DNA from: Gynuella sp.
GTDB taxonomy: Bacteria; Pseudomonadota; Gammaproteobacteria; Pseudomonadales; Natronospirillaceae
DNA: 32,000 nucleotides
NCBI GenBank assembly: GCA_028282465.1
Contig: JANQHX010000021.1
Location: 2,437-34,436, forward strand
Direction: 5' to 3'
In this document: piece after piece, positions 1 through 32,000 of the stretch
How the letters are laid out: each line of letters begins with the position of its first letter
Numbering within the stretch: position 1 is the stretch's first letter
The notes under the pieces: generated by a model
Databases searched by the model: none
Told to the model about the DNA's origin: nothing
Seen by the model: only the letters and a program-made list of their open reading frames with translations
Position numbers and translations under genes: made by a program

Positions 1-12
1 AGTTAGTAGACA

Positions 13-447
13 TTATTGTTGTGGCCTCAAATCATGTCTTTTAAGAGGGTAACCTCTATCATTATAGAATTTGTAGTGTTGTCTTCCAGATTCCAGTAAT
101 GCTTCCTCTTGGCAAACCACTTCTAGTACCCGTTCAAAGCGACTGAAATAATCTGGTATTGAAAGCCCTAAGTTAATTAGTACGTCATCATGGTCACCAG
201 AATCTTCCTTCCACGAAATATGAATTTCGCTCAGGTTGTCTTCTTCATTCATGATTTGATGAGGTAAAAAACTCTCTGGCTTGAAATCCCATAAGCGTTT
301 ATCCAATAGCCTAGCTTCGGCTTCGTCATGAGCCTTAATGAGAATCCGGTGTCCCCTGTGTGCCACCTTTTCTACCAAACGGCAAACGTATCGAATACGC
401 TCATCTAGGTTGTTTGTTGGTAGGATGTGGAAATCAACTTGGGTCAT
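13..447 (-). CDS. holC: DNA polymerase III subunit chi
   Basis: 144-aa ORF with HolC-like pattern (TQVDFHIL...RYVCRLVEKVAHRGHRILI...LDKRLWDFKPESFLPHQ...PDYFSRFERVLEVV...GRQHYKFYNDRGYPLKRHDL). Confidence 0.93.
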   Translation of the reverse strand: MTQVDFHILPTNNLDERIRYVCRLVEKVAHRGHRILIKAHDEAEARLLDKRLWDFKPESFLPHQIMNEEDNLSEIHISWKEDSGDHDDVLINLGLSIPDYFSRFERVLEVVCQEEALLESGRQHYKFYNDRGYPLKRHDLRPQQ

Positions 448-780
448 GAATCTAATTTGCCTTTTAAATTTGAGTAAATTGTAACCTTAATCCCTAAGAT
501 TTTTCGAGACAGAAAGCTAATTCTGTCATTGCCTTCACCGGAATATTCTCGACCTAATATTCATAGGTTTAATGAAACTTGATCTAGGCCTTATGTAGTC
601 GTCAATTCTGTGCAAATAGCGATACATTCGCCTTGAAATCAATGGGTTAGCTTTATATAAACCTTGGGCTGGATACTGGGGTCGGAATCCAACAAGAATA
701 TATCAGATACCCAGAAAACCTTGTCTTTTCGCCCCCGTCACAATTTCTATCTGAAATAAAATCTATGGAGTAATCAAACC

Positions 781-1716
781 ATGATTTCTATCAGGAATCT
801 CCAACGAAAGTTTGGACACTTCGTTGCGGTAGACGACCTGTCTCTGGAAGTTCAACCCGGAGAAGTGTTGGGCTTTTTAGGGCCCAATGGCGCAGGTAAA
901 TCAACCACCATGAAAATGATCACAGGATTCTTAGCCCCGACCCAGGGTGAGATCGAAATCTGTGGTCATAATATAGCCACCCAGGCTCAAGCTGCACAAT
1001 CTAAAATTGGGTATTTGCCAGAAGGTGCACCCAGTTATGGTGATATGACCGTCTATGACTTCCTGATGTTTATAGCCGAAGTGCGCGGCTTCAATAAGGC
1101 AGAACGCAAAGCCAGAGTGGCTGAAGTAATTGAAAAAGTGTCTCTAAAAACTGTGGTCAGCCAGCAGATTGAAACCCTATCTAAAGGCTATAAGAGAAGA
1201 GTGGGGCTAGCCCAGGCGATTATCCATGATCCTCAGGTGCTTATTTTGGATGAACCCACTGACGGTCTAGATCCTAATCAGAAAGCGCAAGTACGCAATT
1301 TAATTCAAAATCTTTCAAAAGAAAAAATCGTCATTGTTTCAACCCACATTTTGGAAGAGGTGACTGCTGTTTGTACCAGGGCCGTTATTATCGCCAGGGG
1401 AAAACTGTTATTTGATGACAAGCCAGAAAAACTATTAGCGCAATCGAAATACCATAATGCTGTGTCACTCACCCTGGAAGAAGGGACAGATACCACAAGC
1501 TTTGAAAGTATTGATGGTTTAGCTGCCATTGAGCAGAACGGTAGTACCATTACACTTTTGCCAGAGAGCGGAGAGTTTTTATATCCCAAGGTCTCAAAAT
1601 TACTCACTGAGCAAAACATTGAACCTATTAATTTGAGTGTGGAATCTGGTCGTCTGGACGAGGTGTTTCGCACCATCACGTTACCTACCGAACAAGCAGC
1701 GGAGGCAGCGCAATGA
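781..1716 (+). CDS. ABC transporter ATP-binding protein (GldA-like)
   Basis: Walker A GPNGAGKST, Walker B VLILDEPTDGLDPNQ, H-loop STHILEE; directly followed by permease and GldG-like genes. Confidence 0.95.
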   Translation: MISIRNLQRKFGHFVAVDDLSLEVQPGEVLGFLGPNGAGKSTTMKMITGFLAPTQGEIEICGHNIATQAQAAQSKIGYLPEGAPSYGDMTVYDFLMFIAEVRGFNKAERKARVAEVIEKVSLKTVVSQQIETLSKGYKRRVGLAQAIIHDPQVLILDEPTDGLDPNQKAQVRNLIQNLSKEKIVIVSTHILEEVTAVCTRAVIIARGKLLFDDKPEKLLAQSKYHNAVSLTLEEGTDTTSFESIDGLAAIEQNGSTITLLPESGEFLYPKVSKLLTEQNIEPINLSVESGRLDEVFRTITLPTEQAAEAAQ

Positions 1717-2447
1717 ATCATTTAATCACCATATTCAAACGTGAACTTGGCGGCTACTTCAATACGCCAGTGGCCTATGTATTCTTAGTTATTTTTCTGG
1801 CACTCAGTGGCGCATTCAGCTTTTACATCGGTAATCTTTTTGAAAGAGGTCAAGCCGATTTGGTGCCCTTCTTTAATTACCATCCCTGGTTATACCTGGT
1901 TCTAATTCCAGCCATTGCAATGCGTTTGTGGGCTGAAGAAAGAAAGTCGGGCACTATTGAATTAATTATGACCTTACCTGTTCCTCAATGGGCATGGGTG
2001 ATTGGTAAATTCGGTGCAGCCTGGATTTTCTCAGGCATTGCTCTGGTAATGACTTTCCCAATTTGGGCAACAGTTGCCTACCTTGGAACCCCTGATCACG
2101 GGGTGATTTTGGCAAGCTACCTGGGCAGTTGGTTAATGGCTGGAGGGTTTTTAGCCATCGGCTCCTGTATGTCAGCCATGACAAAAAACCAAGTGGTGGC
2201 ATTTATATTAACCGTCGTTATTTGTTTCTTGTTTGTGTTTGCCAGTTTCAATATGGTTCAAGCAGCAGTACAAGACTGGGCGCCCCAATGGTTAATCGAC
2301 ACGGTGGCTGAAATGAGTGTACTCACGCATTTTGACTCAGTAAAACGAGGCGTTATTTCAGTTCGCGATTTCTTCTATTTCATCTCATTAATAGTGGTTT
2401 GGTTATTCGCCACATTAATGGTTCTTGAACTGAAAAAAGCAGACTAA
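1713..2447 (+). CDS. ABC transporter permease (GldF-like, ABC-2 type)
   Basis: Overlaps the ATPase gene by 4 nt; six hydrophobic segments; FKRELGGYFNTPVAYVFLVIF and LWAEERKSGTIELIMTLPV motifs typical of the family. Confidence 0.92.
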   Translation: MNHLITIFKRELGGYFNTPVAYVFLVIFLALSGAFSFYIGNLFERGQADLVPFFNYHPWLYLVLIPAIAMRLWAEERKSGTIELIMTLPVPQWAWVIGKFGAAWIFSGIALVMTFPIWATVAYLGTPDHGVILASYLGSWLMAGGFLAIGSCMSAMTKNQVVAFILTVVICFLFVFASFNMVQAAVQDWAPQWLIDTVAEMSVLTHFDSVKRGVISVRDFFYFISLIVVWLFATLMVLELKKAD

Positions 2448-2462
2448 TCGGAGGCCGCACAC

Positions 2463-4268
2463 ATGAAAAAATTATATACCCCTGCAGCCTTTGTTTTATT
2501 AGCTGTAGCTTTTATTTTATTTAACCTGCTGAACAACACGTTCTTTAAAAATGCTCGTGTGGATTTTACCGAGGGCTCCATTTATACGCTTTCTGAAGGC
2601 ACTAAGAATCTGTTGAGCAACTTAGACGAACCTATCAATTTGTATTTCTTTTTCTCGAATACGGCTACCAGAGAAATTCCTCAAATTCGTAGTTATGCCT
2701 CTAGGGTGCAGTCTCTATTAGAAGAATATGAGTTGCGCAGTAACGGCAAAATTAAATTGCAAATCATCGACCCAGAACCTTTCTCGGAAGCGGAAGATCA
2801 AGCCGATGCCTATGGCTTGCAGGGCGTAAGAATGAGTAATTTTGGTGACACCGTCTATTTTGGATTGGCAGGCACTAACACTCTGGATGATCAAGGTGTG
2901 TTGCCTTTCTTCCAGGCCCAAAAAGAAATTCATTTAGAGTATGACATCAGCCAATTAATTTATAAGTTGGCCAACCCAGAGCCTGCAAAAATTGCGATCT
3001 ATACTGGCCTACCTATTTCAGGCGAACGTGATTTTCGTAGCCAGCAAACGGAAGCGCCTTGGCAAACCTATATCCAACTGACAAACAACTACGATACAAC
3101 TATTTTGTCGCCAGATTTTTCAGATTTTGACCCTGAAAGTGATTTGTTGTTAATGATTCAACCGCCAAAAATAAGGCCTGATATCGCTTTCGCCATTGAC
3201 CAATACGTGATGCAAGGTGGACATGTATTGGTGTTTGTTGATCCAGTTGTACAAGGGGGATCGATGGGCGGTGATTTCCGCAACCTTGAAATGTTAGAAC
3301 TCATGGCGCACTGGGGCATTCAATTTGATTCCGGTAGCTTGATTGCAGACGCTAACCAAGCGTTAAGAGTGGGTTCTGCTCAAGGCGGTTCTGTTCGCCA
3401 CCTTGCAGTACTAAGTGTATTGAGCGATCAAATTGATCAAGAAGACGTTGCGACATCTAACCTAGAAACCATTAATGTCGCCATGGCGGGTTATGTAAAA
3501 CCTACTGAAGAAGCATCCACGACTTTCACATCCATTATCACCACCACTGAATTGTCTGGTTTGTTGCCAGCCGCCATGATGCAGTTTATTCAAGGCCCCC
3601 AAGAGTTAGCCGCTCAATTTCAACCAGACCCCGATAAATACACCATAGGTGCACGGGTGAGCGGGCCTTTAAAAACCATGTTCCCTGACCGTGAAGAAGC
3701 TATTCAAGAAACAGATAACGTTAACATCGTGGTGTTTTCTGATGTAGACATGCTACAAGACTGGTTATGGATTCGTACTCAGCAAATTGCAGGGCAAACC
3801 ATCGCTCAGCCTTGGTCAGATAACGGCTCATTGTTTATTAATACTGTAGACAATCTTATTGGCAGTTCAGATCTGATTTCACTGCGTAGCCGTGGTCAGT
3901 TTGAGCGACCCTTTGAAGTTGTGAACAAGCTTCGAGCTTCTGCGGAAGACCAATACCGGGCCAGTGAGCAATCCTTAATGCAGCAACTTCAAGAAGCGGA
4001 ACAGCGCCTTCAAGCACTGGAGTCACAAAAAACCGAAGGCTCTGAGTTAGTGCTTACCGACGAGCAACGTCAGGCAATTTTAGACTTCCAAGAGCAGCGA
4101 ATCGAAATTCGTAAAGAGTTAAGAGATGTGCGCCACCAATTGGATAAAGACATCGAATCCTTAGGAACCCGTATTAAATTACTCAATATAGCCGTGTTCC
4201 CAGTGATTCTGACCCTACTTGTATTCGCGGCAATTTGGCTGCGTAGAAAAACCAGAGTTTCAGTATAA
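2463..4268 (+). CDS. GldG-family ABC-type uncharacterised transport system protein
   Basis: N-terminal TM, then NLLNNTFFKNARVDFTEGSIYTLSEGTKNLLSNLDEPINLYFFFS..., C-terminal TM (VFPVILTLLVFAAIWLRRK). Confidence 0.9.
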   Translation: MKKLYTPAAFVLLAVAFILFNLLNNTFFKNARVDFTEGSIYTLSEGTKNLLSNLDEPINLYFFFSNTATREIPQIRSYASRVQSLLEEYELRSNGKIKLQIIDPEPFSEAEDQADAYGLQGVRMSNFGDTVYFGLAGTNTLDDQGVLPFFQAQKEIHLEYDISQLIYKLANPEPAKIAIYTGLPISGERDFRSQQTEAPWQTYIQLTNNYDTTILSPDFSDFDPESDLLLMIQPPKIRPDIAFAIDQYVMQGGHVLVFVDPVVQGGSMGGDFRNLEMLELMAHWGIQFDSGSLIADANQALRVGSAQGGSVRHLAVLSVLSDQIDQEDVATSNLETINVAMAGYVKPTEEASTTFTSIITTTELSGLLPAAMMQFIQGPQELAAQFQPDPDKYTIGARVSGPLKTMFPDREEAIQETDNVNIVVFSDVDMLQDWLWIRTQQIAGQTIAQPWSDNGSLFINTVDNLIGSSDLISLRSRGQFERPFEVVNKLRASAEDQYRASEQSLMQQLQEAEQRLQALESQKTEGSELVLTDEQRQAILDFQEQRIEIRKELRDVRHQLDKDIESLGTRIKLLNIAVFPVILTLLVFAAIWLRRKTRVSV

Positions 4269-4278
4269 GGAGGTAACC

Positions 4279-5337
4279 GTGAATTCAAAAAATGTTTATC
4301 TGCTAGCTGGCATTGTGGTGGTTTTTGCCATTATTGCTGTCGTCGTAAGTAACATGAATCGAGGAAAAATTGATTCAGAAATCGACAAAGCTGGTGTGTT
4401 AATGCCTGAGTTAACCGCTCAGGTGTCGAAACTAAATAGAATCATATTCACTGAAAAAATTGATGGCGAATTGGTGACTAACACCCTGGTAAAAGAAGAC
4501 GATCAATGGCTGGTCACCACAGCCTTTAATTACCCTGCCAGAGTTCAAATGTTAACTGAATTGATGAACACATTGGCGTTAGCAAAAACAGTGGAACCCA
4601 AAACCGCTAAGCCAGAGTTTTATTATCGACTAGAGGTTAATGAACCCGAAACCACAGAAGAAGATATATCTGGTACTCGCGTTCAAATGTTTGCGGATGA
4701 AGAGCTAGCCTTCGATTTGATTATTGGTAAAACCGTTCTTAACGGTAATGGCCAATATGTTCGCTTCACTCAAGAACCTCAAAGCTGGTTGATGGATCAA
4801 GAAATTAATATTTCAGCGGAAGCACTGGCTCTGCTCAATCGAGTCATAGGTAAAGTCAGATCTGTGGATGTGCAACGCATTGACATTAAGGCTGACGGAA
4901 CACCTATTGTTATAACGAGAAATGACGTCTCGGAAAGCTTCCAGGTTCAAGAGCTTGGCGAGGGGGTTGTTGAATTTCCCTCATTGTTGACTTCAGCCGC
5001 TAATGCACTCAATGATAAACAATACGATCAGGTCATGCCGGTGTCAGACGTTGAACTGCCCGAGTCGTTTTCTACAGTTAACTATCTATTGTTTTCCGGT
5101 GCGAATATTCAGGTGACTGGTTATAAAACTGAAGATGACAAACGTTTGATCACAATATCCGTCACCAACACCAAGCAACCCAGTGATGATGGTTTTGATG
5201 TAACTGCTGGTGAAGTTGCTCGACTAAATGCTCAATGGCAACCTTGGGTGTATGAAGTGAGCAGAACGGTTTTTGAAGAATTCGAAAAAAATCGGGATGA
5301 TTTTGTTAAAGAGCCAGAGACGGCAGAGACTGAATAG
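4279..5337 (+). CDS. DUF4340 domain-containing protein
   Basis: Start placed at GTG 4279 (in frame with listed ORF 4219..5337), preceded by a strong RBS aaggaggt; N-terminal TM; YRLEVNEPETTEEDISGTRVQMFADEELAFDLIIGKTVLNGNGQYVRF typical of DUF4340; same operon as the GldG-like gene. Confidence 0.85.
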   Translation: MNSKNVYLLAGIVVVFAIIAVVVSNMNRGKIDSEIDKAGVLMPELTAQVSKLNRIIFTEKIDGELVTNTLVKEDDQWLVTTAFNYPARVQMLTELMNTLALAKTVEPKTAKPEFYYRLEVNEPETTEEDISGTRVQMFADEELAFDLIIGKTVLNGNGQYVRFTQEPQSWLMDQEINISAEALALLNRVIGKVRSVDVQRIDIKADGTPIVITRNDVSESFQVQELGEGVVEFPSLLTSAANALNDKQYDQVMPVSDVELPESFSTVNYLLFSGANIQVTGYKTEDDKRLITISVTNTKQPSDDGFDVTAGEVARLNAQWQPWVYEVSRTVFEEFEKNRDDFVKEPETAETE

Positions 5338-5359
5338 AACTTGGTCTTTAGCTTGAGAG

Positions 5360-5387
5360 AACTCCCGCTTTTGCGGGAGTTTTTTTA
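5360..5387 (+). terminator. Rho-independent terminator of the GldA-DUF4340 operon
   Basis: AACTCCCGC-TTTT-GCGGGAGTT followed by a T run immediately downstream of the stop codon at 5337. Confidence 0.92.
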
Positions 5388-5402
5388 TTCGGTTTCTAAT
5401 GA

Positions 5403-7433
5403 TTAATCCAAGTCTTCACAATCATCTATGCCTGCAATAAGGGTGGCAGGCAATGCTCCACGAATACCTTCAACGTCTTCACAATTCAAACCAGTACCAG
5501 AAGCTTTTAACAATTTCAGTTGAGTTAACGACTCAATAGGAGTCAGATCAGCTGAAACATTGGATGACTCTATATCCAATTCTTCCAGACGATTCAGACC
5601 AGTTAAATCATCTAGGTTATTAATAGTTAGATGATTGAGCTTTAAGACTTGCAGCTGACTGAATTGACGAATAAAACTCAAATCAGAAACTGGTGTAGAT
5701 AAAATATCCAAGTATTTAATATTGGTTAATGTTTCCATTACAGAAGCGTCAACAAAGTCATAGCTCACATTCCAAATACTTAAAGATTCCAATTGCGAAA
5801 GACCCCTTAGTGGCTCTGGGCTTTCTATGCCGATAAATTCCAAATTCAGCGTTTGCAATTCAGCCATGTCTTTTAAACTTGAAGCATCTATTTTCCGTGA
5901 GTTAGAAAAACCATAAGCATTTGGTCTTAATGTTAAAGATCCTACTTGGTCCATATCTGCGAGAAAACCTAGACCTGTATAGGTACCAGTGTCATTCATG
6001 GCATAGGTTAATTCCAGGATATTTAAGCTGTCTAACTTTGGTAAGGCATTTTTAAGCCACTCTTCTTCATGAAACTCTATCACGAGTTTTTCTAAGTGAT
6101 CTTTCATGCCTTCAAGTGTTGAGGCGCTATTTTGGCTCAACTTAAAAGCATATAAGTCCAACAGAGTTAGGTTTTTTAGCCCCGACAGTGGCGAAATATC
6201 AAGTTCAGTGCTGCTAAAACCTCCATTTGTATAAACCAGCGAGATCAGTTCACTCATGTTAGCCAGATGGCTAAGATCCATCGGGGCTTCTAAATATTCT
6301 AAATCCAAAAATCTCATCTTGGTAAGCCCAGCTAAATTTACCAATGCTTGATCAGTGGTATTGCTTCCTAGCTTATTTAATTCAAGTGATTCCAATTCTG
6401 TTAGTGAACGCAGTGGAATTAGGGCGTCATCTAACAGCTCGTTTACTCCAAGGTTATTCTCGCTCAACGACAGTGACTCAAGCTGAGTCATGGAGGTTAA
6501 AGGAGTAATATCCTGAATTTGATTTCTTGATAACCATAAAGAACTTAGGTGAGTTAATCCGCCTATACCAGATAAATCATGAATTAAATTATCACTGGCT
6601 GATAGACTCGTCAGATTTGAGAATGCCAATAATGAATCAAGAGATTCAAATTGGTTTTGGGAAATATTAATTATCTGTAAAGATACTTGAGAGTCTTCAA
6701 GCTGGATTTCGGATATCTGGTTATTACTGATATCAAGCAATTTCAGGCTAGATAACCCAGGTAGGTTAACTGCAGGCCCTAATTCATTGCTATCTAGTTC
6801 AAGACTTTCCAATGCTGAAAGACCTGATAATCCTGTTACACCTTCAATATCGTTATCGCTGAGATACAGTGATGTTAGTTTAGAGTTACTTTCAAAAGAT
6901 GGCAGAGTTTCAATACGGTTGCTTTCAGCATAAAGGGTTTCTAGCTCTGGCTTATTTCTTAATGAGGCGATGCTTTTCAATTTGTTTTGCGCGAGATCAA
7001 CGATTGTAAGTTGTGAAAGATTCTCTAACGCATCGATAGACGTTACTGCATTGCCATATAGATGTAATTCTTTCAGCTGGGTCAGTTCAGCCAAAGGGGA
7101 TAAGTCTGTGACGGTATTAAGCGGGTCAACTTGATCTTCAAAAATATAGTTGAGATGGTTGTTCATCATAAGGTGTTCTAAATTCACAAATACTTCAATT
7201 CCTGAAATAGTTTTCACCCCTTTTTGTCGACAACGAATTTCGGTGACATCTTCAATGCTAGACCAGCCTTTCGATGCAGCGGTTGAAGAAATACACTGTT
7301 TAAACGCGTCATCTGGTATGTCTAGTTCTGAAATAAATTCAGGCGCTTGAGGAGTATTTGAATCATTTGACTCGTTGTTACAACCCATTAGGGTAACAAC
7401 TAATATCAGGGGAAGAATGGATCTAAATTTCAC
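5403..7433 (-). CDS. Leucine-rich repeat (internalin-type) lipoprotein
   Basis: Signal peptide with lipobox (ILVVTLMGC) and many ~21-22 aa LRRs (e.g. LENLSQLTIVDLAQNKLKSIASLRNKPELETLYAESNRIETLP). Confidence 0.9.
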   Translation of the reverse strand: MKFRSILPLILVVTLMGCNNESNDSNTPQAPEFISELDIPDDAFKQCISSTAASKGWSSIEDVTEIRCRQKGVKTISGIEVFVNLEHLMMNNHLNYIFEDQVDPLNTVTDLSPLAELTQLKELHLYGNAVTSIDALENLSQLTIVDLAQNKLKSIASLRNKPELETLYAESNRIETLPSFESNSKLTSLYLSDNDIEGVTGLSGLSALESLELDSNELGPAVNLPGLSSLKLLDISNNQISEIQLEDSQVSLQIINISQNQFESLDSLLAFSNLTSLSASDNLIHDLSGIGGLTHLSSLWLSRNQIQDITPLTSMTQLESLSLSENNLGVNELLDDALIPLRSLTELESLELNKLGSNTTDQALVNLAGLTKMRFLDLEYLEAPMDLSHLANMSELISLVYTNGGFSSTELDISPLSGLKNLTLLDLYAFKLSQNSASTLEGMKDHLEKLVIEFHEEEWLKNALPKLDSLNILELTYAMNDTGTYTGLGFLADMDQVGSLTLRPNAYGFSNSRKIDASSLKDMAELQTLNLEFIGIESPEPLRGLSQLESLSIWNVSYDFVDASVMETLTNIKYLDILSTPVSDLSFIRQFSQLQVLKLNHLTINNLDDLTGLNRLEELDIESSNVSADLTPIESLTQLKLLKASGTGLNCEDVEGIRGALPATLIAGIDDCEDLD

Positions 7434-7799
7434 TGCTTGGTTCCTTTGTAACAGTTTCTAACGGCGACGGATATGTATTGATATGCGAAACACTGTATCA
7501 ACAGGTTCATTTAATTAAATCGATATAAAGTAACCCTTTTATGATGGTGATTATAGTGAAAAGGTTTAAATACTTAGCAGCAGTTTGAATTGTTTGCGGT
7601 TATTTTCGGTGTTGAGTTTTCGATCAAGATTCAAAAAATAAGGCAAGTGCCAAATGCGAACATTTAGCTGGGGCTGTTGTATAGGGAATTTGCGTGATTT
7701 TAGATCAATTGAGGTCTGATAAAACCATACCCGGTTGAGCTTAATTGACAGAGCAGGGCCTGGGTATGGTTCAGAGTTTTTTAGATTAAATAGATAAAG

Positions 7800-8234
7800 C
7801 TAAACTGAACGAGTGGTATAGGAAGTAAAGTCTGGCTTAACCGGTGCATAGTCTCTGTCGTGTAACAACGAAGAGCGAATCATTAAATCGGCAGAAGCTC
7901 GGTTGCAAGCAACCGGAATATTCCACAGAGCAGCAATTCTCAACAAGGCTTTAATATCTGGGTCGTGAGGCATTGGCTCTAGGGGATCCCAGAAGAAAAT
8001 CAACATATCAATTTCACCTTCAGCGATTTTAGCACCAATTTGTTGGTCACCACCTAAAGGCCCGCTTAACAAACGAGTCACGGTTTTTCTCATGCCTTCT
8101 TCCAACAGTTTGCCTGTTGTGCCAGTGGCATAAATGTTTAACGGAGCCAATAAGTCATAATTGGCTTTGGCCCATTCTACTAGCTCTTTCTTTTTATGAT
8201 CATGTGCTACCAGCGCAACGCTTTTAGTCGCCAT
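7800..8234 (-). CDS. mgsA: Methylglyoxal synthase
   Basis: ALVAHDHKKKELVEWA...YATGTTGKLLEE...LSGPLGGDQQIGAKIAEGEIDMLIFFWDPLEPMPHDPDIKALLRIAALWNIPVACNRASADLMI. Confidence 0.96.
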   Translation of the reverse strand: MATKSVALVAHDHKKKELVEWAKANYDLLAPLNIYATGTTGKLLEEGMRKTVTRLLSGPLGGDQQIGAKIAEGEIDMLIFFWDPLEPMPHDPDIKALLRIAALWNIPVACNRASADLMIRSSLLHDRDYAPVKPDFTSYTTRSV

Positions 8235-8637
8235 GTTTTTCTTCCTCTTTATGGAGCAGGATGTGGTTGCCCTGCGCTTTGTAAAATCTCATTGTTAAGG
8301 GTAGGGTCGCAAAATAAGCTAGGGCTCCGGTAAAGTTAGCCAGCGCGTCCCACCAAGACAGCATTCTGTAAGCTGTCATACCTTGTAGTATTTCGATAAC
8401 AACCCCGTAACCCGCCACGATCAATAATTTCCACCACCAGCGTTGGCCTGGGTGGGGATAACTCCAGTCCACCAAACCAGCCAACACAAAATAGGCAATT
8501 AAGTGATTAACCTTATCGTTGCTGCCAGATGGATGATCAATGGGTGTCAACGAAAGCACTGCTATGGTTAAAAAAGCCAAGAGTGTAATGGCTTTAAAAC
8601 CTAAACCGCCGGGCTGTATTTGTTTTATCCAGTTCAA
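8224..8637 (-). CDS. VanZ-family membrane protein
   Basis: DKVNHLIAYFVLAGLVDW...YGVVIEILQGMTAYRMLSWWDALANFTGAL; four TM segments; overlaps mgsA start. Confidence 0.85.
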   Translation of the reverse strand: MNWIKQIQPGGLGFKAITLLAFLTIAVLSLTPIDHPSGSNDKVNHLIAYFVLAGLVDWSYPHPGQRWWWKLLIVAGYGVVIEILQGMTAYRMLSWWDALANFTGALAYFATLPLTMRFYKAQGNHILLHKEEEKHGD

Positions 8638-8701
8638 ACGTTACACACTCTAAAAAATCATTAACTGCGGATACTAACAGATTTTCAGCAGAGCCGGTTC
8701 C

Positions 8702-8866
8702 GGGCCTGTTAATACTAATTGCCTCTTTGCTGTTGAGCTTACTAATCCCTCATTCGTCGTTCGTCGTTGCATCTTTTTATATAGCTCGTTACACCACACT
8801 CGCTACGCCTTGTTTGGCTCAAAAAATAGCCGACGGCAGCGTGAAACAATTCGTGCTAACAGGCCC
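8702..8866. repeat. Candidate MITE-like element with terminal inverted repeats
   Basis: Left end GGGCCTGTTAATACTAATTGCCTC; reverse complement of the right end GGGCCTGTTAGCACGAATTGTTTC; 19 of 24 positions match, with the outer 10 perfect. Non-coding. No target-site duplication seen. Confidence 0.45.
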
Positions 8867-8886
8867 TAGGCTGCTAACCTGAATTC

Positions 8887-11091
8887 ATGTTAAAAAAAAT
8901 TCTGCGTAATCATCAAGCGGTTGTACTTGGGTTACTATTTACTGCCTTAACCTGTTGGTGGCAGTTGCATAATGACCCCCGCGAGCCGTCATTTCTAAAC
9001 CGTCTGGATTACATCCTCTACGACTGGCGGCTTAACTCCACTGGCTTTGCCAACAAACACCCTGACCACAATATTCTTATTGTAGACATAGACGAACGCA
9101 GTCTTAAGGTAGAAGGGCAGTGGCCCTGGGCCAGAACCAAGGTTGCAAAGCTGGTGCAGAAACTCTCAGAGCAAGGGGCCATTGTAGTCTCCTTCGACGT
9201 ACTGTTTTCTGAGCCAGAGCAGCATCCCTTGGAATTTATCTCTAATCTGGCTGAAGCCGAACCAGAGCTGTTAGCTCAATTAGAACAGTTTCGACAACAA
9301 TCAGATGGCGACCAACTGCTGGCACAAGCCTTTCAGCAAATGGACGTAGTACTAAGCTATTTACTCAGAGAAGAGCCAAACACAGTGGGTGCCCTGGGTC
9401 CCATTGTGGAAGAAATGACGGCAGAGCTCTCCAGCCGGAGCATTCTTCTCAAGGCTAATGGCTACACCGGCAATATTCCATTACTGGCCGACAGCGCTAT
9501 TTCCAGCGGCTTTTTTAACCCCACCCCCGACCCAGATGGGGTGATTCGCAGCGTGCCTTTGGTGTGGCGAATAGGTGATAAGGTGTATCCGTCACTAGCG
9601 CTGGCAACTGCCATGACCTATCTGTTTCAGGATGAAATCCATATAAAAAGAGTGGCGGTCGGCGACTTGGATTTTGTCGAAGGCATTCAATTTACCAAAA
9701 AGCTTATTAAAACCGACTCTCAAGCCAGGGTGATTGTGCCCTACATAGGCCCCAGAGATTCCTACACCTATGTGTCGGCCACCGATGTCTTAAATGACCA
9801 GGTGGATCTCTCTATTATGGAAAACGCCGTGGTAATGGTGGGCACCACAGCAGTGGGGTTATTCGATCTGAGAACCACACCGGTGGGCACTGAATACCCA
9901 GGAGTAGAAGTGCACGCCAATGTAGTGAATGCTCTTATGTCTGGTGATTTTCCCTATGCCCCAGATTGGAGTGACGCTGCAGTATTTGTTTTTCTATTAC
10001 TCATCGGCATTATTTTCTCTTTTGTGTTGCCAAAGTTTGGCCCAGTGGTGTTATTTTTATTTTCAGTGTTTGTACTGGTGATTTTAATCATCACCAATTT
10101 TTGGCTCTGGCAAGAACATAAACTGGCCTTGCCGCTAGCCAGCAGTTTAATTCTGTTATTTACCCTCAGCGTCATCAATTTAGTCGAAGGTTTTTGGCGT
10201 TCTACCCAAAGCCGAAGAGAAGTCACCGAAATGTTTGGCCAGTACGTGCCCCGAGCTCATATTGACCATATGCTAGAAGCGCCAGATGACTATGGTTTTG
10301 ACGGCGAAAGTAAAGAGCTCACAGTGTTGTTTTCTGACATTAGAAGCTTCACCACCATTTCTGAAAAGCTGTCGGCCATTGAATTAAAATCCTTATTAAA
10401 TCGCTACTTCACTCCCATTACCGAAATTATTTTTAATAACCGAGGCACCATCGACAAATACGTCGGCGACATGGTGATGGCATTTTGGGGCGCACCTTTA
10501 GACGATGAAAATCATGCCGAAAACGCTCTAAAAGCCACCATGGAAATGCTCGAAAAAATAGAAGCCTTAAAACCCGAATTTGTGGCAGACGGCTTACCAG
10601 AAGTGAATGTGGGTATTGGTTTAAATACCGGCCCCATGAACGTAGGCGATATGGGTTCAAACTTTCGCCGGGCTTATACCGTGTTAGGTGACGCTGTTAA
10701 TCTTGGTTCAAGATTAGAAAGCCTAACTAAATTTTACGGCGTGCAATGTTTAGTAGGGCCAGACACCAAAGACCTATGCCCCAATTATGCATTTCGCTTT
10801 GTAGATAAAATAATAGTGAAAGGCAAAGACGAACCCATTCAAGCCTGGGAGCCTTTGTGCCTAGAAAAAGATTTATCAGAAGATTGGCAAACCGAACTTA
10901 AACAATTTGAACAAGCCTATGAAAACTATGCTAACCAAAACTGGCAAGATGCTATTGAGCAACTGACACAATTAACAACCACTAGCCCAAGGCCATTTTT
11001 GTATCAAGTTTATTTAGACCGCATTGAAAGTTTAAAAGCACAAGACCTGCCTGAAGATTGGGATGGCACTTTTAGGCATACTTCGAAATAA
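8887..11091 (+). CDS. CHASE2-domain class III adenylate/guanylate cyclase
   Basis: CHASE2-like extracytoplasmic region (NILIVDIDERSLKVEGQWPWARTKVAKLV), three TM segments, then the cyclase catalytic domain (ELTVLFSDIRSFTTISEKL...DKYVGDMVMAFWGAP...YTVLGDAVNLGSRLESLTKFYG). Confidence 0.93.
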   Translation: MLKKILRNHQAVVLGLLFTALTCWWQLHNDPREPSFLNRLDYILYDWRLNSTGFANKHPDHNILIVDIDERSLKVEGQWPWARTKVAKLVQKLSEQGAIVVSFDVLFSEPEQHPLEFISNLAEAEPELLAQLEQFRQQSDGDQLLAQAFQQMDVVLSYLLREEPNTVGALGPIVEEMTAELSSRSILLKANGYTGNIPLLADSAISSGFFNPTPDPDGVIRSVPLVWRIGDKVYPSLALATAMTYLFQDEIHIKRVAVGDLDFVEGIQFTKKLIKTDSQARVIVPYIGPRDSYTYVSATDVLNDQVDLSIMENAVVMVGTTAVGLFDLRTTPVGTEYPGVEVHANVVNALMSGDFPYAPDWSDAAVFVFLLLIGIIFSFVLPKFGPVVLFLFSVFVLVILIITNFWLWQEHKLALPLASSLILLFTLSVINLVEGFWRSTQSRREVTEMFGQYVPRAHIDHMLEAPDDYGFDGESKELTVLFSDIRSFTTISEKLSAIELKSLLNRYFTPITEIIFNNRGTIDKYVGDMVMAFWGAPLDDENHAENALKATMEMLEKIEALKPEFVADGLPEVNVGIGLNTGPMNVGDMGSNFRRAYTVLGDAVNLGSRLESLTKFYGVQCLVGPDTKDLCPNYAFRFVDKIIVKGKDEPIQAWEPLCLEKDLSEDWQTELKQFEQAYENYANQNWQDAIEQLTQLTTTSPRPFLYQVYLDRIESLKAQDLPEDWDGTFRHTSK

Positions 11092-11099
11092 ATAGTTCT

Positions 11100-14039
11100 T
11101 TAAGATTCATAGCGTGTTTCTATCAGTTTTCCTTTTAGATTGCTCAAATAGACTTGGTAGTATGACTCCATAAGTTCAGCTAGTTTTTCATATTCGTCAT
11201 TGCGTCCAAGTTGATAGCCCGCAGCAAAGTTTACAAAGTCCAGGTCTTTTAATTGCTGAACCATCACCTGATCAAGAAAATCAAACCATCCTTTGATTGA
11301 AGCCGATACCTCACAAGAGAAAGCATCGAACATTTCTTTGGCAGAATTAAATCCTATTCGGACATAATTGTTTCCAATTATTTGAAAAACGCCCATGCTT
11401 GTTGCTTGGTATGCCGCTTCTTCGTTAAGGCTACGGGCGAATTCAAATACCTCCCATTCTTTTCGTTGTTGACCATGAAAGTACTTCCAGTCTTCCTCAA
11501 CAGTTTTTCTCCATTTATGGCCTAACCAAACCTTGCTTGAGTCGTATTGAAAATGTTGGTTATATAAATCAGTGTTTGTTTTACCCCAATATTTCCAAAA
11601 TAAGTGATTTTCAAAACGTATTTTTAAACGATCTGAGTTGGTTTTATCTAGCTCTTCATCGTTAGATATCGAGCACAAAACAGCGAGGATGCAGCCTAAA
11701 TCAATTGCTGTTTTATTGCTGATTTGGAATATGAGTTTGCCGTATTTATCCCAGATAGAAGTCAGCTTGTTTATTTTATCCTTGTCCACAAAATCAGATT
11801 TTATTTCAGCAGGTTTAACCCGACTATTTTTGCCGATAGTAACTGTTAGTTTTCTTGGCCGACCCTGTTCATCCACGTTGTTTTCATCCCATTCCGCAAT
11901 GGAATCTTCATTGCCAAGGTTTTCCCAGATTTCCTTAAACATCATTAACGGGAAAATTCTGTCGTTTGTGTCTTTGCCCCAGAGCCACTTATACAATCGT
12001 GGGTCGGCTGGGTATTGGTTGCCGGGTTGGCCGGTTGAGTTGCTTCTTGCGAAGCCGGGTTGGTTTTCTGAGCAAATTATTTGGGTGTGGTATGCAGCCT
12101 CATTTTCAACCCACTCTTCAACAATGGCCGGGCCTTCCAAATCCTTGTAAAAAGTTTTTAAACACTTGCCAGTGGCTAGATCCCAGAGCTTGAGAGTGTT
12201 ATCAGTGCTTCCGGAAATGAATCGCTGGTCATCCACCATCGCCGCGCTGGTAACCGGGCCTCCATGGCCCACAAAGGTTTGTAAACAATTCCCGGTGGCC
12301 AGATCCCAGAGCTTGAGGGTGCGATCATCGCTTGCGGAAATGGCCCCCTGGTCATCCACCACCGCCACGCTGTTGATCCCGCTCCCATGGCCCACAAAGG
12401 TTTGTAAACACTGCCCAGAGGCCAGATCCCAGAATTTAAGAGTGTTATCATAGCTTCCGGAAATGGCCCGCTGGTCGCCCACCACCGCCACGCTGGTGAC
12501 CGATAGTTGATGGCCCTCAAAGGTTTGTAAACATTGAGCGGAGGCCTGATCCCAGAGCTTGAGGGTGTTATCCCAGCTGGCGGAAATAACCCGCTGGTCA
12601 TCCACCACCGCCAGACTGTTGACCGAGTGTTGATGGCCCTCAAAGGTTTGTAAGCACTGTCCGGAGGCCAGATCCCAGAGCTTGAACGTGTGATCATCGC
12701 TGGCGGAAATGACCCGCCGGTTATCCACCGCCACGCTGCTGACCCAGTCTTCATGGCCCTCAAAGGTTTTTAAACACTGTCCGGAGGCCAGCTCGAAGAG
12801 CTTGAGTGTTCTGTCATAACTGCTGGAAATAACCCGTTGGTGATCCACCACTACCACGCTGCTGACCCAGTTTTCATGGCCCTCAAAGGTTTGTAAGCAC
12901 TGTCCGGAGGCCAGATCCCAGAGCTTGAGGGTGTGATCACCACTGGCGGAAATGACCCGCTGGTCATCCACCACCGCCACGTTGGTGACCCAGTTTTCAT
13001 CCTCAAAGGTTTGTAAGCACTGTCCGGAAGCCAGATCCCAGAGCTTGAGAGTCTTATCACGGCTTGTGGAAATGACCCGCTGGTTATCTACCACCGCCAT
13101 GCTAGTGACCGAGCCTTGATGGCCCTCAAAGGTTTGTAAACACTGCCGGGAGGCCAGATCCCAGAGCTTGAGGTTAGCACGGCTTGCGGAAATGACCCGC
13201 TGGTCATCTACCACCGCCACGCTTGTAACCAGACCTCCATGGCCCTTAAAGGTTTGTAAACAATTGCCGGTGGCCAGATCCCAGAGCTTAAGGGTCTTAT
13301 CACGGCTTGCGGAAATGACCCGCTGGTCATCCACCACCGCCACGTTGGTGACTGGGCTTTTATGGCCCTCAAAGGTTTGTAAGCACTGTCCGGAGGCCAG
13401 CTCCCAGAGCGTGAGGGTCTTATCACGGCTTGCGGAAATGACCCGCTGGTCATCCACCACCGCCACGCTGCTGACCCAGTTTTCATCCTCAAAGGTTTGT
13501 AAGCACTGTCCGGATGCCAGATCCCATATCTTTAGAGTGTTATCATCGCTTCCGGAAATGACCCGCTGGTCATCCACCACCGCCACGCTGGTGACCGAGT
13601 CTCGATGGCCCTCAAAGGTTTGTAAACACTGCCGGGAGGCGAGATCCCAGAGCTTGAGGGTGTAATCATCGCTGGCGGAAATGACCTTCTGGTGATCCAC
13701 CACAGCTACGCTGGTGATCGAGGCTTGATGGCCAAGCCTAGTTAGACTTGGCAGCGATGTTTTTAGGTTAGCTGGGGTGTGCCATGGCACTCGCGTTTTT
13801 GATGTTGTGGAGTCACTTTCATTAAACCGAGCAAAATAATGCTCGGAGTAGGCCAGCGGTGTGCCCTCAAGGTTTGCCGGTGTTAAATCAAGCCCGCGAA
13901 TATAAGAACCGCTTAGATCCAGCTTGGAATAGTCCAATGTCTCAGCTCCAACAGTTGCTAAGCCGATAGGCTGAGCAGATTTGTATTCCGGGTTTATTTT
14001 TTTAACTAAAAGAGAAAGCGCCTGTGCGGTTTTATCCAT
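11100..14039 (-). CDS. WD40 beta-propeller protein with C-terminal N-acetylmuramidase-like (PF11860-type) domain, probably catalytically inactive
   Basis: 13 tandem WD40 repeats (aa 104-636, e.g. HRDSVTSVAVVDDQRVISGSDDNTLKIWDLASGQCLQTFED). The C-terminus (IRFENHLFWKYWGKTNTDLYNQHFQYDSSKVWLGHKWRKTVEEDWKYFHGQQRKEWEVFEFARSL...SMGVFQIIG) is homologous to the neighbouring SH3-muramidase. Confidence 0.88.
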   Translation of the reverse strand: MDKTAQALSLLVKKINPEYKSAQPIGLATVGAETLDYSKLDLSGSYIRGLDLTPANLEGTPLAYSEHYFARFNESDSTTSKTRVPWHTPANLKTSLPSLTRLGHQASITSVAVVDHQKVISASDDYTLKLWDLASRQCLQTFEGHRDSVTSVAVVDDQRVISGSDDNTLKIWDLASGQCLQTFEDENWVSSVAVVDDQRVISASRDKTLTLWELASGQCLQTFEGHKSPVTNVAVVDDQRVISASRDKTLKLWDLATGNCLQTFKGHGGLVTSVAVVDDQRVISASRANLKLWDLASRQCLQTFEGHQGSVTSMAVVDNQRVISTSRDKTLKLWDLASGQCLQTFEDENWVTNVAVVDDQRVISASGDHTLKLWDLASGQCLQTFEGHENWVSSVVVVDHQRVISSSYDRTLKLFELASGQCLKTFEGHEDWVSSVAVDNRRVISASDDHTFKLWDLASGQCLQTFEGHQHSVNSLAVVDDQRVISASWDNTLKLWDQASAQCLQTFEGHQLSVTSVAVVGDQRAISGSYDNTLKFWDLASGQCLQTFVGHGSGINSVAVVDDQGAISASDDRTLKLWDLATGNCLQTFVGHGGPVTSAAMVDDQRFISGSTDNTLKLWDLATGKCLKTFYKDLEGPAIVEEWVENEAAYHTQIICSENQPGFARSNSTGQPGNQYPADPRLYKWLWGKDTNDRIFPLMMFKEIWENLGNEDSIAEWDENNVDEQGRPRKLTVTIGKNSRVKPAEIKSDFVDKDKINKLTSIWDKYGKLIFQISNKTAIDLGCILAVLCSISNDEELDKTNSDRLKIRFENHLFWKYWGKTNTDLYNQHFQYDSSKVWLGHKWRKTVEEDWKYFHGQQRKEWEVFEFARSLNEEAAYQATSMGVFQIIGNNYVRIGFNSAKEMFDAFSCEVSASIKGWFDFLDQVMVQQLKDLDFVNFAAGYQLGRNDEYEKLAELMESYYQVYLSNLKGKLIETRYES
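12132..13730 (-). repeat. Tandem array of 13 WD40-coding repeat units, ~123-bp period (120-135 bp)
   Basis: Recurrent near-identical DNA such as 'ccagagcttgagggt', 'tggtcatccaccaccgccac' and 'ggccctcaaaggtttgtaa'; units of 40, 41 or (last) 45 codons. Confidence 0.95.
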
Positions 14040-15981
14040 GGTTACTATCCACTAATTGCTCTCCTAAATTTTGTATTCGCTCTAACACCCTGGTTGTTTT
14101 ATAAAATTCTGTCAGTTGAATGGCTGAAGTAATATCGGCTAAGTCTTCTAGCCATTCAATATCGGTAACCAGGGTTTCATTTGAAGTCATATATTCTTCA
14201 GACCTAAATAGCTCTAGCCATTCATGAAAAACTGGGTCTGGTAACTTTTTATGGCGCCATTCTTGTCGCCTAATAAAATCTCTTCTTGAACTTATGTCTG
14301 GCAGCATAAAACCACTTTGTAGCTCCCCCAGATCAACATTCGAAATAGTTTCTAAGTGGTCTTCATTAATGATTTGAACAGGAGCTTTATGCTTTTGAGT
14401 TTCAATAGCTTGATTTTTTAAATACAGGGCCTCGAATTGGTTTAAAGCTTCATCATCAGTAATAGGGTTAGATTTAATTTCATTACCGTGAAAGGCTGCA
14501 AGTGGGTCTATGCTGTAGCGGTTTCGTTTGGATTCACGGAGTAAGTTTTTAAACTGATGCCAAGCCAGTTGATATTCACTGACGGTTATTGGGCTGGTTG
14601 GATTCTGAGTGCCTTCCAAAGCCTCTTTATTACTTTTATCCACCTCTTCAACGATTGTCTGGGCCTCGAATCTATAACTCATTTTGCATTCAAACAACCA
14701 GTTGTATACCACTTCATTAGACCTGAGCAGGCGATATAAGCTGGAGAATTGCTGTTCTAAAATAGTAATTCTGGCTAGATGTTCTAAGTGCTGGTCATGC
14801 TGGTTAATAAATTCTTTGCCGCCTTCTAGGTTTTGAATGGTATCTCGCTTGAGTTGTATGGCTTCTGCGGCTCGAATAAGTTTTCTAGGTACAGGTGGAA
14901 TGGCTTGGTTAAATAAATTCAATAAGGGTAGATTTAATTTAGTTTCTGCATGTTTATCCTCTGGTTGTTCGTCTTGGCGATCATCTATTTGACTAGCTTT
15001 TTGGGCATCTTCTGCTTTTTCTTCAACTACAAAAAGGCTTGGGTAATGTTCAATTAAATAAGCTTGGGTTTGGTTTTGTGACCACCTAGGCAAATGAATA
15101 GGAATATGAACAATCTTTTCTAAATACTCTGCGCCGGTAATAGGTGGGCTGATATTGGAGTCTCGGTCTTTTTCTAAAAAGTAGTCTTTGTATCTATGGT
15201 TAATGCCTCGTTCAACCACTTCGTCGTCTACGGCTAGCACAAAGGCAAAATTATTAATATTTAAAAATAGTTTGATGGATTCAAGCATTTGTACTGCGTT
15301 ATCTGGCAGGCATCTGTCCAAGTCATCTACAAGTACAATAATTCTAATTTTGAGTTTATCGTCGTCAGGTGATTGGGTGAGTTGTTCAAGTGATTCAAAG
15401 GTACCGTAATACATGGACTCCATCTTTTTAGTCGCTTCATTTTTCTTAGCGTCAGAAGCTGCCGCTGATTCTAGGCTGTCTTTGCCACTGAATTTGATGA
15501 CACCAAAATCAAAACTCAAACCAGTTGCGACAGATCTCGTTAAATCAGCAATGGTTTCACCGGTTTTTATTAGCAAGGATTTAAGTTGGTCAGTAACAGC
15601 CCTTGTTAATGTCAAGGCATGGCTTTCGATCTTGCTTTGATACTTTTCTAACTGGTTTTCAATGGTTTTTAACAGAGGAATGATTAAAAAGTCTTCCTGC
15701 TCGTATTTCCAAGGGGAGAAAAACACAGGAATATTGATATGCTTTATCGAGTTGTCTTCAGTATTTGAGTCTTGCCAGATTAAATTTTCAGATTTGGAGT
15801 AGTGTTTTTCAATCTGTCTTAGGTGCCAGGTTTTACCTATGCCCCATTCACCATAAACAGACACCACCAATGCTTCACCACTGGCTTTGTGGGGAAAACT
15901 GGTATTAATAACATCACAAATGTTACTGACGATTTCGCTAGAAACATCACTGGAAACGTTAGCGGTATCCGAAACGGGCAT
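14032..15981 (-). CDS. KAP-family P-loop NTPase
   Basis: Walker A VVSVYGEWGIGKTWHL and KAP-type Walker B IRIIVLVDDLDRCLPDNAVQMLESIKLFLNINNFAFVLAVDDEVVERGI; EKIVHIPIHLP motif. The stop codon overlaps the downstream ATG (ATGGATAA). Confidence 0.93.
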   Translation of the reverse strand: MPVSDTANVSSDVSSEIVSNICDVINTSFPHKASGEALVVSVYGEWGIGKTWHLRQIEKHYSKSENLIWQDSNTEDNSIKHINIPVFFSPWKYEQEDFLIIPLLKTIENQLEKYQSKIESHALTLTRAVTDQLKSLLIKTGETIADLTRSVATGLSFDFGVIKFSGKDSLESAAASDAKKNEATKKMESMYYGTFESLEQLTQSPDDDKLKIRIIVLVDDLDRCLPDNAVQMLESIKLFLNINNFAFVLAVDDEVVERGINHRYKDYFLEKDRDSNISPPITGAEYLEKIVHIPIHLPRWSQNQTQAYLIEHYPSLFVVEEKAEDAQKASQIDDRQDEQPEDKHAETKLNLPLLNLFNQAIPPVPRKLIRAAEAIQLKRDTIQNLEGGKEFINQHDQHLEHLARITILEQQFSSLYRLLRSNEVVYNWLFECKMSYRFEAQTIVEEVDKSNKEALEGTQNPTSPITVSEYQLAWHQFKNLLRESKRNRYSIDPLAAFHGNEIKSNPITDDEALNQFEALYLKNQAIETQKHKAPVQIINEDHLETISNVDLGELQSGFMLPDISSRRDFIRRQEWRHKKLPDPVFHEWLELFRSEEYMTSNETLVTDIEWLEDLADITSAIQLTEFYKTTRVLERIQNLGEQLVDSNHG

Positions 15982-16195
15982 CTTTAAATGAGTCCATCCT
16001 TGAGACTACATGAGTATTCAATTGCTGGCGTCTAAATTCAATGGTTTCAAACCAATAAAGTCATGAGTTTTTCATTGATCCAAAACTAATTTGGTTGATG
16101 TTTGCTGAGCTAGTATGGGTATCTGCGCATTATCCGTTAGCAGTCAAAAAATAAGCCTGCTAAATTGCTATGACTGAAAGAAAATACAAGGAAAT

Positions 16196-17542
16196 GTGTT
16201 CATGTTTGCCAAGGTAACCGCGTCTGCGCTCAATGTACGATCTGTGCCCAAGGCCTCAGGGAAAATTTTGGGTGTCCTTCACAAGGATCAAGTCATCCGC
16301 ATAGAAGGTGAGGAGGGCAGTTGGAGCCAATTAGCTTATATGGGTCAAACTGGATTTGTGGCAACAGAGTATTTGACGTTTGAATTTGAAACGGATCAAT
16401 TAATGGGCAAAGTGACTGCCTCTTCACTGAATGTCAGGCCCGACCCTTCAACCTCGAATGAGCCTATTACAAAACTGGATAATGGGGTAGAGGTGAGCGT
16501 TTTAAAGCAGGTGGAGGATTGGTACGAAATAGCACTGCCGGATTCCACAGGTTTTGTGTCAGCCAAGTTCATTGACGTCAGTATCCCTGACCAACCCAGC
16601 TTGATTTTGGTGAATGCTAGTAATTTAAATGTTCGTTCTGGGCCTTCAACTGACCATGAAATTATCGGTTCAGTTGACCAGGGCACTCAATTAATCAAAG
16701 TGTCAGACAATAATGATTGGATTGAAGTTCGGTTTAATGATGAACCTGGGTATGTGCATTCTGATTTTGTAAAACCATTTAGTGGCACTGCCAAGAAACC
16801 AAGGGCAAGACGTACCCGTCTAATCAATTCAACAAGCGCCTCATCGACTGACAGCGCATTGGAACCAGACACTCAGCTGTTAATTGAAGGGGACAAAACC
16901 CAGAAAAAGGTGGCTAGAACCTGGAATAGCTTTGGTGGCATTTTACAAAAGCTCAGTTCAGATTTTGGTTTTGAAGCTGCCAGCGCAATAGCTGTGCTTT
17001 GTGTTGAAAGTTCGGGTAAGGGTTTTCAAAAAAGTAATGACAACCGCATGATCATTCGTTTTGAAAACCACAAGTTTGACGGTTATTGGGGTGAACAGAA
17101 TTCAGAATTATTTGATCAGCATTTCAAATACAACAAGAAGGGTAAGAAATGGCTGGGTCATGAGTGGCGAGAAACTACCAACGATGAGTGGAGTCGCTTT
17201 CATGGCAAACAAAGAAAGGAATGGGAGGTGTTTAATTTCGCAAGACACTTAGACAGTGATGCGGCCATGATGTCTATTAGCATGGGAGCTCCCCAGATTA
17301 TGGGTTTTCATTATAAACGACTGAATTACTCATCAGTGGCTGAAATGTTCGATCAGTTTTCCACTGACATGGCGGCGCAAATTGAAGGATTGTTTCGTTT
17401 TCTGGATAAACGAATGATAAAGGCATTAGTGGAAAAAGACTTTGTGGAGTTTGCTCGCTGGTATAATGGTGCTGGACAAAAACAAAAATATGGCGGCTGG
17501 ATTATGGATCATTATCAGGCCTTTAAATCTTTAGCGAATTAA
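16196..17542 (+). CDS. Three SH3b domains + N-acetylmuramidase domain (PF11860-type)
   Basis: Three copies of the SH3b pattern (VTASALNVRSVPKAS...; VTASSLNVRPDPSTS...; VNASNLNVRSGPSTD...), then AIAVLCVESSGKGF...IIRFENHKFDGYWG...SISMGAPQIMG...FARWYNGAG. Start GTG 16196 or ATG 16202. Confidence 0.9.
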   Translation: MFMFAKVTASALNVRSVPKASGKILGVLHKDQVIRIEGEEGSWSQLAYMGQTGFVATEYLTFEFETDQLMGKVTASSLNVRPDPSTSNEPITKLDNGVEVSVLKQVEDWYEIALPDSTGFVSAKFIDVSIPDQPSLILVNASNLNVRSGPSTDHEIIGSVDQGTQLIKVSDNNDWIEVRFNDEPGYVHSDFVKPFSGTAKKPRARRTRLINSTSASSTDSALEPDTQLLIEGDKTQKKVARTWNSFGGILQKLSSDFGFEAASAIAVLCVESSGKGFQKSNDNRMIIRFENHKFDGYWGEQNSELFDQHFKYNKKGKKWLGHEWRETTNDEWSRFHGKQRKEWEVFNFARHLDSDAAMMSISMGAPQIMGFHYKRLNYSSVAEMFDQFSTDMAAQIEGLFRFLDKRMIKALVEKDFVEFARWYNGAGQKQKYGGWIMDHYQAFKSLAN

Positions 17543-17559
17543 TTTTAAAAAGGGTAATC

Positions 17560-18237
17560 ATGAAAACAGTGTTAGTTACTGGTGGCAATCGAGGTATTGG
17601 CAAGGCCATCGTGGTTGGGTTAGCTCAGCAGGGCTATAAGGTGTTGTTGGGGTGTCGTAATTTAAATGCTGGGGAAGATGTCGCCAAAGAAATTCAAGGC
17701 GATATTGTTCCTGTCGCTTTGGATCTGATGGATACATCTGTTTTATTATCTCAAATTGAAGATTTACTAACTCAATTTCCGCAGATTGATATTCTGGTTA
17801 ATAATGCTGGTGTACTTTATGAAGGCGGTGTTGTCACCGGCGACATGGCTGAAATGGCAGAAACCATTCAAGTGAATGTCATGGCGCCCTATATTTTAAC
17901 CAAGGCCTTAGTGCCTGGAATGCAGAATAGAAATTTTGGTCGCATTGTCAATTTGTCTTCCGGCTGGGGATCATTTTCTGAGGGTTTAGCTGGCCCGGCT
18001 TCTTATTCCATTAGTAAAGCGGCCATTAATGGTTTAACTGTTACCCTTGCAAAAGAGTTGTCTGGTGATGTGACTGTGAATTCAATGTGCCCAGGCTGGG
18101 TCCATACTCGCATGGGGGGAGAAGCCGCTCCGCGAACTCCAGAGCAGGGCGCAGAAACTGCTATTTGGTTAGCCTCCCAAGACGCTGGTGGCCCTAATGG
18201 ACAATTCTTTAGAGACAAAACCCCCATCAACTGGTAA
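17560..18237 (+). CDS. SDR-family oxidoreductase
   Basis: TGGNRGIGKAIV NAD(P)-binding motif, LVNNAGVLYEG, catalytic S...YSISKAA. Confidence 0.93.
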   Translation: MKTVLVTGGNRGIGKAIVVGLAQQGYKVLLGCRNLNAGEDVAKEIQGDIVPVALDLMDTSVLLSQIEDLLTQFPQIDILVNNAGVLYEGGVVTGDMAEMAETIQVNVMAPYILTKALVPGMQNRNFGRIVNLSSGWGSFSEGLAGPASYSISKAAINGLTVTLAKELSGDVTVNSMCPGWVHTRMGGEAAPRTPEQGAETAIWLASQDAGGPNGQFFRDKTPINW

Positions 18238-18333
18238 GTCATTTATTGATTCAACTTTTACGTTCGACTGGCTCAGGGTGATTCGTTCTCTTGAGTGAGT
18301 TTTACTGCTTTAAATATTTGAAGGTTAGCTGTT

Positions 18334-19272
18334 TTGAAAAAGATCATTACGATTACATTGAACCCGGCGTTGGATTGCAACGCCACCACAGAACGTATTT
18401 ACGCTGACGGTAAATTACGTTGTGATTCACCAACCTTCGACCCAGGTGGTGGCGGAGTAAATGTCTCCCGTGCTATTAAAAAATTGGGGGGTGATTCTCT
18501 GGCGATTTATCCAAGCGGTGGCTCCACCGGGAAACACTACTCTAATTTATTGTATGCCGAGGGCATCGACACTTTAGTTGTGCCCATCACGGATTGGACT
18601 CGCCAAAACATGACAGTGGTAACCACCACAGATAATCAACAATACCGATTTGTTATGCCGGGCGCGGAATTAAATTCAGATGAGCAACAGGAATTTTTAG
18701 CTGAAATTGAAAATCTGGATGCGGAATACTGTGTCATCAGTGGTAGCTTTCCAGCGGGCACTGAAGACAACTTTTTAAAAGCTCTGTTGAGCCTGTGCAA
18801 AAAGAGAGGATTCAAAATTATTTTTGACAGTTCAGCGGAGTCTTTAATTAAAGCGGTTGAATTGGGTGGATTGTATTTAATTAAACCCAACGGCGCGGAG
18901 TTGGCTGAAATGGCAGGTATGGAAGTAGAAGACCCTGACGATTTAGAAACCCAGGCCAAATCGCTGATTCAACAAGGGAAAGCTGAGGTTGTGATGGTTT
19001 CTTTGGGGCCACAAGGGGCGTTACTGGTTACCAAGGATAAATGCGAACAAATTGTTCCACCTCGTGTTAGAAAAAATAGCACTGTCGGCGCTGGGGATTC
19101 TATGGTGGGTTCTACTGTACTTGCTCTTTCAGAAGGTATGTCGGTTCGTGAAGCTGCTCGCCGCGGTGTAGCTGCTGGTACTGCCGCAACTATGAATCAT
19201 GGCACTGAGCTGTGTAAAAAAGAGGACGTAGATAAAATCTATGCCTGGTTATTGGAGCACTATCCTTTATAG
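18334..19272 (+). CDS. PfkB-family phosphofructokinase (6-phosphofructokinase II/1-phosphofructokinase-like)
   Basis: TLNPALDCNATTERIYADGKLRCDSPTFDPGGGGVNVSRAIKKLGG...VRKNSTVGAGDSMVGSTVLAL; TTG start. Confidence 0.9.
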   Translation: MKKIITITLNPALDCNATTERIYADGKLRCDSPTFDPGGGGVNVSRAIKKLGGDSLAIYPSGGSTGKHYSNLLYAEGIDTLVVPITDWTRQNMTVVTTTDNQQYRFVMPGAELNSDEQQEFLAEIENLDAEYCVISGSFPAGTEDNFLKALLSLCKKRGFKIIFDSSAESLIKAVELGGLYLIKPNGAELAEMAGMEVEDPDDLETQAKSLIQQGKAEVVMVSLGPQGALLVTKDKCEQIVPPRVRKNSTVGAGDSMVGSTVLALSEGMSVREAARRGVAAGTAATMNHGTELCKKEDVDKIYAWLLEHYPL

Positions 19273-19502
19273 GGCAGGGCTAAGTACTCTATAAATCTAA
19301 GCGCTCCTGAAACCTATGTTTATGGTTTTTTAACCCAATTATCATTGCTGCATATATACGGCCCAATGGTACTGCCTGTGGGGTAGGTAACACCGTTATA
19401 TATGCAGTCTGCTTTTACTGGAAATGCAAAGCCAGATAAAATCAGAATAAGTATCCATTTCATTATTAGTAATTTCATAAATTATACCTCCCTATTGTTA
19501 CC

Positions 19503-20015
19503 TCAGGATTTGACAGCGAACATTTGTCCATCAGGTGCCACTGAAACCATCACCAGTTTTATATTTGATTCACTATTTGAGTCCCAGCCCAATAGCAAAG
19601 TATCGTCTTCACTTAATTGAATGTGCTCTTGATTATTTGGGCAGGGGATTACTAGTTTTGCAAATACCTGAACCATTCTTTCTGGTGATTCATTGTCTAC
19701 AACCAATAAATACTTCTGGCCATAGTGCACGCCTTGGCACACGGCGGCTTCGCCTTTAACAAGTGCAACCCCATTTATTTTAACCTGTGACTCAAACTGG
19801 TTAACTGAAGGTCTAATCCAGTTTTCTGTAATGGGTGCTGAAGCCGTTAAAATTGCGAGGGCGAGATTTCCATACATGTAATGTCGGATAGAAAAAAGTA
19901 CCGATGGTTTTGGAGACTTTTTCTGGGTTTCTTGACTTAGTAACTTAAAAGAAAGAAGTGATAATAAGAATACCAAGCCTGGTAATCCTAGTTTTAAGAT
20001 TTCGATAATATCCAT
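19503..20015 (-). CDS. Hypothetical protein with N-terminal TM segments
   Basis: ORF of 170 aa with hydrophobic segments LPGLVFLLSLLSFKLL and YGNLALAILTASAPI; no family recognised. Confidence 0.55.
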   Translation of the reverse strand: MDIIEILKLGLPGLVFLLSLLSFKLLSQETQKKSPKPSVLFSIRHYMYGNLALAILTASAPITENWIRPSVNQFESQVKINGVALVKGEAAVCQGVHYGQKYLLVVDNESPERMVQVFAKLVIPCPNNQEHIQLSEDDTLLLGWDSNSESNIKLVMVSVAPDGQMFAVKS

Positions 20016-20219
20016 GAGTCAGTAACCTCCTTGCTACCTTCTATATTTTATTGAAAATCTAAATTGAATGGCTGTCAAATAAATAATCAGTTATTACTGT
20101 AACTGTGAATTGGATAATGGCTTAAATCATCATTGAGATTTAAATCAAAATATAAATTGTTGAATCGGATTCCCTAAGTTTTTTCCTGTCTTTTTATTTG
20201 GGACTCAAAAAATAAGAAA

Positions 20220-20258
20220 CTCCCTAGTGCTCATTCTTATTATTTAATTTTAGGGGAG
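20220..20258 (-). terminator. Possible terminator of the MotAB/FliG-like operon
   Basis: On the minus strand, CTCCCCTA ... TAGGGAG (one bulge), then a T-rich tract (tttcttatttttt), 17 nt past the stop codon. Confidence 0.45.
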
Positions 20259-20274
20259 GGCTTTAAAGATTTAA

Positions 20275-20952
20275 TTAGTCTCGTCTTACTCGAATCAGTA
20301 TTCGTCGGTTCTGAGTTCTGCGTTCTTCAACAGGAATGGTTTCGTCTGTGACCTTGGGGCGCGAATCAGCATAGCCAGAAGCTTTCATTTGCATTGGGTC
20401 TAAGCCCTGTTCTTGAAAATACTTCACTATGTTTGTGGCGCGATTGGAACTGAGCTCCCAGTTGGAATCGTATTTCTCATTGTGAATGGGAACATCATCT
20501 GTATGACCTTCAATTTCGACAATGTAATAACCTTGAAGATTGTTCGAAACCACTTTCGCTACATCATTCAACAGAGGTAATGCCTGTGGTTGTATATCGG
20601 CACTGCCAGAATCGTAAAGCGGAAAGTTAGTAAACTCCAGTAATACGCCTTTGTCATCAATGGTGACATTTGCAAACTGTTCCAGATCTCGAGTTTCGAT
20701 AACGGATTGCCAACCCGCTTCGATATCTCGCAATGGAGTTTGAACCTTTGTGTTGCTGATGGCTTCAGCTAAGCCTTCTTTTAACGCTTCAATTTTGCCT
20801 TGATTTAAATCTGAGACGCTCATGATCATGACAAAAAAAGCAAGCAACAAAGTGATCACATCGGAATAGGTCACTAACCAACTGTCTTGCTCTCCTTCAC
20901 CCCCTAGCCTTGGCCGACGTCGCTCTGCTCCAGGCCGTGTGCGAAGATTCAT
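20275..20952 (-). CDS. MotB/OmpA-family stator-like protein
   Basis: DSWLVTYSDVITLLLAFFVMIMSVSDLNQGK (MotB TM with proton/ion-coupling Asp) and OmpA-like peptidoglycan-binding motif EGHTDDVPI...NWELSSNRATNIVKYFQEQGL...QNRRILIRV. Confidence 0.93.
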   Translation of the reverse strand: MNLRTRPGAERRRPRLGGEGEQDSWLVTYSDVITLLLAFFVMIMSVSDLNQGKIEALKEGLAEAISNTKVQTPLRDIEAGWQSVIETRDLEQFANVTIDDKGVLLEFTNFPLYDSGSADIQPQALPLLNDVAKVVSNNLQGYYIVEIEGHTDDVPIHNEKYDSNWELSSNRATNIVKYFQEQGLDPMQMKASGYADSRPKVTDETIPVEERRTQNRRILIRVRRD

Positions 20953-21750
20953 TTAAGATTGCTCGCTTGCCATGTCGTAGTAGGCTTTGGGGTTAATTAA
21001 TGCGTTAAGTCGGTCTTGTATGGTGAGGGCGTCGGCCTTTTCCATCATGAATACAAACCCGTCACACCAGAGTTGATGCCGTAAATATTCCCCTTCCATT
21101 TTTTTAAAAATATGAACGGCGGCAGGTCTGAAAATCAACTGAGCCAGCATGACGCCATAGAGAGTGGTGATTAAGGCCAACGCAAGACCTTTGCCTAAGG
21201 CAGTTATGTCCCCATCCATGTTATCTAACATGATGATTAAGCCGATGATAGTACCAACCATACCAAAGGCCGGTGAGTAACTAGCCATGGTGTGTAACAC
21301 TTTTGCCGATTGAGTTCTTCGAGAAAAATCCGCTTCAATGCGGTTAGATATTAAATAGCGAATCTCTTTAGAATCATAGCCCGCAGTTATTTGTTCTAAA
21401 CAATAAGTTAGAAACTCGTTCTTTTTTTCTTTGTTGGTAAGGGAATTTGAAACCGCTGTGAGACCTTGTTGTCGATAGATTTGGCTCCATTCAATAAAAC
21501 GTTTGATGTCTGACCTCAGGGTGCTGTGGTTGTCGCGCTCTTCACTGAAAGTTCGAAAAAGAGCAAAAATAGCGGTGACAAACTCCTTCATGTTGTAACT
21601 AATAATGGTCGCCGCTGCTGTTCCACCCAACACCATAGCAACACTGGTGGGGCTAATAAAAATAATGAAGTTATCGGTATTCGAGGTGATCGCATAAAAG
21701 AATAATGCGATGGCACCTATGATGCCGATGAGTGTGCTAATAAATGTCAT
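20953..21750 (-). CDS. MotA/PomA-family stator-like protein
   Basis: FISTLIGIIGAIALFF; VLHTMASYSPAFGMVGTIIGLIIMLDNM; ALALITTLYGVMLAQLIFRPAA. Confidence 0.93.
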   Translation of the reverse strand: MTFISTLIGIIGAIALFFYAITSNTDNFIIFISPTSVAMVLGGTAAATIISYNMKEFVTAIFALFRTFSEERDNHSTLRSDIKRFIEWSQIYRQQGLTAVSNSLTNKEKKNEFLTYCLEQITAGYDSKEIRYLISNRIEADFSRRTQSAKVLHTMASYSPAFGMVGTIIGLIIMLDNMDGDITALGKGLALALITTLYGVMLAQLIFRPAAVHIFKKMEGEYLRHQLWCDGFVFMMEKADALTIQDRLNALINPKAYYDMASEQS

Positions 21751-23687
21751 TCAATGGTTGCCAAATCTTGCATACTGAATTTACCGGTTTTTATTAATTC
21801 ACGAATATGGTGAACAATGGTACGACGAGATTGCTCAACGAGGTTATCGTCCGGTTGAGAGTCTGTGTATTGAAGTTGATCTTGTACCGCAGCTCGTACC
21901 TTTGAAGGCAGTGCTTCTAGAATATATTTCACTAACTGCGGGTTGGCATTTGCGAGCGCCGAGGTCAATTGCTTTCTGTCTACTTCCCGAAGAATTTCAC
22001 CTAGAATTTCAGGTGGTGTTCTGCCTAGATCATTAAAGGTGTAGTAAACCTGTCGTAAGCGATAATAGGTTTCTGGTGAGTCCTGCTTAATTCGGTCTAG
22101 CAACTGATGCTCGTCAGAAGAGGGTAAGTTGTCGAGCATATCAATCAACAGAGCGGTGCCATCGGTATTGAGGTTTTCAAAGCTAGGCACGTTTAAAGAT
22201 TTTTTGGCAAGTCTGTCTGCGACATCTCTAAACGTGGCAATGGGAAATTCATTAAATTGTCCAATTTCGTAAGCAATTTGGCCCTGCTGTGCCGGTGCTA
22301 AATGTTTTAGCAAAGCCGCAGCCCGTGTGGCAGAGACTTGAGACAGTACCAAGGCTTTGATTCTGGGTTCTTCATCTTGCAGAAGGTAAACAATTTGGCC
22401 ATCAGCCAGTCGATCTAAAAATTTAAATGGCTTAGAAGGATGATGCTCCGGAAAGGATGCCTGATCTCGTAGTAATACATGCCTTAGTGCGGTTAACTCG
22501 GAGTGAACTTCATCTGGTGTTAATTGGTTTTGTTCCAGAAATTGAGTGATCTCATAAATCTGTCCAGTGCTGATGGACGGGAATAAGCCTCTGAACAGAG
22601 AGCCCCCTAGAGTCTGGTAGGCGGATGCTAGGGTTTTTAAATAGTTACCACCCAATAGTAAATCTTCAACCCGTCCACTGGCCCGTTCTGGATTACCAAG
22701 GCCAGCGGTAATAATTTCTTGTTTTAGAGATCGGATGTCGGCAACCACTGGTGCTTCAGAGGTTTCGTTGCTGATAGCACTAGGTACGCTAATGGGCGCC
22801 TGGTTTACTGTTGAGTCTGGCGGTAGTGTATATTTAGGCTTTCTAAAAATGAGGATCAGCAACAGTAAAAAAATAGACGCCGCAAAAGCCAGTGCAACCC
22901 AAGGTACCCAAGTTTGCTGCCACCAGTTTAACTCTTCGCTAGTACTATTGGGGTCCAGCGCTTCCGGCATTCTGGTGTCTGGTTCGCTGTTCAATTCATC
23001 AGAAATGGATTCAAAAGGCGTTTTTACCAGAACAAGGCGGTCACCACGAAAGTAATTCAGTTTCAGCTTACTCTCTAAAAGTGTTCTGACAAATTCTTCC
23101 TGAGAGAGACTAATGGTTTCGTCAATTAATATGGTTACCACCAGGTTTTCTATTCTGGAGAAAATGTCCTGACTAGTTTCCAGTATTTCTTCAACGGGCT
23201 CGCCGCTGTCTTCAAAATTAACAAGACTTTCCCGCATGGATTTTAAACTTTCCAGTACCGGTGAATCCGTGGGTGCTGGTACTTCAACGGATGCATCTTC
23301 ACCAAAGGGTAATCCTGGTAGTTGAATGCTTTCTGGCGTGGAGGATTGTTGTTGTTCCAGCGTCTTTTGTTCTAGTTCCTCGATAAGAGCATTGAGGTTT
23401 TGTAATTTTTGTTCTTGAGCTGGGCTTAAAATATAGTCAGGTGCCGCTTTTGGAATGGTACCTCGCAACCGTTGAATACGGGCATCAATATTGATGATGA
23501 AACGATCATTACCCAAGTAGGCTCGAAGGTCTCTGGTAATTCGGTTTTCCATCTGCCCGATGAATTCCATTTCTGTCATCACGTCTTGTTCAGCAGAAAT
23601 GAACTCGTCAACACTCCAAGCTTTGGCGCTTAGCAAAACCAACAAACTGACGCTGACCCATAAAAAGTATTTGTTCATGTTCATCAT
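21747..23687 (-). CDS. Membrane-anchored FliG-like protein (signal peptide, extracytoplasmic region, TM, FliG M/C-like cytoplasmic region)
   Basis: N-terminal signal sequence (NKYFLWVSVSLLVLLSAKAWS), TM (WVPWVALAFAASIFLLLLILIF), then FliG-like DEEPRIKALVLSQVSATRAAALLKHL and TPPEILGEILREVDRKQLTSALANANPQLVKYILEALPSKVRAAVQDQL...VEQSRRTIVHHIRELIKTG. Confidence 0.82.
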   Translation of the reverse strand: MMNMNKYFLWVSVSLLVLLSAKAWSVDEFISAEQDVMTEMEFIGQMENRITRDLRAYLGNDRFIINIDARIQRLRGTIPKAAPDYILSPAQEQKLQNLNALIEELEQKTLEQQQSSTPESIQLPGLPFGEDASVEVPAPTDSPVLESLKSMRESLVNFEDSGEPVEEILETSQDIFSRIENLVVTILIDETISLSQEEFVRTLLESKLKLNYFRGDRLVLVKTPFESISDELNSEPDTRMPEALDPNSTSEELNWWQQTWVPWVALAFAASIFLLLLILIFRKPKYTLPPDSTVNQAPISVPSAISNETSEAPVVADIRSLKQEIITAGLGNPERASGRVEDLLLGGNYLKTLASAYQTLGGSLFRGLFPSISTGQIYEITQFLEQNQLTPDEVHSELTALRHVLLRDQASFPEHHPSKPFKFLDRLADGQIVYLLQDEEPRIKALVLSQVSATRAAALLKHLAPAQQGQIAYEIGQFNEFPIATFRDVADRLAKKSLNVPSFENLNTDGTALLIDMLDNLPSSDEHQLLDRIKQDSPETYYRLRQVYYTFNDLGRTPPEILGEILREVDRKQLTSALANANPQLVKYILEALPSKVRAAVQDQLQYTDSQPDDNLVEQSRRTIVHHIRELIKTGKFSMQDLATIE

Positions 23688-24443
23688 TTAGTTAAATAGA
23701 ACTTCCAGACCCTTTCGAACATCTTCCATGTTGGGATCAATTTCTAATGCTTGTTCCCAAGCCGTTTTGGCTTCTTCTCTGCGGCCCATTTTGTAATAAA
23801 TACTGCCCTTTAAGGCATAGGCCAGTGCAAATTCAGGCTGTTGATTGATTGCCTGTAATGTCGCGTTCAATGCACCTAGATAGTCTCGCCGGTAAAACAG
23901 TTGTTGTGCCAATACAATACTGTCGTTAGCAGTCATTCCTGACGATGGCGTCGGGTTTAATGTTGTCTCGGTAATGCCATCTGCATTGGTTGTTTCATCA
24001 ATAGGTAACTCGCGATTACTTGAATTTGGTTGTTCATTCTCTCCCATATCCATGGACTTCAGTTTTTCTGCAACTGCACCTAATGGATCATCAGTCTCTT
24101 CCGATTCAGGTAAGTCCATAACAAAGGCAACGTTTTCTTCGCCAGTATCTAGAATTAAGGAGATGTTATAACCCGGACCATGACGGTCTATGGTGATGAC
24201 TCCGAAGTCATCCTTGCCTCTCTGGTTGAGCTGGGTGGGTTCAATTGGCGAATTCGCTTGTAGAATTTGCGATTCTGTGGGGCTAGTTAATTCAGTGTTT
24301 GCGCTGCTATCGCTAATGGTGACGTCTTCGGTTTTAGACGTTTGTTCAGAAGCCGATGTGCCGTTGTTTTGTCCAAACATGGAACAGGCTGATATCAAAA
24401 ACATGGATGTCATTGTCAGCAAAAAAGGAGTCAGTCTTCTCAT
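23688..24443 (-). CDS. TPR-containing lipoprotein
   Basis: Start chosen at ATG 24443 (not 24524): MRRLTPFLLTMTSMFLISAC lipobox. C-terminal TPRs (LAQQLFYRRDYLGALNATLQAINQQPEFALAYALKGSIYYKMGRREEAKTAWEQALEIDPNMEDVRKGLEVL). ATG overlaps the upstream stop (TAATG). Confidence 0.85.
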   Translation of the reverse strand: MRRLTPFLLTMTSMFLISACSMFGQNNGTSASEQTSKTEDVTISDSSANTELTSPTESQILQANSPIEPTQLNQRGKDDFGVITIDRHGPGYNISLILDTGEENVAFVMDLPESEETDDPLGAVAEKLKSMDMGENEQPNSSNRELPIDETTNADGITETTLNPTPSSGMTANDSIVLAQQLFYRRDYLGALNATLQAINQQPEFALAYALKGSIYYKMGRREEAKTAWEQALEIDPNMEDVRKGLEVLFN

Positions 24444-25543
24444 TAGAATCGATACCCCAAAGTAATGTCGTAACTTGCCCCGCCAAATTCTGAAGATTCT
24501 TCTAGGCCATCTACTTCTTTCCATTCCACTTCTTGTTCAGGTAAATAAATAACACCTAAATCAATGTAGCCGTTTCTTGTAAAAGGAAATTCGATTCCGT
24601 ATTTGTAGACGAGAGATTGTTGTTCTTTAAAAAATGCCTGGCCCAGTTCCAAATACATGAGTGTTGGCACCCATTGCTCCAACGCGGATATATTAACTTC
24701 CACTCGGCCTTCAATAACAAAGCCCAGCATGTCGAAATAATCTGTTTGGGCAAGATTTGAAAAAGTTTCGAAACCAAGACCATAACTAATGTCTTCGTTG
24801 AGTTCTGAATGCTCTCTGCGTCTAATACCGAATGTGGTCACGCTTGATAATTGACGGTCAGAAACGCCAGTGCCTTCTCGTTCTGCACTGAATCCCCATG
24901 CTCCTACAAATAATTCCCAGTCGACTCGGTCAAACTCTTCTTCATTCAGTTCTTCGTCCCGTTTAGCTAATTCGATTGGGTTTGTTTTTCTAGCGTATTG
25001 CCGAGTCCAAACAACATGGTTATCTGTGGCATCAACCAGTCTCATGTCGACAGTAAATTTTTCTTCATACACATTTGCGCTCCACATAAAAAACCCATCC
25101 ACTTGAAGCTTTCTGGCTAGGTTGCGCATGTCTTTGTTACTTTCTATCGCTTGATTAATACTGAGTTGATCGTTTTGAAGTTTTACTTGAATCAATTTGC
25201 ATTCAACACACTCGGTGACCAAAAACTTTTCGGTATCAATCAACTTTTTAATGATCATGCCTTCGATCATGGTTTCTGTTGACTTAGGTATTTTTTTATA
25301 AAGTCTGTCTTCTGTGTGATACAAGGCTACTCGCATCACAGGTATTTCCAAATCCGCAAGCTCTTGCACAGGTAGTGTGTTTTCATCTTCCATGAGTTCT
25401 GCAAACCCGTTGTAGTAACGAGCCTGTGTTTCCACCAAATTACTGGTCTGCCCAGTTTCAGCCTGAACATAGTTCAAAGTAGAAAATAAAATTGTTACCC
25501 ATGTGGCAAAAAATTGCCGCTCGAGACTGGCTTCAGCCTGCAT
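24443..25543 (-). CDS. Predicted secreted/outer-membrane beta-barrel protein, function unknown
   Basis: N-terminal signal-like segment (FATWVTILFSTLNYVQA); alternating strands in the C-terminal half ending in an aromatic residue (GGASYDITLGYRF); N-terminal half with LARKLQVDGFFMWSANVYEEKFTVDMRLVDATDNHVVWTRQY. Confidence 0.65.
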   Translation of the reverse strand: MQAEASLERQFFATWVTILFSTLNYVQAETGQTSNLVETQARYYNGFAELMEDENTLPVQELADLEIPVMRVALYHTEDRLYKKIPKSTETMIEGMIIKKLIDTEKFLVTECVECKLIQVKLQNDQLSINQAIESNKDMRNLARKLQVDGFFMWSANVYEEKFTVDMRLVDATDNHVVWTRQYARKTNPIELAKRDEELNEEEFDRVDWELFVGAWGFSAEREGTGVSDRQLSSVTTFGIRRREHSELNEDISYGLGFETFSNLAQTDYFDMLGFVIEGRVEVNISALEQWVPTLMYLELGQAFFKEQQSLVYKYGIEFPFTRNGYIDLGVIYLPEQEVEWKEVDGLEESSEFGGASYDITLGYRF

Positions 25544-25699
25544 TGATTGATTCCATATAAAATTTGTGACCTGTTTTTACAGAATAGAACAGAGCTTGAG
25601 GAATGCATGAAAAATGCGTTTTGAAACCAACGAGAATTTCGAAAAGTTTAAAGTTGTAATATCACTGGTGGACTGCACAGGATGTACTAGTTTCATGTT

Positions 25700-26488
25700 A
25701 TGCAGATATTACCTAAAAACTCTGTCTACCGATCTTTAGGGCAGCACCCCTTGATATTGTTGGATAGACCAGAGCATCAAAAACATGACGCCTATGTGTT
25801 TCTTGTTGATAACATCTCCAGAGCCTTGGAAAACCATCCCGTGATCAATGGAGATGCGCTCCCTAAATGGCTGAGTGACGAAAATTCCACCGGGCAACAG
25901 GTGGAGTACTTGATTTTGCAAATGGTCATCTTCTTCAACTTACTTTATTTGTCTGAGAAAACGGGCCGTAAAGCAGAATCGGATAAGTTGTTTATGGATT
26001 TGGCGCACCTGACCTCTGTTCCTGAAAGTCATAACCTATCTGTGTTGAGAGGCTTTTTTCAGTTTGTTCATGAATACGTGAGGTCGTTAAGAATTCCCTT
26101 TGGCCCACTATTAAGGTCAGTGCCTGTGGATCCAATTACGGATTTTGTGAGTTCAGAACTGACTCATCGGCTGTTAAATGGTGCCCCAAGTAGCAGATTG
26201 GCATCGCGCTTTGCACTAGAGAGTTGGTTGGTTTCAGGTTTTTGGGATGAGTTAGCTTCGTCTTTAATGGCTTATAAAAATCAGCTTGATCTGAATTTAA
26301 TGCCGATTAGCTATTTTTCTAGCCCAACTGGCTCTTTTACCCCACCTTGTATCCCACTGGTAGCCGAGATTTACTTTCAATGTGGCATTCATGAAGATCG
26401 GTTTTTGGCGGATGTGGTGTCGACATTGGATTGCATTGATGATTTTTGGAGTTCAATAGGGCGAAAGACACTTTATGCACAGAAATGA
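25700..26488 (+). CDS. Hypothetical protein
   Basis: 262-aa ORF divergent from the motor-like operon; no family recognised. Confidence 0.6.
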   Translation: MQILPKNSVYRSLGQHPLILLDRPEHQKHDAYVFLVDNISRALENHPVINGDALPKWLSDENSTGQQVEYLILQMVIFFNLLYLSEKTGRKAESDKLFMDLAHLTSVPESHNLSVLRGFFQFVHEYVRSLRIPFGPLLRSVPVDPITDFVSSELTHRLLNGAPSSRLASRFALESWLVSGFWDELASSLMAYKNQLDLNLMPISYFSSPTGSFTPPCIPLVAEIYFQCGIHEDRFLADVVSTLDCIDDFWSSIGRKTLYAQK

Positions 26489-26605
26489 ATCATATTAAAT
26501 TTATACGTCAAATTTTTTTCATTTTTATATTTTATCACTATTGACTTTGCTAACTCTTTGAAAAATAAAGAAAAAATAGCTTGTCTAATTTTTAATCAAT
26601 TTGAT

Positions 26606-26725
26606 AACCCCCCCGAATTTTGGCAATTAGATGGCAGAATTCAGGAACTATTCACAATTTTATCCACAGAAAAAGTGGATAAGTATCTCAACCCCAGTAA
26701 AGAAGGGGGGTTCAAGTTTTTTTTT
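26606..26725 (+). other. Structured AT-rich intergenic segment ending in T9 (possible sRNA or terminator)
   Basis: AACCCCCC(26606-26613)/GGGGGGTT(26705-26712) 8-bp complement; GAATT/AATTC; TTATCCAC/GTGGATAA hairpin 26660-26682; alternative local AACCCC/GGGGTT stem 26690-26712 followed by CAAG-TTTTTTTTT. Confidence 0.4.
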
Positions 26726-27105
26726 ACCAAAATTTGCAAAATTTAAGGCTATAAACTATAAGCAAAAATCAATTTGAAGGAATGCCTTTACAAAGTTATT
26801 CAATCCTGGCATACCAAATTTACATACCCCAGGTTTTACATTCATTTAAGCTAATAAATAAGCATAACTTATTGATCAGCAAGCACTTTTTTCAATGACT
26901 CTTTTTTATCCTATTTAATAAAACAGGCTTATTTGCTGGGTTTAGAGGCTTTTTACCTGGGCTATTCACAGAATTATCCACAGAAACTGTGAATAAGTTA
27001 TATTTTTGTAGCTTTACGTAACACATACTTTACTCAGTTAATTATCTGCTATATCCGGGTGGTAATAAAATAAACCATGCGTGTTACAGACTTGACATGG
27101 TGTTA

Positions 27106-28683
27106 CTATAATTCCCAGATTCCTCCTTGGTTGGTGCAGGCTGTGGATAATCTATTTTGTGCTTCATTAATGGTTTCATTATTTGGCCGCAACGGGTTCT
27201 GATAATGGAAAATTCTGGTTTCTGTGATGTCCTGGGTGCAGGTTCCTATAAAAGTACCGGTTTCATTTGTGTCCTCATTTATCATCTGCCAGCTATTTCG
27301 ACATCTAGCCTCTAGCCACTCCAAATCATCTTGTGTTTCTCCTAACAGTAAGTTTTCTCGACCATCGCATTCACCGGGTGGAATCGAAAGTGCCCCTCCA
27401 TCCATGGTTTCGATACAGATATTCAAAGAATTTTGATCAAACAAGGAAACCACAGGTTGGCAGCTACCCGCTGCGCCATAAGTGGCTGGAACGGCTGTGT
27501 CGTCGCCTCTTCTTATGATGATTTCTCTGCCCCCTTGACCAATAAGCCCGTTAATATCCGTTGCTTGTACCACTACAAACCAGGTGCCTACGGCAGTGAG
27601 GGTAAAGGTTTGATTAGTTAATCCAGCTAATTCAAGTGCTTCCCGAGTCCAGGTTTGAATAACACCGTTAGGAGAGATGAGTTGTGCTGTCCATCCGGTG
27701 ATTTCCAAACTTTCTTGATGGCTGGCTGAAATGGCAATAGAAACATTTGACGGGGATTGAAACTGGTTGATCACTGGGGTTTCTGTCACGGTAACGTTCA
27801 CTGAGATAATTGGAGTTGCGGGTTGCAATGTGTCTAGTACTAGCGTGGCTAATACCGCTTCGGCTTCTAGGGCGTCTATGGTGTTGGTAGTAAGTGAACC
27901 TAAAAAATTGTCTTGATCACTGGTCGCGAGTTCAGCCATGGAAAAACTCGCGACTTCTACGCCATTCACATCCGTAACACTGATCAGTCCGGTATTCGTG
28001 TCAATGCTGAAATCAAGAAGCTCTATCATGCCATCAGTGTTAATAGGATTTTCTGATGGGTTGGCATCATATTCTTCGGTGAAGGGGTTTATCGGGTTTC
28101 CGGATGTATCAACCGGCCAAAGACTTCCCAGTGCTGCCGATAAATTATTAATGGCTGGTGCGACAGCGCTGTGATCATAACCTGTTTGCAAAGCGCTTAA
28201 ACAAGTGGCAGTAACAAAACAGGTTTCTGGGGTGGTGGAATACTCGCTGTTGAGATAAGCCCGAGTGATCAGGTCTGTCACTTCATTAATATTACTGCTT
28301 GAAGTGGTTGCGCCAGTTTCTGAACTAAACAGTGAATAGTAAGTGGTTTGCAATCCATCGGGAGCAATAAATTCACCCCTGACTAAGCCGCTGGTGACGG
28401 GGTTGTTCATGAGGTTGTATTCGCCTTGGGCATTGGCGGTTATACAATATTCAGTGGTGCCATCAGACGTGCAGACATCTGCAAATGCAGCGGCTTGTCC
28501 ATAAGCGACGACGCCAGAGAGAGTTACAGAATCAGTCACCTGATTAGTGTCATCGCCATCTGTACCTGGAGCACTGCTTCCGCCACCACCTCCTGAGCTA
28601 CAAGCAGACGTGCTTAAAATGATTAAAGACAAAACCAGCAGATGAAGAAAAGACGTCGGTTCAATGTGTCTGTTTGTAAACAT
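27106..28683 (-). CDS. Hypothetical lipoprotein
   Basis: Lipobox-type signal peptide (LLVLSLIILSTSACSSGGGGGSS); no other family recognised. Confidence 0.75.
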   Translation of the reverse strand: MFTNRHIEPTSFLHLLVLSLIILSTSACSSGGGGGSSAPGTDGDDTNQVTDSVTLSGVVAYGQAAAFADVCTSDGTTEYCITANAQGEYNLMNNPVTSGLVRGEFIAPDGLQTTYYSLFSSETGATTSSSNINEVTDLITRAYLNSEYSTTPETCFVTATCLSALQTGYDHSAVAPAINNLSAALGSLWPVDTSGNPINPFTEEYDANPSENPINTDGMIELLDFSIDTNTGLISVTDVNGVEVASFSMAELATSDQDNFLGSLTTNTIDALEAEAVLATLVLDTLQPATPIISVNVTVTETPVINQFQSPSNVSIAISASHQESLEITGWTAQLISPNGVIQTWTREALELAGLTNQTFTLTAVGTWFVVVQATDINGLIGQGGREIIIRRGDDTAVPATYGAAGSCQPVVSLFDQNSLNICIETMDGGALSIPPGECDGRENLLLGETQDDLEWLEARCRNSWQMINEDTNETGTFIGTCTQDITETRIFHYQNPLRPNNETINEAQNRLSTACTNQGGIWEL

Positions 28684-28891
28684 AGTTATTCACAGTCTGA
28701 TCATTCAGGATAAATAACTACTTCAACCCTCATGCCAGTGTGTAATATTGTATGATTCTCTGGGTAATATTTATAAGTATTTGTTTTATATGGATATTTT
28801 TAGCCAAAATTGGTTTATTCAGGGTCTGTAAAATAGGTCAAATTCATGACGGAGCGCAAAAATACCGTCATTTTCCCCAGACTTATTCACA

Positions 28892-28942
28892 GGATCATTC
28901 ATGAAATTCATTTTTGATCCAGTTCGAATTTCAATGAATTTC
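28892..28942. promoter_or_regulatory. Overlapping inverted repeats upstream of the 29036 gene
   Basis: GGATCA(28892-28897)/TGATCC(28915-28920) and GAAATTCATT(28903-28912)/AATGAATTTC(28933-28942), both perfect. Confidence 0.45.
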
Positions 28943-29035
28943 TCTTAAAACAGTGGTTAAGAGCCCACTTTTGAAATACTTTCTTTGCCATACTGGAATG
29001 GTCTAACACCTTTGCCTAACTAGAGGACGGCCCGA

Positions 29036-30511
29036 ATGGAAGGTCAATTTTTTAATTGGATGCAAGCGAATCCCACAGTGTTTTTTGGAACATTGTTACT
29101 GGTGATGTTGGCTTTGTATTTCTCGAAAAATGGTTTCTACGCAGCTTTTAGGAAGATAGCTTTGCTGCTGTCTGCCAGTTTAAGGCTGCAGTCTAGAGCA
29201 CTCATCACAATGACAGAGCAAATGAAGCAGCGTAACCGTGAAGTGTTATTGGAAATGGGACAGGCTCAAAAAGAACGAGATATTGAGCGTGAGTTTTACA
29301 GGGTAAATGCCATTGTGGATAGAGATTTAAGTGGCTACCCAGAATTACAAAAAGTCATATCAGAACACATCACCGCCATCGAAGAAGATTATCAAAAAAC
29401 TGGTGAATCACCGCCTCCTTCACCAGATTGGGTAGAAGCTGTGGAGGCGGTCGCCAACTTGAAAGAAGCTCATAAGGGCAATCCGGTGATCGCTAAAATA
29501 TTATCTGACTTGCATGAGTCGGTTATTGGTCAGCACAAACAGGCCTTGGGTGATTATCGGGAAGGCATAGCACAACGACATAGGCTGTTGCACTCCATGA
29601 TGCCCCATTGGCGCAAACTGAATAACGCAGTCGGTAGTGTTGGTAACAGTATTAAAGGTTTGTTGAAACACTCAGCAAAACTTGATGTTCATATGGATCA
29701 GTATGAACAAATACGACAGGGTTCTGAACAAGCTGAAAGGGCGTTACGTTCCTCTGCCAGTATAGATTTTCTATTTTCTGTACTGATTATTTTGTTAGCT
29801 ACCTGGGGCGCATTCTTCAACTTTCAGTTAATAGCTTTGCCTATGTCAGAAATGGTTGGAGGTACGTCGAGTAAATTTAATTTATTTGGACAAGTGGTTT
29901 CAGTTGCTCAGGTTGCTGGTGCATTTATTGTCATTCTGGAAGTGATATTAGGGGTTTTCCTAATGGAATGTTTGCACATTACTCGAATGTTTCCTGCACT
30001 TTCGAGCCTGGATGATCGCATTCGAAAAAGAATGATTTGGGCGCTGTTTATTTTCATGTTCTTCCTGGCGAGTATTGAGTCGGGTTTGGCATTTATGAGA
30101 GATCAAATCGCTGCTGCAGACGAAGCGTTAAAATTTTCACTTGGCTTGGGTGGTGAAGCGCCTGTGGCCAGCGACATCAGTCAAACCATTCCGTTAGCTG
30201 CAGCCATGATGCTGGGTTTCATGTTGCCATTTGCTTTAATGTTTGTAGCGATACCTATTGAAACTTTGTTTTTAACAGGAAGGGTCGTACTGTCGTCGAT
30301 ACTTGTTCAAGTATTACATCTGGCAGCGATACTGTTACGTTTGCTTGCCAATGCTATTAAAAATCTCGTGGAGTTCATTATTGCCGTTTATGACATTTTC
30401 ATATTTATTCCTTTATGGATAGAAGGGGCTGTGAAGTCTTTTCGGGAAGACTCAGCTAGACGCTCCGAAACATCATCGGTTTCTGAATCCAGTACAGAAT
30501 TGAGGCCATAA
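29036..30511 (+). CDS. Multi-pass membrane protein of unknown function with a cytosolic coiled-coil-like region
   Basis: N-terminal TM, ~200 aa soluble Glu/Lys/Gln-rich region, then about five TM segments (FLFSVLIILLATWGAFF; GAFIVILEVILGVFL; MIWALFIFMFFLASI; IPLAAAMMLGFMLPFALMFVAIPIETLF...). Confidence 0.75.
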   Translation: MEGQFFNWMQANPTVFFGTLLLVMLALYFSKNGFYAAFRKIALLLSASLRLQSRALITMTEQMKQRNREVLLEMGQAQKERDIEREFYRVNAIVDRDLSGYPELQKVISEHITAIEEDYQKTGESPPPSPDWVEAVEAVANLKEAHKGNPVIAKILSDLHESVIGQHKQALGDYREGIAQRHRLLHSMMPHWRKLNNAVGSVGNSIKGLLKHSAKLDVHMDQYEQIRQGSEQAERALRSSASIDFLFSVLIILLATWGAFFNFQLIALPMSEMVGGTSSKFNLFGQVVSVAQVAGAFIVILEVILGVFLMECLHITRMFPALSSLDDRIRKRMIWALFIFMFFLASIESGLAFMRDQIAAADEALKFSLGLGGEAPVASDISQTIPLAAAMMLGFMLPFALMFVAIPIETLFLTGRVVLSSILVQVLHLAAILLRLLANAIKNLVEFIIAVYDIFIFIPLWIEGAVKSFREDSARRSETSSVSESSTELRP

Positions 30512-30513
30512 AA

Positions 30514-31158
30514 ATGAGAAAGGGATTTTTAATCAGCTTACTATTTTTATTAAGTGCTTGTGCCAGTAATGAAAACTACAGTACAGCTGTTTACTTATTG
30601 TTGGATACTTCAGGCACCTATACTAAAGAACTTAGAAAAGCCCAAAACATTATCAATTATTATTTGGCAACTTTGGAAGCCGGCGACAGTTTTGCGGTTG
30701 CTCGAATCGACAGTGGCAGTTTTAGTGAGCGGGATATAATTGCCAAGGTTAAGTTTGATGACAAGCCTTCAAAGTCTAATGTTCAGAAGCGAGAGTTTGC
30801 CGAAATAATAGATAACTTTGTGTCAACCGTTGAAAGCGCATCCTATACCGATATTTCTGGGGGTTTGCTTCAAGCGCAAGAATACATCACTGAAACTGGG
30901 GCAGGGTATAAGCACATTTTAATTTATTCTGATTTGAAAGAAGAATTGCCTGACGGATTCAATCGAGATTTTGATCTTGAGCTGGATGGCTTTACGGTCA
31001 CTGCGTTAAACGTAACAAAGCTCAGAACAGATAATGTTGATCCGACTGAATACAAATCTAGATTGCTGTATTGGCAAGATCGCATCGAAAAAGCGGGGGG
31101 CTCCTGGCGTATGTTAAACGACCTCGAACGGGATGATGCGTTAGAGCTACCTAAGTAA
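30514..31158 (+). CDS. VWA-like (MIDAS-containing) lipoprotein
   Basis: Lipobox LLSAC; MIDAS-like motifs VYLLLDTSGT, SYTDISGGL, ILIYSDLKEE; starts 2 nt after the preceding stop. Confidence 0.75.
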   Translation: MRKGFLISLLFLLSACASNENYSTAVYLLLDTSGTYTKELRKAQNIINYYLATLEAGDSFAVARIDSGSFSERDIIAKVKFDDKPSKSNVQKREFAEIIDNFVSTVESASYTDISGGLLQAQEYITETGAGYKHILIYSDLKEELPDGFNRDFDLELDGFTVTALNVTKLRTDNVDPTEYKSRLLYWQDRIEKAGGSWRMLNDLERDDALELPK

Positions 31159-31250
31159 TCTTTTTCGCGACTTTAGCAACTTTAGCAACAAAGGCCTCAT
31201 TTTTTCGATTTGCCTTACAGTTTTCATTGATTTTACCCATTTGGTTGCTG

Positions 31251-31276
31251 GTTTAACCCTGTTCACAGGGTTAAAC
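31251..31276. promoter_or_regulatory. Perfect 11-bp stem / 4-nt loop hairpin upstream of the FKBP gene
   Basis: GTTTAACCCTG-TTCA-CAGGGTTAAAC; no T tract follows. Confidence 0.55.
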
Positions 31277-31316
31277 TCTGCGCTCGTTTTACACTCCTCC
31301 CTAGAAAGGAACTCCC

Positions 31317-32000
31317 ATGAAACAATTATACGTGCCTGCACTTGCTGGCCTGACTTTAGCGGCCTGTGTGCAAGCCGTTGAACTCAAGACTGATGATCAA
31401 AAGGCAAGTTACGGTATTGGCGTAAATATCGGTAGCCAGCTGGCTAATGAACAGTCTATCGAAGTGGATATTGATGCCTTAATCGAAGGTTTGAAGGATT
31501 CAATTGCAGGGTCTGACTTAGATCTTTCAGAAGAAGAAATTCGCGCTGCATTTGGTGCCATTCAACAAAAGGCTCAGGCTAAAGCCGAAGAAGACGCAAA
31601 AGCAGCACAAGCAGAAGCAGTTGATTTTCTGACTGCCAATGCCAAAAAAGACGGTGTGATAGAGCTGGTTCCAGGTAAATTGCAGTATAGCGTCATCACG
31701 GCTGGTGAAGGCGAGGCCAAGCCAACGGCTGCGGATACAGTTAAAACTCATTACCACGGCACCTTGATTGACGGTACTGTTTTCGACAGCTCAGTAGATC
31801 GTGGTCAACCTATTTCCTTCCCACTGAATGGTGTAATTCCTGGGTGGACTCAGGCGCTTCAAGAAATGACTACAGGTGACAAGTGGAAGTTATTCATCCA
31901 TCCTGACTTGGCTTATGGCGCACGTGGCAGCGGCGCAATTCCACCAAACTCAGCGCTAATCTTCGAAGTTGAATTACTCGAAATTAATCCTGCTGAATAA
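31317..32000 (+). CDS. FKBP-type peptidyl-prolyl cis-trans isomerase (Mip/FkpA-like)
   Basis: FKBP_N region (QKASYGIGVNIGSQLANEQ...) plus FKBP_C (VKTHYHGTLIDGTVFDSSVDRGQPISFPLNGVIPGWTQALQEMTTGDKWKLFIHPDLAYGARGSGAIPPNSALIFEVELLEI). Confidence 0.93.
   Translation: MKQLYVPALAGLTLAACVQAVELKTDDQKASYGIGVNIGSQLANEQSIEVDIDALIEGLKDSIAGSDLDLSEEEIRAAFGAIQQKAQAKAEEDAKAAQAEAVDFLTANAKKDGVIELVPGKLQYSVITAGEGEAKPTAADTVKTHYHGTLIDGTVFDSSVDRGQPISFPLNGVIPGWTQALQEMTTGDKWKLFIHPDLAYGARGSGAIPPNSALIFEVELLEINPAE

Follow-up and report, generated by a model that had tools for sequence, protein, structure and literature searches.

A conserved KAP NTPase-WD40 gene pair carrying a lineage-specific dead endolysin domain beside a divergent endolysin gene in Gynuella sp.

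The RADAR system pairs two separately encoded proteins: RdrA, a heptameric defence ATPase that is KAP-like and has an alpha-helical lobe at its C-terminus, docks onto the adenosine deaminase RdrB (PMC9994260). A KAP P-loop NTPase combined with an uncharacterised C-terminal region is also found in PifA, in EF_KAP and its relatives, and in QatA of QatABCD; for EF_KAP and three others a phage defence role has been shown, and it is Walker-B-dependent (PMC13552941). NLR/STAND proteins (Avs, nSTAND, and NACHT or NB-ARC proteins with WD40, TPR or LRR repeats) link an NTPase switch to a repeat sensor that forms a superstructure. KAP NTPases are reported among those found in sensor proteins diversified by DGRs, and CLec-type sensor domains are fused to related KAP clades (PMC10907252). 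Endolysins of a different setting, the GTA/phage-type endolysin-holin cassette, act in particle release: RcGTA relies for this on a two-gene locus, rcc00555-rcc00556 (PMC5026251).

Here, a locus that resembles several of these systems was analyzed in a 32,000-nucleotide stretch of a Gynuella sp. contig (JANQHX010000021.1), hereafter the window. The three open reading frames and the divergent spacer described in the initial annotation were found at exactly the same positions:

11100-14039, minus strand: WD40 partner gene, 979 aa (N-module, 13 WD40 repeats, tail and dead endolysin domain, from ORF, Pfam and alignments)
14032-15981, minus strand: KAP-family P-loop NTPase gene, 649 aa (Pfam PF07693, E=9.5e-37, 127 bits vs a cut-off of 20)
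14032-14039, minus strand: 8-nt overlap of KAP stop and WD40-gene start, ATGGATAA, indicating translational coupling
15982-16195, no strand: divergent intergenic region of 214 bp between the KAP and endolysin genes
16196-17542, plus strand: SH3b×3 + PF11860 endolysin gene, 448 aa (Pfam; PHROGs endolysin families); gene callers place the start at 16202

No strong match to a sigma-70 promoter is present in the 214-bp spacer. Sequence prediction gives no export signal in any of the three proteins, and none has a membrane segment able to release the endolysin; all three are predicted to be cytoplasmic. Since export signals are lacking throughout, a housekeeping role in ordinary cell-wall turnover is unlikely.

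[quoted passage not shown]

15829-15852, minus strand: Walker A, GEWGIGKT (aa 44-51; G44, E45, W46, G47, G49 and K50 invariant in the 23-sequence alignment A2)
15310-15336, minus strand: Walker B, VLVDDLDRC (aa 216-224; D219, D220, L221, D222, R223 and C224 invariant in A2)
14035-14949, minus strand: subfamily-specific alpha-helical C-terminal lobe (aa 345-649), conserved to the C-terminus in A2

The lobe matches no Pfam family, and nine of its residues are invariant in A2 (P362, P365, R366, K367, R370, E373, R417, W610 and Q622). It is also detectable by tblastn in 14 of the 15 loci with a detected downstream WD40 or N-module partner, the exception being L013. Full-length homologues share 29-46% identity with the window protein. 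RdrA is the top PDB match to the AF2 model (pLDDT 76.7), with a probability of 1.0. The locus is thus RADAR-like in having two genes, for a KAP-like ATPase with an alpha-helical lobe and for a separate partner, but the partner is a WD40 repeat protein rather than an adenosine deaminase, and sequence similarity is confined to the NTPase core. PADLOC matches to QatA, PifA and PDC-S20 (E ~1e-21 to 1e-23) cover the NTPase domain only, and the NCBIfam QatA score is 107 bits vs a cut-off of 600; these are generic KAP-domain matches well below family thresholds. Unlike PifA, EF_KAP and QatA, the window protein has no transmembrane helices and has a dedicated WD40 partner, and QatBCD are absent. Nor is its NTPase a STAND NOD module (nSTAND5, 17 bits vs a cut-off of 34). 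The locus differs from NLR/STAND proteins in its KAP-type NTPase, in the division of switch and sensor between two genes, and in lacking an N-terminal effector domain.

Coupling of the KAP NTPase to the WD40 protein, as initially proposed, is supported by the gene overlap and by conservation of the pair elsewhere. The two genes occur together, overlapping or at most 30 nt apart, in at least 11 other loci; they were found at L002-L010, L014, L016 and L017 in a tblastn screen and at L135 by direct comparison. Overlaps of 8-11 nt recur in L002, L004 and L005, and gaps of at most 30 nt are seen in L007, L014 and L135. The hosts span 41% to 65% GC, and the flanking genes are unrelated. In comparative sequence terms, the pair is shown to be conserved, co-inherited and translationally coupled, and this two-gene module is mobile. 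A single-polypeptide KAP-WD40 fusion (P0095) provides Rosetta-stone evidence, and in sister clades the KAP protein is joined to FGE-sulfatase/CLec or DUF1566 domains.

The WD40 protein is divided into four regions, of which only the last is foreign to its family:

13875-14039, minus strand: N-module (aa 1-55; ALxLLxKKxNP ... GxYLRGLDL; alignment A3, 10 partners)
12150-13736, minus strand: WD40 array, 13 units of 40-41 aa (123 nt) with 82% nucleotide matches (TRF; 13 repeats in Pfam)
11778-12149, minus strand: post-propeller tail (aa 631-754), motif (Y)PADPxLYxWLW ... W(D/S).. (alignment A4, six other partners)
11103-11777, minus strand: catalytically dead PF11860 endolysin-type domain (aa 755-979; Pfam E=3.5e-26)
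11667-11669, minus strand: Ile791 codon in place of the general-acid Glu, so that the VES motif reads SIS (alignment A1)

The N-module is conserved solely among KAP partners; its tblastn matches lie directly 3' of the KAP gene in L002-L008, L014 and L017, and in L135 it was identified by alignment to the window. Across the family, the partner combines the N-module and the conserved tail with an array of WD40 repeats, 11-14 by Pfam count, that are nearly identical except in hypervariable patches. Only five of the 41 repeat positions in the window array (4, 5, 6, 23 and 25) have an entropy above 1.5 bits; the mean elsewhere is 0.55. This pattern of internal conservation save for a few hypervariable positions is a further likeness to NLR/STAND sensors. 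GC3 is 0.65 in the array vs 0.35 in the flanking coding sequence. The intact NTPase, the localised WD40 variation, the P0095 fusion and the structural match to RdrA agree with the split NLR-like logic first suggested for the pair.

All six other partners in A4 terminate right after the tail, and the window protein alone extends beyond it. The extension is indeed a pseudo-muramidase, as it had been called: Ile791 occupies the position of AP3gp15 Glu101 and Pae87 Glu29, which is Glu in 15/15 aligned relatives and in 145/148 of the closest database representatives. The general-acid role of this residue is documented by E101A, which costs 99.4% of activity (PMC5674055), and by the Pae87 E29A mutant (PMC8972805). 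The second Glu (RFENH, aa 808-812) and the cleft His and Tyr are kept. The AF2 model of the domain (pLDDT 88.9, pTM 0.84) retrieves LysT84, Pae87 and AP3gp15 with Foldseek, each at a probability of 1.0. An effector role, one of the options originally raised for this domain, is unlikely for a cytoplasmic and catalytically dead domain. It shares 41% identity over 219 aa with the muramidase domain of the neighbouring gene, and E=3e-55 places the homology of the two, noted from the start, far beyond chance. The motifs listed as common to both are all present, but the first had been written with one position too many; the true spacing is RFENH.F..YWG. In 92% of bootstraps the dead domain falls inside the clade of SH3b×3 endolysins, and in only 7% is it sister to the window's own endolysin; by this placement its origin lies in the SH3b×3 lineage, not in a recent duplication of the neighbouring gene. 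It has a long branch, 40-48% identity to relatives and an intact 225-aa open reading frame, and such an intact frame despite this divergence points to purifying selection for a non-catalytic function. We consider it likely that the domain is functional and non-catalytic.

The divergent gene encodes a more conventional endolysin:

16211-16780, plus strand: three bacterial SH3 (SH3_3) cell-wall-binding domains (Pfam SH3_3, E=1.3e-38, 3 stretches)
16979-17524, plus strand: active-type PF11860 muramidase domain (Pfam E=1.2e-36)
17006-17008, plus strand: catalytic Glu271 (alignment)
17057-17071, plus strand: RFENH motif (sequence)

Judged by these residues, the enzyme is predicted to be catalytically intact. 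Its muramidase domain is 54-61% identical to those of clade members, and in 3/3 relatives examined a gene for a PF11351 GTA-type holin (GTA_holin_3TM) lies directly 3'. PF11860 is assigned in the relatives' cassettes, which are gammaproteobacterial chromosomal cassettes and not Rhodobacterales GTA loci. The window enzyme has no signal peptide (KD19 maximum 1.18), as expected of a holin-dependent endolysin. By these relationships the protein is assigned to the endolysin-holin lysis cassette type, with the holin absent: no holin homologue occurs in the 32-kb window, including directly 3' of the endolysin gene, where an SDR gene follows 17 bp past the gene end instead.

The three-gene layout initially put forward as a conserved system is not seen elsewhere. 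PF11860 sequence was found in 0/85 related KAP loci (±5-8 kb; 84 screened plus L135), including the closest relative at 46% identity. A search of 1.84 billion representative proteins returned no second protein joining the KAP-partner tail with PF11860. Given this lack of co-occurrence, the SH3b-muramidase does not belong to any conserved system, and the dead domain appears to be a lineage-specific addition, present in the window's WD40 protein alone. Both the fusion and the endolysin adjacency are singletons, which weighs against the reading favoured below. Linkage of an NLR-like NTPase to a PF11860 domain does have independent parallels in L134 (nSTAND1-WD40-PF11860) and P0254 (nSTAND1-SH3b-PF11860(E to Q)-M23), the former through WD40 and the latter with its catalytic Glu replaced by Gln. 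They differ from the window proteins in having an nSTAND1 NTPase and a single polypeptide with a TM helix, which probably puts their wall-active domains outside the cell, and in carrying an M23 peptidase in both cases; L134 also keeps the catalytic Glu.

It is unlikely, if by no means far-fetched, that the KAP-WD40 pair acts alone as a conflict module and that the endolysin is an independent remnant of a lysis cassette of GTA or prophage type, with the dead domain a structurally tolerated passenger acquired by recombination with a local endolysin copy, so that adjacency reflects origin and not function. The singleton fusion, the endolysin-free KAP loci, the partners that end at the tail, and the long branch and lost catalytic residue of the dead domain speak for this. 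However, a neutral 225-aa passenger at ~45% identity would be expected to gain stops or frameshifts and to lose fold confidence, whereas this one is intact, confidently modelled and retains its other cleft residues; it is also not a recent copy of the neighbour, and the intact endolysin has been maintained without a holin. A misassembly, in which the repeat array wrongly bridges two genes, one giving the N-terminal half next to KAP and the other the tail with the dead domain, is very improbable. The array middle (12606-13610) is supported by a single assembly, since the independent Logan assembly is interrupted within the repeats, and the exact 979-aa protein has no database record. Nevertheless, Logan sequence matches the window at 8822-12605 and 13611-25981 at 100% identity, so both unique junctions (N-module/array and tail/dead domain) are real; moreover, the dead domain follows a tail of the type specific to KAP partners, and the repeats on both sides have one consensus.

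As a further explanation, the dead domain might bind cytoplasmic muropeptides or peptidoglycan precursors that rise on wall attack (phage tail lysins, antibiotics or competitors) and signal to the KAP switch, as a functional analogue of NOD1/NOD2. This is improbable, even though all components are cytoplasmic, the cleft is preserved apart from the acid catalyst, NTPase-attached E to Q or I variants recur (P0254), and in crystal structures a GlcNAc-MurNAc-L-Ala-D-Glu fragment is bound by PF11860 domains (PMC8972805). PF11860 enzymes that have a wall-binding domain of their own conserve that Pae87 muropeptide site poorly (PMC8972805), the SH3b lineage that gave rise to the dead domain is of just this kind, and the canonical family works without it. 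More improbable still is regulated autolysis, in which the KAP and WD40-dead-domain proteins replace the holin as controller of the endolysin for programmed release of particles, vesicles or DNA. The holin partnership of the relatives' endolysins, the RcGTA precedent, and the divergently adjacent KAP operon where a holin is missing fit this proposal, but no protein here has a membrane segment to give the endolysin passage, members of the KAP-WD40 family in other genomes lack an accompanying endolysin, and the window contains no GTA or phage structural genes.

The reading we favour, at somewhat less than even confidence as a whole, is a conflict module of split NLR-like design to which this lineage has added a non-catalytic domain of endolysin origin. 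That the KAP-WD40 pair is a conflict system is fairly likely, and such a module would most likely be anti-phage. Counting against it, the canonical pair has no recognisable effector domain, and in other genomes it sits mostly among everyday metabolic or signalling genes instead of in defence islands, L005 (a Schlafen-like gene) and L010 (an NYN gene) being the only exceptions. Functional coupling of the SH3b endolysin to the module is doubtful, and a cytoplasmic endolysin without a holin, which has no evident path to the cell wall, counts against it. As the weakest step of the proposed mechanism, the divergent intact endolysin would be the likeliest agent of lysis, or failing that a representative of the source lineage of the dead domain. 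For the pair itself, the N-module would dock on the alpha-helical KAP C-lobe, the propellers would bind an invader-derived ligand through their variable patches, and ligand binding would drive NTP-dependent assembly of a KAP ring, as in RdrA. The dead domain would then serve as a non-catalytic binding module, an extra sensor or adaptor rather than a lytic effector.

The initial annotation proposed a three-gene system, composed of a KAP NTPase, a WD40 protein ending in a pseudo-muramidase and a divergent SH3b-muramidase. The three open reading frames are indeed present, and they lie among the following features of the window:

781-5337, plus strand: four genes, encoding an ABC ATPase, an ABC-2 permease, an ABC_transp_aux/DUF7088 protein and a DUF4340 protein, unrelated to the finding
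5403-7433, minus strand: 676-aa leucine-rich-repeat (LRR) protein, 3.7 kb from the module
8887-11091, plus strand: CHASE2 class III nucleotidyl cyclase, convergent with the WD40 gene across an 8-bp gap
11100-14039, minus strand: WD40 protein (979 aa)
14032-15981, minus strand: KAP protein (649 aa)
16196-17542, plus strand: SH3b-muramidase (448 aa)
20275-25543, minus strand: tightly coupled five-gene operon with MotA/ExbB-like and MotB/OmpA-like proteins

Pfam bears out the proposed domains, with KAP_NTPase at E=9.5e-37, 13 WD40 repeats, and PF11860 behind three SH3_3 domains; in a separate Pfam scan of its C-terminus, the WD40 protein is found to end in a muramidase domain (PF11860, E=3.5e-26). 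The two muramidase domains are homologous, as had been claimed (41% identity across 219 aa, E=3e-55), and all of the quoted motifs are found, as are Walker A GEWGIGKT and the VES motif, although one motif had been written with one dot too many. The WD40 start overlaps the KAP stop by 8 nt (ATGGATAA), and the divergent spacer is 214 bp long as described, with no sigma-70-like divergent promoter pair and no terminator of note. An independent Logan assembly matches positions 8822-12605 and 13611-25981 at 100% identity, and therefore the junctions between the N-terminal module and the WD40 array, and between the tail (aa 631-754) and the C-terminal PF11860 domain (aa 755-979), are real. The array centre (12606-13610) is the sole part of the WD40 gene resting on one assembly.

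The KAP gene is surrounded by genes for the WD40 protein, the CHASE2 cyclase, the SH3b-muramidase, an SDR and a PfkB kinase. The cyclase domain matches the PADLOC models of PycC, the Pycsar cyclase (E=2.5e-29), probably through generic cyclase homology; the genes nearby showed no cNMP-binding effector. In the LRR protein, the repeats lie within approximately aa 39-378 and the ~300 C-terminal residues match no Pfam family, making it another repeat-type potential sensor. The five-gene operon, which also encodes a 366-aa protein, a TPR protein and a 646-aa protein with C-terminal FliG_M/FliG_C domains, was assessed for Zorya by the presence of ZorA with a long C-terminal tail, ZorB, and ZorC/D or equivalents. 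Zorya was rejected: the MotA-like protein has 265 aa, the similarity of the MotB-like protein to ZorB is generic (E=3e-22), the ZorA2 match is weak (E=2e-4), and ZorC/D gave no matches in the operon.

The KAP protein scores 127.3 bits against PF07693 (Pfam; cut-off 20). Its Walker A (GEWGIGKT; pattern GxxGxGKT) and Walker B (VLVDDLDRC; pattern hhhhDDLDR) motifs are intact and are invariant across the family alignment. In many KAP proteins, TM helices interrupt or flank the NTPase domain. EF_KAP, for instance, has such helices (PMC13552941). No TM helix was found in the KAP protein of the window, where the 19-residue Kyte-Doolittle mean peaks at 1.36 and no segment reaches 1.6. It is a genuine KAP-family NTPase of the soluble subtype, like RdrA. 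Full-length homologues are numerous (29-46% identity) and are conserved up to the C-terminus. The best Foldseek match of its AF2 model (pLDDT 76.7) is RdrA of RADAR, with E=2.5e-6 and probability 1.0 but a TM-score of only 0.3-0.38 and 12-16% identity; ORC/Cdc6 and plant NLR NB-ARC modules rank next. Fusions to FGE-sulfatase/CLec and DUF1566 domains occur in sister KAP clades. DGR-diversified sensor proteins have been reported to include KAP NTPases (PMC10907252), and Walker-B-dependent phage protection has been shown for KAP NTPases with uncharacterised C-terminal regions (PMC13552941).

Co-occurrence in other genomes, by which the initial annotation proposed to judge the three-gene system, holds for the two-gene pair of KAP and WD40. 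In every locus with enough sequence (L002, L004, L005, L007, L008, L009, L010, L014, L016, L017 and L135, all in other genomes), a WD40 gene lies directly downstream of the KAP gene, either overlapping its stop by 8-11 nt or starting at most 30 nt away. The KAP partners share an N-terminal module of approximately 55 aa (ALxLLxRKxNP ... GxYLRGLDL), as seen in their alignment, then 11-14 Pfam-counted WD40 repeats, and then a post-propeller tail (LPADPxLYxWLWF ... W.DD), after which every complete example stops. On five partner proteins Pfam reports WD40-type families only, and the tails belong to no known family. A profile of the N-terminal module (~60 aa) returned one 68-aa match among 5.8 billion proteins; the query is too short for significance, so the architectures of the partner family are not listable by profile search. 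In one relative (P0095), KAP and WD40 are fused in a single polypeptide. The partner at L135, the locus of the closest KAP relative (46% identity), opens with the same MDKTAQALSLLVKKINPE sequence, and the upstream neighbourhood there differs from that of the window; synteny of the two through adjacent SDR genes was rejected, as the two SDRs are not detectably homologous. The pair occurs in hosts of ~41% to 65% GC and among unrelated flanking genes, and therefore moves as a unit. No description of a KAP gene paired with a separate WD40 gene was found in PADLOC 2.0 or the literature searched.

A hallmark of NLR-type WD40 arrays, described for fungal HNWD/NLR proteins, is strong conservation among the repeats combined with hypervariability at certain positions on the surface. 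The array in the window shares this pattern: its 13 units, each 123 nt long, have 82% nucleotide matches, and amino-acid entropy exceeds 1.5 bits only at repeat positions 4, 5, 6, 23 and 25, with a mean of 0.55 elsewhere. The array also differs in composition (12150-13736; GC 0.55, GC3 0.65) from the AT-rich KAP gene (GC3 0.35) and the C-terminal PF11860 domain (GC3 0.36) of the same operon. The same trend is seen at L002, the closest relative with data (array 0.63, KAP 0.51, locus 0.45). This shift within the WD40 gene could result from GC-biased gene conversion among repeats or from horizontal exchange of arrays.

Individual loci show further variation. The partner at L010, a MAG (9977-12445), contains 14 WD40 units, each identical almost to the letter to one 46-aa unit, an extreme of internal repeat conservation. 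At L014, a 481-aa open reading frame without a Pfam family (11900-13345) begins at the WD40 partner's stop codon and may be a third component in that lineage. At L005, a Schlafen/AlbA_2 + HATPase_c_4 gene (6196-7326) lies ~700 bp upstream of the pair; prokaryotic Schlafen proteins have been reported to be anti-phage (PMC13552941).

The pair was compared with known NTPase-based systems. RADAR likewise combines an ATPase with a separate partner, RdrA being a heptameric ATPase with a helical insertion onto which an effector from a separate gene docks (PMC9994260). However, the downstream gene here encodes WD40 repeats rather than RdrB, and no deaminase domain is present in the window; RADAR membership was rejected, or left at generic domain similarity. 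For QatABCD, the QatA equivalog of NCBIfam scores 107.4 bits against a cut-off of 600, and adjacent QatB, QatC (QueC-like) and QatD (TatD-like) genes are absent. Matches to QatA, PifA and PDC-S20 (PADLOC/NCBIfam) are confined to the NTPase core and fall far below the family cut-offs, and these candidates were set aside. The NOD module of STAND/NLR proteins (NACHT, NB-ARC, nSTAND) is only sub-threshold here (nSTAND_NTPase5 17.1 bits versus 34, AAA_22 23.3 versus 27). Whereas STAND/NLR sensor repeats are C-terminal in the NTPase polypeptide, here they are encoded by a separate, translationally coupled gene, P0095 being a fused exception. Because it lacks a STAND NOD module, a deaminase and the Qat partners, the KAP-WD40 module is not a member of STAND/NLR, RADAR or Qat, but it may work like a split NLR.

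The window's WD40 protein carries, beyond the tail, the PF11860 domain. The general acid of PF11860 enzymes is Glu101 in AP3gp15 and Glu29 in Pae87, and AP3gp15 E101A loses 99.4% of its activity (PMC5674055); in Pae87 the second catalytic Glu is Glu46, and His48 and Tyr174 line the cleft (PMC8972805). In an alignment of the family, the SH3b protein of the window (Glu271) and all 14 other relatives have the acid Glu (motif VES[SG]G), and in the WD40 protein it is replaced by Ile791. The neighbouring G.GF loop and the YNGxGQ motif at the C-terminus are altered in the WD40 protein as well. When 1.84 billion proteins were searched exhaustively, 145 of the 148 closest representatives kept the acid Glu. 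The putatively dead domain of the WD40 protein (below, the dead domain) retains the second Glu (RFENH), the His and the Tyr, and the SH3b protein likewise retains RFENH and the Tyr; the Tyr context is YQLG in the former and YNGAG in the latter. The AF2 model of the dead domain (pLDDT 88.9, pTM 0.84) matches LysT84, Pae87 and AP3gp15 (7rum, 7q4s/7q4t, 5nm7) with probability 1.0 and TM 0.64-0.77, and the lysozyme-like family fold is thus predicted to be present. Since the acid Glu is lost and the domain still folds confidently, the label of pseudo-muramidase appears correct. An intact open reading frame and a confident fold at only ~45% identity make neutral decay unlikely, and the dead domain is probably functional and non-catalytic.

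All of the sequences most closely related to the dead domain are SH3b-PF11860 proteins (40-48% identity). The SH3b protein of the window is 42% identical to the dead domain and 54-61% identical to other members of its clade. In 92% of 300 bootstraps the sister of the dead domain falls within the SH3b×3 clade, suggesting that the domain was captured from that endolysin lineage and then evolved fast, with long-branch artefacts possible. A recent local duplication of the neighbouring gene was rejected as the source, since the neighbour is the sister in 7% of bootstraps, a value to which the same long-branch effects may apply.

The neighbour itself is a normal member of the SH3b×3-PF11860 clade and matches PHROGs endolysin families. 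It has no hydrophobic N-terminus or signal peptide, and no signal peptide or TM segment was found in any of the three proteins, their 19-residue hydropathy maxima being 1.51 (WD40), 1.36 (KAP) and 1.18 (SH3b) versus 1.86 for a holin control. Judged from sequence, the whole module, intact endolysin included, is predicted to be cytoplasmic. In all three clade members with context retrieved, a PF11351 GTA_holin_3TM gene follows the endolysin gene by 9-27 nt:

Alteromonas sp. L086/L087 (L086, 6912-8733): endolysin + GTA_holin_3TM cassette
L088, 8001-9832: endolysin + GTA_holin_3TM cassette
L089, 8001-9823: endolysin + GTA_holin_3TM cassette

The cassettes of L086, L088 and L089 are stand-alone units of two genes, an SH3b×3-PF11860 endolysin and the holin, and lie in unrelated chromosomal contexts in Alteromonas-like bacteria, with no visible prophage genes nearby. 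RcGTA lysis and release require the endolysin-holin locus rcc00555-rcc00556 (PMC5026251). Compared with the PF11860 + PF11351 cassette, the signal-peptide-less endolysin is present in the window but the adjacent holin is absent; an SDR gene follows after 17 bp. No holin homologue was detected in the 32-kb window by tblastn with the holins of three relatives (best E=1.7), and no other phage-like genes were found there with PHROGs. A different arrangement is seen at L091 (6808-12097), where two small multi-TM proteins of 117 and 120 aa, with holin-like hydrophobicity, come before a PF11860 endolysin that has a single SH3b domain. The protein encoded after this endolysin has 1130 aa and appears to be patatin-like (GGGxRS by eye) and membrane-spanning.

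The three-gene layout did not recur in the other genomes screened, and on this point the initial annotation fails by its own measure. PF11860 is absent from related KAP loci: tblastn within 8 kb on either side of 84 such loci detected PF11860-like sequence only on the window's own contig, and no endolysin lies within the 1.7 kb present at L135. A search for KAP partners joining WD40 to PF11860 had also been proposed. Searches with the tail and dead domain, covering 5.8 billion clustered proteins, JGI metagenome contigs and all 1.84 billion representatives, found no other protein that joins this tail to PF11860. In the six loci that the metagenome scan returned, the match was confined to the muramidase part, and identity did not exceed 40% apart from one 51-residue fragment (L095, 45%). 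The VES.G motif is kept in all five loci whose alignment spans it (that of L095 does not), and no WD40 or KAP sequence was found near any of the six. PF11860 is common in phage contigs in viral-contig scans, with the catalytic Glu intact in 18 of 21 viral loci and the motif not recovered in L097, L103 and L107. The KAP subfamily with this C-lobe is absent from the viral contigs scanned, which gave only N-domain matches (20-32%). The striking three-gene arrangement, combining accretion of a dead endolysin domain with a holin-less endolysin neighbour, is a one-off elaboration, a practical caveat to its wider importance, and the generalisable object is the two-gene pair.

Two nSTAND1 cases parallel the fusion in the window. 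In P0200, from locus L134, WD40 repeats are followed by PF11860 with the Glu intact and a C-terminal extension. The protein comes directly after nSTAND1 fragments in successive reading frames, with a Peptidase_M23 gene next (8028-13431), and the locus looks like one nSTAND1-TM-WD40-PF11860 open reading frame broken by two frameshifts. P0254 is a single 1238-aa protein with nSTAND1, a TM helix, SH3b, PF11860 (catalytic Glu to Gln) and M23. Endolysin-type domains have therefore been joined to NTPase receptors more than once, and the parallel with at least two independent nSTAND1-endolysin fusions suggests that NTPase receptors recurrently recruit such domains. Unlike the module in the window, the TM helix in the nSTAND1 cases probably places the wall-active part outside the cytoplasm.

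A role in conflict is rather likely for the KAP-WD40 pair, given the CLec and DUF1566 fusions of sister KAP clades, the RdrA-like model, the concentrated repeat variability and the phage-defence precedents of KAP proteins. Against this, no effector domain is recognisable in the canonical pair, the matches to QatA, PifA and PDC-S20 are core-only and far below the cut-offs, and the neighbourhoods examined consist mostly of ordinary genes rather than defence islands, with the Schlafen-like gene of L005 and an NYN gene at L010 as exceptions. In a conflict role, the N-terminal module would dock on the KAP C-lobe, the WD40 propellers would bind an invader-derived ligand, and binding would drive NTP-dependent oligomerisation.

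The dead domain would then bind without catalysing, whether as an additional sensor of ligands derived from peptidoglycan or as an adaptor, and the orphan endolysin would be the likely lytic output. Functional coupling of the endolysin to the module is a tentative proposal. The main rival, that the adjacency of KAP and endolysin is solely a trace of how the captured domain arose in evolution, is somewhat unlikely. In a more specific and quite improbable version of coupling, the dead domain would be built into a split NLR-like machine as a decoy or ligand sensor, binding cytoplasmic muropeptides, peptidoglycan precursors or an endolysin-targeting phage factor, and the KAP switch would trigger holin-independent release or activation of the endolysin.

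If true, this version would give bacteria a counterpart of peptidoglycan sensing of the NOD1/NOD2 type that ends in suicidal lysis, and the nSTAND1-PF11860 fusions, one with an E to Q change, would mark a wider undescribed receptor class built around endolysin-derived domains. On receptors, such domains could be effectors if outside the membrane and binding modules if dead and cytoplasmic. If confirmed, the fusion would be a natural test case for domain gain by receptors, in which a phage or GTA lysis enzyme was inactivated and bolted onto a sensor, and the KAP-WD40 pair would add to bacterial immunity a widespread split NLR-like architecture, with an NTPase switch and a hypervariable propeller on coupled genes.

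Follow-up and report, generated by a model that had tools for sequence, protein, structure and literature searches.

What a bacterial WD40 array is for when its units share a highly conserved framework and differ at clustered positions is the question raised by a locus of Gynuella sp. (GCA_028282465.1 JANQHX010000021.1:2437-34436), analyzed here over a stretch of 32,000 nucleotides that is called the window. The genome has a GC content of ~42%. We consider it somewhat probable that the array belongs to a two-gene NLR-like sensor, as a ligand-recognition module with a fast-evolving face.

Layout of the KAP/WD40 gene pair

The array lies in the second gene of an overlapping pair, the first of which encodes a KAP-family NTPase. 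The features of the pair are listed below with the evidence for each.

14032..15981, minus strand: KAP-family P-loop NTPase gene, 649 aa (Pfam PF07693, E = 9.5e-37)
14032..14039, minus strand: 8-nt overlap, ATGGATAA, between the KAP stop and the start of the WD40 gene (junction sequence)
11100..14039, minus strand: whole partner gene, 979 aa (single unbroken ORF and domain scans)
13737..14039, minus strand: family-specific N-domain, aa 1-101 (HMM of family members)
12150..13736, minus strand: 13 WD40 units with high internal conservation, aa 102-630 (Tandem Repeats Finder, unit split, AlphaFold, and Foldseek)
11808..12149, minus strand: family C-domain, aa 631-744, with motif PADPxLYxWLW...W (alignment to partner C termini)
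11103..11807, minus strand: PF11860 (DUF3380) N-acetylmuramidase-like domain, aa 745-979, predicted inactive (Pfam, AlphaFold, and Foldseek)

The partner thus runs from the N-domain through 13 WD40 blades and the C-domain to the muramidase-like domain. Pfam scans of the partner returned just WD40-type families and PF11860; neither the full protein nor aa 1 to 110 contained a NACHT, NB-ARC, or HET domain, and because NACHT and NB-ARC are missing the partner is not itself an NLR. The N-domain has a conserved core (AQALSLLVKKxNP...YLRGLDL) within aa 1 to 55 and no Pfam match in a scan of the N-terminal 110 aa, and AlphaFold models a helix at residues 2 to 15 (pLDDT, ~57) with the remainder at low confidence. 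An HMM built from 7 members matched the N-domain solely in ORFs downstream of the clade to which the window's KAP belongs (E = 1e-23 to 1e-33). The C-domain, which corresponds to no Pfam family and was modeled with pLDDT values of <50 (aa 631 to 680) and ~58 to 63 (aa 681 to 740), aligns with the partner C termini of loci L006, L007, L008, L086, L087, and L089. Both proteins of the pair lack a signal peptide and transmembrane segments and are therefore taken to be cytoplasmic. No effector domain (nuclease, protease, TIR, or cell-killing) was recognized in either protein, which counts against the sensor reading; the one enzyme-like domain is the muramidase-like domain.

Repeat structure of the WD40 array

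The original prediction placed a WD40 array of 13 units of mostly 40 to 41 codons at 12132-13730, and both location and unit number were recovered: Tandem Repeats Finder gave a period of 123 in 13.0 copies (12150..13733, 82% matches), with ends that agreed within ~18 nt and an ORF on the minus strand, and the CL[QK]TF anchor, used to divide the protein, delimited 13 units of 41, 41, 40, 41, 40, 41, 40, 41, 40, 41, 41, 41, and 41 aa. Pairwise identity between units averaged 0.81 for nucleotides (range, 0.72 to 0.93) and 0.70 for amino acids. Every residue triplet said to follow Gly-His (QAS, RDS, ENW, KSP, GGL, QGS, EDW, QHS, QLS, GSG, and GGP) was present in the array, as were all the pairs described for S-x-D-x-T. 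The clean 3-nt deletion was likewise present, units 3 and 7 reading FEDENWV versus FEGHENWV in unit 8 through an out-of-phase change of GGC CAT to GAT; units 5 and 9 carry further 3-nt deletions. AlphaFold modeled the array with pLDDT values mostly >90 as 52 strands, that is, 13 four-stranded blades, and the propeller was the sole confidently modeled region in that model.

The best Foldseek match to the array was 2ymu_A, the Nostoc "highly repetitive propeller" (43% identity, E = 6e-49), and the sequence matches listed for the array include fungal HET-E and cyanobacterial and Sorangium NACHT/NB-ARC/TIR WD40 proteins. A proposed likeness to HET-E/HET-D-type and cyanobacterial NLR repeats therefore stands for the type of array, given the 2ymu and HET-E matches, and fails for the protein as a whole, which has no NACHT or NB-ARC domain. 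The concerted exchange that had been suggested for these repeats is also apparent. The nearest neighbor of a unit was always in the same array, with identities of 0.80 to 0.89 within versus 0.51 to 0.66 between arrays, and this greater likeness inside each array indicates concerted evolution of its units. In the window array, 42% of informative site pairs failed the four-gamete test for recombination and a PHI-like test was borderline (P about 0.05), and the identity of adjacent units (0.827) versus that of units at greater distance (about 0.805 to 0.814) revealed a weak distance dependence.

We considered whether the array, or the count or order of its units, is an assembly artefact or the gene a decaying pseudogene, and judge either to be highly improbable. 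All k=31 or short-read assemblies of this and related loci do break off inside the partner gene, after 110 to 170 codons (in unit 2 for the Logan assembly of SRR20820736), and one among the assemblies examined spans the window array, but the longest exact repeat in the array is 54 nt, and since no k-mer of ≥55 nt is repeated, an assembler with k ≥ 55 places every unit uniquely. A look-up in the protein collection found the adjacent KAP protein (P0149, an exact match) and not the exact 979-aa sequence; yet the same architecture is found at the long-read metagenome-assembled (MAG) loci L006 and L008. Units 3 and 7 lack the His of Gly-His and unit 5 lacks the conserved Asp, but the ORF is unbroken over 2,940 nt, the indels are all multiples of 3 nt, and the 13 modeled blades are regular and of high confidence.

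Variable codons and their position on the predicted propeller

Differences between units had been described as clustered, and the clustering exceeds chance. The hypervariable columns of the unit are 4 to 6, which follow Gly-His, plus 23 and 25, on either side of the Asp in S-x-D-x-T; these five columns make up 12% of the unit and contain 42% of nonsynonymous differences. In the standard WD40 topology, the A-B and C-D loops are on the face opposite the D-A and B-C loops. When the columns were mapped on the AlphaFold model, as the original prediction had proposed, the variable ones corresponded to the D-A and B-C loops, whereas the A-B and C-D loops were conserved, and the five highest-entropy columns all fell among the 8 that the D-A and B-C loops comprise (hypergeometric probability, ~7.5e-5; C(8,5)/C(41,5)). 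With faces assigned from DSSP strand order and textbook WD40 topology, the variable residues of the model are in loops of one propeller face only.

The per-codon comparison likewise revealed the expected nonsynonymous excess at loop columns. Nei-Gojobori dN/dS, which is suggestive here and not a formal test because it concerns 5 codons near saturation (dN about 0.9) in paralogous units that exchange sequence, was 2.4 at the five columns versus 0.33 elsewhere in the window array, and, after these columns had been picked post hoc in the window array and then tested in relatives, 1.78 versus 0.53 in L006 and 1.08 versus 0.27 in L007. The same five columns thus vary in two independent relatives.

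Loop variation might instead reflect relaxed constraint after recent amplification of a generic interaction platform, in which case the pair would be a non-immune scaffold or signaling module. The value of just 1.08 at the loop codons of L007 is in keeping with this. Against it count the restriction of variation to the loops of one face, when the A-B and C-D loops, equally exposed, are conserved, and dN/dS values of >1 in the window array and L006 with a framework at 0.3 to 0.5.

The KAP NTPase and its pairing with WD40 partners in other lineages

The window's KAP scored 127 bits against PF07693 (cutoff, 20) and contains Walker A (GEWGIGKT, aa 44 to 51) and Walker B (IVLVDD, aa 215 to 220) motifs, both of which were invariant in 13 homologues. 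A match to nSTAND5 was under its cutoff (E = 0.005). PADLOC gave partial matches to QatA, PifA, and PDC-S20 (E about 1e-21 to 1e-23), and the NCBIfam QatA score was 107 bits, with a cutoff of 600; qatB, qatC, and qatD were not found near the gene, the neighbors of which are the WD40 partner and an SH3-muramidase. PADLOC and NCBIfam thus did not recognize the pair as a known defense system and reported generic KAP similarity only, which counts against reading it as a sensor. A scan of viral contigs with a KAP profile yielded distant KAP proteins alone (23 to 26% identity), with no sign of a phage-borne system. Relatives of the window's KAP clade have fusions to sensor-type domains of other kinds, namely, FGE-sulfatase and DUF1566, and in defense STAND NTPases FGE-sulfatase and WD40 domains are documented as sensors (PMC13581612).

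The 8-nt overlap makes translational coupling of the KAP and WD40 genes possible, and the same overlapping arrangement was found in L002, L005, L006, L007, L087, and L090. A KAP gene followed by an N-domain/propeller gene was present at L001, L002, L004, L005, L006, L007, L008, L086, L087, and L089/L090, in unrelated flanking contexts; the pairing extends to at least nine other lineages. P0243 (Myxococcota) unites KAP with the N-domain motif and with conserved WD40 units in a single chain, a Rosetta-stone fusion. The partners share the N-domain, 13 to 14 blades, and a small C-domain: complete arrays with listed units have 13 (L006) or 14 (L007 and L008) blades, and division of array length by unit length gave estimates of about 14 (L087 and L089) and about 13 (L086). 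These counts point to a limit set by structure, close to two 7-bladed propellers, and not to free variation in unit count. No PF11860 domain was found in the other family members examined. The search with the full-length partner was flooded by generic WD40 proteins, with 120 listed matches each covering about 46 to 62% of the query, and there was no orthologue of the 979-aa protein among the matches listed.

Two findings in the family favor the scaffold or signaling module considered above. The 14 units of L008 are near-identical (99% nucleotide identity), with scarcely any loop diversity, and L087 and L089 have ordinary diverged blades, so that high internal conservation is not universal in the family. 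The window neighborhood also is no defense island, with an ABC transporter, an mgsA-like gene, a CHASE2 cyclase, an SDR, and PfkB as neighbors, which weighs against the sensor as well. Set against these points, independent lineages each homogenize their own array and a defense role is documented for related KAP proteins; together with the one-sided loop variation, this leads us to judge a non-immune scaffold rather unlikely.

A muramidase-fold domain predicted to be inactive, beside an active-type paralogue

The C-terminal domain of the partner (aa 745 to 979) matched PF11860 with 93 bits (cutoff, 22.3; E = 3.5e-26), was modeled with pLDDT >90 over most of its length and lower values around the changed catalytic loop, and retrieved the endolysins 7rum, 5nm7, and 7q4s in Foldseek (E about 1e-8; target-normalized TM-score, 0.6 to 0.8). 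Two features bear on its activity.

11667..11669, minus strand: codon of Ile791, at the position of the catalytic Glu (Glu101 of AP3gp15; alignments and checked translation)
16196..17542, plus strand: neighboring gene with three SH3_3 domains and a PF11860 muramidase domain, catalytic Glu intact (Pfam and alignment)

The local motif is CSISNDEEL in the partner versus CVESSGKGF in homologues; V-E-S was present in 23 of 23 homologues of one alignment (A4) and Glu in 29 of 29 of another (A5), and two further conserved motifs of the domain have degenerated. In AP3gp15, mutation E101A abolished 99.4% of activity (PMC5674055). The domain is therefore predicted from its sequence to be catalytically inactive, and because Ile replaces the catalytic Glu it would not be a lytic effector. 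The neighboring gene, which is divergent and lies 215 nt upstream of the KAP gene, departs at just 2 of 66 conserved columns of PF11860 and, judged by these columns, is an active-type paralogue of the putatively dead domain. Recent local duplication was rejected as the source of that domain, which is no closer to its neighbor (44% identity) than to muramidases of other taxa (48 to 51%); its nearest muramidase matches are from Calditrichaeota and Alteromonas. A secreted cell-wall enzyme was also rejected, there being no signal peptide or transmembrane segment and no catalytic Glu. Searches with the C-terminal 349 aa (word index, HMMER on 1.84 billion representative proteins, and JGI metagenome contigs) returned ordinary muramidases only and no WD40-muramidase fusion elsewhere.

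These results bear on whether the pair is a cell-wall module, in which the WD40/muramidase-like protein would bind peptidoglycan or the SH3-muramidase and regulate autolysis, KAP would be an ATPase chaperone, and propeller variation would be incidental. The fused PF11860 fold and the position of the active SH3-muramidase gene fit such a module, as does P0371, a STAND-type NTPase fused to SH3, muramidase, and M23 domains. We nonetheless think it distinctly improbable: no other member of the family that was examined has the muramidase-like domain, the representative proteins and metagenome contigs searched yielded no orthologue of the fusion, the catalytic Glu is lost, and the pair is cytoplasmic.

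Proposed mechanism and significance

In the two-gene NLR-like sensing system that we favor, the array would be the ligand-recognition module, the soluble KAP NTPase, its Walker A and B motifs intact, would be a nucleotide-dependent switch, and the short N-domain would probably make contact with this NTPase. The blades would keep a homogeneous framework through intragenic recombination or gene conversion, while diversified D-A and B-C residues would give one propeller face the ability to shift specificity fast. A foreign protein, most likely from a phage, would bind this face, and the signal would be relayed to the KAP NTPase. From the combination of these features we infer ligand sensing, signaling via KAP, and an immune role, and the pair has the look of an NLR-type immune sensor split over two genes, a format not described so far. 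In fungal and bacterial NLRs, it is established that binding specificity can diversify rapidly by way of WD40 and TPR repeats with high conservation (bioRxiv 10.1101/2020.01.06.895854).

The acquired muramidase-fold domain would more likely be a binding or bait module. For NTPase conflict systems, the passages searched of PMC7159879 consider inactive enzyme domains in a decoy-type role. A bolder proposal, that the pair is an undescribed, widespread two-component NLR-like bacterial immune receptor which here has captured a dead version of a muramidase of the host to serve as an integrated decoy or to sense muropeptides, strikes us as quite unlikely in its entirety; if the decoy role were real, an invader that hits the active muramidase or the cell wall would be detected alongside ligands of the propeller face.

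The repeat pattern alone is not new, because such arrays have been described before in fungal NLRs and in some from bacteria. What is new is a WD40 array that appears to serve a KAP-family NTPase in trans, in a pairing that distant bacteria share and that one lineage has as a fusion, and it would carry the NLR logic, an NTPase switch with a repeat sensor that evolves fast, over to a second family of NTPases in split format. Also new is a putatively dead muramidase beside its active paralogue, a concrete candidate bacterial integrated decoy that can be tested. A third new point is that short-read assemblies systematically break at the first units, and the family is therefore largely invisible in protein databases and in surveys of defense systems.

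Comparison with known systems

The window array resembles those of the fungal HNWD proteins HET-E, HET-D, and HET-R of Podospora in its WD40 units of ~41 to 42 aa with roughly 80% or more internal identity, in hypervariability limited to a few residues that follow Gly-His or surround the B-C turn Asp, and in homogenization of units by intragenic exchange, and HET-E is among its best sequence matches. Internal WD40 conservation has a range of about 80 to 90% (bioRxiv 10.1101/2020.01.06.895854), which puts the window array at the low end. Unlike the fungal proteins, the partner has no HET effector or NACHT, its NTPase is a separate KAP gene, its host is bacterial, and the muramidase domain that we predict to be dead is attached; unit counts of fungal alleles vary widely, whereas those of the KAP-partner family are 13 to 14.

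Bacterial STAND/NLR-like WD40 sensors (Apaf-1-like, bNACHT, and Avs-type; PMC13581612) share the combination of a tandem-propeller sensor with a P-loop NTPase. The Nostoc propeller 2ymu is the best structural match to the window array, and NB-ARC/NACHT/TIR WD40 proteins (cyanobacterial, Sorangium, and other) dominate the listed sequence matches. In STAND sensors, however, the NTPase is a STAND domain (NACHT or NB-ARC) that shares one chain with the propeller and an N-terminal effector, whereas the window pair has a PF07693 KAP, two genes (P0243 alone being fused), and no recognizable effector. The KAP defense proteins F-plasmid PifA, QatA of QatABCD, and EF_KAP with its relatives (PMC13552941) likewise join a KAP with intact Walker motifs to a variable non-NTPase module, and a defining trait of KAP-based anti-phage proteins is Walker B-dependent phage resistance (PMC13552941). 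The window KAP differs in that it has no transmembrane helices and its module is a separate WD40 protein, and it differs from QatABCD in the low QatA score and the lack of qatBCD noted above. No mention of a KAP coupled to a separate WD40 partner was found in the literature searched.

The PF11860 muramidases AP3gp15 (5nm7), LysT84 (7rum), and Pae87 (7q4s) and bacterial SH3-muramidases have the same fold as the putatively dead domain and match it at the family level, the SH3-muramidases, with the window neighbor included, at 44 to 51% identity. The partner domain departs from them in the Ile at the single catalytic Glu and the change of the loop from VESSGKGF to SISNDEEL, and from the SH3-muramidases in having a WD40 array in place of SH3 domains.

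Integrated-decoy NLRs of plants combine an NTPase switch, a diversifying binder, and an inactive copy of a cellular enzyme. A similar combination, of an NTPase switch, a diversifying binder, and an inactive enzyme module, is found in the NTPase conflict systems of Kaur, Burroughs, Iyer, and Aravind (2020; PMC7159879), as far as the passages searched describe them. According to the same passages, those systems have MoxR-vWA, GTPase, or STAND cores, unlike the window pair, and the passages mention neither a muramidase module nor a KAP linked to a WD40 partner. As in such conflict systems, again as those passages present them, the active counterpart of the seemingly dead enzyme domain is encoded in the same cell, and the muramidase-fold domain would be a candidate decoy.

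Anatomy of the WD40 array

The array lies in a long ORF, whose product we call the partner, immediately downstream of an NTPase gene:

14032..15981, minus strand: KAP-family P-loop NTPase gene, 649 aa, upstream of the partner gene (PF07693, E 9.5e-37)
11100..14039, minus strand: partner gene, uninterrupted ORF of 979 aa (ORF calling)
12150..13733, minus strand: tandem repeat, period 123 nt, 13.0 copies, 82% matches (Tandem Repeats Finder)

Cutting the protein at its CL[QK]TF anchor yielded 13 units of 41 or 40 residues (aa 102-630), and Pfam assigned 13 WD40 repeats (E 4e-109). The 13-unit array with the framework V(A)VVDDQRVISASxDxTLKLWDLASGQCLQTF, as given in the original prediction, was indeed present in the translated ORF, and the units contained every triplet it had listed after Gly-His and every residue pair on either side of the S-x-D-x-T Asp. 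Its 3-nt deletion was also recovered, the EDENWV units resulting from an out-of-phase change of GGC CAT to GAT; all indels in the array were in frame. The Gly-His histidine and the Asp of the B-C turn are part of the WD40 hydrogen-bond network. The histidine is absent from units 3 (13371..13490) and 7 (12885..13004) and the conserved Asp from unit 5 (13128..13247); the blades of these units were still modeled at high confidence by AlphaFold.

Variable codons map to one face of the modeled propeller

Among the 41 codon columns of the aligned window units, entropy was highest in columns 5, 25, 23, 4, and 6 (2.0 to 2.7 bits; next column, 1.5 bits), and these five columns, 12% of the unit, held 42% of the nonsynonymous differences. 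The dN/dS ratios, which are suggestive only, as they concern five near-saturated codons in units exchanging sequence, were 2.4 at the five columns versus 0.33 at the other 36 in the window array (Nei-Gojobori) and, at the equivalent structural positions of relatives found after the columns had been selected in the window array, 1.78 versus 0.53 in locus L006, 1.08 versus 0.27 in locus L007, and 2.55 versus 0.74 in locus L008, whose nearly homogeneous array has very few differences. The top-entropy columns of L006 and L007 matched those of the window, with column 8 (second residue of strand A) added. Entropy, the share of nonsynonymous differences, and this agreement support the earlier claim that differences concentrate after Gly-His and around the Asp of S-x-D-x-T, and the unit alignment with dN/dS that had been proposed returned a nonsynonymous excess at the five columns.

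An AlphaFold2 model of the full partner protein (70 homologues in the alignment) had a pLDDT mostly >90 over aa 103-630 and contained 52 strands, i.e., 13 four-stranded blades. Its DSSP string, projected onto the unit alignment, placed strands A, B, C, and D at columns 7-12, 17-22, 26/27-31, and 37-41, with columns 4-6 in the D-to-A loop and columns 23 and 25 in the B-to-C turn. By standard WD40 topology, the "top" face is made up of the D-A and B-C loops, and the bottom of A-B and C-D. The A-B (columns 13-16) and C-D (columns 32-36) loops were conserved (entropy ≤1.2 bits), so the variation is specific to one face and not general to loops; mapped onto the predicted propeller, as had been suggested, the variable codons are assigned to this face (D-A loop and B-C turn) by the modeled strand order. 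The best structural match was PDB 2ymu, a 14-repeat "highly repetitive propeller" (Foldseek, 43% identity, E 6e-49), followed by tandem-propeller proteins and Apaf-1.

Exchange between units and base composition

Mean nucleotide identity was 0.80 within the window array, 0.89 within that of L006, and 0.51 to 0.66 between arrays, and the nearest neighbor of every unit was a unit of its own array. Units 3 and 7 have the His-deleting indel in common and are 92% identical, yet their B-C residues differ (R/K versus G/H), and the RDK turn was found with three different D-A triplets. This mosaicism fits exchange with breakpoints within units; the four-gamete test was failed by 42% of informative site pairs, and a PHI-like permutation gave a P value of about 0.05. 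Own-array nearest neighbors and mosaic units thus agree with the concerted exchange that had been proposed. The L008 partner gene (11977..14448), with several identical units, varies only where other arrays are hypervariable (S/R after GHQG; A/D/Q before Asp) and looks freshly homogenized or amplified.

GC content and GC3 were 0.55 and 0.65 in the array (12150..13736), a sharp step within one ORF, GC3 being 0.41 in the N-domain, 0.40 in the C-terminal part, 0.35 in the KAP gene, and 0.40 to 0.46 in neighboring genes. The step was smaller in L007 (0.80 versus about 0.70) and almost absent in L006 and L008. Possible causes are GC-biased conversion and acquisition of the array from a donor richer in GC.

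The longest exact repeat within the array was 54 nt; 78 31-mers were repeated, which is why the Logan assembly of SRR20820736, built at k=31, ends within unit 2, and no k-mer of at least 55 nt was repeated, so that larger-k assembly can place all units. Of five short-read or k=31 contigs with this KAP clade (L001-L005), four break off where the WD40 units of the downstream gene begin, after 110 to 170 of its codons, and that of L003 ends 63 nt beyond the KAP gene; consequently, full-length partners are largely missing from protein databases. The 979-aa protein was not found by exact-sequence look-up in a 15-billion-protein collection.

The array is paired with a KAP NTPase

The KAP protein carries Walker A (GEWGIGKT) and Walker B (IVLVDD) motifs, and no transmembrane segment was found in it. 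Its stop codon and the partner start codon overlap by 8 nt (ATGGATAA). KAP homologues at 46, 43, and 39% identity on short-read contigs are followed, with an overlap or directly, by a gene that opens with the N-terminal motif of the window partner (AQALSLLVKKxNP...YLRGLDL) and continues into WD40 units. Complete partners were found at related loci on longer contigs.

Partner genes at related KAP loci
L006: Gammaproteobacteria MAG chromosome; 13 units of 41 aa, 89% nucleotide identity
L007: genome contig; 14 units of 45 aa
L008: genome contig; 14 units, 99% nucleotide identity
L086: long-read contig of low coverage; 41-aa propeller units, conserved, in a gene broken by a frameshift
L087: genome contig; about 14 diverged blades
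L089/L090: Nevskia; about 14 diverged blades

An HMM built on the N-domain matched only ORFs downstream of this KAP clade, and at the C-terminal end of all complete partners lies a small domain marked by PADPxLYxWLW...W (aa 631-744 in the window protein). The genes flanking the pair differed in every locus, indicating that it moves as a two-gene cassette. In a myxococcotal protein (P0243), KAP protein, N-domain motif, and conserved WD40 units form a single chain, a Rosetta-stone fusion which argues that KAP and partner proteins act together. The 13 to 14 blades throughout the family suggest that variation in repeat number is bounded.

The L086 units (8208..10690) are conserved without a W-D dipeptide (SGSxDGRVRRFDGRSGELLGEPIEVGSWVxSLAYSPSGDEFV); the frameshift, which leaves two ORFs, is probably a sequencing error (3x coverage by contig name), and PIN-domain and DDE transposase genes lie upstream. 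Upstream of the L006 pair, 8181..9311 matched PADLOC pAgo-associated models (pAgo, Aga; E 1e-17 to 3e-9), the sole defense-like neighbor seen among the family loci. Many relatives of the window KAP (P0205-P0251; NTPase regions 31 to 38% identical) carry a fused FGE-sulfatase domain (PF03781), of the known sensor or DGR-target type, or a fused DUF1566. The KAP clade, this suggests, generally pairs with variable binding modules.

The C-terminal muramidase-like domain

Beyond the C-domain, the window protein alone among the partners continues into an N-acetylmuramidase fold (PF11860, DUF3380; Pfam E 3.5e-26; pLDDT >90 over most of the domain), matched by Foldseek to the endolysins 7rum, 5nm7, and 7q4s. 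It is most closely related to proteins of about 450 aa that combine a muramidase with three SH3 domains, among them the divergently transcribed neighbor (16196..17542), which is 44% identical to it. In AP3gp15, Glu101 is the single catalytic residue, and E101A loses 99.4% of activity (PMC5674055). The catalytic Glu, in V-E-S-x-G-x-G-F, is kept in 29/29 aligned homologues, neighbor included; the window protein has Ile791 at this position (CSISNDEEL). Of 65 columns with a conservation of 90% or more, it deviates at 19 (neighbor, 2 of 66), and 16 of these 19 deviations cluster in four segments (aa 750-773 at the domain start, 790-797, 879-890, and 943-953). The domain thus keeps the fold but, given the Glu-to-Ile replacement and these clustered departures, has very probably lost catalysis.

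Word-index search, a metagenome scan, and exhaustive searching of 1.84 billion representatives found no second WD40-muramidase fusion; since assemblies break in the array, such genes are under-represented at full length. P0371 (1,238 aa) combines an nSTAND1 NTPase, SH3, a PF11860 muramidase, and Peptidase_M23; STAND NTPases joined to presumably active cell wall hydrolases thus exist elsewhere.

Other genes of the window

The operon at 20275..25543 (minus strand) encodes a protein of 366 aa that matches no Pfam family, a TPR protein, a FliG_M plus FliG_C protein (646 aa), and MotA/ExbB-like and MotB/OmpA-like proteins. It is a stator-plus-FliG-like module; no other flagellar genes were found among the scanned window ORFs, and its ZorA match was faint (E 2e-4). 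At 5403..7433 (minus strand), 3.7 kb from the WD40 gene, an internalin-like leucine-rich-repeat protein (676 aa; LRR_4 x7 plus LRR_8) is a second repeat-type binding protein nearby.

Proposed role and comparison with known systems

Position, substitution pattern, and homogenization support the rapidly evolving recognition surface of the original prediction, short of formal proof. By its anatomy, the pair matches NLR/STAND sensor logic, a P-loop NTPase switch plus a repeat sensor with a fast-evolving binding face, with a KAP NTPase in the role of the switch and the two parts encoded by separate genes. The hypervariable face would bind an invader protein, the N-domain would link the partner to the KAP NTPase, and the latter would relay the signal; the dead muramidase of this genome, rather than being a lytic effector, may serve in binding or as bait. 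Conserved WD40 and TPR repeats enable rapid diversification of specificity in fungal and bacterial NLRs (bioRxiv 10.1101/2020.01.06.895854), WD40 and FGE-sulfatase domains act as sensors in defense STAND proteins (PMC13581612), KAP NTPases with fused unknown regions protect against phage in a Walker-B-dependent manner (PMC13552941), and inactive enzyme modules of NTPase conflict systems have been read as decoys (PMC7159879). Against an immune role count the lack of a recognized effector in the pair, of defense-island context within the window, and of a PADLOC system match, as well as the ordinary diverged blades of some family members.

In the literature searched, largely outside subscription journals, no description was found of a KAP NTPase whose WD40 partner is a separate protein. 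The window NTPase is a KAP protein but not QatA (107 bits versus a cutoff of 600), and the muramidase-like domain shares the fold of PF11860 enzymes but lacks their catalytic residue. The NLR label originally given is wrong in detail: Pfam scans found neither NACHT nor NB-ARC in the partner, which, lacking NACHT and HET domains, is therefore not a HET-E/HET-D family member, and the system is not a STAND NLR because its NTPase is KAP and encoded in trans. As for the array, it works as the repeats of HET-E/HET-D do.

What the first reader, a model, noticed from the sequence alone, without database searches (positions are those of the whole stretch)
20275..25543. Candidate stand-alone envelope-spanning motor: OM protein, TPR lipoprotein, anchored FliG-like protein, MotA, MotB
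Seen: five minus-strand genes with tight junctions (TAATG at 24443; 0-nt gap at 23687/23688; ATGA at 21747-21750; 0-nt gap at 20952/20953). Predicted locations span the envelope: outer-membrane barrel (24443-25543), OM lipoprotein with TPRs (23688-24443), inner-membrane protein with extracytoplasmic region plus FliG-like cytoplasmic region (21747-23687), and MotA/MotB stators (20275-21750). No fli/flg genes are present in the window. Known: MotAB/TolQR-type stators power flagella, gliding (Agl), Tol/Exb and Zorya systems, but a FliG-like domain fused to a TM anchor is not a component of those I know. Inference: this may be a distinct ion-driven machine for surface motility, envelope work or defence.
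Basis: partly seen in the sequence, partly recalled or inferred. Interest (0 to 1): 0.88.

Follow-up and report, generated by a model that had tools for sequence, protein, structure and literature searches.

The report
Filament-less flagellar-type rotor–stator gene module
Five tightly packed genes encode what looks like a stripped-down rotary motor (one protein fusing the flagellar ring proteins FliF and FliG, its own MotA/MotB ion-driven stators, and two outer-membrane-side partners) that is conserved in marine bacteria alongside their normal flagellum and has no known function.

Summary
Window 20275-25543 (minus strand) holds five abutting genes:
- an outer-membrane protein with an 8-stranded barrel and a FlgO/LpoB-like periplasmic domain
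- a TPR lipoprotein
- a 646-aa membrane protein
- a PomA-like MotA
- a MotB with plug, channel Asp31 and OmpA domain

The 646-aa protein is a natural fusion. Its periplasmic half and TM helix are homologous to FliF residues ~234-497 (ring-building RBM3 to TM2). Its cytoplasmic half is a FliG. FliF RBM1/RBM2 are absent, and no export-gate, rod, hook or FliM/FliN gene accompanies the module.

The five genes are colinear in all 26 related loci fetched (Oleispira, Thalassolituus, Bermanella, Marinicellulosiphila, Aliivibrio fischeri and others), in unrelated flanks. Rotor-stator charge pairs are conserved; the FliM-binding motif is not.

In A. fischeri the two stator genes at this position match published motA2/motB2 (VF_A0186/7), which are dispensable for swimming and outside the flagellar regulon.

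Best reading: an autonomous, switchless, filament-less rotor-stator machine of unknown output. I found no published description. Novelty: new variant of a known kind. Interest 0.8.

The parts
24443..25543 (-). Outer-membrane protein, 366 aa. Signal peptide ending in VQA, by eye. Periplasmic FlgO/LpoB/CsgG-like alpha/beta domain (aa ~40-200, nt 24944-25426) with invariant CxxC (C112, C115). C-terminal 8-stranded beta-barrel (aa 206-366, nt 24446-24928) ending in GYRF.
   Evidence: ORF. AF2 model pLDDT 76.8, barrel >90. Foldseek: NspA/Ail/OmpX/OmpA barrels (E 6e-7) and LpoB-C, TolB-N, GNA1162, PelC for the N-domain. FlgO PF17680 matched by 26 of 29 family members, all below the gathering score. 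Invariant columns.
23688..24443 (-). TPR lipoprotein, 251 aa. Lipobox LISAC (Cys20, Ser at +2). Long low-complexity S/T/E/N-rich linker. Two TPRs at the C-terminus (nt ~23709-23936).
   Evidence: TAATG junction and N-terminal sequence. TPR_2 1e-9, TPR_1 6e-8. Gene caller gives 251 aa. Conserved at this position in 26 of 26 loci. A TPR or probable TPR gene adjoins 6 of 8 distant relatives sampled.
21747..23687 (-). Rotor subunit, a natural FliF-FliG fusion of 646 aa: signal peptide (aa 1-23, AKA|W), FliF-RBM3-like periplasmic domain, one TM helix, FliG-like cytoplasmic region.
23013..23594 (-). FliF RBM3-like ring-building domain (aa ~32-225): alpha(32-58), beta(63-76), [~95-aa insert with invariant LPGLP at 123-127 and predicted helices], beta(174-189), alpha(194-208), beta(217-223). 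The insert sits where FliF carries its beta-collar.
   Evidence: A profile of the periplasmic+TM part alone hits only Salmonella FliF 234-497, E 3e-9. PF08345 matched by 15 of 17 members, best 7e-10, full profile length. The window protein alone does not reach E 0.1. Foldseek hits FliF RBM3 rings at prob 1.0. Secondary structure.
22833..22916 (-). Single TM helix (aa 258-285) preceded by WWQQ, aligned to FliF TM2 and its FWQQ motif.
   Evidence: Hydropathy; alignment to FliF.
21750..22751 (-). FliG-like cytoplasmic region (aa 313-646). FliG_M at 431-500, FliG_C at 532-638. Torque helix at aa 594-607 (nt 21867-21908) with K596 (= E. coli R281) and D603/Q604 (= D288/D289).
   Evidence: Pfam. PDB profile: FliG 3hjl 1e-24. 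Foldseek aligns over full-length FliG, 8umx_B 326 of 328 columns. Residue mapping.
20953..21750 (-). MotA/PomA-type stator A subunit, 265 aa, 4 TM, no Zorya-type tail. R93 (= PomA R88 / E. coli R90). Pro and Thr channel residues conserved. S101 in place of PomA E96.
   Evidence: PF01618 9e-23. Best NCBIfam PomA 1.5e-41 but 142 bits against a 341-bit cutoff. PDB: C. sporogenes MotA 4e-31, PomA 2e-28. Residue table.
20275..20952 (-). MotB-type stator B subunit, 225 aa: TM 24-51 with channel Asp31 (nt 20860-20862, TYSDV), plug, OmpA-like peptidoglycan-binding domain 113-211.
   Evidence: PF13677 2e-15, PF00691 1e-18. Alignment to C. sporogenes and B. subtilis MotB, including the Asp.

Best explanation
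The five genes encode a self-contained ion-driven rotary machine, derived from the flagellar motor but stripped of everything that makes a flagellum.

Shown here: the 646-aa protein combines the part of FliF that builds the S-ring (RBM3 through TM2) with a FliG, in one polypeptide.

Inferred by homology:
- Some tens of copies assemble through the RBM3 domain into an inner-membrane ring that carries a FliG torque ring on its cytoplasmic face.
- The co-encoded PomAB-like MotA5B2 units anchor to peptidoglycan through the MotB OmpA domain, unplug, and use H+ or Na+ flux through Asp31 to push on the FliG torque helix, turning the ring.
- With the FliM site remodelled and no FliM/FliN in the module, the rotor has no switch complex of the flagellar kind.
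- With no RBM1/RBM2, export gate or rod, the output is not a filament.

More speculative: the ~95-aa insert in RBM3 (invariant LPGLP, helical or coiled-coil character), which sits where FliF has its beta-collar, is the periplasmic output or contact element. The TPR protein and the FlgO-like barrel protein would be the outer-membrane-side partner or scaffold.

The physiological job is unknown. I consider an envelope or surface process (outer-membrane work, surface-associated behaviour, biofilm) more likely than swimming or defence.
For: Rotor identity:
- FliG_M and FliG_C score above Pfam gathering cut-offs.
- The family profile hits FliG 3hjl at 1e-24 and FliF 6scn_A.
- The periplasmic-only profile hits FliF 234-497 at 3e-9 as the sole significant PDB match.
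- PF08345 is matched over its full length in relatives.
- Fold matches to FliG and to FliF RBM3 rings, and an RBM-type secondary structure with an insert.

Stator identity.

Interface conservation across 25 modules:
- MotA R90-equivalent is invariant, the E98-equivalent is Glu in 22 of 25, and the channel Pro and Thr residues are invariant.
- Rotor R281-equivalent is K or R in 24 of 24 alignable members, and the D289-equivalent is E or D in 23 of 24.

No switch: in the EHPQR motif, Q->R and R160->E are invariant, and no FliM/FliN is present.

Module integrity:
- 26 of 26 loci are colinear across at least 8 genera with unrelated flanks.
- MotAB is also linked in two distant lineages, once in the order MotA-MotB-rotor.

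Independence from swimming:
- V. fischeri motA2 and motB2 mutants swim normally and the genes are not FlrA-regulated (PMC3948606).
- Carriers have ordinary flagella (PMC3948606; PMC11966569).

Precedent for function of such a fusion: engineered FliF-FliG fusions assemble rings (PMC10941966, PMC11481574, PMC6079021, listed).
Against: - Nothing here shows assembly, rotation or contact between the inner- and outer-membrane parts; all of that is homology-based inference.
- The monomer model is only moderate (pLDDT 65.7, pTM 0.31), and the RBM3 insert is low-confidence.
- The window's own periplasmic domain does not match PF08345 on its own.
- The window's own pair has lost one charge on each side of the interface: MotA S101 and rotor Q604.
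- Six of 8 distant family members sampled lack adjacent MotAB, so the ring may have a stator-independent role in some lineages.
- No mutant phenotype is known.
- A ring with no axle has no obvious mechanical output.
Confidence: 0.6

Rival explanations
1. Accessory flagellar parts. The MotAB pair is an alternative stator set for the cell's polar flagellum (as with MotCD in Pseudomonas or MotAB alongside PomAB in Shewanella). The fusion protein inserts into, or nucleates, a variant flagellar basal body under particular conditions such as surfaces, high viscosity or low Na+.
For: All recognisable domains are flagellar. The cultured carriers are flagellated. MotA falls with the PomA/MotP/MotA flagellar models rather than TolQ/ExbB. 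motA2/motB2 were co-downregulated with some flagellar genes in one biofilm model (PMC10804989).
Against: In V. fischeri, motA1 and motB1 mutants are completely non-motile, so MotA2B2 cannot substitute. motA2 and motB2 mutants are fully motile, and motA2B2 is not in the FlrA regulon. The module always brings its own rotor protein. It lacks RBM1/RBM2, which in FliF surround the export gate. The FliM-binding motif is changed. All proteins score far below the flagellar equivalog cut-offs.
Confidence: 0.15
2. Non-rotating use of flagellar parts. The membrane-anchored FliG domain is a docking or regulatory site that gates MotAB ion flux (an ion-leak or Na+/H+ sensing and signalling device, or a force transducer that pulls rather than spins, Tol/Ton-like). 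The RBM domain would serve only as an oligomerisation or periplasmic interaction module.
For: There is no axle or bearing. Many distant family members have a TPR partner but no adjacent MotAB. The window's own interface has lost two canonical charges. The FliG fold is shared with the MgtE N domain, a non-rotary regulator.
Against: Conservation of the specific torque-helix and MotA charge pairs across the family. Homology to exactly the FliF segment that forms the 33/34-mer ring. A MotB plug and peptidoglycan-binding domain typical of stators that work around a rotor.
Confidence: 0.17
3. Anti-phage defence system of the Zorya type. A MotAB-like motor senses envelope perturbation and signals to an effector.
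For: MotB matches the ZorB models (E 3e-22) and MotA weakly matches ZorA2 (E 2e-4). A KAP NTPase with QatA/PifA-like hits lies about 4 kb away, and a distant relative is followed by a KAP NTPase.
Against: The ZorB match is generic MotB homology. MotA is 265 aa with no ZorA tail. There is no ZorC/D/E-like nuclease or helicase, and no PADLOC hit for the three module-specific proteins. Flanks differ between loci and are mostly housekeeping genes, not defence islands. The KAP gene is not co-conserved with the module.
Confidence: 0.04
4. Decaying remnant of a second (for example lateral) flagellar system, with no current function.
For: The components are flagellum-derived, and no phenotype was found in V. 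fischeri.
Against: The ORFs are intact, with tight translational coupling. There are about 100 invariant columns across 31-74% identical rotor orthologues. Five-gene synteny is kept across genera and across an Oceanospirillales/Vibrionaceae split. The family has 166 clusters at 50% identity. Family-specific invariant motifs (RIKALVLSQ, SLNVPSFEN, LPGLP) indicate selection for a new function.
Confidence: 0.04

Closest known systems
Bacterial flagellar rotor-stator core (FliF MS-ring, FliG, MotAB/PomAB)
   Same: Homologous RBM3-to-TM2 segment of FliF, a FliG region with torque-helix charges, and a PomA-type MotA with its R90-equivalent and channel prolines. MotB has a plug, the channel Asp and an OmpA domain. 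The presumed mechanism of torque generation is the same.
   Different: FliF and FliG are one polypeptide. RBM1/RBM2 and TM1 are missing (replaced by a cleavable signal peptide). A helical insert with LPGLP replaces the beta-collar. There is no export gate, rod, hook, filament, FliM/FliN or FliE. The FliM-binding EHPQR motif is remodelled. The module has its own outer-membrane partners. In V. fischeri it is not required for swimming and is outside the flagellar regulon. All proteins score below the flagellar equivalog cut-offs.
Engineered or spontaneous FliF-FliG fusions of Salmonella and Vibrio alginolyticus (PMC6079021, PMC10941966, PMC11481574)
   Same: A covalent FliF-FliG fusion. Those fusions assemble MS-ring-like rings, which shows that a fused rotor subunit is structurally viable.
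   Different: Those are laboratory constructs of full-length FliF working inside a complete flagellum. This one is natural, truncated to RBM3, and encoded with dedicated stators and outer-membrane proteins.
Chlamydiaceae FliF-FliG fusion protein (Bergeron 2016, PMC4768692)
   Same: A natural fusion of a shortened FliF with a FliG-like cytoplasmic domain, in a non-flagellar context.
   Different: The chlamydial protein is ~330 aa with two TMs, an RBM2-like domain plus one unassigned RBM, and only FliG_M (no torque-generating FliG_C). It has no MotAB and is proposed to interact with the injectisome.
Vibrio fischeri MotA2/MotB2 (VF_A0186/VF_A0187; Brennan et al. 2013, PMC3948606)
   Same: Very probably orthologous stator genes of the same five-gene module (38-39% identity to the window's MotA and MotB). 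The tag assignment rests on chromosome, approximate position and the paper's statement that ES114 has only two motAB pairs.
   Different: They were described only as non-essential paralogues of the flagellar stator. In the literature I could search, the adjacent rotor, TPR and outer-membrane genes (VF_A0183-0185 by position) were never discussed.
Other 5:2 ion-driven motors: Zorya ZorAB, TolQR-TolA, ExbBD-TonB, AglRQS-Glt, GldLM/PorLM
   Same: A MotA/MotB-superfamily ion-driven motor coupled to a dedicated non-flagellar partner, and for most of them to outer-membrane components.
   Different: None of them uses a FliG/FliF-type ring as partner. The stator here is of the flagellar (PomA-like) type rather than the TolQ/ExbB type (TolQ E 1.7e-4 against PomA E 1.5e-41). 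There is no ZorA tail, no TonB/TolA-like or GldM-like shaft, and no effector.
Vibrio H-ring / outer-membrane flagellar proteins FlgO, FlgP, FlgT
   Same: The periplasmic domain of the outer-membrane protein gives consistent weak FlgO (PF17680) matches and has an LpoB/CsgG/PelC-type fold. The setting is outer-membrane-associated and flagellum-related.
   Different: The matches are below the gathering score. The fusion to an 8-stranded barrel and the invariant CxxC are specific to this family. No FlgP or FlgT homologue was detected.

Membership tests
Flagellar FliG (motor switch protein) | FliG_M and FliG_C domains present | tested here: met
   PF14841 56.8 bits (GA 25) and PF01706 73.5 bits (GA 23.3). 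PDB FliG 1e-24. Fold match.
Flagellar FliG (motor switch protein) | Scores as a FliG equivalog (TIGR00207 cutoff 226.7 bits) | tested here: not met
   70.8 bits.
Flagellar FliG (motor switch protein) | Conserved torque-helix charges (E. coli R281, D288/D289) | tested here: met
   Family: K or R in 24 of 24, and E or D at the 289-equivalent in 23 of 24. Window: K596, D603, Q604. K264 and R297 equivalents are not conserved.
Flagellar FliG (motor switch protein) | EHPQR motif for FliM binding | tested here: not met
   E kept, H->D/E/P, Q->R invariant, R160->E invariant.
Flagellar FliG (motor switch protein) | Soluble protein that binds the FliF C-terminus through FliG_N | tested here: not met
   Covalently joined to a TM helix and a FliF-like domain.
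Flagellar FliF (MS-ring) | RBM3/S-ring domain and TM2 | tested here: met
   Periplasmic profile against FliF 234-497, E 3e-9. PF08345 in 15 of 17 members. Met at family level only: the window protein alone gives no PF08345 hit.
Flagellar FliF (MS-ring) | RBM1 and RBM2 (SctJ-like) domains and an N-terminal TM1 | tested here: not met
   The periplasmic part is only ~230 aa and aligns from FliF residue 234 onward. The N-terminus looks like a cleavable signal peptide (AKA|W), read by eye; hydropathy.
Complete flagellar system | Associated export gate, rod, hook and FliM/FliN genes, and a requirement for swimming | tested here: not met
   None in the window. None co-conserved in 26 loci. V. fischeri motA2 and motB2 mutants swim normally (PMC3948606).
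Flagellar stator MotAB/PomAB | MotA_ExbB channel domain, MotB plug, channel Asp, OmpA peptidoglycan-binding domain | tested here: met
Flagellar stator MotAB/PomAB | Reaches the NCBIfam equivalog cut-offs for PomA/MotA/MotP or MotB/MotS/MotD | tested here: not met
   PomA 142 against 341 bits; MotD 161 against 283 bits.
Zorya anti-phage system | ZorA with a long C-terminal tail, plus ZorC/ZorD or ZorE effector genes | tested here: not met
   MotA is 265 aa. ZorA2 matches only the TM region, E 2e-4. The other three proteins have no PADLOC hit.
Tol-Pal / Ton systems | TolQ/ExbB-type A subunit with a TolA/TonB partner | tested here: not met
   TolQ 21 bits against a 221-bit cutoff; ExbB 14-18 bits. 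No TonB/TolA domain in the module.
Chlamydiaceae FliF-FliG fusion | ~330 aa, two TMs, RBM2-like domain, FliG_M only | tested here: not met
   646 aa, RBM3-like, FliG_M plus FliG_C. The chlamydial description is from PMC4768692. No direct sequence comparison was run.
FlgO (PF17680) | Score at or above the Pfam gathering score of 22.6 bits | tested here: inconclusive
   Window 16.1 bits. 26 of 29 family members hit at E <= 0.1, best 1.2e-4. The fold matches LpoB, TolB-N and PelC.

The most novel reading that the evidence does not exclude
This is a previously unrecognised class of bacterial rotary nanomachine: a filament-less, switchless FliF/FliG ring spun by its own stators. Its torque would be used inside the envelope (for example to act on outer-membrane or peptidoglycan-associated partners through the RBM3 insert, the TPR protein and the FlgO-like barrel protein) rather than to turn a propeller. 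It would be the first non-flagellar machine that uses a FliG rotor. It could also be seen as a minimal model of the flagellar motor, or a derived or ancestral-like form of it.
Probability: 0.4. Interest if true: 0.92.

Novelty: new variant of a known kind. Interest (0 to 1): 0.8.

Why it matters
Every known use of a FliG rotor is a flagellum, and every known non-flagellar MotAB-type motor (Tol, Ton, Agl, Gld/Por, Zorya) uses a different partner. A conserved module that keeps only ring, torque ring and stators would have several consequences:

1. It would define the minimal rotor-stator unit in nature, in effect a two-to-three-protein rotary motor suited to structural and single-molecule work.
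2. It would reveal a new cellular use of rotation in the envelope.
3. It bears on scenarios for the origin or reduction of the flagellar motor, since the rotor and stator here work without a type III export apparatus.

It is directly testable, because the module is present in the genetically tractable Aliivibrio fischeri ES114, where motA2 and motB2 mutants already exist. The wider family (166 clusters at 50% identity, some without linked stators) suggests an unexplored group of membrane-anchored FliG proteins.

Tried and rejected
- Zorya/defence: PADLOC gave only generic MotB and weak MotA similarity and nothing for the other three proteins. Rejected.
- Tol/Ton-type motor: TolQ and ExbB scores are negligible compared with PomA/MotA. 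Rejected.
- Ordinary or alternative flagellar stators: contradicted by the V. fischeri genetics and regulon data.
- Pseudogene remnant: contradicted by conservation.
- Extra module genes: the 170-aa ORF downstream (19503-20015) and the divergent 262-aa ORF (25700-26488) are not conserved near the module in any other locus, so they are excluded.
- Promoter and terminator scan of 19300-26600: 8 promoter-like sites against 14.1 expected, and 10 terminator-like sites against 6.1 +/- 2.6. Uninformative.
- No tRNA or Rfam element in the window.
- hhalign of the OM-protein profile against the 409-aa protein at the same position in the distant module L032: weak and colinear (E 0.02, probability 2%). 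Inconclusive. The 217-aa neighbour in L028 is unrelated.
- The window's own periplasmic domain gave no Pfam hit on its own. The FliF assignment therefore rests on family profiles, relatives and fold.
- Taxon: the best named homologues of a flanking ABC ATPase are Pseudomonadaceae at only 62-64% identity. The host is an uncultured gammaproteobacterium of the Pseudomonadales/Oceanospirillales type, and I could not test whether it has a flagellum.
- Ion specificity: the Thr residues equivalent to PomA T158/T185/T186 are invariant, but C. sporogenes MotA has them too. No call made.

Full report
**1. Observation**

Five minus-strand ORFs lie at exactly the coordinates given:

| Coordinates | Length | Protein |
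|---|---|---|
| 24443-25543 | 366 aa | outer-membrane protein |
| 23688-24443 | 251 aa | TPR lipoprotein |
| 21747-23687 | 646 aa | FliF-FliG fusion |
| 20953-21750 | 265 aa | MotA |
| 20275-20952 | 225 aa | MotB |

The TAA stop of the first gene overlaps the ATG of the second (TAATG). There are two 0-nt gaps and one ATGA overlap.
- An independent gene caller made the same calls on the public contig that carries this sequence.
- The window has no tRNA or Rfam element.
- Pfam found no flagellar gene elsewhere in the window. The neighbours are an ABC-2/GldG-like transporter, an LRR protein, a CHASE2 cyclase, a WD40 plus KAP-NTPase pair, an SH3-muramidase, an SDR, a PfkB kinase, HolC and several proteins with no family hit.

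**2. What the proteins are**

*MotA.* It matches PF01618 (9e-23). Its best NCBIfam and PDB matches are flagellar PomA, MotP and MotA (1.5e-41; C. sporogenes MotA 4e-31; V. alginolyticus PomA 2e-28). TolQ, ExbB and ZorA are negligible. It falls far below every flagellar equivalog cut-off.

*MotB.* It has the plug (PF13677), the channel Asp31 in TYSDV aligned to the Asp of solved MotBs, and an OmpA-type peptidoglycan-binding domain.

*The 646-aa protein.* FliG_M (2.7e-15) and FliG_C (2.1e-20) both score above gathering cut-offs, so the FliG similarity survives HMM comparison.

Its N-terminal half is homologous to FliF:
- Relatives match PF08345 (YscJ_FliF_C) end to end across the periplasmic domain, E 5e-9.
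- A profile of 16 family members hits Salmonella FliF as well as FliG in the PDB.
- A profile built only from the first 300 residues of 17 members hits one significant PDB sequence: FliF residues 234-497, E 3e-9. The match covers both halves of RBM3, the FWQQ motif and TM2.
- 15 of 17 members match PF08345 individually. The window protein itself does not.

The AF2 model (pLDDT 65.7) gives alpha-beta-[insert]-beta-alpha-beta, then a TM helix, then an all-helical region. Foldseek aligns the helical region over full-length FliG and the periplasmic part to FliF RBM3 rings.

The topology is a signal peptide (AKA|W), a ~230-aa periplasmic domain, one TM helix (258-285) and a ~335-aa cytoplasmic FliG. 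The ~95-aa insert sits where FliF has its beta-collar. It contains an invariant LPGLP and predicted helices.

The protein is therefore a natural fusion of FliF (RBM3 to TM2) with FliG.

*The TPR protein.* It has a lipobox (LISAC), a long low-complexity linker and two C-terminal TPRs.

*The 366-aa protein.* It models as a periplasmic alpha/beta domain plus a confident barrel ending in GYRF.
- The barrel matches the 8-stranded NspA, Ail, OmpX and OmpA barrels.
- The N-domain matches LpoB, TolB-N, GNA1162 and PelC.
- 26 of 29 family members give weak FlgO hits.
- A CxxC motif is invariant.

**3. Conservation**

A word-indexed search found only 16 full-length relatives of the rotor protein. An exhaustive HMM search found 166 clusters at 50% identity with E <= 1e-30, mostly 550-700 aa.

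A scan of species-representative genomes found 23 loci. They come from Oleispira, Thalassolituus (including T. maritimus DSM 24913), Oceanobacter, Bermanella, Bacterioplanoides, Marinicellulosiphila megalodicopiae, a Pseudomonadales MAG, and Aliivibrio fischeri ES114 and A. logei.

All 26 non-self loci held carry the five genes in the same order, and no other window gene is co-conserved. Flanking genes differ between clades.

Eight more distant members were sampled:

| Locus | Context |
|---|---|
| L032 | full five-gene layout |
| L036 | MotA-MotB-rotor order |
| L033 | OM protein, TPR, rotor; no MotAB |
| L028 | TPR plus rotor; no MotAB |
| L031 | probable TPR (blastp match only) plus rotor; no MotAB |
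| L034 | TPR plus rotor; no MotAB; also a separate FliF-like gene |
| L035 | TPR plus rotor; contig ends |
| L030 | followed by a KAP NTPase |

The TPR protein is the most constant partner. MotAB linkage recurs in two different gene orders.

**4. Interface residues**

Across 25 modules:
- The MotA residue equivalent to PomA R88 / E. coli R90 is invariant.
- The residue equivalent to E96/E98 is Glu in 22.
- The channel prolines and threonines are invariant.
- On the rotor, the R281-equivalent is K or R in all 24 alignable sequences, and the D289-equivalent is E or D in 23.
- The FliM-binding EHPQR motif is remodelled, with invariant Q->R and R160->E. This fits the absence of FliM/FliN.

In the window's own pair, MotA has Ser101 and the rotor has Gln604 (with Asp603). 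One charge is lost on each side. I cannot explain this.

**5. Experimental anchor**

The A. fischeri ES114 module lies on chromosome II.
- Its stator genes match the published motA2/motB2 (VF_A0186/7) by chromosome, approximate position and the paper's statement that ES114 has only two motAB pairs. I did not verify the locus tags directly.
- Brennan et al. 2013 (PMC3948606) showed that insertions in motA2 or motB2 leave soft-agar motility normal.
- In the same study, motA1 and motB1 mutants are non-motile, and motA2B2 is not activated by FlrA.
- A. fischeri has a complete ordinary flagellar gene set (same paper), and M. megalodicopiae is motile by monopolar flagella (PMC11966569).

So the module coexists with, and is very probably genetically separate from, the swimming flagellum. 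I found no paper mentioning the three upstream genes.

**6. Mechanism**

*Shown:* the domain homologies, the conserved five-gene operon, the conserved interface residues and independence from swimming in one carrier.

*Inferred from flagellar knowledge:*
- RBM3 is the FliF part that builds the 33/34-mer S-ring, so the fusion protein probably forms an inner-membrane ring carrying a FliG torque ring.
- Engineered FliF-FliG fusions do form rings (PMC10941966, PMC11481574, PMC6079021).
- The MotA5B2 units would anchor to peptidoglycan and turn this ring using ion flux through Asp31.

*Speculative:* the RBM3 insert, the TPR protein and the FlgO-like barrel protein form the periplasmic and outer-membrane side, as output or scaffold.

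The physiological role is unknown. I favour an envelope or surface process.

**7. Rivals**

| Rival | Probability | Main evidence |
|---|---|---|
| Alternative flagellar parts | 0.15 | contradicted by V. fischeri genetics |
| Non-rotating dock, sensor or force transducer | 0.17 | cannot be excluded; favoured by members without MotAB and by the lack of an axle |
| Zorya-like defence | 0.04 | only generic MotB homology in PADLOC, no tail, no effector |
| Decaying remnant | 0.04 | contradicted by conservation |

**8. Comparison and novelty**

The closest known system is the flagellar rotor-stator core. The module works like it but fails membership on several defining features: equivalog scores, RBM1/RBM2, the FliM site, the associated export and axial genes, and a requirement for swimming.

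The only natural FliF-FliG fusion I found in the literature is the chlamydial one (PMC4768692). It has a different domain set and no stators.

Nine literature searches found no description of this module. The library does not cover all subscription journals, so prior description cannot be fully excluded.

I class it as a new variant of a known kind. There is a substantial chance (~0.4) that it is a genuinely new type of rotary machine. Interest 0.8.

Noticed in passing
window 11100-15981 (minus strand): A 979-aa WD40-repeat protein and a 649-aa KAP-family P-loop NTPase overlap by 8 nt. The KAP protein hits the PADLOC models QatA, PifA and PDC-S20. The WD40 gene is 53-55% GC against ~40% in the flanks, which suggests a horizontally acquired, possibly defence-related pair. 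A distant relative of the rotor protein (L030) is also followed by a KAP NTPase. This may be coincidence.
   Followed up: partly
window 24443-25543 (aa 112-115 of the OM protein): An invariant CxxC motif (C112, C115) sits in the periplasmic FlgO-like domain across 29 family members. It could be a disulfide or a metal site.
   Followed up: no
window 20953-21750 (MotA S101) and 21747-23687 (rotor Q604): The window's own pair lacks the Glu found in 22 of 25 family members both at the MotA E98-equivalent and at the rotor D289-equivalent. This may be a coupled change at the interface, or relaxed constraint in this clade.
   Followed up: partly
L034 884-2239: In one distant lineage a separate 451-aa FliF-like gene (faint PF08345), flanked by two TPR genes, lies next to the membrane-anchored FliG-like gene. 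This hints at two-ring variants of the system.
   Followed up: no
L027 7378-7920 (A. fischeri ES114): The A. fischeri TPR partner is shorter (180 aa) and has a plain signal peptide with no lipobox cysteine, so lipidation of this component is not universal. An OmpR-type response regulator and a sensor kinase lie immediately upstream of the module there.
   Followed up: partly
window 781-5337 (plus strand): A four-gene cluster of ABC ATPase, ABC-2 permease, GldG-like auxiliary protein (PF09822 plus DUF7088) and a DUF4340 protein. It is a GldAFG-like transporter of unknown substrate.
   Followed up: no
window 16196-17542 (plus strand): A 448-aa protein with three bacterial SH3 domains fused to an N-acetylmuramidase (PF11860). 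It is a peptidoglycan hydrolase about 3 kb from the module and is not co-conserved with it.
   Followed up: partly
window 27106-31158: Three sizeable ORFs (525 aa with a lipoprotein-like N-terminus, 491 aa and 214 aa) have no Pfam hit. They are not conserved next to the module elsewhere.
   Followed up: partly
protein P0017 (metagenome): A 556-aa protein combines a complete FliG (N, M and C domains) with a FliH domain. It is another unusual natural fusion of flagellar parts.
   Followed up: no

Follow-up and report, generated by a model that had tools for sequence, protein, structure and literature searches.

A FliF-like/FliG-like fusion protein in a conserved five-gene cassette: a candidate flagellum-independent rotor–stator module

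Five genes on the minus strand of the window, by which we mean the whole 32,000-nt stretch of Gynuella sp. DNA that was analysed, form a cassette in the order outer-membrane β-barrel protein, TPR protein (a putative lipoprotein), FliF-FliG fusion protein, MotA and MotB:

24443..25543, minus strand: OM366, first gene of the cassette, 366 aa (ORF, AF2, Foldseek)
23688..24443, minus strand: TPR protein, ~251 aa from M28, the likely true start (TPR_2 1.1e-9 and TPR_1 6e-8 at residues 233–265)
21747..23687, minus strand: FliF(RBM3)-FliG fusion gene, 646 aa
20953..21750, minus strand: MotA/PomA-type stator A subunit, 265 aa (MotA_ExbB 9e-23)
20275..20952, minus strand: MotB-type stator B subunit, 225 aa (MotB_plug 1.9e-15, OmpA 1.4e-18)

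The genes are translationally coupled, their starts and stops overlapping or abutting. Specifically, the ATG of the TPR gene at 24443 gives a 1-nt overlap with the OM366 stop, whereas the mechanical ORF, which runs to 24524, would extend 82 nt into the upstream gene, and the motA start overlaps the stop of the fusion gene by 4 nt. No other flagellar genes, including those for FliM/FliN, the export gate, rod, hook and filament, were found in the 32-kb window or in the cassette. A KAP NTPase and WD40 pair is also present in the window and could belong to a defence island.

The sequence-only reading had placed a FliG-like region behind a signal peptide and a transmembrane helix across exactly the ORF of the fusion gene, and this is borne out by hydropathy and by significant Pfam matches to FliG_M and FliG_C. 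The conserved five-gene non-flagellar module around it was absent from that reading. The fusion protein is composed of the following parts:

23613..23687, minus strand: residues 1–25, signal-peptide-like N-terminal segment with an AxA-type site (hydropathy)
23013..23594, minus strand: residues 32–225, FliF RBM3-like ring-building domain (AF2 secondary structure, profile match, PF08345 in relatives, Foldseek)
23307..23321, minus strand: residues 123–127, LPGLP motif in the periplasmic insert (alignments)
22845..22916, minus strand: residues 258–281, single transmembrane helix equivalent to FliF TM2 (hydropathy and alignment to FliF TM2)
22650..22751, minus strand: residues 313–346, two helices, KQEIITAGLGNPERA (AF2 model)
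21762..22649, minus strand: residues 347–641, FliG homology region (hhalign, Pfam, PDB alignments, Foldseek)
21867..21908, minus strand: residues 594–607, torque helix PSKVRAAVQDQLQY (alignment to 1LKV)

Hydropathy reveals just two hydrophobic segments in the protein, a signal-peptide-like one at residues 8–26 (AKAWS/VD) and the transmembrane helix at residues 258–281, which is directly followed by RKPK on the cytoplasmic side. The AxA-type end of the N-terminal segment is found in every family member, and cleavage would be expected at this site. The extracytoplasmic region comprises ~232 aa (26–257) instead of the ~330 aa estimated earlier, and ~135 cytoplasmic residues (282–418) separate the transmembrane helix from FliG_M. 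The AF2 model of the 646-aa protein has a pLDDT of 65.7, a moderate confidence, and the periplasmic insert is modelled poorly.

The cytoplasmic part is subdivided into a shortened FliG_N-like segment (347–410), FliG_M (419–500) and FliG_C (532–638). In Pfam, FliG_M (PF14841) matches residues 431–500 (E 2.7e-15, 56.8 bits against a cut-off of 25) and FliG_C (PF01706) matches residues 532–638 (E 2.1e-20, 73.5 bits against 23.3), both above the gathering score and both present in 49/49 diverse family members. Residues 419–637 align with Thermotoga maritima FliG-MC (1LKV) at E 7e-17 in a phmmer search of the PDB, and hhalign aligns residues 347–641 with positions 13–336 of the 344 positions of a canonical FliG alignment (probability 99.9, E 1.3e-33). 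The FliG_N-like segment aligns from canonical position 13 onwards, and its connection to FliG_M is ~30 residues shorter. Consistent with the sequence alignments, the top Foldseek matches to the AF2 model are FliG structures (E 1e-8), the alignments to full-length FliG extend over 326–351 columns, and the FliG_C domain of the model superposes on 1QC7 at 1.5 Å and on 8UCS_H, FliG bound to MotAB, at 1.6 Å. The Gly hinge (G510, 48/49) and an MFXF-like motif (F551, 41/49) are kept, both features being shared with flagellar FliG, as are a partial N domain, the M and C domains and a torque helix with a positive charge equivalent to R281. The protein scores below the orthologue level of FliG (NCBIfam equivalog TIGR00207, 70.8 bits versus 226.7, model positions 108–326 only), and it is not a soluble FliG with a complete FliG_N, the FliG part being covalently joined behind a transmembrane helix.

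The string assigned earlier to the EHPQ position, DEEPRIKALVLSQV, does align with SEHPQTIAVVLSYL. The FliM-binding EHPQR motif of FliG_M itself is not kept: EEPR takes the place of EHPQ, a Glu occupies the position equivalent to T. maritima R160, and across the 49 members the first Glu alone is conserved (44/49). The strings assigned to the C domain likewise align with the FliG_C core and the torque helix. By contrast, the suggestion that prolines replace an acidic pair was mis-registered, RTPPE pairing with T. maritima KLDDRS and not with the functional acidic pair. The equivalents of E. coli D288 and D289 are D603 and Q604, within the torque helix, and K596 is equivalent to E. coli R281. In the window protein, the torque helix still carries two basic residues and one acidic residue. 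Every subfamily member has K596, and 41/49 diverse members have R/K at this position; position 598 (R598) is R/K in 36/49. Position 604, Q in the window protein, is Glu in most of the subfamily, where at least one acidic residue is kept at 603/604; in the wide family the acidic residues are weakly conserved (D/E in 13/49 at 603 and 19/49 at 604). The equivalent of E. coli K264 is Ala in the window protein, and the R297 equivalent is unaligned.

The periplasmic part resembles FliF. In a search of the PDB with a profile of the periplasmic part and transmembrane helix of 20 diverse family members, FliF is the sole significant match, the best hit being residues 234–478 of Salmonella FliF (RBM3 and TM2, E 1.7e-6), with Vibrio FliF also matched (2e-5). 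YscJ_FliF_C (PF08345) gives a full-length match in close relatives (5e-9) and is found in 16/49 diverse family members. Since the window protein alone falls below Pfam significance for this family, the link to FliF rests on the family profiles and on the fold, the AF2 model matching FliF RBM3/S-ring structures in Foldseek. Together with the alignment of the transmembrane helix to TM2, these data support homology of the periplasmic part to the RBM3/S-ring segment of FliF. In the AF2 model, the RBM3-like domain consists of an α1-β-β unit (32–76), an insert (77–173) and a β-β-α-β unit (174–225), and it closes with the FliF-like RGD..V..F; G215 and D216 are invariant or nearly invariant among the 49 diverse members. 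The insert is variable, roughly 100 aa long, and located at the position of the FliF β-collar, from which it differs in carrying LPGLP. This motif is invariant in a 16-member alignment, at least 90% of the 49 diverse members keep L123, P124 and G125, and its L and P are invariant in A4. The motif is a candidate site of contact with a partner; no other periplasmic feature is as strongly conserved throughout the family.

The fusion protein differs from FliF in what precedes RBM3. According to the profile alignment, the mature protein begins right at RBM3 helix 1, a signal-peptide-like segment stands where FliF has TM1, and PF01514, the RBM1/RBM2 (SctJ-like) family, has no match either in the window protein or among the 49 diverse members. 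In FliF, RBM1 and RBM2 make up the inner ring that encircles the export gate. The earlier proposal that rotor and membrane-ring roles are combined in one protein holds insofar as FliF-like and FliG-like parts are joined; because the protein has just the RBM3 third of FliF, the whole membrane-ring role is not taken over.

A split version of the protein was found in L031, a Marinimicrobia-like contig, where a separate 382-aa FliF-like protein and a separate 310-aa FliG-like protein are encoded by genes adjoining motB. The split point corresponds to window residues 346/347, exactly at the fusion junction, and the 382-aa protein ends in RQAIITLSVGNPETA, the same motif as the helices at 313–346. 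By analogy, these two helices may represent the FliG_N-binding tail of FliF. The unfused neighbouring pair provides Rosetta-stone evidence for the fusion reading, and the 646-aa protein is best explained as a minimal FliF naturally fused to FliG.

Fusions of this kind have precedents. A natural FliF-FliG fusion of ~330 aa occurs in Chlamydiaceae and has been suggested to act together with the injectisome (Bergeron 2016, PMC4768692). It too is a single chain of a FliF-like periplasmic region, a transmembrane helix and a FliG-like cytoplasmic domain without a complete flagellum around it. As published, however, it contains RBM2 and one RBM-like domain, a FliG_M-like domain only and no adjacent MotAB (PMC4768692), whereas the protein described here has RBM3 only, FliG N, M and C with the torque helix, and a constant linkage to MotAB. 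That a covalent 1:1 chain can assemble MS-rings is known from engineered fusions of the two proteins in Salmonella and Vibrio alginolyticus, and the S-ring structures 8Z4D and 8Z4G, which come from an engineered fusion, are both matched by the present protein in sequence and fold searches. Unlike the present protein, those laboratory constructs comprise full-length FliF (three RBMs and two transmembrane helices) and full FliG in a complete flagellar system.

The two genes downstream of the fusion gene encode a stator. MotA finds flagellar MotA (4e-31) and PomA (1.6e-28) as its best PDB matches, and in NCBIfam the PomA, MotP and MotA models score 132–142 bits, the flagellar stator models overall 125–142 bits. 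A TolQ/ExbB-type A subunit was considered and is ruled out, TolQ and ExbB scoring 21.4 and 18.4 bits. R93 of MotA, the counterpart of E. coli R90, does not vary within the family; P160 and P209 are the equivalents of P173 and P222, and S101 is located at the E98 position, which is E in most members. MotB contains the channel Asp D31, invariant in the family, a plug segment and an OmpA-type peptidoglycan-binding domain, and it matches MotB and PomB in the PDB (3e-30) with WL.T[YF][SA]D aligned. Both subunits score below the NCBIfam equivalog level of orthologues (MotA best PomA, 142.4 versus 341; MotB best MotD, 160.8 versus 283). This is a flagellar-type stator and, judged by its residues, it looks competent: it keeps the equivalent of R90, the two channel prolines and, in MotB, the Asp, the plug and the peptidoglycan-binding domain, all shared with flagellar MotAB/PomAB.

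The two genes upstream of the fusion gene encode the outer-membrane partners, whose folds are typical of scaffolds or regulators and not of rotating parts. OM366 has a signal peptide, a periplasmic α/β domain and a C-terminal 8-stranded outer-membrane β-barrel ending in GYRF, and its AF2 model has a pLDDT of 74.7. In Foldseek, the barrel matches NspA (3e-7), Ail, OmpX and OmpA-TM, while the N-domain, which has an LpoB-C/TolB-N/FlgT/FlgO-like fold and an invariant CxxC (C112, C115), matches LpoB-C (8e-5), TolB, GNA1162 and FlgT (3W1E, 6e-4). No Pfam family matches OM366 apart from a faint match to FlgO (0.011). The TPR protein is probably an outer-membrane lipoprotein, with the lipobox LISAC, a long low-complexity linker rich in S/T/E/N, and C-terminal TPR repeats; a lipobox is found in nearly all of its Oceanospirillales homologues.

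The five genes occur in identical order in 23/23 genome loci, with flanks that are not conserved, and the cassette is always a self-sufficient five-gene unit apart from flagellar loci. In Aliivibrio fischeri ES114 (V. fischeri), the orthologous cassette ends in motA2B2 (VF_A0186/VF_A0187), with a 579-aa fusion gene directly upstream of motA2 and the TPR and outer-membrane barrel genes before it. The fusion family comprises 166 representatives (clusters at 50% identity) at E<1e-30, and ~140 of the best 150 have the fused architecture at 440–780 aa. Distant metagenomic relatives also carry the cassette, with the gene order shuffled: the gene set is still recognisable in the three that were checked (L028, L029 and L032), the fusion gene is first in L029 and L032, and in L030 the genes for rotor, stator and TPR protein are arranged differently, with no OM366 homologue detected there. 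OM366, present in all 23 genome loci, shows weak but significant similarity in L029 and L032, and the TPR protein is found in every locus, distant ones included (E 1e-19 to 1e-25). One distant contig has motA divided into two ORFs. At one locus the flanks contain T9SS-CTD cargo genes, suggesting a host in Bacteroidota, to our knowledge a phylum without flagella. Purifying selection on all five genes is strong, with dN/dS of 0.03–0.10 overall (OM366 0.045, TPR protein 0.073, MotA 0.03, MotB 0.046).

Compared with the flagellar rotor, the cassette retains the RBM3 S-ring domain, the RGD..V..F end and TM2 of FliF, while FliF and FliG, separate proteins in the flagellum, are one polypeptide here and RBM1/RBM2 are missing. 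It further differs in its degenerate EHPQR, its own outer-membrane partners, and the lack of FliM/N, export apparatus, rod, hook and filament genes. We consider it probable that the cassette is a self-contained rotor–stator module, a rotary motor independent of the flagellum, for which we infer a ring, rotation and coupling to the outer membrane. The five genes, translationally coupled as they are, would be co-transcribed. The RBM3 domains would oligomerise into an inner-membrane ring, as those of FliF do, and each subunit would present one FliG on its cytoplasmic side. MotB would fix the stator units to peptidoglycan, and ion flow through the MotA/MotB channel (D31) would turn the MotA pentamer, whose torque interface (R93) could engage the FliG_C torque helix (K596/R598/D603) and drive the ring round. 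The motor would probably be unidirectional and outside CheY control, because FliM/FliN are absent and the FliM-binding EHPQR is degenerate. The rotor's partners would be a MotA5B2-like stator, a TPR lipoprotein held by a long, flexible tether, and a barrel of eight strands that carries an LpoB/TolB-N/FlgT-like domain. Because export gate, rod, hook and filament are absent and RBM1/RBM2 are missing, work would be delivered within the envelope, where the two partners anchored in the outer membrane would most likely receive it via the periplasmic collar and its invariant LPGLP loop. The earlier alternative, a protein that links the stators statically, is less likely than such a rotor, because the ring-building motif, the torque-helix charges and the MotA R90 equivalent are all kept.

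Some of the same parts would also suit a non-rotating force transducer of the Tol-Pal/TonB kind, a reading that we consider unlikely. Here no ring would form, and a single or few copies of the fusion protein, pulled or cranked by MotAB via FliG_C, would pass conformational energy through the periplasm to the TPR and TolB-N-like proteins anchored in the outer membrane, where it might, for instance, serve to maintain that membrane or to remodel the envelope. TolQR-TolA/Pal, ExbBD-TonB, GldLM, AglRQS and ZorAB are likewise 5:2 inner-membrane ion motors coupled to outer-membrane or periplasmic partners, among which TPR and TolB-N/LpoB-like folds recur. The part list is Tol-Pal-like (5:2 motor, bitopic inner-membrane protein, TolB-N/LpoB-like domain, TPR as in CpoB, peptidoglycan-binding OmpA domain), an outer-membrane lipoprotein with a long disordered tether resembles trans-periplasmic regulators of the LpoA/LpoB type, and no axial rotating structure is encoded. 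However, the homology of the periplasmic domain is to a ring-building motif, and the known relatives, the RBM3 domains of FliF, form 33–35-mer rings, and the full M and C architecture of FliG is kept with its Gly hinge and MFXF-like motif. Furthermore, the A subunit clearly belongs to the flagellar type, in which a cytoplasmic interface generates torque, and not to the TolQ/ExbB type. TolA and TonB are coupled to their motors through a transmembrane helix, not through a cytoplasmic FliG_C, and none of the five systems is known to use a FliG-domain partner.

It is more doubtful still that the cassette serves an ordinary flagellum, by providing a second rotor/stator set or a store of stators that is used conditionally (at high load, on surfaces or at low sodium). 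Conditional second stator sets are known from several bacteria, and A. fischeri has an ordinary flagellar system beside the cassette, motA2 and motB2 being described as paralogues of flagellar motor genes (PMC3948606). In one biofilm model the motA2/motB2 transcripts dropped along with fliA, and the fold of the OM366 N-domain is common to Vibrio FlgT, with the faint FlgO match in addition. Yet V. fischeri motA2 and motB2 mutants swim normally, the genes are not required for soft-agar motility, and they are not activated by FlrA and lie outside the flagellar regulon (PMC3948606), establishing that swimming is independent of motA2B2. Moreover, the fusion protein is unable to enclose an export gate because RBM1/RBM2 are missing, EHPQR is degenerate family-wide, the cassette keeps apart from flagellar loci, and the T9SS cargo genes around one contig are typical of Bacteroidota, the inferred host.

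A decaying remnant of a duplicated flagellar locus, or an anti-phage system of the MotAB-based Zorya kind, is very improbable: ZorAB are MotAB homologues, ZorB models match the cassette MotB, the KAP NTPase and WD40 pair might mark a defence island and motA is split in one distant contig, but the ZorB matches reflect generic MotB similarity, ZorA reaches 18.4 bits, ZorC and ZorD are absent, no PADLOC model matches the fusion, TPR or outer-membrane proteins, neighbouring genes differ between genomes, the ORFs are intact in 23 genomes at the low dN/dS given above, and the family has ~140 clusters.

Our literature search found no paper describing the FliF-FliG rotor–stator cassette; in V. fischeri, the searchable literature studies motA2 and motB2 alone and does not discuss the upstream FliF-FliG gene or the five-gene unit. 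Read as a self-contained rotor–stator module, the cassette looks like an undescribed type of rotary motor.

The FliG-like region that a sequence-only reading had placed at 21747-23687 coincides with exactly one open reading frame, the third of five tightly packed minus-strand genes whose starts and stops overlap or abut. The last two encode MotA and MotB; the first three, with the elements of the fusion protein, are as follows.

24443..25543, minus strand: OM366, 366 aa, an outer-membrane beta-barrel protein with no Pfam family
23688..24524, minus strand: TPR protein as a mechanical ORF, likely true start ATG 24443
21747..23687, minus strand: fusion ORF, 646 aa
Residues 8-26 of the fusion protein: signal-peptide-like segment (...AKAWS/VD), by hydropathy
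Residues 258-281 of the fusion protein: transmembrane helix with RKPK directly after it, by hydropathy

Both Pfam domains expected of a FliG-like protein, FliG_M (residues 431-500, E 2.7e-15) and FliG_C (residues 532-638, E 2.1e-20), score far over their gathering thresholds, confirming the assignment. A phmmer search of all PDB chains aligns residues 419-637 without a break to the middle and C-terminal domains of Thermotoga maritima FliG (1LKV, E 7e-17), and the FliGs of Aquifex, Helicobacter, Salmonella and Vibrio align to the same residues. Furthermore, hhalign comparison of the family's cytoplasmic region with an alignment of 22 canonical FliGs matches window residues 347-641 to template positions 13-336 of 344 (probability 99.9, E 1.3e-33), with a connection between the N and M domains that is ~30 residues shorter in the fusion family than in canonical FliG. 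A Pfam 'FliG_N' match at residues 445-537 overlaps the FliG_M region and is therefore no evidence for an N domain, the claim for which rests on hhalign. The AlphaFold2 model, built with 16 homologues as input, has a mean pLDDT of 65.7 and values of mostly 70-87 in the cytoplasmic half; Foldseek ranks FliG structures first (E about 1e-8), with some alignments to full-length FliG extending over 326-351 columns, and the modelled FliG_C superposes on 1QC7 and on the MotAB-bound FliG fragment in 8UCS at 1.5-1.6 Å. By these comparisons, the C-terminal half of the fusion protein is assigned as nearly all of FliG.

Residues for most of the electrostatic rotor-stator interface appear to be kept, and the FliM interface and the domains that surround the export gate are lost. 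The Escherichia coli FliG torque residues K264, R281, D288 and D289 map to Ala, K596, D603 and Q604, respectively, and most relatives carry Glu at the last position. The earlier suggestion that prolines replace the acidic pair does not hold: 'RTPPE' aligns with T. maritima 'KLDDRS', a segment that precedes the torque helix and is distinct from the functional acidic pair. Among 49 diverse family members, a basic residue occupies the R281 position in 41, the hinge glycine (G510) is present in 48, the phenylalanine of the MFXF-like motif (F551) in 41, and the first Glu of EHPQ in 44. The remainder of EHPQR is not conserved across the family, which fits the absence of FliM and FliN. PFxFL, ahead of FliG_M, is a family-wide hallmark, as are LPGLP, an invariant loop in the periplasmic insert, and the RGD that closes RBM3.

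Hydropathy reveals only two hydrophobic stretches in the fusion protein, residues 8-26 and 258-281, in agreement with the proposed signal peptide and transmembrane helix ahead of the FliG region; the periplasmic region comprises about 232 aa instead of the ~330 aa first estimated. Since all family members have AxA-type signal-peptide ends at the N-terminus, the mature protein is probably single-pass. Pfam YscJ_FliF_C matches close relatives over its full length (model positions 1-147, E 5e-9), and a profile of the periplasmic part and transmembrane helix from 20 diverse members matches only FliF in the PDB (Salmonella FliF 234-478, E 1.7e-6; Vibrio FliF, E 2e-5). The alignment can be followed element by element, from RBM3 helix 1 through the first beta-hairpin, a variable insert at the place of the beta-collar and the second RBM3 half ending in 'RGD..V..F' to TM2, and Foldseek independently returns many FliF RBM3/S-ring structures. 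The RBM1/RBM2 family PF01514 matches none of the 49 diverse members. On this homology, the N-terminal half is FliF, last third only. The idea that one protein combines FliF-like and rotor parts thus survives for RBM3-TM2 and FliG, without RBM1 and RBM2. The FliG equivalog TIGR00207 gives 70.8 bits against a cut-off of 226.7; with this score below cut-off and RBM1/2 missing, we place the protein in the FliG and FliF superfamilies at the domain level, the orthologue-level tests having failed for both.

The two halves also occur as separate genes, in locus L031, on a contig where MotB groups with proteins of Candidatus Marinimicrobia (the sole host clue from cluster look-ups).

1147..3227 of L031, plus strand: unfused FliF-like and FliG-like gene pair, overlapping by 1 nt and adjoining motB

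The FliF-like protein (382 aa) has a signal peptide, RBM3, a transmembrane helix and a tail ending 'RQAIITLSVGNPETA', and the FliG-like protein (310 aa) is soluble. Their point of separation is equivalent to window residue 346/347, precisely where FliG homology begins, and the window's 'KQEIITAGLGNPERA' helices immediately precede this junction; we therefore infer that these helices are a FliF tail that would bind FliG_N. The split version supports reading the window protein as a fusion.

The stator is of the flagellar type yet falls under every named NCBIfam equivalog cut-off. MotA is closest to flagellar MotA, PomA and MotP (4e-31 in the PDB; 132-142 bits in NCBIfam for these versus about 20 bits for TolQ/ExbB) and retains both prolines of the channel as well as R93, which corresponds to E. 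coli R90. MotB has a plug, the channel aspartate D31 and an OmpA-type peptidoglycan-binding domain. Residues for ion conduction (MotB D31 and the MotA prolines) and for peptidoglycan anchoring are both kept.

The model of OM366 (pLDDT 74.7) combines an LpoB-C/TolB-N/GNA1162/FlgT-like periplasmic domain with a C-terminal 8-stranded barrel of the OmpX/NspA/OmpA type; a faint FlgO match (E 0.011) is a fold-level hint only. The OM366 family carries an invariant CxxC pair (C112 and C115; window 24443..25543, minus strand) in the periplasmic domain, and a 409-aa distant relative in metagenomic locus L028 has a similar 'GCAYSC'. Read from its likely true start, the TPR protein carries a lipobox (LISAC) as well as a long tether of low complexity. 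The mechanical ORF overlaps the upstream gene by 82 nt. With the internal ATG at 24443, the overlap shrinks to 1 nt of the upstream stop and a typical lipoprotein signal results (MRRLTPFLLTMTSMFLISAC), so the annotated start is probably too far upstream.

A scan of one genome per species identified 23 loci (Oleispira, Thalassolituus, Oceanobacter, Bermanella, Bacterioplanoides, Marinicellulosiphila, a Pseudomonadales MAG, Aliivibrio fischeri and A. logei), all carrying the five genes in an unchanged order. Across 1.84 billion representative proteins, searched exhaustively with a profile, 166 matches fall below 1e-30; of the 150 best, ~140 have lengths of 440-780 aa and run from the second RBM3 half through the transmembrane helix to the end of FliG. 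A further search with a 49-member profile returned, owing to its word prefilter, only the close subfamily and canonical FliGs. One protein from the first homologue search (P0017) was rejected as an ordinary FliG in a flagellar locus. All four distant members inspected have MotA, MotB and TPR genes, and two of them (metagenomic loci L029 and L032) have a detectable OM366-type protein; the fusion gene leads the cassette in L029 and L032, and L030 has yet another gene order. In L029 (10000..10783, plus strand), motA is present as two overlapping ORFs of 142 and 137 aa, a frameshift that is either real or an assembly error. Proteins of 1307 and 1503 aa with T9SS sorting domains (Por_Secre_tail) flank the L032 cassette on both sides (917..4840 and 12642..17153, plus strand), which hints at a host in Bacteroidota, to our knowledge a phylum without flagella, and possibly at a link between the cassette and surface proteins.

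The cassette is accompanied by no other flagellar genes in the 32-kb window, and the window's flanking genes are absent from all 23 genome loci. A 170-aa ORF downstream of the cassette and the ORFs upstream of it that lack Pfam matches were tried as module parts and, being absent from all other loci, lie outside the module. A sigma-70 promoter/terminator scan was uninformative (6 promoter-like sites versus 11.2 expected). Other genes of the window include the following.

781..5337, plus strand: four consecutive genes for an ABC ATPase, an ABC-2 permease, a 601-aa ABC_transp_aux (PF09822) + DUF7088 protein and a DUF4340 protein
8887..11091, plus strand: CHASE2 sensor fused to an adenylate/guanylate cyclase catalytic domain, 734 aa
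11100..14039, minus strand: WD40-repeat protein, 979 aa, directly downstream of the KAP NTPase gene with an 8-nt overlap
14032..15981, minus strand: KAP-family P-loop NTPase, 649 aa
16196..17542, plus strand: three bacterial SH3 domains and an N-acetylmuramidase domain (PF11860), 448 aa
25700..26488, plus strand: 262 aa, no Pfam match, beside the cassette
27106..28683, minus strand: 525 aa, no Pfam match, beside the cassette
29036..30511, plus strand: 491 aa, no Pfam match, beside the cassette
30514..31158, plus strand: 214 aa, no Pfam match, beside the cassette

Of the four ORFs without a Pfam match, the two compared with other cassette-bearing loci, 25700..26488 and 27106..28683, are absent there. 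PF09822 is the family of the gliding-associated GldG; this GldAFG-like transporter set lies 17 kb from the motor cassette and does not occur in the flanks (up to 10 kb on each side) of related loci with listed called genes. The WD40 gene has a G+C of 0.53-0.55 against about 0.42 in its surroundings, and with the KAP NTPase it possibly forms a signalling or defence unit. The 448-aa protein is, by its domains, a putative secreted or phage-like cell-wall hydrolase.

Brennan et al. 2013 (PMC3948606) examined motA2B2 of V. fischeri, the gene pair that closes the orthologous cassette there. In that study, mutants with insertions in motA2 or motB2 showed normal swimming in soft agar, FlrA, the flagellar master regulator, did not activate the two genes, and no other sequenced Vibrio species had the pair. 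A 2023 preprint identifies the genes as VF_A0186 and VF_A0187 and finds them expressed at a lower level in one biofilm model. Ring assembly is known from engineered FliF-FliG fusions, and a natural fusion occurs in Chlamydiaceae (Bergeron 2016, PMC4768692); the chlamydial protein differs in composition, with about 330 aa, RBM2 and an RBM-like domain, FliG_M only and no linked stator. The non-subscription literature searched yielded no description of the five-gene module or of a FliG-MotAB pair outside the flagellum. The module is absent from an mBio 2025 paper on MotAB evolution, which mentions FliG once and V. fischeri never.

Each part is homologous to its named counterpart, fused and split variants exist, the genes are strictly linked, and selection is purifying. 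We consider it rather probable overall that the cassette encodes a rotor and its stator; within that reading, a FliF(RBM3)-FliG fusion with a dedicated stator is close to certain, and the specific output path is distinctly tentative. RBM3 of the fusion protein would build a ring, like RBM3's only known relatives; the stators would turn this ring via FliG_C, in unidirectional, unswitched rotation; and the work would be passed inside the envelope to both outer-membrane-anchored proteins, for which the LPGLP loop is the obvious candidate contact. A little short of an even chance is what we give the fuller proposal, an unrecognised trans-envelope rotary machine in which a bare ring of FliF RBM3 and FliG, driven by flagellar-type stators, delivers torque to outer-membrane-anchored partners with no rod or filament, and which has spread among several marine gammaproteobacterial genera, a Marinimicrobia-like contig (unfused) and probably Bacteroidota.

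A non-rotating force transducer of the Tol-Pal/TonB kind, to which the part list is suggestively parallel, would leave the ring-building motif and the complete FliG unexplained, and we regard it as unlikely. Still less likely is a conditional accessory of the ordinary flagellum: genetics and regulation in V. fischeri speak against it, RBM1/2 are missing, the FliM site is degenerate, and hosts without flagella are likely. Decay or a Zorya-type defence system is very improbable, given the PADLOC results and dN/dS values of 0.03-0.10 across all five genes, which indicate that these are not decaying copies.

Returning to the rotor-stator interpretation, the domain-level membership in FliG and FliF, the failed orthologue tests and the sub-cut-off stator lead us to file the module as a stripped flagellar rotor-stator core: it lacks the switch, export apparatus and axial parts, and has outer-membrane partners of its own. 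It may descend from the flagellar motor by reduction and now serve another purpose, or it may be a relative, still extant, of a rotor-stator core from before the joining to a type III export apparatus; there is a substantial chance that, given its output, it will rank as a new kind of machine.

All FliG-MotA torque interfaces that we know of belong to flagella. The cassette is directly testable in the genetically tractable A. fischeri ES114, for which motA2B2 mutants exist, and has cultured carriers in Thalassolituus maritimus and Marinicellulosiphila; a minimal FliF-FliG fusion ring with stators would be an attractively simple object for structural studies of how torque is generated. A conserved module with an S-ring domain, FliG and a stator alone would demonstrate independent existence of, and selection for, the rotor-stator core, touching on what work other than motility a flagellar-type rotary motor can do and on how flagellar motor evolution could have joined this core to, or parted it from, the type III export apparatus.
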